64,000 nt of DNA from Balanoglossus misakiensis. Its lineage: Eukaryota > Animalia > Hemichordata. Shown piece by piece: positions 1 through 64,000 of the stretch; within the stretch, counting starts at the first letter, position 1, and each line of letters begins with the position of its first letter. The notes below the pieces were generated by a model that saw only the letters and a list, made by a program, of their open reading frames with translations, did not search any database and had not been told where the DNA came from. The position numbers were made by a program, and so were the translations under genes. Where the stretch lies: contig CM082584.2 in the NCBI GenBank assembly GCA_040954595.2, positions 7,707,919 through 7,771,918 of the forward strand. Direction: 5' to 3'.

Positions 1-238
1 CCCTTGGAAATATTCATTCTCAAATTGGCGTTATTAATTATTGATTAGCGAACAGCTCTTTCAAGTTGGTATTGTAATCGTTTGAGAGGGAAGTAAAATC
101 ATGGGAATGTTTGCCTCAGTTGGAAAAGATGGCGTCGCCGCATTACCCTGATTTAAAATAAATATTTAGATTCCGTCGCCAGTGTCTGAAAGCAGGGATT
201 TGGTCATGCGGTTCGTTAGTTTGTTTTTTGAGTCATAC

Positions 239-276
239 CGTGGTAACTGTCCTGCGCGTGCGTACCATGATGCCAT
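239..276 (-). CDS. Candidate alternative first coding exon (MASWYARAGQLP+CG)
   Basis: AATATGG Kozak context, 38 nt, phase-2 donor CG|GTATGA. Confidence 0.35.
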
Positions 277-3200
277 ATTTGAAGGCAAGGAACAAATCAG
301 AATGTCACACCGGGGCAGAATGCATAATGAACAGTTTGCTCTGGAAGATCGTTAGCATATTAGAGAAATCCGACCTTTCGAAACGCACAGCACATTTTGT
401 GAACATGAGTGAAATCTGGCCAACTGACTTTGACTGACTGTACCCACTACAGTACACGCGCGTTGACTGACTGTTGCCACCTTTCAACATTGGGCAGTCA
501 TCTGATAGGTCGTCAATGTCCACGTCACAAGCAGAACATTCGAAAACATCCGTTAGCTCTAGCTCACCAGATAACATATAGTCGTCTGGTTCCCTGACCC
601 ACTTTGCCGCTCCGCCTATGAAAAGGGTCAGGCATACGTCATTCTATTCTTAGCTGTCATTGGCCAATCAAAGCATCACGCGTGAAAATATCGATCTCTT
701 TCTTGCGTTGGATAATCCACATTTTAAAATATTAATGAAGAAATTTCTTCATGTCTGTAGAGCAAAACGTAAAATTAGTCTGTCATTGGAAATGTATAAC
801 ACATTTGCATTGTTTTCAGGGCAGTATTCGTCTTGAGATTGAAAATTTACGGCGGCCGTTTTGCCCCAAAGTCTTCAGTGGCAAAACAGCTGCCACCTGT
901 GAGTCTGTCTCTTCGTTCACAGCGCAACCAATTATAGATCATTATATAACAGTGCCGAACATTTGACCTCTAATAGGTGGACCACTGTAATGCAAATTTC
1001 TCCGAAAACGTCATCGGATTCGCTTTTACTATTCTTGTGCAATGTAAAGGCAAATTTAACTTCATTTTTTGGTTCAGAAAACTTCATAGTCGTATCATAC
1101 AACGCCGCGGCCTTATCACTTCCCAAGCGAATTATTAAATGTCGAATTGTATTTTGTCGAGATATCGGAGAGGGATCAATCTAATCTACACCGCATGAAA
1201 TGTTAAAATATGATTTCTTCCTACGCATGCTGCCCCGGAAGGGAACGAGGTCGCATGGGGGTCACATAACCACGCGGGAATCGGCCAGAAAATTAACTGA
1301 GCTATACATCAAGTGAGTGCACCTTTGGCGCGAAAGCTGTCAGACTCGAAGAGTCGCACCGCGGACTCCAAGCTTCTGGAGGGAACCAACGTGATTTTTT
1401 GAATGACTTGAATCCATACACGAACAAGATCCACTTCTTTTCCCGCGTGTTCCCATTTTTTCACTTTTCGGTAGAATTGCGCGTTTTTGCTTTGCCGTGA
1501 ACATCCTCCCATTGTTTCACATCATGACACGTGCGCGTGCAGAAATAACATTTTGCATTCTTAATGCACGATTGTAAATGTCACGCGAGACACAACTGAT
1601 TCAATTCAACACAGTTAGGTATTTTCTATCTAATAAAATCGATAAAAAATAATTAGAAAACTAATTAATTCCACTGATGACGTCAGAGTAAGCTTTTATA
1701 TTTATTTAATAACTGCCGCCAACGCGAAGTTAAAGATCCCCGACCCGTTCAAGGTATTAACAAATACAAAAATGAATTTATAATACGTTAAGGTGGTTAA
1801 ATTCTAATTTTAGAGCAATAGTTTGAGAAAAGGGGTCCGGAAGAAGAGGCAATGGTTGTCATATATACATACATTGCTGGCTATTAGTTAAATAGCTTGC
1901 TTAATAGATAGATGGATGGATACCAGATTGAGAGAGAGAGAGATTTCAACTTTACGAAGTCCGTTTGGCATGTGAAGACAAGAACGAAAGGATCTTCTTG
2001 CAGTCACCGAGAACGGGCCACGAATCTCGAAGTACGAAGAGACGTCTGCAAGAAGTCCTCGGGGCGGATCGTGACGACGCCTAACTGTCAAGTACCGTGT
2101 AAGACATGGATATCAAAAGAATGCAGAGTCTTTCACTGTGCCCCTTCATTGTTGAGCATGGTTGCAATATAAACTGTCACCATGGCGACAGAGAGGTTGA
2201 CATCCTTTTCAATTAAGGGCTTGAGTTATAACAAGGGAAGTGACGTAGGTAGCTGTTCAACCTGTGTGCAAGCTGGAACGTGAATCGCTTTCGGTTGACA
2301 TCATGTAATGCTGATGATTCTTGACGGAGTTTGAAGTGTACAATACACTTGCGTTTCTGCGTCTCTATTACAAACATATAACTTTTCTTAATTTCTTTAG
2401 TCTAGGCTACTAAGCATATTATCCCAGTTTTGCATGATTTTTATCTACAATAGTACTTGATCAACAACCCAGAACACGAGGGATTTGTCAGTAGTTAAAA
2501 AATATGCATTGCAGTTGCGCAATGAATATCGAAGAGATGAGCCATCTGCGCAGATGCATCGGCACATGTAATCATGGAGGTACAATGTAATCAACACCCA
2601 ACTTTCCCGCGCCAAGGGACCGTTGCAATGTGCTCCTCACGCGCGCAATTCTATCTCCTGGGCCACCTTCGCGTGTATAATAACCGAGGAACACATCAAA
2701 CAAGATAGATGAGAAAGTAAGGCGGGGTTAAACAAAAATCGAATGACAATGTTTGCATGCGATATTGAACACCTCGATATCCTCGGGGCCTGCGAATAAG
2801 TGCGATATAATCGAGATGATGGATTTCTTAATTTTCAACAGTATGCTTTCAAATTGTGCAAAGCAGCAGCGCGGTCGTCATCGCCATTTGCGTTATATTC
2901 ACGGTCATGAGTTATATATATATTTGTGTTTGTCATTGCGTGTACATATAAATATCAGATATATACATACATTGTATATTACATAGCCCTAGTTTTGACC
3001 CTAAAAAATTGCAAACTAAAAAGACGTTTTAATAATTCAGTAATATTTTGTTGCATTACTACGAAGTGAAGGATGTTTCACCATTCGCTTTCAGTGACGG
3101 CTGACTTGCATCATTCATAATGTATGTAGAAGACCTGTGGTGACCTCGATATCTCGTAAACCAAATCGTAAACCAAGAGGGAAGGACCATTAATGCATGG

Positions 3201-5943
3201 TTTACGTCCGGTGTCCGTCCTTGCATTTTTTACACTAGCGAAGATGAAGCAGTGGGGAAATGTTGGGGTTTGTCAAAATGTCAGGGATATTGCATATTGG
3301 TTTGTCCACTTCAAATTTGGACGCAAATTGTACGCGAGTTTTTATAAATTAAAACTAGTTCCGGGTGTTTAAATTAAGGATTGTGCTGCGTCAGCACTTT
3401 TTTGCAATCCTTTGTAACATTTTCTCTGCGGTGGAAGAAATGTCTGAACGAAACTGTCAAAAAAAAAACAATATTATGAAGAGTCGGCGAGCAAAGTGTA
3501 CTCATGAGCAGTACGAGCGAGCGTTTTTTTAACTTTCTTTAGAGCTGAAGTAGTTTTCATCAATGACTATCCCTTATTAAGGCTGGGCAATATCAAATTA
3601 CTCGGCAAGGACTCGGATCATATCGCATTCGCCGAACCGGTAGGAGACGGCAGCAAGAGCTGGACGTGTACTGTTTCAAACCGCCACCTTTGGACGTTTA
3701 CCGTGTTTACAGTCTCGTAGAGATTTCAGAGTAACTGTTGTGCGCTTGACAACCAGGAAGCGGAGAGTGGGCAGGCACAGGCGCGAAGGCCGTTTGATTG
3801 TCTCCTTATCCTGTAGGACGTGGGCGTCGAACTAGTCTCATTTTCCAATTTGACCATGAATGTCAATATTAAATTCTGTAAAAAGCATTTTATCACCTGC
3901 TTTGCTTTTCCCTTTAATGACCACGTTATGTAAAGCACACACTTCCTTGCGCGTTGAAAACACTCCATCTGTGTCACTTTTCATCGTTTTTCTTCTAAAG
4001 CATCGCCATTTTCTTTTCGTGAAGTCGTTAGCGAAACATAAAGGGCGGGAAGTACAAGCACTGAAATTTACGTCGACAAAAAATATAACGGCTGGAAGCG
4101 TATGTACGTGACTGATGGAGTCATGACTCATGTAAGAATCGGTGAAAAAGTGAAAAAATTTCACTGCGTGCAGCACATGTTTATTTAAATATCATTACTC
4201 GGAGAAGTGTGCTCTGCGTAGCAATTAAATCGGTAGGATGAAGCACTGACTCTCGTCTCTGGACTGATTTCACTCTCGCCAGCCATCAATCCGTGCCAAT
4301 AGAGCACGATTTGCAAACTCCCTCACATCTCCCGACCCGACAGTTTTCACGACGGCTGATTCGACTATAGTCCCCGTGCTGCAAATTGATCCAATGATCG
4401 AACCTTGAAAGTGATCGAAACGGCTAATACATGAACAATGGAAACGGGTGCCGCAGCCGTTTACTCAAGTCTCTCGTTGCAAGAGCCTACGCAACTATAG
4501 ATGTATGAGAACATGCGTGTTAATAAAATCATCCACAAATTCAACATGGTGTCGTCCGTCGGCTAAGCATAACGAGAAGATTGGAGTATTTTATCGTTTA
4601 AAATATCAACGTAGAGGTGGCAAGCCCATGGGGCTTTACGCGTGCGCAGACAATCGCAGGTGCTGCTCTGTCAACATCTACATAGTGAGGAAAGTGTTCT
4701 AGCGATTTGCATCAGCAAGCAGTAAGGTGTCGCGAACTGATGTAATTGCACGCATATACGTACTTCGACGAAAACACTGCGAGAAGTTTTCACTTTGGGA
4801 AGATGTTACAGATGCAGTTTCAGATTCAGACTCATGGCTCCATAGCGTGGTTTCGTGGTACAACGGTAAAATAAATTTGCGTCAAATATTAGATTCACAC
4901 ACCAGCGATTGAACTCTACCGGGTTGTCTGCATAGTATTATAAATGTATTAAATTTCGGTTGCATTCCCGCCTGTGTATGGCGAAGGACCAAAGAAGACA
5001 TTAGTGAATCGAACGTTCTTGGATCTGCAGGTCTTGAGCCTATGCCTGTAGATGCATGTTATGTACGTCAATGCTAAATGGCGTGTCGGTCAAGGTAGTC
5101 TGCTGTGTGCGTAGTTGGAACCTGCGCCATGTTTGTAATTTGCATAAAGTCAGCGGGTCGAAGTAGCTGAAGTACAAATGTATGTTATTCTCCCTTGTTT
5201 CTGATCTCATCACGGTACAAATAGCTCGGTCAAGGTCATACCTTATAAAAATGTGGTTGTGAATAACATACAACTTTTAGCTGTTTCCTCAATGCAGCAC
5301 CAGTCAATTCCCTCCCAACTGTAAGCGGCAAAACCACTAGATTTCTGCAGCGGTTAAAATAAAGTCACCTTGCGATCTTTGCAAGTCACATTCAAAGCAA
5401 CGGGAAAAGAAAGTCGAACGCAAAAACTTAGTTAAACAACCACGGGTAATTAAGTAATTTGTTAAGAAAATACTGTATAAATTTCGTCAGTAATGCACTA
5501 AGCAAACATACGTGAGAAACCCCCTAGGCGTTTGCCCGCGGGGAACTTAAAATTGTATTGATTTTCGCATGTTAGTGCGTCATAAAACATTGTACGTACC
5601 ATTGGAGTTGGAATTTAGTCGTGGCGTTCATCATTTCGATAGACCTTACAATTGAACCTAGTTACTTTAGAGTCGCAATATTTACACGCCCCACTTTCTT
5701 TCTGATTATATCAGTAATGAAATTGTTGACGTATTCTTCATGCAATTGTACATGCCGCAATGAACCACGATGCTACACAAAGAAAGGCAATTTCACCGAG
5801 AAAGTCAGATAAACCATGGACGACGACATTATGATTGTACTACTACGCAAAAAGTGCAACTACCATTTATTCCCGCCCTCGGCGGAATAGCCATTCAAAT
5901 TTTAAGGCGTTCTCTCTTTTTTCTGTAGAGTTTACATGGAGAC

Positions 5944-6112
5944 TGGAGGCCATTTTGAATTTCCAAATTCAGACAATTTGGCGCTCTCTCATTCAGAAAT
6001 TTGCATGGTGACCGCTAATTTTTATTCCCAATTTTAAGAGAAAATAATCGTAAGTTGCCTTGAGCAAAACAAGGTTACGGGCAAAAGTTTAAGAGAGGAA
6101 TTTTCGAGGCGC
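5944..6112. repeat. Dispersed repeat family C
   Basis: GCCATTTTGAATTT...TTTGCATGGTGACC...TTTTATTCCCAATTTT. Inverted copy at about 7548-7605; others at about 32681-32826 and 37690-37790. Confidence 0.6.
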
Positions 6113-9100
6113 AATCTACCGTCGGTTCAAAATGGTTGCCAAAGTCTATTAATACACTAATAGTAACAACCCTCGTTTATTCTCAAATGTAATATTTCGG
6201 AATCCTTGAAGTCGGTCGACGACCTTTTTCACCAAATCTACCCTGAGGAATAAGGGTTTAGTTTGTACGTGTTGTTTTATTTTTAAGATCTAAACCGAAG
6301 TGCTACCTAAAGATAACCTACTTGTTCGGTTTGCATGTGCCATGGCAATAATTAAGGCTCTAACACAGCATACAGACTTCTAGATTTCATCGCTTATAAA
6401 AGGTCAACTTGATAAACAGAGGTCGTAGCTAATCAATCTGCCTGCCTGCCTGCCTGTCCATCTGTGTCTGCCTGTCTGTGTCTCTGTCAGTCCTTCCCAA
6501 CTCCTATCAAATTGTCTAACGCCATTTTAATTCAATAATCAGACTTACTATTTTTTCACACACATCACTGGAATATTTCCACTGTTTGTTTCGACCAGAG
6601 CCTGACCATAATCTTAATAACTTCCTCAAGTGTGTAGAATTGTTGACTGTATTAGATTCATATTTTATGATATCGAATTTGTCACACTTACTTTGATATG
6701 TGATATTTAATTTAGATACAACTCGTTAAATAAACGACAGACGAATCTTCGTAAGTACATGTATCAACAAAACACTCCTAAAGCTGAAAATTGCTATGTT
6801 CGCTATGACGAATATATGGCCATTGACTTGGAATACAGTATACGTCACGCTGATCAAAAGCGGCTCGGTTTTATTTTGCCCACGACCGTCTCGTAATGTT
6901 ACACGAGATTGAGAAGTAAACGAACGATGCGTACAGAAAAGGTGTGGAAACAGCGATAAGGTTTTGTCGCGCCAATTGAAAATTCTGAGCCGGTAAGACA
7001 AAGTGGCGGGAATCTTGATGCATGGGCAAGCAATGCTGCAGATAACAATAGCCTAGTTACATCGTAATGACACGTGATCACAATCGGTTGCCTTCCTTAT
7101 CTTTAATCTCGCCCCTGCCGCTTTCACGTTGCCATGACGACGTCATCGATTCTCCCAAGGGAGCTGAATGTGATATATTTACGGAAGGTTTTTGTCGCGT
7201 GGGTCAGCTTGAAGTTAGAGCATATTATACGACCAAAACCCTGCAGGTCAGACTTTTTGTGTATTTTGTATAAAGCGCACATTACGTGGGTATGTCCTTC
7301 ACTTCCATTATAAAAAAATCACACTGACTTCTCTCTCTGCGACTTTCGCCTTTGTTAGGTGAAAAAAATAACGTCCTGTTGTGCTCGGAACATTTAACCT
7401 CCTACGCGAACGACACGTCGTGACTTCGGCATGATATGACTTGAAAACGATGTTGTCGGAACGTCTGCGTCTGGCCAGCCTCGAAAATGAAAGACTTAAA
7501 CTTTTTTTTCTTTTTTTTTGCTCGCACAAGATTATTTTATATCAATTTTCTTTCTGAAAAATTGGGAATAAAAATTACGGGGTCACCATGCAAACATTTG
7601 AATGCGAGAGCAAAATTTGAATCTTCGGATATGCACGTTAACTTGCTGGCCAGGATAAAATATGAAGCGAAACTCATTTGCATGAATTTCCAGGTGCGAG
7701 GCATCAAATGTCTGACTTCGGGGAAAATCATTACTGACTGCCCGCAGAATCAAGTTGATGGGATTTTCTCCACCGAGCAAGATTCGCGTAGCCATAGCAA
7801 CTGGAAATTCAAAGCCACTGGAGGGAAACAGGTGGCGTGACAGGCCGACTTGTTAGCCGCGCATGCGCCTTATCATCACCAAGAGACGGCATGCATGCTG
7901 TCCTTTCATCGGAAAACCCTCGCTCTCCTGGGCGGGTCTGTGCCTGAACGCACGTATCTGGATGTCGTTCCGGCGCTATCTTCGATCAGTTTCACCAAGT
8001 ATAGATAGCGTGCTGTCTGTAACAACGCTAATCTCTGTTTATTTATCCCCCACGCCCAGACGTCCTTGCAGAGCCAGTGATACCCCGGATGAAGAACATT
8101 TATCACAGGCCCCAATTATAAGCCATAAACGTGCGAATTTACATTACACCTCGTGATTACAACCATTAAAACGGACTTCCTCCTAATAATCCTTTAATCA
8201 GATCTACTTCATGTAATTGCAGTAATTATTCAAAACAAGCAACCCCGGCAGCGCCAATTATGACGTCAGATCCTATCACCCATTTAAATCAGGCAAGGCG
8301 CTATAATTACATGTACATTACACACACAGCTATACCGTGTCGCGAAATAGCAATAATTAGAGAAACGCCTCCACTGAAGACCCTGCTTTGCGTATATCTT
8401 AATCGAAAATGAAAATAAAAGCAGATAAAATTGGGGCACTCGCAAAGGTATCTGCAACTGCACTGGGCATACAGACGTGATTTCCTCACAAACGCGGTTA
8501 TTAATACAATCAATTTCGATACGAGGAATAACGACTTTATTATTAAGACTTCGGACAAGTCTTTATTAGAAACTGCATTAAATTACGATATTATACGATT
8601 CCTGTGTTCGGTTTTTTTTTCGATTTTTCTCCGAGAGCGTGTAATACTAGTATTTCACCGGCTTTGAATTCGACGGTCTTGTGTTTATATCCGCACGATC
8701 TAGCAATCTAGAACGCAGCCTCAGGCACCGATGTCTTAGGACATACTAATCAACCGATTTTAAGCTGATCAAAGTATCGTTGTTGAATCGTCGTCAATTT
8801 CCCAGTCCACGACTTACGGCCGTGACAGTTGACACACAGCTAACCGCGTGACAAAAAAAAACCTCAAAGGGTTCGCGACTGAACGCAAACGACAACCAAA
8901 CACAAATATTATTACTGCCCGTCACAACAGTAGACGCGAGAGTGTGAACAACACACTCGGGCCAATTTTTTTTTACAGTTTCGGCCGTTGACTCCTCGGC
9001 GTCTACGTCACCAGTTGCAAATATTTTCGATCTGCAGAAGTTTGAAGGTTGACAAGGGTTGTGTTAACATGTTTTATCAAGCAGAAACGTAGTCTTGATT

Positions 9101-12100
9101 CAAGGGCATACACGAGCTCTTACAGTCATTCATTTATTTAGTAACTGTGGTTTTCTCTTATTTCGGCTTAGTTTTTTTTTCTGATTATTTTTCTTACTCA
9201 TTTATTCCACAGTGTAATTACGTAACCGAGTATTATGAATATTGCGCGCGTTCCTGTGACAACTAAAACCACCAATAATGACTCTATTGTTTCAGGATAA
9301 AGAATCTATTTAAAACAGCTGAAGACATTTCTTTAGAATTTGATTTCACTTAAGACTTACTAGATCGATGTCAGAAGGATAAGATGAGACAAGATAACGC
9401 GTGATTGGATATTAATAAAGTCCCTTTCAATGTTAGATTACATTAAACTTGGACTGTCCTGCGCAGACATTCAGATACAAAAACGGGTTGTATATAATAC
9501 ATATAGAATGCCATGGTTACAAACATTCTTCGACAAAACCAATTCTCTTAACCCCCTACCGGCTGAATATCACATGGGTCCATCTTTCTGATGTACACCA
9601 GATGGCTCTTGGACATGGTTGATGCAACACTGAAAGGGGACATTTGCTATATTATCCGAGTGTAATTGAACATTTAAACTAGTTCAGGCAGACAGTTAAT
9701 TAAACTGGGATTCCATAGCATTACTACTTAAGCTTTATAATGGAAACATTGACAACACCGAGTAAAAATAAGTTAACCAATGTTATGTTCCAGAAAAGCT
9801 CCATCTGAAATCAATTCCGAACAGTATGAATATCTTCCACAGAGTGGACAGTCTGGACAGCGAAAAGCCACCTGAAAACACATCCCAAAAACACGTGTAC
9901 CGACAATACCAAAGCTGTCTGTCCCACCGCTTTGAAGAAAAGAATAATTTTGGTCAAAAATGACAGCCCAGGCGGTCAGATTTTAGGACTAAAACACTGT
10001 CTGTCTTCAGATTGGTTGGCGCAACGCCCACGTAACACATTAGAGGTAAGAGTGTCAAGACCCAGTTATAATCTCAAGGAGCAACAGTGACCAGTTATAT
10101 TCATCTGATACGGAAACATCACGATTGAGTTGTTGAATATTAACGCTTTGTTTGGAATTCATGATTCACCATCTCTCAAGAGCGTGCGACGCAAATGTAG
10201 GCTGCGCGTTCTGCTCCCCGTATGTTCTGCGAGTCACAGGATTATACCACGCAGACCTAGAGTGCGGCCCCTCCCAGAGGCGTGCAGTTACTGCGACAGC
10301 GACAAGTAACATCTCCTTGGTAACGACAGCCACTAAAGTCATTTTACTGACAGCTGCCGTGACGCATACTGTCATTCAACCTCTGGCAATTTCCATTCGC
10401 CTAATCATTTGCGGCCGAGTCAACTTTTATATGTCCACAGTGCGTGGTGACACAACGAGGGATGAACACGTCAAACGTGAAAATTGTTATTCGCATTGAC
10501 TTGAAATTACCCCATGCCGACGAACATAACACGTAAAGCCTGGAACGAGTTTTCAAAGTTTAATGAATTTTATCGATTTTGCGATCATCGATTTTTTCAT
10601 CGTGAAAATGTCCACTCTTATATTCCGAAAGACGACACCTGACGGAAACTGCGCATGTTGATTTAACGAAAACGTAATCTCAATCCGTATTCAAAACGAT
10701 ATTAAATTCCGGGGCCGTCAATCCCTTCTACATATTCGTCTGCCCGTTTGTATACCTGCAACCGGCTGGGTATTGGCGTCGACTTTGCAGTGCGTCCTGT
10801 AAGTTTGTCCGCTCGCGTTTGAACGCGAAGCTGAAAAATATATCGGTGTGGCCATGAATCTACTATTATCGGAGGATGATATTTGCTTTGCAAACGTAAT
10901 GCATGCATCACGGTCGGACAATCAATAACAACTGGCTTGCCGCTTGACACTAGCTCTCGTTCCGCGTTTCGCTGACGACGGAGTAAGACATGTCTGCGTG
11001 TCGCGCTGCTCAAACGGAATCAAAAATAATGCTATATACATGGGACGTAATGCCCGGTCTTCGCGCCGGCGAAGGCCCAGTAAAAAGCGAATGAATGTCT
11101 CTCGCGATTCATTTTAAACAGGAGTTCAAGAGTCGAAACTAAGACCCGATGCAGTCTGGCCGCCTCCATTTCCCTTGGCGAGGTTCATCAATTTTAAATC
11201 TGTTTGAAATACCTCGGTTGCCTGGGCAAGAACAAATCGAAAAATAAGTCTTTCTGTGAGCTTTATATTCATTACTGAGATGCGGCAGTCAACGACCCCC
11301 TTCCAGCAACGCGAATATTACATCGGTCACATCGATAGAAAATGTACTCGCGTGGATCGCCCAAACCACGCGGGAGTAGCGCCATGGTATCTAAGTGTCA
11401 GTTTGACTGATGCCAGATGGGCGTTTGTGGTACAAGGTTTTTTTTATCGCGGAGAGTTTGATAAAAAGCAATTTGGCTCGTGAGTACGCCTAGACACAAA
11501 AAATGTGGCCCTTAAGCTTGCAAGCGAATCAGCCTGGAGAACGCATGCTCCAAAACTCATCAGCGAAATGAGAGACTGCCCCCGAGGTTCCCGCACATGA
11601 ATAACATATCTTCTGCTCGACCGAACTTATGAACAATTATCCTGCCTGTTTCAATTGATCGGCGTCATTCTATTATAGGGGGTTGGGTCTATACGGGGTG
11701 TGGGTCTACCCAATGGGTGGGGTGGGTGGGGGGGGGGTCAACGTTTCCCCGCTGCAATCGTGCTGGTGTAGCACGGAATGTATATCTGTGACAGTGGAAA
11801 GAAACGTACGCTTGCAGACAAAATTGTGGTCCAGAAAGGGTTCTACCACTAAATTCTGGAGAAACCCCGAGGGCGTATGGTTCTACGCTAGAGAGACTTG
11901 AGGATTAAATGCTCCTTGTAAATTATTTGTGTCTCCACGCCGCATTTTTTATCTAAAGCTGCAAAATTAATCTGCATAATTTAGTATTGATGAGAAACTA
12001 TTTATGTTTCAAGGAGTTTTATTTTTATATATCCGACCGACCCACACATCTTGTTAAAAGGTTTACATTAAGGTTGAATATTCTCATTTTATGCGAGGCC

Positions 12101-12987
12101 ACCATTAACTTGAGTTAGGTTTCGTTGAATTTGCGTTTAACGTTTTTATCATTTTGAATAACAAATTAATTAAAAAAGATCATTGGAAAGGACTATTTCA
12201 TTTTTTTGCAATTTGGCAGACATTTCTTTGCTTTACGGAGTTGCACTCTACTGGTAAATCAAAAGTTTTCAAACAACGGTAATAGGACAGGTGGATTGAC
12301 TTAAGTTCTTACGTAATATGCTCCCAGTATAGTATGCGCAATTAGGTACACAAACTCCCACAAAAATTATCTGCACTTTTCCATGCACTGTGTGTGTGTT
12401 GTGTTTATGTTGTTGAAATATGGCGTTTAAAAGTACCGGCGCGTCGATCAAGCACCGCGCTGATTTTTGACACTGCTTCTGGATAGAGCAATTTTCCCCG
12501 CGTATTCCTGGGAATTTCCCCTCACGGTATATTTTTTAAACTTATTCCCTTTGCTGTATGGACAGTCGGCGTGCATCGGGCATTGTCGTCAAGCATCGTA
12601 CCGACGAAACTGTACTCACGTAGCGATGGCAATTTACATGATGGACGGCACATACGGGGATGCTTCTCACGATCGCAAGACCGACATCGCTGGCTGTAGA
12701 GGCATACTAATTGGACGATTTTCCCGGAGCCATCGCGATATATATTTTTCATAGCTCTCCGCTCTCAGACAGAACGGCATAGATCAATGCACTGCCCCAC
12801 TCTTCTCGACGACCGCGCAGGTCAAATTTTTGCCGTCTACACGTTCAAAGATCAACCGCGCAGAAATACGAAATGATGACTAAATATTAACTGCACTTGA
12901 AACGGCATACATCATGCGAGGTGCCAGTGCAATTTCCGTATCTTAGTATTATGTAATTAGAAACCAGAAACTCGGTATGAATAATAC

Positions 12988-13121
12988 CTAGCTTCGATTT
13001 TCTTTTTCTGCATCTGAACGAGGAAAATATATCCGCCGTCACTTTTTACCTTATCTCTCGGCTGCCAGATATCCAGGCCGTTGTCCCTCGCCCCACCAGG
13101 CCGTCTTGACCCCGCTGCCAT
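12988..13121 (-). CDS. Candidate alternative first coding exon (MAAGSRRPGGARDNGLDIWQPRDK...KIEA+AG)
   Basis: ACTATGG Kozak context, 134 nt, phase-2 donor AG|GTATTA; a competing phase-0 donor lies at 13049. Confidence 0.33.
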
Positions 13122-16100
13122 AGTGTGTGGTCGGTATACAATATTCTGATATGCCCGGTTTACGATATGGCGCAACTGTCGCCAGCGCGGATCATACGAG
13201 GCGAGGAAATTCCGTAACAACTACGTCGCCTTTGTGTTCTTTCTTTTCAATTATACAGCCAGAACATGTGCTGAATTATTCAAATCGCCTGTCAGGTATA
13301 CACACGGAATCCCTCGCACGGAGACTGAGCCGGCGATGAAAATTTCACGTCAGGCGACTCGCGTTGACTGTTGTAAGTGCGGTTCCCTTGGTGGCGGGAA
13401 GCGAATCGACGCCAATCATGAGACCGCTTGTAATTCCAGGAAACGCTGTGTTGTGTCGGCGGTAGCCTAGAGGATTTTGAAAATTGGAAAACGAGAACGC
13501 ATTGAAAGTGCTATTGGAGTAGGAACCGCGATCACTGGCCTCGTCCCAGTCATTTAAAAGATGACACCGACTGACGTGGCGTTCATCCTTCGCGGTTGAT
13601 CAACATCCCCAGTTTTTAGGTTTTTTTCTGCTATGGCCACATACGGGTAATTGGTTCTCAGTCAAGATCGAAGAAAACTGCCGAAATATCCGTCGACGAC
13701 AAAAAAGATGACGAACAATCCCGCGCGTCTCGTTTCTCCCCTGGACGGCGCGCCCTATATACTTGAGAGACTATCGCAAGGGTGTCCGTCCTGAGCGTGT
13801 CTCAACTTCACTGCACACTCGACTCGATAAGAAAGTATGAAATATCGTGCAATTATCGGCAAATAAAAGCCCCGGCGCTTAAGTGACTTGTATGGGCAAT
13901 GCTGGCTAGTTCACATCATGTATAAATGCGTGTCCGTTATCCTTCACAAGGGCGTGTTATCTCCGTCGGCGTGAAAGCCTCCCCAGTGTGCGTATTGTAT
14001 CGATCAGGCGATGTCTCAATGCTTCTTGTGAAAGAACCGTGTCTTTCAAGGGGGAAACATTAATCCTCCACTTCTGCTGGCGACGACTCGGTATTAGAGC
14101 TTGCCCAAACACTGAGCCGCATAGTTGAGCACAGTGCAACGCATGTCGATTAACGGCAGTTAATTTTGAAAACGCCTCTCAGGCCTTCGCGTCTGTCGGT
14201 TCGTGTTGAAGGCGAGCCGTTGCCGACGACAGATCGGTTCCGTCCGTTCCTCAACCGCAGAATTTTCAGCACAGTGTCGACAGTCTCACGACAGGGAACG
14301 TCGGTACGTGATTTTTGAAAAGAAATAATACGAGATGCGAGCGAAGCATAACTGTCAATGGGGCGAAGGTGGACTGCGTTTGCGCACTGACAGCTACGGC
14401 CGCCGTAACAGTTCCGTCAGATATGCAAAACATGGTTTTGAAACGAGGCAAATTAAAACACTAGACCTATCTGAGTTAACCGTTGCGAGCGGTCATATAA
14501 TCATGATAGTGGCTATGCTGCTGCTGCTGCAAGTGGCCACGCACCGAACAGAACACTATTACAGTGCGTAGATTGGCGAAAAGGGACATTTCAAAACGCT
14601 TTTGAGTGCCGACCTTCAAATATTTTGTAATTTACCTCGAAATATGAGAAAACACTCAGCATCACAATGACCGCTTCGCAGAAAACCTGCATGGTTAAAA
14701 AGACTTTAAATATTACAATGAACGATACTCGTAACTATGTAGGCGAAGGCAAAACCCGAACATCCTTTGAAATAAAATGAACCCTAAGAACCATCAAATC
14801 AGATGTTTCATCAGAAATCTGATTTGGACATGATGCGCGCGTCCAGACGCTCGACGTTCAATTTAATCATATTCGCTATGGTTGGTTAAATTGCTCAAAA
14901 TAACAAGCATGCGAGTATTTATTCAGCCTGAAATTTGACTTAATACCACTTTGTTCCCGGACCCCCTTCGTTACTGATTTACGGCCGGTTTCTACTAAAT
15001 CAGCCAGGCGGACGAGATAACACGGGACAGTATTTGCATAAATTTACATACATATTCATGACTGCCTTGTGTGTGCGCTCGGTAGGTGCGCGCGGGCAGC
15101 GGCACTCTCTCCTTTGAGACAAATAGCGCGCAACTGAAAACGACAGACGGAATTAATATTTCAAAAAGCAACGATGAAAGATTGATGGGAAATTTATGTC
15201 AGCGTTTTTAGGTCTCTTATTCTGTATGAGAAACTAAACAAAGTTGATTTATCAGAAGAGATTATGGTAAAATTTCGGGAGTTTAATATCGCATTTGTTT
15301 CCGTTGCCACTAGCGCAATAAAGCCATTATTTTGTCGTAATTTAGTCATGAATCACTCCAATCAAGGGTGAACCTCGCCTGGCTTATTTCCATTTGTCAG
15401 ATCGCTCAAGCTGCGATAACGGCTGTTCCGATTAGCGGTCTCACCCCGGCGCCTGTGCCTCCTGGGCAATGAATAAATGAATAAAAAAAACCGCGTAAAC
15501 CTGACCTCCGCATTATTTTTAGTTTGCTCGAAACCTATACGTACAGGAAACAGGCAAATATATATGAAATGTCAACTTCTTTCTTGGGCGAGGAACAAAA
15601 GCTCATTCACGAGCTCATTTAAGAGAAGCACAGTTTTCTCCGTGTGAAGGACTTGACAAATGGAACAGCAGATCACATTCATTCGTCATCTTTGCATTGA
15701 GTTTACGGTACAGTAGATAATAAGTAGAGCCTCGGAAAAGTCATTTTCGATTTTTTTTCCGCGTAATAATTTAAGGACTAAGAGCTCACTTTACCGTCTT
15801 CTTCAAGCCATTAGCTTAGCCATGTATGCTCGACATCCTGACGAATGTTTTATGACTTTTGATGTTTGTGGGAGGAGTTAAGTTTACTTTAATTTTCATT
15901 TCGTATTTCATTTACATGTATACGTAACTACACATAATGTAAGTCGGTTCGATAAGAATTAGCATGCTATACAAGTTGACTAAGCTTCTGCCACGTTTGC
16001 TCAATTAACTTTTGTTGTTTGAAGATGCAGTTGGTGATAAAACAATATAATATATTATACCCTCTGCTCGTGTAACCAACCTTGACCCCCGATGCACCCG

Positions 16101-16142
16101 CCCACGTACCCATGCACAGCGAACGCACCGACGAGCTCATAC

Positions 16143-16186
16143 CTGTCATCGTCCTTTGGTTGGGTCTGTCTGATATTACTGGCCAT
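16143..16186 (-). CDS. Candidate alternative first coding exon (MASNIRQTQPKDDD+AG)
   Basis: ACGATGG Kozak context, 44 nt, phase-2 donor AG|GTATGA. Confidence 0.5.
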
Positions 16187-18070
16187 CGTAGTGGGGGAAA
16201 CTTCAGTTTTCAGTTTCACAAACTTGAGAAACTGGGGTCGGAATGAATTTCCTCACTGTCAGGAGTTTTCATGCACCACAGAGTTGAGGGGAATTGCATG
16301 CAGGCAATGTCGAGGACTCGCCTCAATACGGGTAGGGTACATTACGCGTATTCACCCCAGCATGCCCTAGAAACTTAGTTTTTTTTTCAAGAAGTCTCCT
16401 CGTATAACAGCCTATCAGCCCGGGGCTCACAAAGTCCCAAGAATACTGCATCACACCAGTGTTACATCGTCTAACAAATTCTATTCCGACTCGACATGGG
16501 ACTCAATTTACCTCCGTTTCGCGGAAGGCAAGTTTCAAAAGAGAGAGTTTAGCCGAGACATTTTCATGGTTAATTGGGAATGAATGCAGTGTAGCGTATA
16601 GCGTGCCCGCTCTCAGACACTACAGCCGCAAACACTGGGCCACGTGGTTTTGAAGTAATTATATTGTGAGATCTCCAGACGAAGCGACTGCACAGAGCAC
16701 CGCAGTCTCGTGAACTCACAACCCGAGAAACCTCAACGGCCCTGACGGTACAGACGTTGTCTTGTAGCAAAAGACAAAGCATTAATGACGTCACTCCACC
16801 ATGAGACAATAAACAATATGGCCGCCGTCATTCATTTGATGCCGAAAGCAATTATTTAAATTAAAGAATCGTCAATTATTGTCATAATTTTGGGGCGATT
16901 TACAAAACTAAATATGTAATCTGTCAAAATTTCATTGATGTCTTGCCTACGAGTATATTTATTAATTTTTTTGACAGAAGAATGGCAATCAATCATATGA
17001 TCTGCGGACGCGATTCATTTGGTCGGTACCAATTGATTGAAATCTGAAAGTAAATCGTTCTGCGGGCGTCAACCGCCTTTCAAAATGCTGGAATAAACTT
17101 ATAATCTCGGCAGACGTCTGCCGCTGTAAAACGTAAGATGTCAGTTTTCCTAGAACACTATCACACGACAGCTCTTGCGTTGGCTAGTGCCACTTGGACA
17201 TTTTCGATACATAAACATTTAATTTTTCGATCAGATGTAATGTAGCAGATTCGACCCGCGGGGCGGTTTGATCCGTGTGAAGTTAATACTGCCAACGCCC
17301 GGAGACGGCCCTTTGTCAGAATGAAATCGATGTCCAATTATAGTTTCGGCGTCTCTCCAATTCTAACATTGGAGAAACCGAACCCGGCCAAGAAAAAAAT
17401 TGCCTCGTGTCTCTCCCGCTCCTCATGATATAGTGATATCAGCCCATACTGGCAACACCCAAAGTCGGAATCTCACATATAGGCTTGCACAGCACCAGCC
17501 CGATGCCCTACTCAAGTGGCTGACGTAAATTTGACTAAATTCAATTGGACATTCCGACTCCTAAAATTCAAATAAACCAGGGACAGGTTAATAAAGGTCG
17601 ATAGGTCACCCGGGAATGGAACGTTAATGACGTAAGGGGTGTCTATTTACATAAAACTCACAAGAGGGATAACCTTGCGCTGAATCGTTATTACATTGCA
17701 TCGCCATGACAACTAATGTCGTTACATTACCAGGGCGCCTAATGCAAATATTGACTCTTTAATTTGCATAATTAGAGAGTTTGGTGTCTTTATTTGATAA
17801 CGGATGTAGCTGTGCTTACCTGTGAACCGTGACTTCTAGTGAGCGCCGGCGCGCGGATGTCTGACAAGTTGAAAACGTAGTCACGCGACAAAGCAATCGA
17901 CTTATATCCCGAAGTCATTCCGAGAAAAAAATTGTCCTTAAAGTTTTTCCCGTTTTGTTAGCTGTACATACGGCGCCCGTTGTCTTCATTGCCTATATGT
18001 CTTTTTATGTCTGTTCCATTGCCCGTGCTTCACGCGCGTATACGTACATGTGTACGTATTTTATTTACGC

Positions 18071-18071
<1 letters not shown>

Positions 18072-18101
<30 letters not shown>

Positions 18102-18452
18102 TGTATGTATGTATGTATGTATGTATGTATGTATGTATGTATGTATGCATGCATGCATGCATGCATGTATGTATGTATGTATGTATGTATGTATGTATGT
18201 ATGTATGTATGTATGTATGTATGTATGTATGTATGTATGTATGTATGTATGTATGTATGTATGTATGTATGTATGTATGTATGTATGTATGTATGTATGT
18301 ATGTATGTATGTATGTATGTATGTATGTATGTATGTATGTATGTATGTATGTATGTATGTATGTATGTATGTATGTATGTATGTATGTATGTATGTATGT
18401 ATGTATGTATGTAGGTGTGTAGGTGTGTAGGTGTGTAGGTGTGTAGGTGTGT
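18072..18452. repeat. (TATG)n microsatellite with a (CATG)n interruption and a GTAGGTGT tail
   Basis: Directly visible. Confidence 0.97.
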
Positions 18453-19013
18453 ATGCATATGCATGGATTGCGATTATTCAAGTGCAGTCGCTAGCAGATA
18501 ACCAGGTCAAGCTCGGTGGGATTGACGGCCACTGGTTTGATACGCGCCCTCTATGTCACATCTTTTACCATTAGGCCTAATTTACACCAGAGCCACTCCA
18601 AAATCAATAAATTAAATCTAAAATTTGGTCGATCTCTTTCGAATCTAAAGTGTTTATTATTTGTTGACGTCATACTCTCTGTCGAGACAATTACACAACG
18701 TATAATTTTTTTATAATCAAATTACATCGCAGAAATCTGCATATTCATTCGATTTGGCAGGATTTCAAAGAGGCCTTCCTTTCCGTAAGTATTTTTAACG
18801 AGCATACAACGAAGACCTGGATGTATGGGTGTATTAAATGCAGCTATCGACCGTTCCCCTTTTAGCAGACTGTATTAGCTTTAGAAATCGTCGATGAGCG
18901 ATGGGGGAGGGGAGGGAGGGAGGGAGGTGGGGGGTACAATGTAGGGGGGGATGGATGGTTAGGTTCATGGCGGCACTTGTAGATACGTGAAACTCGGTGT
19001 AAAGTACACTTAC

Positions 19014-19066
19014 CTCGTGTTTGCTTCTAGCTCCGATTCTGTCCGAGGCTGACCAGTCAATGACAT
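19014..19066 (-). CDS. Candidate alternative first coding exon (MSLTGQPRTESELEANT+AG)
   Basis: 53 nt, consensus donor AG|GTAAGT in phase 2; GC box at about 19208; Kozak context weak. Confidence 0.4.
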
Positions 19067-19299
19067 GTACACGTGCACACACCCCTTCTTGCTCGGTTGT
19101 CACAGGAATCGCGAAAGTGGAGTCGTTTCTGGGTTATTGGTTCACTGCAATTGAGGTCAGAGGGAAATCATCATTAAGACTCCACGTCAAAGTCAAATTG
19201 GTAAAATCCCCGCCCGATTATACAAGGATGAACTTGAGAAAACACGTCCCATTATCAGTGATACGCAAGCCAATGATTTATATTTAGCAAACAAGATCA

Positions 19300-19890
19300 C
19301 GACGACTTGAAGGAGCCCACAGGAGCAAGCAACAGGATGTTCAGGATTATAAACGATATTGCGTGCTTTTCTTTCACGTGTCTTGTGGTACATGTTTGCT
19401 AGAGAGTTTTGGCGGCAGCCAATAACTTTCTCCGCCATATTCACAATACGAGAGAGCGTGCACCTGTGTTTTACGGTTAAATTACCATACCACAAAATAA
19501 TATTGAAGGTCAAAATGCTTAAGACGAGAGAACGATACACTGCATGCAGCTGAAAAACATATGTTGGCTAACGTGAAATGATTTAAGTTTCCGAAGAAGA
19601 TATAATCTCTGTTGAGCTTTGTGCGCAATGTGGTCTATATTTTCAGAAAAGGTGAGTTTATTCATCGATAATATATCCCAAATACTTCAAACATGAAACA
19701 ACTACTACAGATGTGTTGTTAATTGTGACAGGTGTGTAATTAGAACAGGCGTTACGCCAACTACAAGTTCTTTTGTTTTGCTCATATTCATATGCAAAAA
19801 TCTGTCACTACACCAACTGTTCAAAACACCAAAATTGAGTACGATTCCACCTGGTAAGTGACCATTCACAAAAACTCGTTGCAGCGTACG
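19300..19890 (-). mobile_element. Degenerate non-LTR retrotransposon fragment (Rex1/Babar or L2/CR1-group, C-terminal part of RT ORF2)
   Basis: Frameshifted peptides SWCSDRFLHMNMSKTKELVV, LKYLG, AQQRLYLLRKL and YRSLVLSILTFNIILWYGN...RIVNMAEKVIG...HP are typical of this group. Confidence 0.85.
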
Positions 19891-20700
19891 CGTATGAGAA
19901 AGTCGTCGATCCAAAGAATTGTGCTTACATTGACATGCGTGTCGTACTGCGGCCGCGTGATATTTGTCTGTTTCCCATAGGAATACAAAAATGAAAATTG
20001 CTAGAAAACACACTTTTATATTATTGTCATTTTTCGCGAGGTTTTCTAAACATAGCTCAGCCGAGTAAAATTAAATTCCGAATGAAATCGCAAGCTCAAT
20101 TGTGAGAGAAACTTCATTGAACGTGTTCACCCATAGACAAACCATCGGTTGGTGAAAAATGCTGACTCAGCAGGTTTTCGAATTCCCTTCTCCATTAACG
20201 CCTAAATTCACAGGCCCTAAAGTTCAAAAACAAGCGCGGTGCCCCCATATTTTTAACGGATTTATTATGTTCACATAGGAGAATCCGAAAAATCCACAAT
20301 TCAAAGAAATTGCAACACTAGCCTACATTCCTTAACCAAGATAGAAAGCCGTTGAATTGGGGATATTCAGACATCATTGCGATTTCACAGGATGTACAAA
20401 GCCACGAGAGCGCCGGGAAAGCACACGAAGCGCCAGTTATCAGATTTCTCTCGTTAGCGAGGACAACCAAGGTGTCACAGACCCGGGCGCTCTCGTGCGT
20501 TTCCTGGGAAATGGCTCCGTAGAATTACCGAGAGATTACACAGTGGAGCAATTTCCGTCCTAGTTTTGAGTTACCTCGCACGGGAAGCGCCAGCCAGCCT
20601 AACAAGTAAATGAATGATAATGTGGCTCTCGTGTATTTATATCTGTACAAAGCGGATAGCGTTACTAGCGTTATGTTCAGTCAAGAAATAGAAGTCTCAC

Positions 20701-20831
20701 CGTTGCCTTTGTGTTTCTGCTGCTGCGTCAGGGTCGGCAAAAATTGTCGGTCGCTCACTGCTGGTGTTCGGCGCAAGCTCCGCGGTGGTGTACAGCTTCT
20801 GTACAGACTTGTCTGGGATCCCACACGCCAT
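20701..20831 (-). CDS. Candidate alternative first coding exon (MACGIPDKSVQKLYTTAELAPNTSSERPTIFADPDAAAETQRQ+CG)
   Basis: 131 nt open, phase-2 donor CG|GTGAGA; E-box TCACGTGA (about 21030) and GC box (about 21137) upstream. Confidence 0.5.
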
Positions 20832-22482
20832 GCACTCCAGATCTAGACTGCTTTCCTTCCAATTGAAAATATTCCATTCACATCAGCAGTTTAGGTGACT
20901 AATCGAAGCCAGTCACCTATTGAAGCTCTGGTATCTGTGCCAACCAATTCTGAACAAAATATACAAGAGGCGTACATTTGGGGCCGCGGTCCGGGTTGGT
21001 CATTATTGGAGCCTACGTCGCTCTGACGATCACGTGACGATCACCCGACGTGGAAAGTGGATCGATCTCTGATTGCACAATTCTACTTTGGGAGAAATGA
21101 AAATAGCCCCAGAGGGAATATTTCTAATAAAATTATAGGGGCGGGGGTCATTTATGACCGTTAGTAAGATTCAGCCTCGGTACGCATCGCTGAGATTCTG
21201 TGCATTGCTTGAGTGAGTCAATGTATTAGTAATTTTCTAACCTTCAGGAAATGGTCGAGGATTTCTTTGGAATTTCCAGAAAATACATATCCACTTCAGT
21301 TTTTAATCATAAGTACCGAAACTACCGATATCCTGCTGGTTTCACAAGCCATGAGTCTGACAAACACGGAAATGATTATCCATGAAAATTTGAAAATTGG
21401 CAATCGCCTTGGGAGTTTTTTCGTTGGTTTTCTGTAAATACCAAAAAAGCATATATGAATTTAAAAGAAGCTGATCGTATCATATGATAAAAAGCTTCGT
21501 TTTGCGACGATACTGATTATACTAGACTAGTATTATGTTTGTTTGTTCTGTTTCATTGCCAATTAAATCACAGGCATGGCAAATAGCCAAATTGAATGAA
21601 TATCGCGCAGTCGTTAAACTAGACTTGAATTTTGTGAGTTCATTCGGGAAACGAGCGAGGATCTCGCTTATGCAGTCGGAATTTACAGGTTAACAAAAGT
21701 GATAAACAAAAGCGATCAACAACAGACCGTACAACTGGAAAGTACTCATGAACCAGGCCAGACGGACCTTCAACATTTTGCGATGGAAAGGGCGCTGCAG
21801 AAGCCATATAAATATTAAATGTTAAATGAAAATGATAATCGAAGTTTGCGTATAATGGAAATTGTATTAAATGACTATACGTAGGGGGTTATTGTGGTTA
21901 TATCAATGCCCTCATACGTCATTTGAATCTCATATCAGAAAATAATATTATATATCACTATAGGATATTTATCTTTGCATTCAGTGTCTGGCAAACAAAT
22001 TGGAGTTCCAGGCATTCACCATCAATTTTGTAAAGACCATGTCGACATCTTTTGCGTCGTACTGTTTTCTGTTAATCGACCACCCACGTCGTGATAAATG
22101 ACGTTATCAATCATGAACAGAACTCAGCGCGTTTATGTAATTTCTGATCTGAATATCGATTTATTCCGACCGGCGGAGCATGGGTGATAAATATCGGTAT
22201 TCTCTGGAATTACCGGTTCACGACGCAGGGGAAACGTTTTCAAGTTGTCTTTGAAAGGCTTCATATTGAGATTTTTTTTTCATCAAACAATGTTATCGGG
22301 ATTCATACTGATATATTTACAATGTCTCCGTTTCGTTTGCAAAACGGAGATCTGCGTGCGCGGAGTTCGGTCGCAAAATCATACGCGATTGAGGCAACTG
22401 ACGCGCGGCGCGTTCGGATCAAATAACAGGCATACATTGAACCATGTGGAAATACAGAAGCCTATAGGAAGACACACACATG

Positions 22483-22486
<4 letters not shown>

Positions 22487-22525
<39 letters not shown>
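22487..22525. repeat. (GA)n microsatellite
   Basis: Directly visible. Confidence 0.95.
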
Positions 22526-22533
<8 letters not shown>

Positions 22534-23077
22534 ATATACCACCGTTGCTGATATAGGCCCAGTTGATGTGTATAATACATACATGCATGTTTGATTTTTT
22601 GTTTGTTATTCAGTGACAATTTTAATTGGCCGAGAACTGCCAACGCGAATCAATACACGTTTCCATTCATGTGAGAGAGCGTGTAGTAGGTTCCACCGCA
22701 TTTGTCATAATGACATTGAATCAATACATAGAATGGACGACGAATGACGTCACTGGGCGAGGTGAGGAGCATCCGTCCATTTCATCTCGAGTTCTAATTG
22801 ATAGCTTGTCATCAAAATGGAAGAAAAGTGGAAAATCAAAAATGGATGACATGTCAAGGTCACAGGGAACATCACGTGACATTTCTGCATACAGCTTTTG
22901 AGAACAACCAATTCATCCATGATTAAACAAAAAACGGCGAGGAGATTGACGGATGTGACGAAGCAGCGTGAAAAGAGTTGGCCCTTTTCCGGCATGGCGT
23001 ATACTGCCCTGAGCAATTCATATGTGTGTACTACATGTATTGGTGGCAGGTTTTAGAAAAACAATCTAGATATAGCT

Positions 23078-23170
23078 ACCAACCATCTAACCAACCAACC
23101 AACAAACCAACCGACCGATCGACCAACCAACCAACCAACCAACCAACCAATCAAACCAACAAACCAACCG
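23078..23170. repeat. Imperfect (ACCA)n microsatellite
   Basis: Directly visible. Confidence 0.9.
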
Positions 23171-24241
23171 CTTGCCCTAACCCTCTCCCCACCTTCCAAC
23201 CAACCAATGGGCGTACATATCGACAGACTACAAACACGCCAGCTGTTACATTTCAACCAATCGACAATCAGAACACAAACGAAAGAAAACGCATATCTAG
23301 AACAGAGAGACACCAATGATCTCTGTGAGACAATTAACATACCAGATATTTGCCTTACACTTGACGGTGAATAAATTACTGAGTTATCGACCGAAATTGG
23401 GGGTGATATTGAATTTGTAATTCAACGCAGGAAACAAATCGACAGCTGCATCCGCAACAAAAAATGGAAAGTGGGTGTATTTCCAGCGTTGCTCATTTTA
23501 TTACGAATAAAGTCAATTGAAGGCGTGCTGCTCGTTATGCTTTCGCGTAGTGTACCTTCAGTGTTCGGCCGCGGAAGCGTTTCTTTATGATGTCAAACCG
23601 GATGTAGCGTTCCGCGAAAATAAGTCACATCAACAAAAGTCGAAGAACTCGTTTTATTCGCGTAGTCACCGGTAACAACCGGTCAAATTGATTAATTTCC
23701 GCAAACGGTTCAGAAACCGCGTACGCGCCCATTACTCAGAACCAGCGGAGTTTCTGTTTTCAAATTTGCGCGAATGTGTCCACTTTTCGCGACACGCGTC
23801 TCCGCAGATTTCTGTCCTCACGATTTCTGTAAGGCCGTAGTTTTAGCTGTGTCCACCACAATGCGTGACACTATCAGTAATGGTGTACTTTGTAAAGTAC
23901 ATGGTAGATGGGGTAATGTACTGTATACCTTGTCGACCAATTTTAGCTTTGACAAAATTAGAGCTCCGTGGTAATGGAAAACTACGAATTCGAATCCTTG
24001 CTCTATAAACCGGCCGTGAAAGTAAGACAAGGCATCGCTGAAAGTCACCTTTTAAAGATTTATTGCCGCAATAAAGTAACGCCGCTGTAGTTTTATCGGA
24101 ATCTGCTGATGACGTCATGGGGGTAGAGTGCGGATAACTTAGGATTTGTTCGACTTCCACGGTGAAAACTGACGCGTGGAAATCTGATCGTCGCTCAACG
24201 CTTCTGGGCGTTCGCGAGGCGAATGTGGTTATGCATGTTAC

Positions 24242-24288
24242 CTGTACCACTTCCCGAATCTGGATTTCTGAGAACTTTTCACTACCAT
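24242..24288 (-). CDS. Candidate alternative first coding exon of an unidentified gene (MVVKSSQKSRFGKWY+AG)
   Basis: GCGATGG Kozak context, 47 nt, phase-2 donor AG|GTAACA, CGGAA ETS-like words upstream at about 24353-24364. Confidence 0.4.
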
Positions 24289-24697
24289 CGCTCGCGGCTT
24301 ATTCGGAAAGTTCCCGTATTTGAACTTAAGTAATAATAAAAGACACTTGAAAGCGGAAGCGGAATACGTGTTTTACTTTTAAAAACCCTTCTTTTTTATT
24401 GCAGCAGTAAAATTTAACTTCGAGAGATTATTGGAAACGATGGCCTTTGTGGACATGTTTACATTTTTAGAGAAAGAGAGGATTTTATTGGTCGGTCACG
24501 TTTTTTTCCAAAGGTGTTTCCCATAGTAAGGATCTGTGTGATACAAAATACTAAATTATTATCATGTTTTGTTAGCAAAAATCGGCTTACGTCAACCATT
24601 TCCATTGAAAGTTGTTTAATCAAGTACCACACAATATGTCAACCTCGTCCACCAATGTTGCAATAGTGTGTGTGTACGTATGAGTCCCTTCCGCTAT

Positions 24698-24698
24698 A

Positions 24699-24755
<57 letters not shown>
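24698..24755. repeat. (TGTC)n microsatellite
   Basis: Directly visible. Confidence 0.95.
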
Positions 24756-27320
24756 CCAACTAGACCCTGGGCTCAATTCGTATCTGTTTCACAGAGTAAT
24801 GTTTGGAGAAGAAGAAAAAAACGTAGATCTCCCAAACATTGATCATCAAGGAGTTAAGTTGTGTTCTGGGTCGGGGGACGTGTGACCATTAATAGACAGC
24901 GACTGCTTTCAGGTAAAACGTGTTTCATCGGCAGAAGCTTTGTGCATCAGTCCAAACATAATTGAAAAAAATACACTTAGCTGTCCGTGGATTTTCATTA
25001 TCGAGCGGACTTAATGTACGTTATTGACACTATTGTGATACACGCGGATTGTGCTCATTCCACTGTGCGTAACAGGAGGCAACCACTACACACGGGGTTT
25101 CACACCTCAAGGTTGTACACATGTACACCAAAAACCGTTTATCCGACCGCGTGGCTTTGTCAGTCAATCATCTCACGTTCATTTTGAATAAGATGTTTTT
25201 GCGAGAGGAATTTGGCCAATCCCTTTTAATGAAATTTCGCCTTGCTTTATTTTAACTGCATGTAGTTGGTCCGGTCTTTCATAGTCGGTGAGTTCCACCA
25301 AACGCCGTCCTAAAGCTTACGCCTCCAACCCTTGACCTGCACAGACGCCAGCAATTGCCCCCGTACACTGACACTCTAAAATATTTCAAGGTTCCTTCCC
25401 AATTAAACTTCGTATGAATTGGAAATTGCTAGGCCGGGGAACAACGCAATTCATTCCCTCTTGGCTTTTATCGATTTAACCGCCGCATAAATATTTTGAT
25501 CGCTGTTTCCCCCAGCTGCTTTCATTGTTCACTGTAATTCCGAGCGAATATTTATACTGGGTTTCTTGATGTAACAAAACATAAAATAAACCTCGCAAGG
25601 ATGATGAATTGAAGTTTTATCGACACGTACGTCTACCTTGAAATTTCCGTCACTGCACGGTGACTTGTCAATTCAGATGGCACGTGGGCAGGACGGTATC
25701 TTTGTGATGCAAATTAGAACGAGACAATAGCGGACAACGAAAATACCTATTCTTAACCCGTCAAAAACACGCAGTGGACTTAGTAGAACCATGGACGTAA
25801 AAAGACCATGGTAGAACCAACAGTGATTGTGAGTTTTTCGAAAAGAATGAGTAACGCTACTCCATGTACCCAGACGAGCATCATTCTGTAAAGATCAAAC
25901 TCGTGCATAGAATAGACGAACAAAATCCCTCCAACTCACTTACGAGCAAAAAAGAAGTCAGTTCCAGGTTCGTGCTGAATTTGGTTTCTGTTAATTATTC
26001 AAATAATTATACCACATCAAGAATTTGACCAGGAGGCCTTCTTGGGGTCAAACTAGTTTTCTCTTAGTGCAAATATTATTTCATGTCGATGAAAGCTTGG
26101 TAATTTTCTGCCTTTTTTCAAAGTGTTTCTTTTGTACTCCTTACTGCAGATTCTAGGTCGAATCCCTTGTGGTAACGTCAAATTTATGTAAGACTACATC
26201 AAATTCACCTTGTGTCACTGGGAAATGTAAGCGTACGCTTACAAATCTGCATATGTATGAGGTTGCGCGATATTGGCATGGTGACGCGTGTACAAACTGT
26301 CAGAGTGCAGCTCGCCCTTGCCACGTTTCACCGCAATTTAAACCGACTCCGCAGATGCTAAGTGGGTTCGCGTAAGAAGTTGCAGTACGCATTTAAGCTC
26401 TCCACAATGCGGTCTCTCGGCGACGTCGAAGCAGAGTTAATTAAGGGAGAAACCACTAGATTTGACAATAGTAACGCCCGCAGCCCACCGCAGATTTAAG
26501 AGGAGATAAAAAAATCTGAAATTCAACGTTTCAACAATTCGGTTAGTGTTGGGTTACTCCACCAAATTAAAGGATTACCGCAGAATCGAATCGAAAGCTG
26601 AGCACATAAAACGTTCTTCCGTTATCACCGAGCGCTTGAATGCGATCGATGTCTTGATTCGTTCCATGAAAGCTCTGTCAGTCTGAACACTGACGGGGAT
26701 ATTGTATGGTGTCGCTCGATGACCCACTTCTGCGACGATATAGCTATCAGTGAAAGACCATGAAAAAGAGTCTTGTTCACTTGTAGCATAAACAAACAGC
26801 AGTAATTAACCAATCACAAAAGCCCAAAGATTAACTCAACCAAATTGTGACAGAAAAAAATGGTTACCGTAGTAAAAAGAAAATTTGCGTTTTTCCAAAT
26901 TTAAGACACAGGTCACAATGATTTTGCTCGTAGTAAAGATTACTGGCGTTTACCTGGGTTGGACTCACCCAAGTTACAAAGATGTCAATAAGTGATTAAG
27001 TCATAATGTAAGCGAACGACAATTTTTCCTTCAATGAAATTCTCATACACCATTTTCAGAGTTAATGAAGCAAAGTGACCCATTTTTAAAGTTCAGGCGG
27101 TGGTTGCGTGCACTTTAGCGAAGTAAAATGCTGACATTGGGGGCGCTACTGCAGTCTGAGAATAACAGTCACATCCTTGTCAAGATGTGGTTTATTTGTC
27201 CATTATTGCGTTACTCCTTTCGAAATTACTGGCGGTATACCTGAATTCATAATGTGGAAATTTCCTTCGCGTAAAATGTGCCTCTCGTACAGGACACGTG
27301 GATGAATCAAAAAGTCAGTA

Positions 27321-27363
27321 CAAAACAAAACCTGTATAAAAATCATTTGCATTTTTATTTATT
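27321..27363 (-). terminator. Probable USP24 polyadenylation site
   Basis: Overlapping AATAAA on the minus strand (27354-27363) followed about 25 nt later by a U/GU-rich tract (TTTTGTTTTG at 27321-27330). It coincides with the switch from CpG-poor to CpG-rich sequence. Another AATAAA lies at 28955-28960. Confidence 0.5.
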
Positions 27364-30085
27364 GCTCAAGGGGACTCAGTGGAGAAAAGAAAACCAGAAC
27401 ACATCAACTCTTACCACACTGTATACCTTAAATACACACATATGAATCACCACAGATAAAACAAAAGAAAACAAGAAAAAATAAAATTTCAAAAATCGAT
27501 TTCACAGAATTATGATTTTCATCCTGATAAAATTGATTAGATGGTCTTAAAACTACAAGTATACATAAAAATATTTTCTCAGTGTTCTGTGGACTTTTTT
27601 CAGGACTCACCACGACACAACCCAAAAGAGCCCCACAATGCTGTGTGTTGACTGTTATATTTTTGTAGAAATCTGCAGATATTTGGAGTCCTGCAGTTTA
27701 TCATTCCTGCTTGAACCCCAGGTGCAGATCGGACTAGACGTAAATCACATGACATCTTATGGTTTTCTGTTGGCTATGTACAAGGCATACCGATTTCTAA
27801 AGCTTTTTTTTATTTCTAGCGGGAAAATGTACGACTGCACTAATACTCAAAGTTGCATCAAAGCAATAACCATCCACGACAAATTCTACTCGTCTGTTTT
27901 CATTGCCAAATAAAATGTAGAAAAAAGAGGACCACATGAATGCAGAGACCTACACAAACACCAGCTTTGCGCCAAGGTGCACCAACTGAAAACACAGTGT
28001 TCCCCCACCCAAAAAAAACCCAACAACAAAACAATCGTTCTGTTCAATCTTATACTATCCTACTGTAAATGATCAAATTTGCATGATTCTTTAACATTTT
28101 TTTATGATTCCAATATTTCGAAAGCCATGAAAGTGGCCACTGTAAAGTGACAATTTTGATGTTTTATATGCCAGACTGATACATCTTACAGTTGGTGTGT
28201 GGGACACAAGGTTACGATACGCCCACAGTCACTCCACTGTGCTTACACCAACGGAAAAAATGATAAAAACGCCCACACGAGTCTTGCGAATAACATGAAC
28301 CTGAAAATGACACACCACTTGTGGATGTGACTTGATTTTCCGATATCACATGCATGATATCACATGCAAGGGCCTGCAGGAAAGTTGTCTATACACTTTG
28401 ATGTACATGTAGATACATGTAGCACTTTTCTGTTGCTCGTAAAATCAAACCATTTCCGTATTAAAAAGTAAAGCTCGAGTTCTAGGATTAAAAACAAGAA
28501 AACAATTTTGTTGGCAGTGGGCTAAGCGCGGCACGCGTTGATGAGTTTGGAAAAAAAATGTCAAGAAAAAGACAAGACGTGAATCTATATACTGCTAGCA
28601 AACTCCCTAACATAACATTGGCACCAGTCCTGGGAACTTAGCCTGCACTTATCAGCTTGTACAAATGACATGCAAAGGGGTATGCCAGAAGTATGCCTAA
28701 AAAGTGTTGGCACAATGCTGGCATTTTGCCATGTTTTCCAGCATCTGTACTGTAGCCTGTTGCCACACTACATTGTGCTAAAGTTTTCTACATCTGTACT
28801 GTAGTTTTTTTTAAATAATCAGATAAGATAATTTACAAATTACACATCAATTAATTGTGAGATCCTTACTAAACAAATAAAAGGGGGAAAATCATAGGAT
28901 TTTTGGCTCCTTTCCTTTGCAAAATTCACATTTCAAACCATGTCATCCCTGTTATTTATTTACAATTCAAGACAGAATGAAGTGAGCGTAAGATTTTTCA
29001 CTGCAGTTTTTTTATACTGAAAATTTAACCAAAAACCTGTATTTGTTGTGCATTCTATCAAAAACGTACCCAAAAATGATCGAGAGTCAGAAAAATATCC
29101 CTTTGTTGAAAAAATCTTTCGTGTTCAGAGAATGTGAGAGAAAAAGAGTAAAGTTCACTATTTTACAGTCTGTGCTCACAATGAAATATGTACATATCTT
29201 TGTCTATTTTGAAAAGTTTGCAGTGTGTGCCCACTGGTACGGGGTTGACACGAGATTCATGCTATCAGTGTAAAACGTAGAATGGTCCAGTTACTCTTAC
29301 AGGATGACCATCACTCACACAACAGAGCAGACCCATCTCGTTGGTCGGTCTACCTGTGGAGTTTGAAGTTACAGCACTGCCTGTACATGTATACACATGC
29401 GTGTATAACCCAGCTATGTCATCATAGAACATCTTACTAGATCATCACTCTAATACATCATCTAATGTCTGTTATACACACACACACACACGCAGAACAC
29501 AAATCGTCAAAAATTATTCTCAGCAGTTGCAGCTCTCGTGCCTTTGGAAAATATGCTTCAATAGTTTACCCTTTCATAGTTATCAAGCTGATCTGTGTCT
29601 GTGGCCAGTTATTGGGTGCAATTGATCACATGATTAAAGCACTCTTTGTCATGCAAATTTCTTATCCTTGCGCAGCTTGCTGTTTGGCAAAACGAAAAAT
29701 GTCCGTCATCGGTCACATGATCAACAGCTTTGTCATGCAAATTAGTCCCGTTTTATGATTTTACGTATGAAAAGGGAAATGTCGTCTGTCAATCATTTCA
29801 TGTACAAATTTTATCATGATTTAATATTATATCAAATCAGCTGCTCTGTTGTATTTAAAAGAAAACACTTCTCAAGTCCAATCGAGTAGCTTCACTATTT
29901 TCTCTCCTTTAAAACAGAAGAAATTAATCCGTGGTTCGTCTTCTGGTTTATATCTAAAATGAGACGGTATCAAATCTACAAACTTCATGACTGTAAAACT
30001 ATTGTTTCTAAACGAAAAACTGTCACGTAATCATTTGGTTTTCTTGTTTCAAATTATCCAGCAGAGATTCTGGCTCTTGTTGATT

Positions 30086-30180
30086 TTACACCCCTTTCAC
30101 CACCATGGTTTGGTCCGAATTCATTGTTTCCTATAGTCAAGTTGGACCTCTACAGTGAGAAGCTAGGGGTGAAGAGTTAA
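30086..30180. mobile_element. Family B MITE copy in the USP24 3' UTR
   Basis: CCCTTTCACCACCATGGTTTGGTCC...AAGTTGGACCTCTACAG...GGGGTGAAGAGTTAA. Confidence 0.7.
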
Positions 30181-30541
30181 AGAAGATGCGTATAAAAAAA
30201 GAGGACTTTTCTTCTGTAATCTTCTTTTGGGGGCTCACCATTCTGTAATTATATTACACCAATGATACAACGTACTATTCACTTCTGAAGGCAATGAATT
30301 GATATAATTTACAACTTGGTTTTTGAATGTTCTCATTGCCACTAACATCGTCTGTCGGTATGCAAATTACGAGCCAGCACTGTCCAACCAGCTTTCATGA
30401 TACATCCACCACGGTTGACGGTGCATAACTTGAACATATACAAGGGAGTTTCTGATTTGCAAAGGAGTCCACCAATCAGTGCTGTGCATGTAGACCCACA
30501 CCCCCAATCGCACAACGACTGGCATTCGAATTATCCATGCA

Positions 30542-30862
30542 TCACGTGTCGATGTCCTCCAGGTCGCCGACACTATCGTTGTTTGTCTCGTTCTGACCCT
30601 CGGTGTCGACGTCATAATCGATCTGCGTGTCTTCCGGTCCGTTTTCCTCCATGGTGGAGTCCGGCATGCCCCCGGCACCACCACCGGCAGCAGCAGCCGC
30701 CTCTGCCGCTGCGGCAGCCGCGTTCTCCTGCGACTCGAGTTGCGTCAGAAGCGCCGTGGCCTCTGCCAGCGTGTCCTGCGCGCTGACCGTCCTCTGGAAG
30801 GCTTTGCTGGAGGACGACTCGTTGGAGACCGAGGAGTGGGGACTCCAGTAGTACTCCGACAT
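30542..30862 (-). CDS. USP24: USP24 exon 51 (terminal coding exon)
   Basis: MSEYYWSP...SNE...[18 protein letters not shown]...stop TGA. Confidence 0.92.
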   Translation of the reverse strand: MSEYYWSPHSSVSNESSSSKAFQRTVSAQDTLAEATALLTQLESQENAAAAAAEAAAAAGGGAGGMPDSTMEENGPEDTQIDYDVDTEGQNETNNDSVGDLEDIDT

Positions 30863-33800
30863 CTGGGTAGTGAGAGGGGAGAAGCAAATGTGGATTTACA
30901 AGGCGTTTCAACGTCTATTGCTCACAACAAACATCTGCCTCATTTGCTTGCGCTGAGGCATCTCCACTGCCAGTAGTGTTATGATTGCGCTCTCTCAGTA
31001 TCTACCCCTGCGATAACACATCACACCCACGTTCCCGAAACCACACTTATCCATCTCTGAAAAAACTCAGAATGCTCCGAACTCATTCTGGTATTTTAAC
31101 AGCATTTTCTGTGTACAAATGTCTCCTTCCACACACATGTATAGGGGGAAAAACACCCATCCGCCACACCAAGTAAGGAGACTACCACATAGAAAGGATG
31201 AAGGCACCACCAGCAAATCCTACCTTCTTCTTCAGCCAGTTGACCGCCCATTGCCACCTGGGCGACGCGTCCATCAGATACTCCTTGGCTACCACACACC
31301 TATTGGCCAGGTTGACCAGGAACTTGATGCACTGGTACGCCCTCCTGCCATCGTTCACATTGCTGGATCTTATGATGGCTGTCAAGGCAACAAATGGTAA
31401 GAGCTCAGTAAGACTCAGCGCTTTTGAAATGCACTGAAAAAGTTTCTATTTCAAGGGATACCACGTGTGGTAAAAAAATGGCCACCCAGTAGCCATATTG
31501 GATCGCACTGCAAAATAAACTGATTTGCATATGTATGCCCTATTGTATTATCTTCATACATAGTTTGAAGCAAATAAGAAATGGCTTGTTGGCAGACGTG
31601 CACACAGACATATGAACAGAGCCCAAACTATACGTCCCCCGGACTTTGCCTGCAGGGACCTTTTAATGTTTCCTGGCTATATCTAGGTTTAGTGACATAC
31701 ATTGTTATAAAACAACATCATTATCTGTCTCCTAGGGTCTACTTAGCCCAGGAAGAAAAAAACAACGAACGGCTGAATATATATATCGGATGTCACATCA
31801 CTTAGCATTCGTCCCAATAGAAACCAAAAATTAATGATCTTCCCTGTTGAGAGAATCCTTTCCACGTCATGGAGAATAATTGGTACAGTTATAAAACCGT
31901 TTGACCTACAATAAATGACGGCCCACTTGGTATCAAAGTAGAGCTTTGTGAACATCAGCACGCTTGTTGAAATTTGAAAACCCTGACTTACAGAGAAGGC
32001 CGTCGTTGTTGGTGCCGTCGATCGTCCACTTCAGCCTGGTCAACTGCAGCGGGTCGTCCAGCAGCAGCAACTCCAGCAGCAAACCCAGGACGCTCTTCAG
32101 TTCGTTGGCCGGAACCACGCTGACCTGGGACTGAAAACGGAATTTGCGGAGAAGGGACCTTGCATTAGCATATGCAGCCTTGGAACAACATACATACATG
32201 TACATACATACAAAGTGAAGTACAAGAATGCAAAAATTTATTGTTGCGTAACAGTTGCTGATTTTTGATATCACTAAATTTTCCTGGTTTACAGAACATG
32301 TATATTATACATATACCAAATGGGACCTAACAAGATATATAACAGGCAACCTCACTGTTGCTAAAAGATGCCTATAGTTCAGCCTGTACTATCATATGTA
32401 ACCATCAAAACGCTCGATCTTGACATTTTCAAAGTGTGTCTTATTTACCTAGGGAAAAGAAGTTGTGTAAATCTCAGTTGATGTGTGAATCTCAGTGGAA
32501 GCACACTTTCTTTTTCTATCCGAATAAAAACCTATTTTTGTCATTATGGCTACTTGAAATTCCCAAGGGCAAATACACAAGATGAAATCACTAGACACTG
32601 TACATGTATATACTGAGCGTATCAACTTTTAAAAAATGAGGACAACATCATTTACACAATGCAATTACCACGCAGAGCTTGGCAGCCATTTTGAATTTCA
32701 AATTTCATACAATGTTGGTCGCATTCAAAATTTTGCAAGGTGAACCGTCAGAATAATCAAAATTTGCCATGAGCAAGATACGATATAAAGTCTAAGATTT
32801 CGAGTTTCAAGGCAAATATTACCTTAAAAAAAATCAATGCAAAGATCTCTCACCTTGATCATCATAAGTACCACAATAGAGAAGCTTTCATTGCAGAATG
32901 AGCAATACAACAGGACATCTTCTATTGCCGTTGATTGACTGGGAACTTCTCGACAAGCTAGAACAGCCTGGGAAATACAGAGATGACACATGAAACCATT
33001 GTCTGCTATCATACTGGCAACTGCACAGACGGACTAAGCCTTATTGTAGCAGCTTTATCTTTGTATGCTATTCAACTAATTTTCTGGCACAAGACTTTTA
33101 CATGATAATGTTTTTTTTTTATTTAAGGGATTGTTATGTACAGATGTTGGATTATCTAATTTATTTTGCTCCATGCTTACCTCCCTGACGTATCTCATGG
33201 AATCCTGTTGGAACAGTCGTACTTTGACCTCTGTTGGCAACGCTATCAAGGCCTGCGGTTGTCTAATGCTGCGTGGACTCCTGACTGTGCTTTGGCCTGC
33301 ATCTGTGGTTAAAAGACACATTGTGGGTGTGAGTGTGTACATGTGTTTCTTTACTTGTGTGTGTGTGTGTGTGTGTGTGTATTTGTTCTTACCTGTAGTT
33401 CTTTGGGACGAGATATCGCAGTGTAATACTAATATTGCTAGGGTAGAGTGCAAGAGACCAAAATCCCGGCTCTGTAACGAAGTCCACCTCCGTCGCATCA
33501 TGTCCTGCAGCAAAAAAATAATACAACAATGTGATGAGTTGACGTTCTGGTTTCTATGGTAAGGTTGGACCTCTGCCTTGAAATTCTGCTGACTGTATTA
33601 GACTTTTATGACTCAATAAGGCAGCAAAGACCTTTACAATTTTAGGTTGCAAGACTATCTGTAATTGACTCATCCATACTTACATCTCGTGACACATCCC
33701 TCCTTGTCAGAACAGGCATTGGTCCGAGCAGAAACATCAACAGTCGTTGGAACGTATTCCTTGCAAACAAATGCTGACAAGCCTTTAAACCCTGTAATAG

Positions 33801-36800
33801 ATACAATCAAACAGTCTACTTGACAGAAATTCTCAGTTTGTGTTTGTAAACAGATATCAACACGTAAAAAATATATTGTATACCTATCTACATGCAACCA
33901 GCATACACACACATACATACACATACATAGCATGTATAATGTACAAATGTACATACAGTCAAACCTGTGTTAGTGACCACCTCTATATAGTGACCACCTC
34001 TATATAGTGGCCACTTAGTTACAGTCCCTGTACAATTTACATGTGTATAAATTAACCTGTCTATAAAGACCACCTGTCTATAAAGGCCAGTTTGGTAAAG
34101 TCCCTTGACTGGTCACTATAGACAGGTTTGACTGTACATACATACATACATACATACATACATACATACATACATACATACATACATACATACATACATA
34201 CATACATACATACATACATACATACATACATACATCACACCTAGATGCATACATGTACATTTATAATATACATGTAAATACTTAATGCAAAGAACCATGC
34301 AATCATAGATATTTCACACTGTAATGGAAATCATGCATGGAAACCATTACTTCAACACACACACACCCCCCCCCCCCCCCCCCCATCCCCTACAAAATAA
34401 ACCTCTTCAGTTTAACGGCATTCAACAATAACTCCCCACTGTCCTAGGCGCTTGCCACACTTTCCGTCAAACTTACCATGTGCACATAGGTATCCAGCAA
34501 CCAGAAGTACTGGGCGCATGTCTTGCAGTTGTCCGGCACGTCCTTCTCCAGCATGGCCACCAGAAATTCCACCAATTCATCGAAGGACTTCACCTGAGAG
34601 TTGCCACCGTGGCCGTGGAACGATCGCAGGGTGCTTTCCAGTATCCGGCTGAAGGCGTCCCTGACTTCTTTGGTCGGACATTCTAAGAGGAATGGTCTGT
34701 CAAGGAAAAACACAGTTATTCTACATTATTCCAGTGTTAACAATTATCACTGTATACACACTGACAGTTGTAACCTCCTTGTATACAAATGTGTGTACTT
34801 TTATTAGAGTGCGAATACAGATTGACATGTTCGTGTATGTGTGCACCTACACACTGAGTGACTGTCTGTCATCTTTTCTGCCTGGATATCTAATCACCAA
34901 CATTCACCAGATAACTTACTTGATATATGAACTGCCCTGCTTGCTTGCAAAGTGGTCGACCAACCAGAAACAGGCTTTCTTACTCTGCATGATGATGGTT
35001 TCTATAGTACTGCACCATTCGCTGATTTCCAACCTGATGACACAAGAGTAATTGTGACTAGACATAATAAGGATGTAGTGAAGTATGTTTTATTCATCCA
35101 CATACAAGTATATGGGCAAATAAGAAGCATTTCTAATGAAGGGGAAAAAATACTCAATAGTTACCTGAGTTTCTTCTTAGTCCTGAAGTATGTGTTAAAC
35201 AAAAACTGTACAGATATTTTGAGACTAGTGACCGCCATCTCATCAAACTTCGGCAGGTGTTTATTCCTCTGAAAAAAATACGCACACATTGAGTTATTCA
35301 TTTTGGGGAGATTTTTACTCTCATATCCTACAAACGAGATGGAAGTTGTGTGTGGTCGAATGTTGATTCACCATATATCCACATGTAGAATAACATAAAC
35401 AGTGCCTTGTATCAAACATAATTAAAAGAAAAAGGGCAGCGAGAGAGAGACTTACCGAATTACAAAAGACCAGCTGCCTGACAAACTTGAAATATTCCAC
35501 GTTGTGCACGCCTTTGTTTTTGATGAACCGGAGATTCTCATCCCGGATTTCCTGCTGGATGCTGGCCGGCATCTGATCCAGGAATATGCCCCTCTTTTCT
35601 CCCTTCCTGACCAGGGCTGTCAGCATGGAAAGGCCGTCGGAATCGTGGCGGGGCGACGACTCCGGTGAACTCAGCTCGGATACACTGGAATGGAGAGGAA
35701 AGTGTCAATTTCAGACTCAGGGAAGTTATGTGAAATTTATTTGTCTTTTGTGTGTGCCTGCTTTGGGGATTTTTGCAACACACATTATGACTAAAATCTG
35801 AGAGAACATCACTCACACTTGCAACAAATATTCAGAAATTAGATTTCTTTCAATCCAACAAAAACACCAGATATTTCTTGGCAGTGAGAAAAAAATAATA
35901 AAACAAGTAGATGTGATTGCCCACTATTACATTGCTGGGCACAGGAGCAAACGTAAAGTTAAAATGTATTTCATAACCGCAATGTGAACATAACCTATCT
36001 AGTACAAATGACACTATAGGGTATTAGTATTCTCTATGGAGAACACTGACCCACATTACATTACATCAAAACTCTTCTTTCCTCTCAATTTCCCCCCCCC
36101 CCCACAACTTTGGTCAGAAACATGACCTGTAATGTCACTCACACTTGTATGTCGCCCTCGCTGTCGTGTTTGAGCAAGGCTGCCCTGGTGGCTCTAGGGG
36201 GCGGTTTCCTTAGCGACAGCTCCGGCGTCCTGGTGCCTTCCGTCTTCTCATAGAAGAGCATGTAGCCGTTCCAGTAGCGTTGCCTGGTCTCCGGGTACGA
36301 TGTTGCTGCGAACAGACGACGAAATAATCGTATAATAATAATAATAGTGAGTTGTTATAAGTTACATAGTGCACATACTGTAAAACACTTTATTTTCGCG
36401 AGTCGAAATTTTCGCGATATCGAGAGAGGCCACTGTTTCGCGAGTATTAATTTTCGCGTTCTCTTATTTCATTCAGTGCATTCGTTATCTTAAAAAAAAT
36501 TACGCGACTTTTTATTTTCACGCTATTTTGGCTCTCGCGTATTTCACGAAAATTTATTGCTCGCGGAAATAAAGTGTTTTACAGTATCCACAAATTGCAC
36601 TCAAAGCCCTTTACAATTATAAACAGCAGTGTTTCATCTAAAACGGGGGATGAAGAGATTCCCCCCCCCCCCCACTGTTGACACCCCCTAGCAATTTGTC
36701 GGTCACTTACACTGGTCGTACACCTTGGCCCTGTACGTGCCGCCAAAGCACTCAGCTTCCACCGAGCCGTCATTCATGTCGAATTCTTCCACGATGGTGT

Positions 36801-39800
36801 CGTTGAACTTGAACCATTTGCCCTTGGTCGGGTTCATTATCGACGTGCCCCTGGAAACGAAAAGGTTGTACAATAGTCAATAACAACACAGTAGGTGCTG
36901 ACCTGGTACTTGTTCACTTGATTTCCTGGTTTCACCCATTCAGTGAGCAATTTAGATTGAACTCTTACAGTCATCAGAAAGTAAATGGTGTTTCTATGTC
37001 CAAGTGTATACTGGGATAAGCACCAGTACACTCACCTCCTGTCTTTGATAAATGAATAGTAATGCCCAGCGTTGGCCTGTCCACTATGCACCACGACGCC
37101 CACCAGCTGGTAGAGATCGTCGTAACTCGAACTGCGGAAACTTTTGTTGCACTTTTCTTCCATCTCGTTGTTGTTGTCCGAATTCTCCGCGTCCCTCCGT
37201 GCCACGCCCTCCACTGTGTACGGTTCCATGTCTAATAACCATGGAAACTGTCAGAGAGAAATGATGTGAAAGTGTGATTAGGGATGTGTCTGTCACTGTG
37301 CAGAATACCGAGAAATGATGATGATGGTGGTTGTTGGTGGTAGTGTTAGCAGTAGTAGTGGTGATGATAGTGACGCTACTCATGTAAAATCACCATACTG
37401 ATTTAAATGCAAAGGTTCAGTGAATTCTCCAGTCTTGTGGGGCTTACCTGAAAGTAATCATCGAATTTCAGCGCCCTGTTGGCCTCCCAGTCGTAGCCAA
37501 ATCTCTTGAGTTGAATCACTAGTACTGGTGGTAATGTTTTGATGCACAGTCGTTTGATGGTGTTACGCTGTCAGGAAAGATTACAAAAAAAAAGTAATTT
37601 CACACATTATAAGGCTGCACACACCAACAAATCAATGCATTGACTTTCTCTCATTCTTTGCTCACACATATTCTTTCAAACCAAAGAAAATGGCGGGCTC
37701 AGGGTAGGTTACCTAAAACCCTCTTGGATACCAAATTCAAAATGGCTGCCGTCATTCCCAGTGTTTACAACTGACTGGGAAAATTTGAATTTTAACGTTG
37801 TCTTGAAAACAAATCGTGATCTTCTTGATTTCTCTTCTTTGATAATGATTTCTACCAGGCTTGAATACACACGTCAAACAATGAAAAGATCTTAAGAATT
37901 CAATGCATAGGGCAATCAATTTTCTCTGCGAATTTTAACCATGCAGAATAATGCAGTGCAACAAACTGCCTACCTTCTCTCCACACTTCTCACAGAAGTA
38001 CGCGTTATCTCCTTCAAGTATTTCTCCTCTGACAAACTGCTCCAGGGAACTCTCAAGGTTATGACTCTTGACTGTCAAGTTCAGGGCAAAGAATGCCTCT
38101 TCTCTCTCGTACCTAACAAACAAACATTGAGACTGTGTTATATGTGAAACAAAGAATGAAATAAATATTTTCTTATTATTTATCTTAAAACTTCCATCCA
38201 CTTGGTGACCAAATAGTCAAAAATTTGCACTTTGATACATTTTTCAACGCTATGAGAAGTTTAGAATATAACAAACGTTAGGATGACATTTACCTGTGAG
38301 GGCAGTCTTTACAAATCTTTTGGTCAGAAAATATTCCTTGAAACTTGGGTTTAAAAAGTTCTTTATGGTTTTGTTTCTGAAATAAGAAAAGAAAAGTGTC
38401 AATACACAAATATCTTAGCTGTCACATTCTACAATTGGAGGCTGGTTGATACATGTTCTGATTTTTCTGCCAGAACGAATTTGCCTTGGCACAAACTGGG
38501 AAATTTCTCCACTGTCATGAAGTTGGTCTCGGTGTTATCACAGTGCCCCTACCTTTAAGTACTCATCCAGTTGATCCGTCAAATCAGTGAAGAACTCAAA
38601 CGCGTCCTGTTGCTCCCGGACGTTCACGGGCTGACCCCACAGCTTGAAGCACTGCCAAAATTTTTCCGGGACGTGGTACTGCAGCTTGCTCTCTCGTAAA
38701 TGAGCGAACACCCTCTGCATTTGATAGAACACGCTCTCTTCCGGGTTATCAGGGACGGCACAGCTCAACAACTCCTGTGATTTGTGGTTAAAAAATAATA
38801 ATATGTGTATTTATTTATTTATTCATTCATTCCAGAAACATGATGATTCCTTTCATCTATCAATGAAATTATATCAATCAGACATCACGACCAATCACGC
38901 TAATGCACACTAATCATGTGGTTGGATCTCGACCAATCAGTGATGTACAAATAGATCATACAACTATTCTTTTTCTCAACCATGTGTAACACAAACCTGT
39001 ATTACCAAACTTGCCGAAAACAACATTCAAGGCATCAAGAACAGTCTGTGTAGGCTCACAACCGAGCCAAGACTCCAGATTCAAGTCTGGAGACTCACAG
39101 AATAAAAAACAACCTCACCTCTGCAAGTCCCGGCGTCATAAATAACTGCTGTATGACAGAATTCATGTAACACGTGGCACCTGCGTTCCGGAGACCCACA
39201 AACTGATGGAAAGGTCTTCCCGCCACCGGTGGCAAATGCTGTCAAACGAAAAATAGTGTTCCATTTTGCATTAAATCGGCCATCTTGAAATTCTGTTGAC
39301 CACATGAGATTTTTATCACTCACTTAGGTAGCAAAAACCTATTGAAGGCAGTGTGAATTGCAAAAAGCTCATAACTGTAACACATTTAACCTACCTCCCA
39401 TTCTTTAGCAGAGGAAGGATCGGACTGATGGTGCATAGTTAGAAGCTGATTAGAAATATCTTGTAAGTTTTCTAGACACCCATCTGCTAGCGAAACTAAA
39501 ATTTCAAATGCTGCAATCCGTGACTCTACTGTGGAACATCTGAAAGAGAAATAAAATTGTTTTTAAATTTGTGAAAACTTTGTAATTCAATATTTTAGAT
39601 GTCAAAATGTTACTAGAGTGGTGATGAGACGTGTTTTCTTTTTTTCATTTCTACTATAGCGGACTGAACTCACTTTGGTACAAAATCCAGCGTTGAAGTT
39701 GATTTTTCATTCCCCGAGCCAACAAGGATAAGTTTGGAAGCTGGAAACAGGAACTCATTCAAAATATTGCTCAGAAGTGGTTTACCTAAAAAAAAAGATA

Positions 39801-42800
39801 AATGATAGTTTATCACTTTTGGAAAAAAAAAAGCGACCGTTAACGGCATGGAAGAGTCCACTAATGTGAGGGGGGGTAGACATTGAAATAAGACGTCTCA
39901 GAACTTACTGAATTTCTTCTTCTCGATTCCTTCACATGTAAATAACGTATTAAGTAACCTCAGATGGCCCGTGAGGATGATCTCGTCCGTCTCGATATTC
40001 TCGTAATGTTCCGACGGATCAAAGTTGTCCAGCCAAGCAGTTTCGTCCTCCAGCATCGACGTACAGTTGATCTGCAACGACTTCTGGTCAGCATCTGATG
40101 ATGAATCACAGCATGAGTAAGTTTGCATACATACTCATATACATATAATGCAATCGTACACTTCATTTGTATGCGCAGCGATGCAGAGCAGAATGAAAGA
40201 CACAGTGTTGATTCACCAAACCAGAAAACTGACTCTTTTGATGTCCTGTACTAGGGTGCACTCACTGGCAAAGCCTTCAATATGTTGTAGTTGGCCAGTA
40301 AGGTAGATAGATAGATTCTTTGTGGGGGTTTCAACTTGGCAGAACTGTACCCTTGTGTATGTACACACCCATATATAAGATCAGGAAGAGTAAAACAGAC
40401 TGATTATCTGGGCTGAGGGCTGTTAAAAGCAACCACTCTATGATTTCAACTGGCTATCTCCGACATTCTCACCAGAATTAATCTTTTGAGACCAAGAGAG
40501 GAGTAGACAGCTATTGTCCACAATACTTACTTGAAAGACTGTGAAGGAGTCGACATCTCAAATCAAAGTACTGGGCACACTGACGTAGAAGTCTAAACAA
40601 GAACGGCAAAAGAATTGGCATCAACTTTGAATCAATTTGTCCTTCAATATTTGGATGTTGGATTCAAGGAATGGATCGTGTGATGTGGACATTTTGTCAG
40701 CAAGTTTACCATGTGACATATTTTGTGGGTCACATCTTTGTCTGGTGTCACTCTATCATACAATGCAGAGCTTCAAAATCCTGCACAACTGATTTTAAAA
40801 AACGCTATCGTTACACTTACAATCTGATCATTGTGTGCACCATTCATATGCAATAACTATGATATCCGCCGTTTTTTAAACCCTTTCACTGTAATGGTTT
40901 GATCCAACCCATTGTTTTCTATGGTAAAGTTGGACCTATCTACAGGGAAATGGGGCTGAAATGGTACCTACCTCTGGCTAGCACCTCTGACGTTAGAAGT
41001 AGCCGTCCAAAGGGGCACGGGGGCTTTAAGCAAAACCAGCAGCAGGAAGAACCTGGGGTTCTGTATCTCGGTGGCCGATTTCTTGACCTCTGTGTGGCTG
41101 AGGGTGTCGAACTGTTCCAGGGCGGCGTTTCTCACGTCGCTGTGCGGCGACCCCAGCAAGATGTCGATGATGAAGTCGCCCACGGCTGGTAGTGTATAGA
41201 AGGAGCCTGTGAAAACACATGGTGTGGTTACAAAGCTGGCAGGGGCAAGTCTACCAAATTTGACATAAAAACTTAGGTACCATGATCATCTCTAGAACCT
41301 TGGGACAACATCATGGAGAGTGCGCCCTTCCATGGGCAAAACCTTTCTGTCTACCAATAACTGAATTTGCTGGTGTTTTAATACGCCAAAATGACTAAGT
41401 ACAGGTGAATATTAAAGGCACATTAGCTCAAATTCCTTTAAATTTTGTAGATCTAAAAATAGCTTTTAATTTTCTCAGAAGAGTATTCAGTCCTTTGCAC
41501 TTCAACCGATGACATCACATTGTGTCTGTGAAGATTCATGTTCATCTGGGAAAGATTTTTCTCTCTCACAAATTTTGACCGCTACAGCCGTTACCTAAAA
41601 GATCCGTTCTGAGCTGCAGACACCTGACCAGGAGTTCCAGAGCTTCTCTCGCTATCCGCGAGTCCTTGTTGGAGACCGACTGTTGTATTGCACAAACGCC
41701 GGGAAACAGAGACTGGATCTCGCTCTGGTCGCTCGACGCACTTCCTGTACTCCCTGCAAAATCAACGAACATTAACCCTTTCACATCAATGGTTCACTCC
41801 AAACCCATTGTTTTCCATAGTAAGGTTGGATCTCTAAAGAGGGAACTGGGGGTGAAAGGTTTGAAGGCATACAATCACCTCACATACACTCGTATACAGG
41901 CTTGTTACGTCTTCGAATAACCATTTTTCAAGGGTGCACTTTTTTCGTGTGGACACCCACTGAAAATCTGTGACTGGCCAGATCTGAAGTTTCCAAGGTA
42001 CACTGGTGGCTGTATACCTTTCATGGGAAAATCTACTCATCAAAGTCACAGCAGTGTTCTCCCGACAAATATTTCACAGCAAAGATGACTTTTTCTAAGT
42101 TCTGTGACAGTAAAGGCTAGCAGTCCACTCTCATTTTATAGAATGAATAAGCAGAATATGATAAATTACTTCAGAGATATAACTTAAACACTCGTCAAAA
42201 GACTCTGATATTTTTCCCCTTTAAACCTTTCACGACTATAGTTTAGTCTTTAAATATATAACTCAATGGTTTCCAGGGTAAAGTTGGACTTGTACATTAG
42301 GGAAACGGGGGGTGCACGGGTCTCAAAAACAGATGAAGCCCACCAACCGGTACTACTCTGACGACTTCTCCTGTCCATCCCCACCGTAAATGAAACAGCG
42401 GAATACAGTGGGCCGTCTTTGAGGAGACCCATAGGTTGAGAGGAGCTGGCCAGGTGTATCCTCCCCGCCGCGGCCGCCCATGTCAGTCTCATGAAGGACG
42501 TGATGGTGGCAGTGAAGTCCGGCACAGGCATGGTCTGAGGGTTTGGAGAAATATCACACACAAAAAACTGGCTGGTCACTTATGAGGGTTCGTTTCATGC
42601 AACAGCAGTTAAGAGCATGGGAGAAGAAAGGTGTAAACTGAACCCTTTTTTGTATTCAACATAGACCAAACTTTGACATGTTCAGTTTGGCTGCATTGAT
42701 AATCTTCATGAAGTTCACATCATATTTCACAGGACAGCAAAAATGTTTCAGATCAGGATACATTACTATAACACAAGGAAATCTAGCAAATCCACAAGCC

Positions 42801-45800
42801 CAAACTCATAGGACAACATTTTTAATGGCCACACTAGTATGAAAATGCCTGTGTTGAGCTCAGATTTTTCTTCATTTATATTTCAAATCTTACAATTTGT
42901 TTTATATTAATCACAAAATTGATTTTTCCTAGACTTTCCAGGTTAGGTATCACTATTTCACGATTTTCTAGGAGCAGTTTTAAATTCAGCGACTTTCAGG
43001 TGGCACATGAATTGCGAGTCACACAGCCGGGCGATTACTACAGTAGCTTTAGTCTGCTCACTGTACCTGAATGGAGAGCTTGGCGGCCGAGGGTATCGCG
43101 TTGTTGGGGCTCTCCAGCTCCTTGTTGTTCTTTTCTGCCGGTGGCTTCTTGGTCGGCGACGTGGAGAAACTCCTGACGACCGAGGCACTGCCGTTCGTGT
43201 TGGTGTCCATGGCGTCGTCGTGGAGACTGTTCTCGCTGGGATGGTGTCCCATGAGGCTTTGCCCGCACAGCAAAAACCTGCCAATCATCAGGAAGGAATA
43301 TCGTGGTTTGAATATTTGCATAAAGTGGCTTTTCACGGAAAAAAAAGTGTCTACGGAAGAATTGACGTTTAAGAATGAGCCAATATTTGTAAGATGTCAT
43401 ATCTGAGTCTGAGACACTAAAATGCGGTGCCCTATCACCTTTGACCTTTGTAGCCAGACAGAGAGACAGTCATCATGCATGAACACACATCACACCAAAA
43501 AGAAACATATTTGTGGGCTGGAACTGAAAATGAAGTGTCATTTTCAAGCGACTTCATCAGACAAACAAAATCCTCATTCCGGATCACTGTAGTAAAGATT
43601 GAAAAAAAGCAACAGGTACCGTGCACTCACCTAGCCAACTGCAAACAGATCGAGTAACACCCTTGCCTCGTCACGTAATCCACATCGGGCGGTATGGCGT
43701 CCTTCTGCAGCACGTGGACCACAAAATTGAGACCGCCCGCATTCAGGAAATTTTCACAGAAAACCTTGGAATTGAAAGACGTCATGTCTTGAACGGCTGG
43801 CATGAGTTTACCGCTTAGCACCTGGGGGACGTGTAAAACATGAAATTATCAAATACATCATATCCATGACCTCAACATGACCATACGTAACAGGAATGTC
43901 AGTCAGTATGTACCATGTGCAAATTATTACGTGCATCTCACCTCTAAGTTGTACAGTACTCTAAAAGCCGACATGCCCTGCACTGTTGGGTTGAAGAGAT
44001 TTTCTAACGCCGACTTGGAAGAAGTGTCTCTCGGCGTTGAACTACCATCATCTGACGCCGAGGAATTATCATCACTCTGAAAAAAAAAATCGAAACAAAG
44101 AAGGGTTACTTTTGAAACAAATATACTCTGAGAGTTTGAAATAACTGCGATGTAGGAAGTAAAATTTTAAGTACTAATGATTCTGACACATATAGTTACT
44201 GCAGATTGTGGTACTGGTATCATTTCTCTAATACACAGAAGAGAATGCATGTGTGTATAATCCCCCTCCACTTTCATAAACATTATTTGCCACTAGTCTA
44301 ATTACTATAGTGGTGCATCAAATGTTTATATTCTAATGTCACGGTTGACAGGCAAAGACACCGTTTCTATCTCCCTGTATTGTGGCACGGAATCGAAATC
44401 CGTGGAAGTATTCCCGGAATGGTCCTCACCGATCTGCCAACTGCCTCCAGGGCTTCCAGCACAGCTGGATCGGTTGGTATCAACATCAGCAGACTTCTCA
44501 CACAGCTTCTTATTCTGCGAGAGAGAGAGAGAACAACATCATTCCAGAATTGTCTACATCAGCAAAATGATCACAGACATTCAGTTGCACTATCTCTTGA
44601 TTGATCTAACTACATGTACTGTAAAACACGTTATTTTCGCGAGCAATAAATTTTTGCGAAATACGCAAGAGCCAAAATAGCGTGAAAATAAAAAGTTGCG
44701 TAATTTTTATACTCACGAAACAGTGGCCTCTCTCGATATTGCGAAAATTTTAACTCGCAAAAATAAAGTGTTTTACAGTACTTTAAGTTTTTCACCCAAA
44801 AATCCACACTTACTTGGGTTCGTCGAGTTCGGCTAACTGATACAGCATATCAAAGACATGGCCGCCCATCGCCATGACAACACCCGGCAAGGTCTTCTCC
44901 GTTTCCAACACATACGACTGCCTCCTGCTCTGTTCAATGTTGCCGGCTTCCTCTATCCGGAGAGAATCCTGAGTGACAAAAAAATCACGTTTGTGAGTGA
45001 AAGGGAAAAGCCTTTTACGACAGGACTTCCTTACATCACTGTAAAGTGGCCTTGCCCAACTCCATTGGTTTCATGGTAAAGTTGGACCTCTACAAAGGGA
45101 AAGAGGGGTGAGTAGGCATTGTGGGAGATAAACTCTTCTCAGAGTTCACCATGCTTAGCTACCATCACTAAATAAGGTTACCGGTATCAGTCTTTCTAAG
45201 TCATATGAAGGTAAAGTAAAACAAGTGCACAATGTCGTGGACTCACATCATCTGCTCGGTTCTGCGGTGCTGGTCCGGAAATGGTGGCTGTTTTCACAAT
45301 CAGTAACTGCTCATCTTCGAAGTACAACTGGTGTAGAAGTTTTTCATCTTTTGACGGCATTAACTGTGATACAAAAGAAAAAAAGAGTACCCTTGGTTTA
45401 GACTGGTTCATTCTGTCACATACATGTACTGATGTCGCAGTGATTAAACAGAATAACATTTTGCTGTTTTTTTTTTTTGCGCTATTGACATTTCAGTTGG
45501 AGGGGGGGGGGGGGTACATCACCCCATTAAGACTGTGCTTCAAATATCTTGCTTTATTTGAAAGGCAGCAACAGGTCAAAACAGATTTGCAGAAAATGCT
45601 GAATAATAAAAAAAAATGCTTACAATTTTATCATTAGTAGCCAGCTGTACATTCTCTGGTGATGTCCTCAGGTGGTCAGAGATTTTCTGTCGAACACTTC
45701 TCAAGGTTTCGTTGGTGTGGCCCTGAAAACGGTAAAACAAATAATCACATGAAAATTGAAATACAAAAGGCTTATGAGTTGCTTACATGCATGTAAGTCT

Positions 45801-48800
45801 CGGTCAATCCCCCCAACCATACCCCTAAAACCAGAACGCTAAGATAGACTGCTACAGAACAGACCAAACCAAAAGAATCCAGACTCACCATGATTGTGAA
45901 ATCTCCCTTGGGCGTCTCGCAGTTACAGTGCATGACTATGGGCTGGCCCTGGAACGAGGCGCCGTGCGGCAGGATGGTGCGAGGCCCCCCAGAGTGGCCG
46001 TCTTCCACCATGGTCACGTACCGCTCGGCCAATTGCAACAGCCGTGATATTATCAACAATTTAGCCGATCTGTGGAAAGAGATGTCCGTGGGGTTTATAA
46101 TGGGCCAACAAATTTTGTCCTGACACACACCTGACCAGAATGACTGCTTTTGTTTGCAGACGGTCAAACCTGCTGGATATGTTTCAAAGAAGGAAACCTT
46201 TTTACCTGGATGGACTAGGAAGAGATGCCACCTCGGGTATGGTCGCTGCGGTCAGTGTTTTGGTGGCCCGGCTGATGGCAATAGCCAGTGCGGATCCGCC
46301 CAGCGTAATCATGGCTTCCTCGAGTCTCTTGTAGCACTCCGCGATGAACTTCTTGTGCAGGCTGACTGGATCCTACGCTCAAAAGAAACACACAGACCGT
46401 GTCAATGATACGTGTCATAGAGGCTCTCGGAGGTACAGCTTCACCACAGAAAACAACAGATTTGGACCAAACCACGGTGGTGAAGGGGTTAAATGACTTA
46501 TGCCATACTGCAGGCACAAGTGAAACGATGAATTTTCAGGTTTCTTTTGAAATTGTCAAGTTTGCATATTTCCCATTGGAGTTCAATAGTTAAGTGCATA
46601 AACAGTATAAAAAATACATCAATATGTCAAAATACACCAGCATGGGTTTTTTACCTTTTTGAGCTTTTGGGATAAATTGTTGTAACACATGTGGAGTAAA
46701 TGCTTGATTGCAATGTTGGCTATCTCTTCGTTGGGCGTCTCCAGCGCAATCTGCCACATGAACTCTATTCCATACAGTTCCAGTTTGTCCACAACCTGGA
46801 AGAGGGAAACACAGAGCCAGAGTCAAAAAGTGGACGTGTTAACCAAAGACCCAACCCTCTGGGAGAGGGGGGGGGGGGGGGGTGAAGAGGGAGAGGAGAG
46901 AGACAGTGAGATGGACTGACTGACAGACAGACAGACAGACGGACGGACGGACGGACAGACGGTTGGATGAATTGATTGATGGGCAAACACATGGACAGAG
47001 GGCGGATGGACAGACAAAATCGGATGAACACATATACAGACAGTCACAGAAGAAATAACTGAAAGACAGACCAACGGAAACTGCAAATGAAATTATGATA
47101 GGGTACATGCCTGGTAAAAAAACAAAGAGAAGCTGCCCCACCCCTTCGCATAAACAATCACAGAACACACTACAGAAATGCTAAAGATACATGTAGTACT
47201 TAACATACAGACAAAGATCAAGGCTAGTGACTGTCAAAGACAGACAACTGCTAAACAGATCAGCATAGAAGGACTGTGAACATATACATGTATGGAATGC
47301 AAACAGATATAGATTACAACATACAGACAATTAAATTGACTGCCAAACAACACAGACAAACATAGATGGATCTATCCTTACAACTGCGGTGTCTGACAGG
47401 ACTCATACTCACAAAATTCGACGCGCCGGTACTCTTCCTGAGCCGGTGTTCGTACAGGTTGACGTTTTCAAAGAAGGTCCTGACGCAGATGAAGCCTCGC
47501 ATGGAGAGTTTGGCCGGGTCGAATTTCAACAGTTTCTGAGTGAACAGCTGCTGTTGCGTCTCGGCCTCCAGGTCGCATAGTCCTTTCGTGAACCAATCAA
47601 AACAGGTCTGGATAAAATAAAAAGAAAAATAATCTAAATTGAAGAAAACAGTTGAGACTTCCCTTAGGTTGACATTTCAAACTCAAAAGCGTGGGCGGGC
47701 TCTCAACTGAACAGAAATATGTTTTTATATAACACTGCACATTTTTTTGAGCACGAATTTTACCATTCGTGGAATTTGCATGTATGTATTCATACATGGC
47801 TTGTATTCAGTTCTGCGCATACAGTAACTATACAAAAATCAGATAAACATTGAAATTCAGGGGATACTGAGACCACTATTTGTAGTCCTAACAGGAGTGT
47901 AGTGTTCGGGGTCAAATAAACAGTGTTCCGATAATTTCATTTATATCGGGGAATTTGATGTTTAAACAGGGAAAATGATGGTAGACTCATCAACTATTAA
48001 CAGCCAGTCAGTGAGTTCGCAAACAGATAGCATTACCCGAATGACAACGAATCGAAAAGGTCACACATGATGAAATCTAGAACTCAATATCCAGACAAGC
48101 CATGCCATGTTTATATCCTTTTAACCTTTGCCAAAAATTGAGTTTACATTGACGAACGATACATAGACCAGATCGTTGACACGTGATTCACATTCATGAG
48201 GAGATATCATTTTCCGGACTGAAATCCAGAACAGAATTATCTATCATGTTGATACGCTTTTTTTTTGATAATGTATCGTTTACACTGAAGTAATACTGCG
48301 CTATCAATGTATCATCGCTCAGGTGGTTTGTTTACTTCATCTTTGATGCATTAATGCACTAAAAATAGTCTGGTGACATTTCAAGATAACTGTATAGGCT
48401 GTCATCTTTCTGTGTAAGATGGACTCCATCCCGGAAAAAATATGATTTCGCACAACTGTACAATATTTGGTAAGATCTTAAATTTCAATATTTGTTTGAA
48501 CCAAAATCTGTTTTGCTTCAGTAGCTAGGCAAACAAATATTGGTAATGTGATTGTTTTGACATATGTTCTGTTCTGTACATTTTTGAACAGTAATGTTCA
48601 GTAAAAAAACAAGACACTTACGGTCTTCAGAGCAATAAAAGTTCATTAAATATATTTTTGGTGGGTAAAAATCATTCACAGAAGTATAACCGAATATAGC
48701 AGAATAATTACCTCTCTGTCCATTTCGCATGCATCCGGATTGGCTACGAGACAGTCCCAGATGTCCCTGGCTCGGTGCCATGGTAAATACAACATCCCTT

Positions 48801-51800
48801 CTTGCAGGATAAACGCCAGGAACCTCAAATGGCAAATGACGAACTGGAATCAGAGGAGGAAACAGAAAATACATCAGAGGCTAAAAACTGCCAACAGTTG
48901 ATAAGGGGTATACATGTGCGATAAGTGTGTGTGTAAAGGGGGGGGGGGGAGAGAGATGTCAAATCCATAACACAAGGCAGGACAAAAACATCAACTGATA
49001 AACTGCATGTCTCATTGTGCTGGAAGTCATTAAATTCCCTAAATATTAAAAATTAACGAGACGGTTTAATAAATGGAAAAGAAATTGATTCCTCAGAAAA
49101 CTCCCACGCTTAATAAAATTCCAAACTTTTACGTGATGAACAGCTCACCTCCCTGTGTGTATATCGTCCGTCCACTACTGTGTTTTCTGTCAGCGCCAAT
49201 TCCCCTGCTGCCGTGACCGCCATCTTGTGACAGCGCACTAGACTCTGCGTCACCATCTTGACCACTTCATAGTTCTTGTTCAGCTCGTGCAATATACCCT
49301 GTGTACGGGGTTGCAAAGAAAGGAAATGACCAGCTTTATACAGTATCATCGAACAGGGAAGTGCTTTGATTCTGAAGCACAGCTCTTGGCTGTGAATGTT
49401 GGGTTTGCACCCTTGAGCTCGAGAGATCTAAAACGGCACTGCCATTTCGCAAACTCGGTTGAAAACACTTAGCTCATTACCTGTCCTTTCATTTTTGTAT
49501 GAATTGTGAAAGCTCGTTATAAGTACACGTGATGATTGATGAGTTCAAGTGATACATTTGTACGACTTCACAGCTTTTTCTTTGTCTCGTTTCTGATTGC
49601 TTTCCTTGGGTGACACTCAAAACAAGTGAACATGTCTGTGCGCCCTAGCTCAGTTTTACAAAGTTACAGCATATACAGTTATATCTAAATTAGACATTGA
49701 TTGTGTTCCTTTGTTCCTTGACAGAAGATGCTGACAAGACACACTGATATAGAATGACAACGTGACATTTTGCAGTACCAACTGACACACACACACCTTT
49801 TCTTTATGGTAGGTCTGTTTCACGATGCTTCTCGCGATATGATGAAGTTGTCTGAATGCTGGCACAACCCAGAAACCCTGCAGAGTGAAAAGAGTTCAAT
49901 ATGAACTTATTATTTACACGGCACAACTGATGTCGTGCTTACAATAAAAAAGTGCGGTGTAAAAATTACAAAAGGTAGATCAGCAATTTTTGTCAACCAG
50001 AGAAAGCAGCAACAAGGTTTTGACTATATGTTAAACTGGAAAGCTGACCTTTTTGATGTCATCGATACTCTTGATGATGTAACTCTTCTTTACTTGCTCC
50101 TTGACCGAGAACGAATCGCTCAGGATTGTTAGGTGCTCATCCAAGGCCTGCTCTATTAGGTGCGTGGGGAGGGCCGGCAGGTGGGACAGGTCCCACAGCA
50201 GTTCCAACACCTTGGTGGTGGTCTTGCCCACCCTGGCTTCGCGGCCTATCTTCCCTATCAGGCTCAGTAGTTTCTCCCTCATCCTGTCGTTTTCGTCCTG
50301 CCACGACTGAAAAGAAGCGGGAATCATTTTACGCGAAGAACCCAAGAAAACTCAGGATATTATCGAAAATACACATCACGTAGTCTTCCAATGTAGTAAG
50401 GACAAATTGCATTTGCTTACAGTTTAAAAAGTTGAAAATATGAGAAAAAAGTGTACGATTTTCGAGGCGTATACGACCTTAACGAAAAGCGAAAGAACAC
50501 CTTTTGTGTACGTGTGATGTATATTCTGGTAGCACTTACCTTCTGTATGAGAATGAAGAGGTGCTCCAACTGTTGTGCGCTGAATTTGACGGCCGCTGCA
50601 GCCATGATAGAATGTATGTTGTCAACCACAGTAGCTTGCTGGCCATTCTGTGGGATCATGAAAGAACATTGGTGATATTGTCATTTTTATTCAAGCATTG
50701 TACACAATAAACGTCATTTTCAAAACAGCAGTACACTTTACATGGGCATCTCTGCAGACAGTTAGCGACATCTTACCTGCAGTTTCCAGATTTTCGACAG
50801 TTCATCAAGAGACAGCCTTGACCCGAGGAACTCGACAATTCCTTTGATTTTGTCACAGTACTGAGACTGGTCAATGTTTCCTGCAAAGAGACATGGAGAA
50901 ATGGTTGTTTTGACAGGAATTGGCCCAAAAACCAAGCAAAAAGTAATACCGGTAATAGAGGTTGTATTTTCTTGCACTTGACGAGAAATGACTCACGATG
51001 TCTCAACATTATTCCCAGAATGCTCCACTTGTCACTGATGACTGTTCTGTGGTGTATGATCTTACCTTCAAGTGCTATGGATAATATTTTATGGTCCACA
51101 AGCCAGTCTAATATTTTGTCGGAGGGAATTGCGTTCTTAACCGCCCGCGTTGCTGATGAATCGTCGATAAGTTTTGTCAGCTGTAGTAGATAAAGGTTGA
51201 TGACATGGGTAGATTAGTTACACATTGTATGCTAGATATTCTGGGGGTGAAAGGGTTAATTAATACACATACCTCTTTGAGACTGTTCATTTTTGCATTA
51301 AAATGTGGCGACTTTAACATCCGCAGAGCAATGTCCAGTCGGAGATCATCAATGGCGGTAACGTCTTGGGTCCACAGGTGCATGCAGAGTAGCTTCATTG
51401 AAGACAGCAAGTCAGACACACTTCCTGATTTCTAGAGATAAACAAAATTTTACAAGAGGCAATATGAAAGTCGATTCTGTAATCTACGGCTTCAACACTA
51501 AAACCCAAACTATAAAACTAAGCTTTTACCGCTGGACAACACTGTATATAGGACTTGGTATTTTAAACAAATATTTTTTCTAAATTGTATTTTGCCACTG
51601 TTGATCAAGAAAAAATCAGAGAGCACCCTGATTCTGTTCTTCTCCCTATATATGGACCTGGAAATTGATCTGCATGTGCCTGTATTAGTTTAACCCTTTC
51701 ACCACTGTGGTTTGGTCCAAACCTGTTGTTTTCTATGGTGAAGGTGGACCTCTCACACATGAGAATGGGGGTGGGTGAATTAATTAAAGAAATCTGTGGC

Positions 51801-52897
51801 AAATGCCAACTTGGACCTACATATCACTGGGATAAAGGCCCCATCACTGCTACAATTATCTACACCTGCATTTGAATCATACCCACATACATGTACCCTA
51901 CCTTGTGCTTGAGATCATTTTCTTCCAGCCCCTGTATGTAGGCAATAGCCTTCTCCATCATGGCCTGCAGTATGGGTGAAACCCTCTGCACGTTCAGATA
52001 CTCGGCACAAACCCCAAAGGGATATAACAGGGCAGCCATCAGCTGGGGAAAAATACATGTAGAAATCAACGTGAGATCTCCAACCCCTCTCTGTGATTGT
52101 CAGACATCCTCTTTTAAAAATATTTACACCAAAACATTTTATTTTGTGTTACGAGTCTATATATATCCGGTTTTTGGGAAAGAAACTAAAACAGTTGTCC
52201 TCTCAATAAAATCTACATAAAAGAGCAAAGGGTGATCGAATCATACAATCAATATTTGGGACAAACATCAATTTGTATCCTAGTTCACATCACCTAAATT
52301 TCAAGAAATCAGTCTTTTTTGTTGTTGAAGATAGTATAATGTGAACATGAGGATGAGTGCAATGGGGAGGGATATGGCACCACAGTCTTGTCCACACGAT
52401 TCGGGGTTTGGTAAAACAACAAACTGTAGAGTATATAGGGGAGCTTATAGTGTTCAAACCAACTTACTGGTGCGTCAAGTTCCTCTGTAGATTCCAGCAT
52501 CCTATCTCTGCAAGACTCAAAACCTCCCTTTTCCGCAAACTGCATTGGGAGCAAAAAAAATGATAATCAGTATAATAGAGATTGAGAAAATTACAGCATC
52601 GGTTTGACTTTGACACTGACTTATAGTTTATGTACCGTATGAATTTTATTTTGCTTACCCTGTTGATAAGGTTAACGAGCAGACCGTGGGGCTCCCTGTA
52701 TGTGCTGAACGCTGGACTGACTGCATAGGTCTGGTTAGCACCAAATATGTCCTCGTACCGTATCCGGTCCCAGCGCTTTGCCCGGTTCTTGAAGTGAAAC
52801 TCTGTTTCTGGGTCGAAAGCCTGCGGTAGCAAGAAAAGCAATGATGGTGTTAAATAGTGCAGTGGTTGCATTGGGCTATTTTTGTTTAATCATTTTT

Positions 52898-52944
<47 letters not shown>

Positions 52945-53030
52945 TATCACCATCCTATTGTCATCATCATCATCATCATCAGCATCATCAGCATTATCAT
53001 TATCACCATCCTATTGTCATCATCAGCATT

Positions 53031-53062
<32 letters not shown>

Positions 53063-53078
53063 TATCACCATCCTATTG

Positions 53079-53111
<33 letters not shown>

Positions 53112-53160
53112 GCATCATCAGCATTATCATTATCACCATCCTATTGTCATCATCAGCATT

Positions 53161-53204
<44 letters not shown>

Positions 53205-53287
53205 TATCACCATCCTATTGTCATCATCATCATCATCATCATCATCATCAGCATCATTATCACCATCCTATTGTCATCATCAGCATT

Positions 53288-53328
<41 letters not shown>

Positions 53329-53497
53329 TATCACCATCCTATTGTCATCATCATCATCATCATCATCATCATCAGCATCATCAGCATTATCATTATCACC
53401 ATCCTATTGTCATCATCATCATCATTGTCATCATCATCATCATCAGCATTATCATTATCACCATCCTATTGTCATCATCAGCGTCATCATCAGCATT

Positions 53498-53529
<32 letters not shown>

Positions 53530-53772
53530 TATCACCATCCTATTGTCATCATCATCATCATCATCATCATCATCAGCATTATCATTATCACCATCCTATT
53601 GTCATCATCATCATCATTGTCATCATCATCATCATCAGCATTATCATTATCACCATCCTATTGTCATCATCAGCATCATCATCATCATCATCATCATCAT
53701 CACAATCATCATCATCAGCATCATCATCATCATCGTCATCATCACCACCATCATCATCATCATCATCACCAC

Positions 53773-53819
<47 letters not shown>

Positions 53820-56800
53820 CCGCCAACACAACCACTACTAGCATCACCTCCTCCACCCCTAGAAAGACCATCGAGAAACATCGACCCCTCACCATTCCCA
53901 GCACGTTGAGCAAACCCACAGGGGTGGGGTCGTACTTCAGCCGGGCTGCTATGAAGTCGACCAGCAGCTGCAGCATTTGGTATATCCCCTCCTGGATCTC
54001 CGTCCCCCAGCGGTGCACAGCGCCGGACGTCAGCAGTTTCTTGAAGGCCTCTGGCATACACCGGTCGACGAACCGCATGCAGTTCTCGTCCGCATCCATC
54101 AGACCTACCAGGGAATATGCAGAATAAAGTTCTTGTCAGCTGCCACAGATAGCATGTGCACGCAGGGAGCACAACACTGTGTAACCCGGTTTACAAAATA
54201 AACCATATCACATGACTATCACATGGTTTATTTTGTAAACCGGGTTACAACTGTAACCACATTCTTGCTTTTACATGCTTTTAGACAACTTTTCCGATTC
54301 CACATAACTGATATTCTCATAGCCTAGTTTTCAAACTGTCAGCCACAGGAATCCATGAGTGCACACTGCTGGCTATAGACATGTCGAAATGTGCAGTAAA
54401 GACAACAGTGAGGGTACACTGTGGGTATGATCTTGAGATTATGTGGCAATTTGTATAGGAGAAATAACACCGAGACTTCAATAGTTCTAGCATTGTGGTA
54501 GAGTGTTTTTTTCTCAAGACGATGTGGGCACTACTCTTAAATTGACTCTGTATCTATAATCTGGATTCATGTCCACCTTTCTTTAGCATTACTCTGGATA
54601 AAACACACAGTACTTAGCATGTACAGTTAACTGGCAAAGATGACAGCATTGAATAATTTATGTCATATCTGTTCATGGGGACATTCTGGCTGGCAAACTA
54701 AAACAGACAGCGACTGCACAACTAATGGACCGTACAGAACTATAACTGGACAGATGTAGTCCGCAATGAGCGGTAAAAGATTCATGCCGTCCACAGTCTA
54801 TTCATTCCCCACTGGTTTCACCGACAACACTTTTCTTGTACTGACACATACAGCCAGATTCCACAGGGCTTTCAAAAATGCACAAGGACCCACGCAGGAA
54901 GGCAATGCGGTTTAATCAGAACATGCAGCCCACTAAGTTGCTATCTCGGGTTATTTAACCCTTATATAATACAGCTTCAGTCAGAGAGGAAATATGAGCC
55001 TGAGATCAGTGTTTCTGATTCCAGGAAGGCTGGTGGACCCCACTAGTGGATTCCTAATCCTAACAGGAAGACTGGTGGTTTAATACTTGTACTATAAATT
55101 TACTACATACTGTACATTTTTCACTGGGTTTTAATTACACTAGTTTCACAGATACATAAAATCAGCTAAATAAAATCCCAGCGAAAAATGTAACATTACA
55201 ATAGAACTCATAGTTATATACTAGCTAAATCTGTGAATTTCAAATCTAGTGAATGTGCCCCAAATACCAAAAACGTTGAAATTAAATTCCAGAGAAAAAG
55301 GAATGCTTTTGAAGTATCTCATGTTGGACAGACTAAAGGTATACAGTCAGAGTTATCATGGAAGTGGAAATCTTGCAAATCATAGACTTTCATCAGCAAT
55401 CTCAACTGCTCTGATTTTGTGCTAAGGTTTTATTGGCAGAATGCTTGAAGTACAGGGTCAGCTATGCACATTAAGCCACAGTTACCATGGAAAGTTGAGA
55501 TCTACCCAATCAAGGATTTTTGTGGGGTGGCCAAGCGAAAAAAAGTGCCACCACACATTGTTTAGACACACCATTTTAGACATATATTGGCAGATGTAAA
55601 TTTGAACAATTGTATACCTTCAAGATAAACACGACACTGCCAGCAGGTTGCTAGGTTACAGACTATCTCCATCAGTACGGCTCACAAAGTAACTGAAGGA
55701 AATCTTTACCTTCCTCGGCTAGCCTGGTGGCTCCCATGATGCACTTGCCCAGAGATTCTTCCTCTTTGTACGGGATAGACCACTGCTCAGTGAACACTCT
55801 GCCTTCCAGTTCGTACAGATTAGTGGTCGGGAATTCATTGGAAACCGCGATGTTGGCCTCTTCCTCTGCTTTGTTCTGGCCATTCTGTGTGGGGTCCTCC
55901 TGTGGTGTACGGAGAAACAGGAGTCTTACATGTACATGTGTATGCATACAACTTTCACATCCACAATTCATATGCAACAGGTAAGGCACGATGCAAATAC
56001 AAACAGCATCATCATGCATGATCAACAGACGCACATACACGTACATGTGCATCTGTTGATCATCATCATGTATGTGGTTTGATTACATGCATGTTCATAT
56101 CAATCCCATGTCATTTTTTGTATCACTGTCATGTGACTTCTGCGGTGCCTTTCTGTCATACAACACTGCAATAGTCAGCATGCAACGGATCAATAACCAT
56201 ATCCCATGAATCAAAAATAGTACAAACGAGTGCCGGCTTACCACAAAATCTACAAGTACTACATCATGATCATGATCATGTATGTAGCCAGGCAATGCAT
56301 ATAAATACGATGCTCAGAAAATGTTAACGCCCATTTTAATTTATCCCTCTTTTGACAGCAATATCACGACCTACAACAATTTACCAGCATGTTTCTGTTG
56401 TCACAAGAAACCGGTTTGGCATTTTCTAAGCAAGAGTGACCAAGCGGGGAGGCGATGTGTGCGTAGACTGTGTGAGAGCCAATGGAAGCCGAAACGAAAC
56501 TAAAAGTCCTTTTGGGTGACGTCGGAGTTGATGGCGACTGCCCTATGTTCCTCGTTGGTCATTTGGTGTCAACAACTTCAACATACACTGATATCGTAAA
56601 AACTAATAACTACGAGCTTGACACCTGCCATATGACGACGATATTAAAGTTGGATCGCCGAAGTTCGCGTTTTGTAATATATACATACATGTACTGGTTG
56701 GCAACGTTGTTTTCGAATCAGTTCTCGATTAAATGGAAATCCGTGTTCCCTCATCGGCTGCAATTGCTCATGATAGTTGATTGATCTAGAGTTCTTTGCC

Positions 56801-57244
56801 ATTTCATTTATTTCACACCCAACAATATCTTAATGATCATTCAGACAACGTGTGATGAGCAAATTTTCAACCGCAGGGACCTGTGCGCCTGCGGTAGGGC
56901 CCACCACACCCACGCCTCCCAAACGTGTCCCGCCAGTCAAGATCGATAGTCGCTGAAGCTATGGCACGACTTACCTCAGACACGGGTTCTACCGCCTCGT
57001 CGTAGCTGGGAGGGGGCGGATCCCCTCCCCCGCTACCCCTGTGAGTGCTCGTTGAGGTTCCCTGCATGTCTTTCATCTCCACATCGTCCAATGTGTCATA
57101 GCTGGAACCCGGTTGCTCATTGGTGAGAATGGCAACCGCTTCGTTCACGTCGTTCCTACCCAGGCGCAGAGCTTTGCGTATTTCGCTTACGTCAGAAAAT
57201 CCCATACTCAAGAGGGTCTGCAAGTGTTCTTCGTTTGGTTCCAT
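30542..57244 (-). CDS. USP24: Ubiquitin carboxyl-terminal hydrolase 24, whole spliced CDS span, 51 coding exons, about 2617 aa
   Basis: Hand-spliced GT-AG exons keep frame from ATG 57244 to the stop at 30542; lengths sum to 7854 nt. Recognisable USP24 motifs: [14 protein letters not shown] (UBA-like), [49 protein letters not shown], Cys box [22 protein letters not shown], His box [25 protein letters not shown]-terminal [10 protein letters not shown] and [11 protein letters not shown]. The UBA-like N-terminus favours USP24 over USP9. Confidence 0.95.
31224..31378 (-). CDS. USP24: USP24 exon 50
   Basis: [11 protein letters not shown]...[11 protein letters not shown]. Confidence 0.93.
31992..32130 (-). 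CDS. USP24: USP24 exon 49
   Basis: PANELKSV...DPLQLTRL. Confidence 0.9.
32854..32967 (-). CDS. USP24: USP24 exon 48
   Basis: AVLACRE...[10 protein letters not shown]. Confidence 0.9.
33181..33302 (-). CDS. USP24: USP24 exon 47
   Basis: AGQSTVRSP...RYVRE. Confidence 0.88.
33357..33380. repeat. (TG)n microsatellite
   Basis: Directly visible. Confidence 0.9.
33393..33504 (-). CDS. USP24: USP24 exon 46
   Basis: [26 protein letters not shown]. Confidence 0.9.
33684..33791 (-). CDS. USP24: USP24 exon 45
   Basis: [24 protein letters not shown]. Confidence 0.88.
33954..34136. mobile_element. MITE with TA ends and CAGTCAAACCTGT terminal inverted repeats (Tc1/mariner/pogo type)
   Basis: TACAGTCAAACCTGT...ACAGGTTTGACTGTA with internal GACCACC repeats; it abuts the (ATAC)n tract. 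Confidence 0.85.
34135..34235. repeat. (TACA)n microsatellite
   Basis: Directly visible. Confidence 0.95.
34477..34696 (-). CDS. USP24: USP24 exon 44
   Basis: [12 protein letters not shown]...[14 protein letters not shown]. Confidence 0.92.
34920..35033 (-). CDS. USP24: USP24 exon 43
   Basis: [11 protein letters not shown]...ACFWLVDHF. Confidence 0.9.
35165..35268 (-). CDS. USP24: USP24 exon 42
   Basis: [15 protein letters not shown]. Confidence 0.92.
35456..35684 (-). CDS. USP24: USP24 exon 41
   Basis: [22 protein letters not shown]...DENLRF. Confidence 0.92.
36143..36305 (-). CDS. USP24: USP24 exon 40
   Basis: [11 protein letters not shown]. Confidence 0.9.
36376..36586. mobile_element. 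MITE family A copy 1
   Basis: TIRs TACTGTAAAACACTTTATTTTCGCGAG / CTCGCGGAAATAAAGTGTTTTACAGTA, rich in TTTTCGCG words. Confidence 0.88.
36711..36850 (-). CDS. USP24: USP24 exon 39
   Basis: [13 protein letters not shown]...ECFGG. Confidence 0.94.
37036..37247 (-). CDS. USP24: USP24 exon 38 (catalytic His box)
   Basis: [25 protein letters not shown]. Confidence 0.96.
37448..37567 (-). CDS. USP24: USP24 exon 37
   Basis: [17 protein letters not shown]. Confidence 0.94.
37974..38112 (-). CDS. USP24: USP24 exon 36
   Basis: [12 protein letters not shown]...[12 protein letters not shown]. Confidence 0.94.
38294..38376 (-). CDS. USP24: USP24 exon 35
   Basis: [16 protein letters not shown]. Confidence 0.93.
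38553..38774 (-). CDS. USP24: USP24 exon 34
   Basis: [13 protein letters not shown]. Confidence 0.94.
39119..39238 (-). CDS. USP24: USP24 exon 33 (catalytic Cys box)
   Basis: [22 protein letters not shown]. Confidence 0.96.
39395..39539 (-). CDS. USP24: USP24 exon 32
   Basis: [15 protein letters not shown]...MHHQ...KEWE. Confidence 0.92.
39674..39785 (-). CDS. USP24: USP24 exon 31
   Basis: [19 protein letters not shown]...FVP. Confidence 0.9.
39909..40094 (-). CDS. USP24: USP24 exon 30
   Basis: [12 protein letters not shown]...LTGHLRLL. Confidence 0.9.
40531..40592 (-). CDS. USP24: USP24 exon 29
   Basis: [20 protein letters not shown]. Confidence 0.9.
40876..40966. mobile_element. Family B MITE copy
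   Basis: CCCTTTCAC...CCCATTGTTTTCTATGGTAAAGTTGGACCT; ends next to the exon 28 donor. Confidence 0.7.
40972..41206 (-). CDS. USP24: USP24 exon 28
   Basis: [20 protein letters not shown]...RGASQ. Confidence 0.92.
41595..41753 (-). CDS. USP24: USP24 exon 27
   Basis: STGSASSD...[13 protein letters not shown]. Confidence 0.92.
41772..41862. mobile_element. About 90-bp piggyBac-like MITE (family B)
   Basis: TTAACCCTTTCAC...CCCATTGTTTTCCATAGTAAGGTTGGA...GGGGTGAAAGG; TTAA plus CCCT termini. Confidence 0.7.
42348..42534 (-). CDS. USP24: USP24 exon 26
   Basis: TMPVPDFT...[11 protein letters not shown]...QSST. Confidence 0.9.
43067..43277 (-). CDS. USP24: USP24 exon 25
   Basis: FLLCGQSL...[10 protein letters not shown]. 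Confidence 0.9.
43631..43821 (-). CDS. USP24: USP24 exon 24
   Basis: VLSGKLMP...YSICLQLA. Confidence 0.92.
43942..44076 (-). CDS. USP24: USP24 exon 23
   Basis: SDDNSS...[12 protein letters not shown]. Confidence 0.9.
44430..44514 (-). CDS. USP24: USP24 exon 22
   Basis: [22 protein letters not shown]. Confidence 0.9.
44617..44780. mobile_element. MITE family A copy 2 (inverted, internally deleted)
   Basis: Aligns to the reverse complement of 36376..36586 with an internal deletion of about 47 nt. Confidence 0.88.
44814..44968 (-). CDS. USP24: USP24 exon 21
   Basis: DSLRIEE...[10 protein letters not shown]...[10 protein letters not shown]. Confidence 0.9.
45247..45363 (-). CDS. USP24: USP24 exon 20
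   Basis: [13 protein letters not shown]...RADD. Confidence 0.88.
45624..45722 (-). CDS. USP24: USP24 exon 19
   Basis: [14 protein letters not shown]...TNDKI. Confidence 0.88.
45889..46069 (-). CDS. USP24: USP24 exon 18
   Basis: [11 protein letters not shown]...[11 protein letters not shown]...FTIM. Confidence 0.92.
46206..46372 (-). CDS. USP24: USP24 exon 17
   Basis: [18 protein letters not shown]...PSPS. Confidence 0.92.
46425..46492. mobile_element. Family B MITE copy (inverted, partial)
   Basis: GGACCAAACCACGGTGGTGAAGGGGTTAA. More decayed copies lie at about 42221-42320, 45008-45112 and 51241-51259. Confidence 0.6.
46655..46795 (-). CDS. USP24: USP24 exon 16
   Basis: [19 protein letters not shown]...KLKK. 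Confidence 0.92.
46913..46962. repeat. Compound (GACT/GACA/GACG)n microsatellite
   Basis: Directly visible. Confidence 0.85.
47413..47607 (-). CDS. USP24: USP24 exon 15
   Basis: [14 protein letters not shown]...GASNF. Confidence 0.92.
48712..48843 (-). CDS. USP24: USP24 exon 14
   Basis: [29 protein letters not shown]...DRE. Confidence 0.92.
49149..49298 (-). CDS. USP24: USP24 exon 13
   Basis: [13 protein letters not shown]...DGRYTHRE. Confidence 0.92.
49797..49877 (-). CDS. USP24: USP24 exon 12
   Basis: [14 protein letters not shown]...KEK. Confidence 0.9.
50049..50306 (-). CDS. USP24: USP24 exon 11
   Basis: [14 protein letters not shown]...IDDIKK. Confidence 0.92.
50540..50647 (-). CDS. 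USP24: USP24 exon 10
   Basis: [14 protein letters not shown]...LIQK. Confidence 0.92.
50777..50880 (-). CDS. USP24: USP24 exon 9
   Basis: [12 protein letters not shown]...IWKLQ. Confidence 0.92.
51066..51180 (-). CDS. USP24: USP24 exon 8
   Basis: LTKLIDDS...LSIALE. Confidence 0.92.
51273..51431 (-). CDS. USP24: USP24 exon 7
   Basis: KSGSVSDLL...[13 protein letters not shown]. Confidence 0.92.
51690..51783. mobile_element. Family B MITE copy
   Basis: TTAACCCTTTCACCACTGTGGTTTGGTCC...TTTTCTATGGTGAAGGTGGACCTCT. Confidence 0.7.
51902..52042 (-). CDS. USP24: USP24 exon 6
   Basis: [17 protein letters not shown]...DLKHK. Confidence 0.92.
52468..52539 (-). CDS. USP24: USP24 exon 5
   Basis: FAEKGGF...ELDAP. 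Confidence 0.9.
52659..52820 (-). CDS. USP24: USP24 exon 4
   Basis: [13 protein letters not shown]...LVNLINR. Confidence 0.92.
52898..53820. repeat. (CAT)n array with a higher-order unit in USP24 intron 3
   Basis: CAT runs punctuated 12 times by CATTATCACCATCCTATTGT. Confidence 0.95.
53893..54104 (-). CDS. USP24: USP24 exon 3
   Basis: [33 protein letters not shown]...VLGM. Confidence 0.92.
54180..54249. repeat. Perfect 27-bp inverted repeat with a 16-nt loop
   Basis: TGTAACCCGGTTTACAAAATAAACCAT at 54180-54206 and its exact reverse complement at 54223-54249. Confidence 0.9.
55107..55316. mobile_element. Decayed MITE resembling family A
   Basis: TACTGTA start, degenerate end TTTTGAAGTA, internal A-rich GAAATTAAA words. 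Confidence 0.35.
55710..55899 (-). CDS. USP24: USP24 exon 2
   Basis: EDPTQ...[10 protein letters not shown]...LAEE, CAG/GTAAA. Confidence 0.92.
56975..57244 (-). CDS. USP24: USP24 coding exon 1 (UBA-like)
   Basis: [18 protein letters not shown]...EPVSE, donor GTAAG. Confidence 0.93.
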
Positions 57245-58968
57245 GGTGCCCCTTCCTTGCACGCAGTAAGGGTCACCGGAATTTTGAATGAAAACTAAAA
57301 AACTTCGCTCCGACTTGATAAATATTCAACACTTCCCTCTCCCCGTCAGCGCCATCTTGGAAGAGGGACGCATCATGGGTAACCATTATTTGAACGTAGG
57401 TGGCGCTATGGCCAAGTCGCTTTCTGGACAAAATGTTAACTTTATTAATGAGCGGTGGGTACTTACGGTAAAATGATTCAAAATACAAAACTTTCATACC
57501 TGTCAAAAAGTTTTGATTCGACTTAAAACAAGCGGATCCATTGGTACACATCCTATAAAAATCATCTTTCGGAAACGAAAGTACAGAAGACGAATGTGAA
57601 ATGGATAAAAGTAGTGATGCATCAACGAATATTCACGTGCCTTTTGACCACAATACAGACACATGTAATTTTCCCTGTTGCCAAATACCACCCTGCTTCG
57701 ACTACCAACTTCAGCGGCAACTTGAAAAATTCCATTTGCTTTTGTTTGGACTTTTTAATATCGTGGGGCTGTTGCAAACGCGATTTCTCTGATACTGCAA
57801 TCTTGTGCTAACTTTGATCCATTTTTCAGAGATGCATTTTTGCGAGAACATACATATTAAGGGTGCACGTGTATTAATGCCCAGTTCTTCATTCATACAG
57901 AAACTTCGACTTTGGTGCCATAAGGCATTTAGGGACTATGGACTCTGCCCACATGTCACGTCCTGCACGCGTGTGACCGACAGATCGCATGATTCGATAG
58001 GTGAAGACTTTGAACCTTCTGTGGCACTACAACGCCTAGATGACGCATGCGCTGACTTCCTACCAACGCTGTAGCGAATACTTCGGGCGGATCTTCCAGA
58101 TCACAAGCTATCACTTTCTGACGTAAGGTAAGGTTTACGAAGATTTGGATGCGTCGATTATTTCAGATAATTCCTTCAAGACAATCATGATATCATTGTG
58201 GTGCGCGTAGAACATAGAAAATGCCATCTGGGTGAAAAATCCCGCAATTTGTTTCGCCCAAAGTGCTATATCAAAGTTTTTTTTTAATACTTCCTGGTTC
58301 CGCCTTCAGTACAGTAAACTTCTGTAGGTAAATTTCTGTTCAAAGCCGAACAGTAACAATGTTTATAGTTTATTTTTTCATAGTTTACCAAACCTTTATC
58401 CCCGGGCCGCTTTATTGACAATGGAACACAAAGCAATATATTACACAAATTTCCTTTTCATTGACGCGATTCAAGTCTGAAATGACCTCATTATGACTTT
58501 TTACATGACTGAAGGTGGTAAAACTCCTTTTAATGTCATATTTTAAAATAATTGCCATTTCAAGATACCGCGATTGCTTTGCATTATGTCGGATCGCTGA
58601 AACTGCACGTTTAGAATGTGAATTTATGAACAATTTTCATGATTTGCGTTTGCCACTGGATAAAAAACAGTCATATAAATTACTATGTACGATTTGTTTT
58701 CGTTTATAATTTTCAGTCTGTCATTAGACATGAATAGTGACTCGTATAAATCTCGGCATATCGACATGATCAGTTCATGTAGGCTACTAAATTACTACAG
58801 AATGTTTTCCCATAAAATTTACTGACGGTTTTTAAAAGCCCGAGACTCAGACAAGGCAGATGAGTCACTAATTCTTGACGCACTTTAGGAAGAAAGCGCT
58901 GTCTTTTTATCTTTTATCAATGTGTCTATAATAACGGTATCCAATATTCATCTTTAATTTACCATCAG
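57245..58968. promoter_or_regulatory. Divergent promoter region between USP24 and TRIM-DTC
   Basis: Head-to-head ATGs about 1.74 kb apart. USP24 side: CCCTCTTCC followed by the YY1-like AAGATGGCG (57350-57367). TRIM side: CRE-like and ETS-like words at 58040-58305, candidate non-coding exon donors at 58128 and 58328, and an acceptor at 58968. Confidence 0.6.
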
Positions 58969-58985
58969 ATCAACATACCAACAAA

Positions 58986-60383
58986 ATGGCCGAAGCAATG
59001 CCTAGTGGGAGTTTCCTCCAACAGCGCATTGATGAGAAAATCCTCTTCTGTCCGATCTGCCAAGAACGGATGGTGAAACCCAAAAGTCTACCCTGCATAC
59101 ACAGCTTCTGTGAGAAGTGCCTCGAACAATGGGTGCGACAGAAAGGAGGCAGACTTGAATGTCCGACGTGTCGACGAGCGTGTCCACTCCCGCAGGCAGG
59201 GGTCAAAGGTCTCACTAACAATTTTTTCATCAATGACCTGATTGAACTATTTGACGAGTTGCAGGGCAACCCCGGCGAGACCGTATGCGATTTGTGTGCC
59301 AGAAAAGCAAGCTGTTGGTGTCAAGAATGCGCCCAGTTCTTTTGTGATGGGTGTCGGCGTACTCATTTGAAAGCAAGGGTGTCAAGAAACCACAGATTCA
59401 TGTCTATGGAAGAATACAACGCCGTGGCTGAGTCTGGACGTGATCACCTCATTCGTCCCCGATTCTGCGCGGCGCATCAAGACAGTCAGCTCAAGTTATT
59501 CTGCCAACACTGTCAGGTGAATGCGTGCATGGAATGCGCAGTGACCGTTCACAAGGGCGGGGCGCACAATCTGGTGTCGTTAGAAGATGCGTTGGAAAAG
59601 TTCGACCCGGAGTTGCAAGACAAAGAAAATGCAGTTTCAAATAGGGTATGTTCACTCCGAGAAAAACAACAAGAGGCAACAAAAAATATAGAATATATTG
59701 ATAAAAACGGAAGTCGGGTTGTGCGACAAATCAAACATAAAATAGCAGAAATGAGAAATCTATTGCAGCAAGAGGAAGACAGGTTGGTGGAAAAGGCTTT
59801 GGCAATGAGTGTACAGAAGAAGAAAAACATGCAAGCAGAACTGGACCAGATAGAATTCGATCTAGCCTCTGCAGAAAATATGTATGTCTACACACGAAAT
59901 CTGCGGACTCACGGCAATGCAGCTGATATACTTTCCCAGAAGAAAGAACTGATGCAGAGATTGAATGAAATCACAAATGATCGTTCAACAGACCGATACG
60001 TACCTCCACAAAACATTCGCCTTGTTTATCAAGAGAACAGCCAGTGCATGCAACTTTCTCTTGGAGAAATAATTGACCAATCAGAAGTGACACATGCTGC
60101 ACGTGTCAGCCAATCAGTTGATCGACAGATACTACAACAGCAACCTGAGGCAACGACCGAGAAATCTGTGATTAAAAGAGAAATGACCGACCAATCCAGG
60201 GTGTCTAGTATGTCACGTGTCAGCCCACCAACTGTCGAGAGAAAACAACAAAGACCTAAGACTCTGGCCCAGAAGACTTCTGCTCCTGGAGTTGTTACTG
60301 GTAATATGCCAACGGGAACTATGGACGTCAGGGTTCGTAGATATCATACTATTAAATATACGTTTGCAGATGGAATACAAGGA
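58986..60383 (+). CDS. TRIM-DTC coding exon 1 (RBCC, linker, start of DTC)
   Basis: Long ORF; donor GGA|GTAAGT at 60384; ATG in AAAATGG context. Confidence 0.92.
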
Positions 60384-63088
60384 GTAAGTATAGTACGATG
60401 AAAACGGTTTGAGATGCACAGAAGGAATGTACTGACTATCGATTTGTTTATCAACATAGTCAAAAGAAAACACGCTTTTTTGCATTCAAGGTTAGACTTG
60501 TCCCAAGGTCAGCAAAATTTGTTCCGATTTAATATACGTGTGTGGAGTGAACGCATTAAGTTGTGGCATCGCGTCAGTGATGAGCAGTAACTGAAAGTAC
60601 CGAAACTCACCAAAGTCAAACAAACGTACGAAAGGTGTTGAAAAAATCAAGAGACGGCGAACAACTAAATTAGTCAATAATCTTTAAAAAGAAAAACACG
60701 CCAAGTGACTGGTGGGTAAGTCTAATTCAATGTTTAAATGAAAAGTCGTGACTAGACCGTAATGCATGCATTTTTAGTGATAAGAATGTACCACCCCAAA
60801 CACATTTTGTTTCTTATCAACCGTACTGATGAAAACCTCACTGGTCATACATTCATTCCGTGCATCTCAAACATTTTTCATTGTAGTTAATGTTTTGATG
60901 CCGTCGTCGTTGTGTATATGTATATGTATGTGTATATATACATGTATGTGTTTGAAGTTAATGGTTTGGCTGTTAGTTCGCCCATGCGACCCTTGCTTCT
61001 CCGATTTTGATTTTTTAAAACTTTTCCCATCTAAACATCACCACAGCATAAGATACAATGTGACGAAGAATGCTGAAAATTGGTCAGCGGCGTTCTTGAA
61101 TGGGTGACCCAAAAGATCTAGTACATGTTACATGTATTGCAAAATAACAGAAAGTTCGTTCGGGAATCATCGATCGTAAATGTCCTGATATTGGTAATTT
61201 CATTGTTGTAGCGTTTCACAGCCCTATGAACACAATCACCAAGAGCATGAGCATTCAAAAATATTTCGACTGACGCATTGTTATCCTACCCAATCCTGAC
61301 ATGTATGTCGTGAAATGGTTTTCGCTTATTCTACTAAAACTTTGGTGAATTCGCAGTGTCTAATCGAAAGGTGATTGCTAATATCACGAAGACCCGTATA
61401 TTTTGATACGAACTTGTAACAACGCTAACAATGTAGAATCGATAAACTCAATGACGGAAAAAATGAAACTAGTCGCCTGCGTAAATCGTATGCTACATTA
61501 GAGTAATATAACGAAATTTTGCATCGGACTTTGAATTCGTCAATGTTTCCTCACAATAAATGCTACAGTACCGATACATGTACTAAAATTCAACTCGAGA
61601 CTTCCAATCACATGATATATATCAAGTCGTGATTTTTATTGTACCTATAGACTGAAGTAAATCATTCATCACATTCTTCATTTGCATCACAATTTGATGC
61701 GTGAGGACACAATCCATGATCCGTTTCCTGAATTCTTGACCAAAATATTTCCATCACTTCATATCATTTTGGTAAAACGCCCTGATCACACTCTGCGAAT
61801 ATGAAGAGCAATTTCCAAAACTCCAAAGTCACGTGATTTGATGCTGCTTGTGTTGCAGCCTGAACATCCAAACCCTGGACAGCCATACAGTGGTGGTCAG
61901 TTCATGGGATGCTTACATGACGATTACGAGGGTCGTGAAGTACTGCGGCTGTTGAGGATTGCATTTGATCGCCGACTGACTTTCACCATCGATGGGAAAT
62001 CAAACGAAGTAGTCTGGAATGGCATAACACATAAGGAATACGAATGGTAAGTTAGATTTCCATTATTGCTATCTCATCGCACTGACACCTACTTGATTGA
62101 TTTTAAAAACATTGCGTTACTTATTTTGTGGATTATGTCAGAAATTGATAGGAATGTTTATGTTGTGTGATGTTGATGGCGAACTGGTGAAAAAAATATT
62201 GTAGGTTGGAATACTTATTTATAATTTGAGACAACACCGTATCGGTGTTAGGAAAATTGACATGTAAGTTACGTGAAATACATCGAGATCCCTATATGTG
62301 ATGAACAGCTAGATCGATCGCTGGTGAGTAAGCTGGGTCCGCTTTGGCACCGACCGCGCGCCGGAAGTTTTACCTATGTTAAATGAACTATTCCACGTTC
62401 ACCAGGATCGTACAAAATAAACACAATATGCCATTTTGGGTCCAAACAAACGACAGACTTCAGATGTAACAGCTTATTGGACGTTACATGTCTAGTGATG
62501 CGCAAGAAATTTATGGAAATTATTTCAACTCATGAGACATTTAGCAGCTTTGCTTGCGTAAATCTGACGTTTATCCTCACATGCTGCGCATTATTTTAGA
62601 GTTTACAAACGGAGTTGTACACATTCCAAACGCTAACATACAAACGGGTATATATTAGTGCCAACTGTAGAATAGGATTTTTTCTATATCATGTGACTGG
62701 GCAACGGTGAGATCCAATCATAGAGTGAGGTGTTATTTTTATCACGTGACATTTAACGTAAAACTTCCGTCACAGAAGAGCACCATGTGTGTTTGTTATA
62801 AAAAAAATCTTCGCACTGTTCTCTGGTGTATATTTGACATCTCCATAAACGCGATAATCCTTAACTGCTGGCAACCAACAGCGGTTCGGCATCACCGACC
62901 ATCAAAGTCATTGCATTGTATTAGCTACGCAACGCGTACCTTACACTTATGGGAGTGAAACCATTTCGTTCACAGCGGGAATACAGTACTATATGTTTGT
63001 TTATTTTTCCAGGTTAATTTTCAGGAATGAGTGGCAATCTTATTGTGCACAACTGAAGAAAGAATTGGCTGCGAAAGGAGTGGTGTAA
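58986..63088 (+). CDS. TRIM (RING-Bbox1-Bbox2-coiled coil) protein with a C-terminal Deltex (DTC) domain, about 553 aa
   Basis: join(58986..60383,61859..62046,63013..63088) = 1662 nt in frame. RING CPIC...PCIHSFCEKC...CPTC; B-box1 CDLC...CQEC...CDGC...H..H; B-box2 CAAH...LFCQHC...C.EC...H; coiled coil; then DTC motifs VTGNMPTGTM, GIQGPEHPNPG, EGREVLRLLRIAFDRRLTFTI, VVWNGITHK, KELAAKGV. Confidence 0.88.
61859..62046 (+). CDS. TRIM-DTC coding exon 2 (DTC core)
   Basis: TTGCAG|PEHPNPGQPYSG...VVWNGITHKEYE, donor GTAAGT. Confidence 0.9.
63013..63088 (+). CDS. TRIM-DTC coding exon 3 (DTC C-terminal helix)
   Basis: TTTTTCCAG|...SYCAQLKKELAAKGVV stop. An in-frame alternative acceptor lies 12 nt downstream (63025). 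Confidence 0.85.
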
Positions 63089-64000
63089 ATGCCAAGACGC
63101 CCTCACAACGTGGTTGCATCGCAGCTTCCTCCTGGAATATGCAGGATGAGAAAAACCTTATGTCACTGTCAAGTACTCCTTGACGTGTAGTCATACTCTG
63201 TCAAATTATTAGACGTTTTAGCAATATTCTATTATACTATATAGAATATGAAACTGCGTAAGTGTGTTTTTACTAATATCTGTTGTAGATCACCTGTAAA
63301 AAATATTTAGCTGAACAAACTCTTGTAGATATCTAAACTGTTTTATGGGGTGAATTTTTTGCACAAATATTTCAGAAGATTTTTTTTAGAATTAATGAAT
63401 GATATAAATATATTGTCGTTACACGATAATATGTTTTCATGCTACACGACACGATTTCCGGATATATAATGCGAATGGGGTTGAAACATATTGCACGGCA
63501 AATATGAAAACTTATTTTTTTTTTTGCAGAAATAATTCAGAATATTTTAGAATTCATTTATATCAACATGAATGATATAATTGTTGAATGGTATTATATT
63601 TCCATGCCGCATAATTTCATGACCATATCTAAGAAAGATAGATTGTTTCAATATGTACACATAATTTCTAGCACGGGAAATAAATTACCGAAAACGTAAC
63701 ATTTCTGTCTTTGCCTGATATGTCGGTAAATCTATGAAAGCTATAGTGTCGCCAAAATGAAGTTTTATTAATTGAGTTGTATCAGAGTAGGCGTAAGTCC
63801 AACATATCGGAATATTAAATTCACTTGGGAATCGTTCGGGATTGATTGGCATACACTTTTACATTTGCCAGGCTTGCTGGTATATGAGTGCGTTTACTGA
63901 AATCAAATGCAAATAAGCACATCGTTCGTAATCACTGCTAAATAAAACAAATGTGTGATAGAGTATGAACGTTGAGGGCATCATTCTTCCAAGCACCGCC

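What the first reader, a model, noticed from the sequence alone, without database searches (positions are those of the whole stretch)
58986..63088. TRIM-Deltex chimera: an RBCC E3 ligase ending in a Deltex C-terminal (ADP-ribose/NAD-reader) domain
Seen: a clean spliced ORF with RING, two B-boxes, a coiled coil, a linker and then clear DTC motifs. The ORF track splits the gene, so the fusion is hidden there. Established: TRIM C-terminal classes use PRY-SPRY, NHL/filamin, PHD-bromo, COS-FN3, MATH, ARF or TM domains, not DTC. In Deltex proteins the DTC sits directly after a Deltex RING, binds NAD+/ADP-ribose and supports ubiquitylation of ADP-ribose or nucleic acids. Here no RING precedes the DTC; the only RING is about 370 residues away. 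Inference: domain shuffling made DTC the substrate-recognition module of a TRIM dimer, possibly a lineage-specific immune or ADP-ribose-directed ligase. I cannot exclude that similar fusions already exist unremarked in invertebrate annotations.
Basis: partly seen in the sequence, partly recalled or inferred. Interest (0 to 1): 0.82.

Follow-up and report, generated by a model that had tools for sequence, protein, structure and literature searches.

The report
TRIM ligase with disarmed Deltex tail
This gene, likely from an acorn worm, joins the front end of a TRIM ubiquitin ligase to a Deltex tail domain that has lost most residues used to grip ADP-ribose, so the tail likely now recognises some other target; it belongs to a seemingly undescribed group of TRIM-Deltex fusions in acorn worms and amphioxus.

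Summary
Three GT-AG exons (58986-60383, 61859-62046, 63013-63088) give a 553-aa protein: RING, two B-boxes, coiled coil, disordered linker, DTC. A Ptychodera flava RefSeq protein (XP_070563511, 551 aa) aligns end to end at 48%. No RNA run was listed, so the junctions are unconfirmed.

The 'ADP-ribose/NAD reader' reading is not supported. The DTC fold is kept (ortholog model, Z 17 to DTX3L), but the pocket is not: R535 is F, the S567-T569 phosphate loop is deleted, catalytic H582 is T, T585 is E, and the H594-GYP segment is replaced. Four relatives share these losses. The DTC is still conserved (54% identity, against 38% for the coiled coil).

The gene is not a one-off. I found 15 database genes with RBCC+DTC, named ones from hemichordates and amphioxus. 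Eleven keep a second, Deltex-type RING before the DTC. The likely history is fusion of a TRIM to a whole RING-DTC, then loss of the pocket, then loss of that RING. Best guess: a lysine-directed TRIM E3 with a repurposed DTC as target receptor. I found no paper on this architecture.

The parts
58986..60383 (+). Coding exon 1 (aa 1-466): whole RBCC, linker and first ~30 aa of the DTC in one open frame
   Evidence: tblastn with ortholog P0123 47% over 467 columns
59049..59174 (+). C3HC4 RING (aa 22-63): C22, C25, C37, H39, C42, C45, C59, C62, plus W49 and R63 at the linchpin position
   Evidence: Pfam PF00097 E 2e-10; 83% identical to ortholog
59283..59396 (+). B-box 1 (aa 100-137)
   Evidence: PF22586 E 5.5e-6, 26.8 bits, just under the cut-off of 27; 61% to ortholog
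59457..59582 (+). B-box 2 (aa 158-199)
   Evidence: PF00643 E 2.6e-11; 67% to ortholog
59583..59990 (+). Coiled coil and hairpin helix (aa ~200-335)
   Evidence: ortholog AF2 model has one helix 197-307 and a second 310-328; 38% to ortholog
60081..60293 (+). Ser/Gln/Thr/Val-rich linker (aa 366-436) with no Cys, where relatives carry a second RING
   Evidence: pLDDT under 50 for 367-435 in ortholog model; 25% identity; Cys count
60294..60383 (+). DTC, N-terminal part (aa 437-466)
   Evidence: 57% to ortholog; alignment with intact DTCs; no Pfam hit on its own
60384..61858 (+). Intron 1, phase 0, GT-AG; in-frame stop at 60399-60401 if retained
   Evidence: no RNA evidence
61859..62046 (+). Exon 2, DTC core (aa 467-529). 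F481 replaces DTX2 R535 (61901-61903); phosphate loop deleted after I510; W519 kept (62015-62017); T523 replaces catalytic H582 (62027-62029); E526 replaces T585 (62036-62038)
   Evidence: PF18102 E 5e-16; residue map
62047..63012 (+). Intron 2, phase 2, GT-AG
   Evidence: no hidden DTC exon found
63013..63088 (+). Exon 3, last DTC helix and stop; H594-GYP segment replaced; E546 (DTX2 E608) kept at 63062-63064; alternative in-frame acceptor at 63025
   Evidence: (32% to ortholog)

Best explanation
This gene encodes a TRIM-type protein (RING, two B-boxes, coiled coil) ending in a Deltex C-terminal domain that has lost most of its ADP-ribose-binding and catalytic residues, and it likely works as an ordinary lysine-directed ubiquitin ligase whose repurposed DTC likely selects a target other than ADP-ribose. 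Shown: the architecture, an intact and highly conserved RING, a conserved DTC core, and the pocket losses shared by five sequences. Inferred from TRIM biology (recalled): the coiled coil forms an antiparallel dimer, each RING activates E2~ubiquitin, and the C-terminal domain on its ~70-residue flexible tether brings the substrate. Inferred history: an acorn-worm TRIM56-like RBCC fused to a whole DTX3/DTX3L-type RING-DTC. One duplicate lineage lost the pocket while still carrying the second RING (P0275), and this gene's lineage then lost that RING, which no longer had a ligand to act on. The new ligand is unknown; the conserved Arg-to-Phe/Leu change suggests a hydrophobic, probably peptide, partner. 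An innate-immune role is a guess from the company the clade keeps.
For: End-to-end ortholog P0123 (XP_070563511): 48% over 564 columns. RING 83% identical, with all 8 Zn ligands and the linchpin-position Arg. Pocket residues in the 5 derived DTCs against 39 other full-length DTCs: R535 0/5 vs 37/39, S567 0/5 vs 37/39, T569 0/5 vs 39/39, H582 0/5 vs 31/39, T585 1/5 vs 38/39, H594 aromatic 1/5 vs 36/39. Of 48 DTC columns conserved in at least 85% of the other DTCs, 29 are kept by at least 4 of 5. All 11 kept by at most 1 of 5 fall at R535, the S567-T570 loop, T585 or the G595-L602 segment (counted). DTC identity to the ortholog is 54%, against 38% for the coiled coil and 25% for the linker. The ortholog's DTC model has pLDDT 92 and matches 3pg6 at Z 17.2, rmsd 1.2 over 112 residues. 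His mutants block ADP-ribose chemistry but not lysine discharge; RING and DTC must be in cis with an exact linker. Relatives show the intermediate states: second RING with intact pocket (P0128, P0130), second RING with H582R (P0001, P0004), second RING with dead pocket (P0275), no second RING with dead pocket (window, P0123, P0129). The RBCC tree and the DTC tree both pair P0275 with P0129 and place the window with P0123; in the DTC tree the fragment P0179 joins them.
Against: No ligand or substrate was identified; the receptor role comes from analogy to other TRIM C-terminal domains. W578 (4/5) and E608 (3/5) are kept, and the segment after H524 aligns poorly, so F532 or a nearby aromatic could still stack a base. 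The order of events rests on parsimony over midpoint-rooted trees. The derived DTCs are long branches, and the DTC bootstrap had not settled. H582 loss is not tied to loss of the second RING (P0001, P0004, P0276 and P0278 keep that RING). Folding was done on the ortholog, not on the window's own product. There is no transcript evidence.
Confidence: 0.5

Rival explanations
1. Regulatory partner or decoy: the protein heterodimerises through its coiled coil with active RBCC-RING-DTC paralogues, or competes for their DTC-binding partners, and tunes them instead of picking its own substrates.
For: Active-looking paralogues exist in the same genomes (P0128 in Ptychodera, P0130 in Glandiceps). The DTC surface outside the pocket is conserved. 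The ortholog and the dead-pocket P0275 have consecutive accessions on a contig of the same length, suggesting a tandem pair.
Against: The RING is the best-conserved part (83%), which favours its own catalysis. The coiled coil is the least conserved folded part (38%).
Confidence: 0.18
2. The DTC still binds an adenine-bearing ligand or a nucleic-acid end, without the pyrophosphate contacts or the catalytic His, and recruits the RING to RNA/DNA-bound proteins.
For: The adenine-stacking Trp is kept (W519), and aromatics follow the His in the window's product and P0179. The DTX3L-type pocket takes single-stranded nucleic acid ends (PMC11460948 passages).
Against: T585, which bonds adenine N1, is lost in 4 of 5. 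The segment after the His is not conserved among the five. The domain is not basic overall (K+R 15, D+E 14). P0179 has lost the Trp.
Confidence: 0.13
3. One reading: the DTC reads ADP-ribose or NAD+ and the N-terminal RING of the dimer ubiquitylates ADP-ribose or ADP-ribosylated targets.
For: The DTC fold is intact; W578 and E608 are kept; sister RBCCs carry macrodomain, WWE-PARP and intact RING-DTC tails.
Against: Arg, Ser, His and Thr contacts and the phosphate loop are gone and the H594 stack is doubtful. RING and DTC in trans, or with a linker three residues longer, give no ADPr-Ub.
Confidence: 0.08
4. The DTC is a vestige that only folds stably; the protein acts as a tail-less TRIM56-like RBCC.
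For: The derived DTCs have long branches; many RBCCs of the same clade show no DTC.
Against: The DTC is more conserved than the coiled coil, the losses are focused on the pocket, and the same Phe/Leu replacement is held in all five. Two introns are kept in frame.
Confidence: 0.08
5. The gene model is wrong: the transcript stops at 60401 and exons 2-3 are an unlinked remnant.
For: No RNA run was available to test the joins (a blank, not evidence). Saccoglossus model P0127 ends just after the DTC start motif.
Against: Canonical splice sites, an open frame, and collinear 48% identity to an independently annotated 551-aa protein across both junctions.
Confidence: 0.03

Closest known systems
TRIM/RBCC E3 ligases, nearest solved relatives TRIM2, TRIM3 and TRIM56 (PDB 8amr, 8ams, 5jw7)
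   Same: RING, B-box 1, B-box 2, coiled coil in order at the N-terminus, encoded in one exon; RING and flanking segments align closely.
   Different: The C-terminal domain is a DTC, not filamin/NHL, SPRY, PHD-bromo, MATH or ARF; DTC is not among the C-terminal domains in the passages seen of PMC2533329 and PMC3503706, where 'deltex' occurs 0 times.
Deltex E3 ligases DTX3/DTX3L and DTX1/2/4 (Pfam PF18102; PDB 3pg6, 6y3j, 6y5p)
   Same: DTC fold (Z 17.2 and 16.8) of the DTX3/3L type, without the two-residue insert of DTX1/2/4; W578 and E608 kept.
   Different: No RING within five residues of the DTC; R535, S567-T569, H582 and T585 lost, H594-GYP replaced; no WWE, KH, RRM or macrodomain found by Pfam; an RBCC in their place.
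Automatically annotated RBCC-(Macro)-RING-DTC proteins: Ptychodera XP_070540305, XP_070540314, XP_070540329; Glandiceps XP_077992667; Branchiostoma XP_078684009, P0276-P0278
   Same: RBCC at the N-terminus and DTC at the C-terminus; the hemichordate ones share the window's RBCC clade (support 100).
   Different: They keep a second RING next to a complete DTC, and several keep the full pocket; the amphioxus ones sit in two other RBCC clades.
Ptychodera flava XP_070563511 (TRIM56-like, 551 aa), with XP_070563512/3 and Glandiceps XP_077982039
   Same: Probable ortholog and close paralogues; same pocket losses.
   Different: Database records only, with no DTC in their names; XP_070563512 still has the second RING.

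Membership tests
TRIM/RBCC | N-terminal RING with 8 zinc ligands | tested here: met
TRIM/RBCC | One or two B-boxes, type 1 before type 2 | tested here: met
   (100-137, 158-199); B-box 1 scores 26.8 against a cut-off of 27
TRIM/RBCC | Coiled coil directly after B-box 2 | tested here: met
   110-residue helix in ortholog model; aligns to the TRIM3 and TRIM28 coiled coils
TRIM/RBCC | Antiparallel dimer and E3 activity | not testable with these tools
   recalled family property; needs SEC-MALS and E2~Ub discharge
Described TRIM C-terminal class (SPRY, NHL/filamin, PHD-bromo, COS-FN3, MATH, ARF, TM) | Carries that class's C-terminal domain | tested here: not met
   Pfam finds only a DTC after the coiled coil
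Deltex E3 ligases | DTC domain fold at the C-terminus | tested here: met
   (fold tested on the ortholog)
Deltex E3 ligases | RING immediately before the DTC with a five-residue linker | tested here: not met
   no Cys in the 90 aa before the DTC; linker rule from PMC7500938
Deltex E3 ligases | Catalytic His-Glu pair (DTX2 H582/E608) | tested here: not met
   T523 for His, E546 kept
Deltex E3 ligases | Pyrophosphate contacts (R535, S567, loop amides) | tested here: not met
   F481; loop deleted
Deltex E3 ligases | Adenine sandwich W578 / H594(Y,F) and T585 | tested here: inconclusive
   W519 kept, T585 is E, and F532 falls at H594 in a poorly aligned segment
Deltex E3 ligases | Binds ADP-ribose/NAD+ and ubiquitylates its 3' hydroxyl | not testable with these tools
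   needs ITC and an in vitro assay

The most novel reading that the evidence does not exclude
Invertebrate deuterostome TRIM scaffolds repeatedly captured ADP-ribose machinery (RING-DTC, Macro-RING-DTC, WWE-PARP), forming an unrecognised TRIM class. Its intact members are two-RING ligases that could put ubiquitin on ADP-ribose with one RING and build chains with the other. The branch in this window has turned the DTC into a receptor for a new, non-ADP-ribose ligand, which would reveal a second function of the Deltex C-terminal fold.
Probability: 0.3. Interest if true: 0.72.

Novelty: new variant of a known kind. Interest (0 to 1): 0.52.

Why it matters
TRIM classes are defined by their C-terminal domain, and DTC biochemistry is known only from RING-adjacent human Deltex proteins. 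This family adds a C-terminal type that I could not find in print and provides a natural series from intact RING-DTC to pocket-dead, RING-less DTC within one clade. The window's gene is the end state. It lets one ask what a DTC does without ADP-ribose chemistry. The score is tempered because domain shuffling onto TRIMs in amphioxus is already known (MATH example, PMC3503706 passages), the proteins are already in RefSeq, and no function is shown.

Tried and rejected
RNA support: no RNA holder was listed, so no reads were laid; this is a blank. No whole genome is held, so paralogues and synteny in this genome were not examined beyond the window; tblastn with 15 relatives found no second TRIM-DTC gene in the 64 kb, but the window ends about 900 bp after the stop. 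A hidden micro-exon restoring the missing loops or the second RING: none found in the three forward frames of either intron (best DTC-profile E 0.084). Complex prediction of the ortholog's DTC on its own RBCC dimer: no answer, score 0.00, which is neither support nor evidence against. ESM Atlas: generic TRIM clusters below 0.9 for the whole ortholog and plain DTC clusters for the domain; no RBCC+DTC cluster among those shown, which says nothing about clusters under 50 members. A single origin of all RBCC-DTC fusions: an AU test rejected holding the hemichordate clade with both amphioxus clades (p 0.0015), but the group was named after seeing the tree, on 36 chosen rows of 166 with the LG+G4 model. 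A single clade of hemichordate rows without the second RING was only marginally rejected (p 0.045). Earlier scan notes: nothing for this place, these words or the ortholog sequence. Literature: eight searches for the architecture showed no title or abstract opening that describes TRIM-DTC; several listed only part of their hits (30 of 36, 25 of 34, 20 of 30, 15 of 17, 15 of 85).
Full report
Observation. The ATG is at 58986. Exons 58986-60383, 61859-62046 and 63013-63088 are flanked by GT-AG sites and join into 1662 nt, 553 aa plus stop. Both donors read GTAAGT, and the last acceptor has the richest pyrimidine tract of 110 YAG sites in the locus. An in-frame alternative acceptor at 63025 would remove four residues. 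Pfam finds a C3HC4 RING (22-62), two B-boxes (100-137, 158-199) and a DTC on exon 2 at E 5e-16. The DTC starts inside exon 1, in the same frame as the RBCC; that piece has no Pfam hit alone but is 57% identical to the ortholog. No RNA run was listed and no genome is held, so the junctions are inferred.

Independent support for the model. A search with exon 1 returned 3 hits among 4626 candidates. The best is Ptychodera flava XP_070563511 (P0123, 551 aa, named 'TRIM56-like'), which carries RING, B-box and DTC. It aligns to the spliced model at 48% over 564 columns, across both junctions. Identity by region is RING 83%, B-boxes 61% and 67%, coiled coil 38%, linker 25%, DTC 54%. An AlphaFold2 model of P0123 shows the zinc fingers, a helix at 197-307, disorder at 367-435 and a folded DTC. 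The DTC alone has pLDDT 92 and matches DTX3L 3pg6 at Z 17.2 and DTX2 6y22 at Z 16.8, with the next hit at 5.3 (Foldseek agrees). All named close relatives are enteropneust hemichordates, so the window is probably from an acorn worm. That is inferred, and the species was not sought.

The DTC pocket is gone. In DTX1, NAD+ is held by W577 and H593 (adenine stack), T584, H581, R534, S566 and the amides of 567-568 (PMC7500938 section 7). DTX4 uses the same set (PMC13714323 parts 1-3 of 5). H582/E608 of DTX2 are catalytic (PMC10810221 section 22; PMC7615817 passages; PMC11460948 passages). I set DTX2 numbering by counting along the 6y22 alignment and applied it through a fish DTX2 (P0012). From 166 DTC slices I kept 48 after removing isoforms and thinning at 90%, and set aside 4 partial rows. 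That left 5 derived DTCs (window, P0123, P0275, P0129, P0179) and 39 others. Retention, derived against others: R535 0/5 vs 37/39 (Phe in four, Leu in one), S567 0/5 vs 37/39, T569 0/5 vs 39/39, H582 0/5 vs 31/39, T585 1/5 vs 38/39, H594 aromatic 1/5 vs 36/39, W578 4/5 vs 39/39, E608 3/5 vs 34/39. In the window's product these are F481, a deleted loop after I510, W519, T523, E526 and E546. Of 48 DTC columns conserved in the others, 29 are kept by at least four of the five; the 11 kept by at most one all lie at R535, the phosphate loop, T585 or the segment after H594. The loss is focused on the pocket while the core is held. The segment after H524 aligns poorly, so the fate of the H594 stack is uncertain. 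Deltex chemistry also needs RING and DTC in cis; separate domains or a three-residue linker insertion abolish it (PMC7500938 and PMC11460948 passages).

It is one state of a family. Among 169 RBCC-bearing rows gathered also carry a DTC. Removing the window's model and three isoforms leaves 15 database genes. Eleven have a second RING just before the DTC and four do not (P0123, P0129, P0147, P0159); P0141 and P0159 have partial DTCs and may be faulty models. Named members come from Ptychodera flava (5), Glandiceps talaboti (2) and Branchiostoma (5); three were not looked up. P0277 and P0255 add a macrodomain, and other RBCCs of these clades end in WWE-PARP (P0134) or a PARP14-type RRM (P0222). 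This is a lower bound biased to my queries: one search showed 150 of 14,147 hits and one search scored only 7997 candidates. In RBCC trees the window pairs with P0123 (100) inside a clade supported at 100 whose named members are all hemichordate, while amphioxus fusions fall in two other clades and P0255 in a fourth. An AU test rejects joining the hemichordate and amphioxus clades (p 0.0015; group chosen after seeing the tree, 36 of 166 rows), so the fusion probably arose more than once. The five derived DTCs form a clade (96/89, bootstrap unsettled, long branches) that includes P0275, which still has the second RING. The simplest reading is fusion to a whole RING-DTC, loss of the pocket, then loss of that RING. 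The trees are midpoint-rooted, so this order is inferred. Against a tight coupling, P0001, P0004, P0276 and P0278 lost the catalytic His but keep the second RING.

Mechanism. The RING has all eight zinc ligands, W49 and an Arg directly after the last Cys, and is the best-conserved region. I therefore expect a working lysine-directed E3 in a coiled-coil dimer (family property, recalled), with the DTC on a flexible tether acting as a receptor for a new partner (0.5).

Comparison with what is known. It meets the sequence definition of a TRIM but fits no described C-terminal class. It works unlike a Deltex and fails that family's tests for an adjacent RING, the catalytic His and the phosphate contacts. 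Eight literature searches (judged from listings only) showed no description of RBCC-DTC. 'Deltex' occurs 0 times in two TRIM evolution papers (PMC2533329, PMC3503706; passages seen). 'TRIM' and 'B-box' occur 0 times in the main text of a 2026 DTX3L evolution preprint (10.64898/2026.04.23.720386; passages and section 5), whose Figure 1d and supplements I could not see and which might show such an architecture. PMC2770060 (passages) added nothing. Subscription journals are largely not searched. Unchecked AI notes from this scan report pocket-dead DTCs in vertebrates and sea squirts; I did not test them and do not count them as support.

Verdict. The feature is real and the architecture appears undescribed, though it is present in automatic annotations. 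New variant of a known kind; interest 0.52.

Noticed in passing
window 56870-57244 (-) and exons further down the minus strand (e.g. 55771-55980, 53900-54133, 35321-35704, 30542-30895): A large multi-exon gene on the minus strand starting with a UBA domain (Pfam E 9e-8) lies head to head with the TRIM gene, about 1.7 kb from its ATG. Its peptides look like the deubiquitinase USP24 (recalled, not tested).
   Followed up: partly
window 58127-58133 and 58950-58968 (+): A pyrimidine tract and AG 17 nt before the ATG, and a GTAAGG donor-like site near 58128, suggest an upstream non-coding exon and a possibly shared bidirectional promoter near 57900-58100.
   Followed up: no
P0128, P0130, P0139, P0255 (P0277 has R535W): Two-RING TRIM-Deltex proteins (RBCC, in some a macrodomain, then RING-DTC) with the His/Glu pair, Trp, Thr and phosphate loop intact; candidate ADP-ribose-directed TRIM ligases.
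   Followed up: partly
P0134, P0132, P0222, P0215: Related RBCCs end in WWE-PARP, a partial OGFr_N, a PARP14-type RRM/NID, or DUSP-Ubl: frequent tail swapping, often with ADP-ribose or interferon-type domains. Some may be merged gene models.
   Followed up: no
P0003 (Saccostrea XP_061194319) and P0147 (Branchiostoma hybrid): Other DTCs without an adjacent RING also lack the catalytic His (Gln in both) while keeping the loops; possible independent cases of the same decay.
   Followed up: partly
P0199 (Anabarilius grahami ROL42413): A fish protein model with three RING-DTC repeats; may be merged tandem genes.
   Followed up: no
window ~18000-18480 and ~52790-53900: Long simple repeats (a 4-base repeat and a 3-base-rich tract) inside introns of the minus-strand gene; ordinary.
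   Followed up: no
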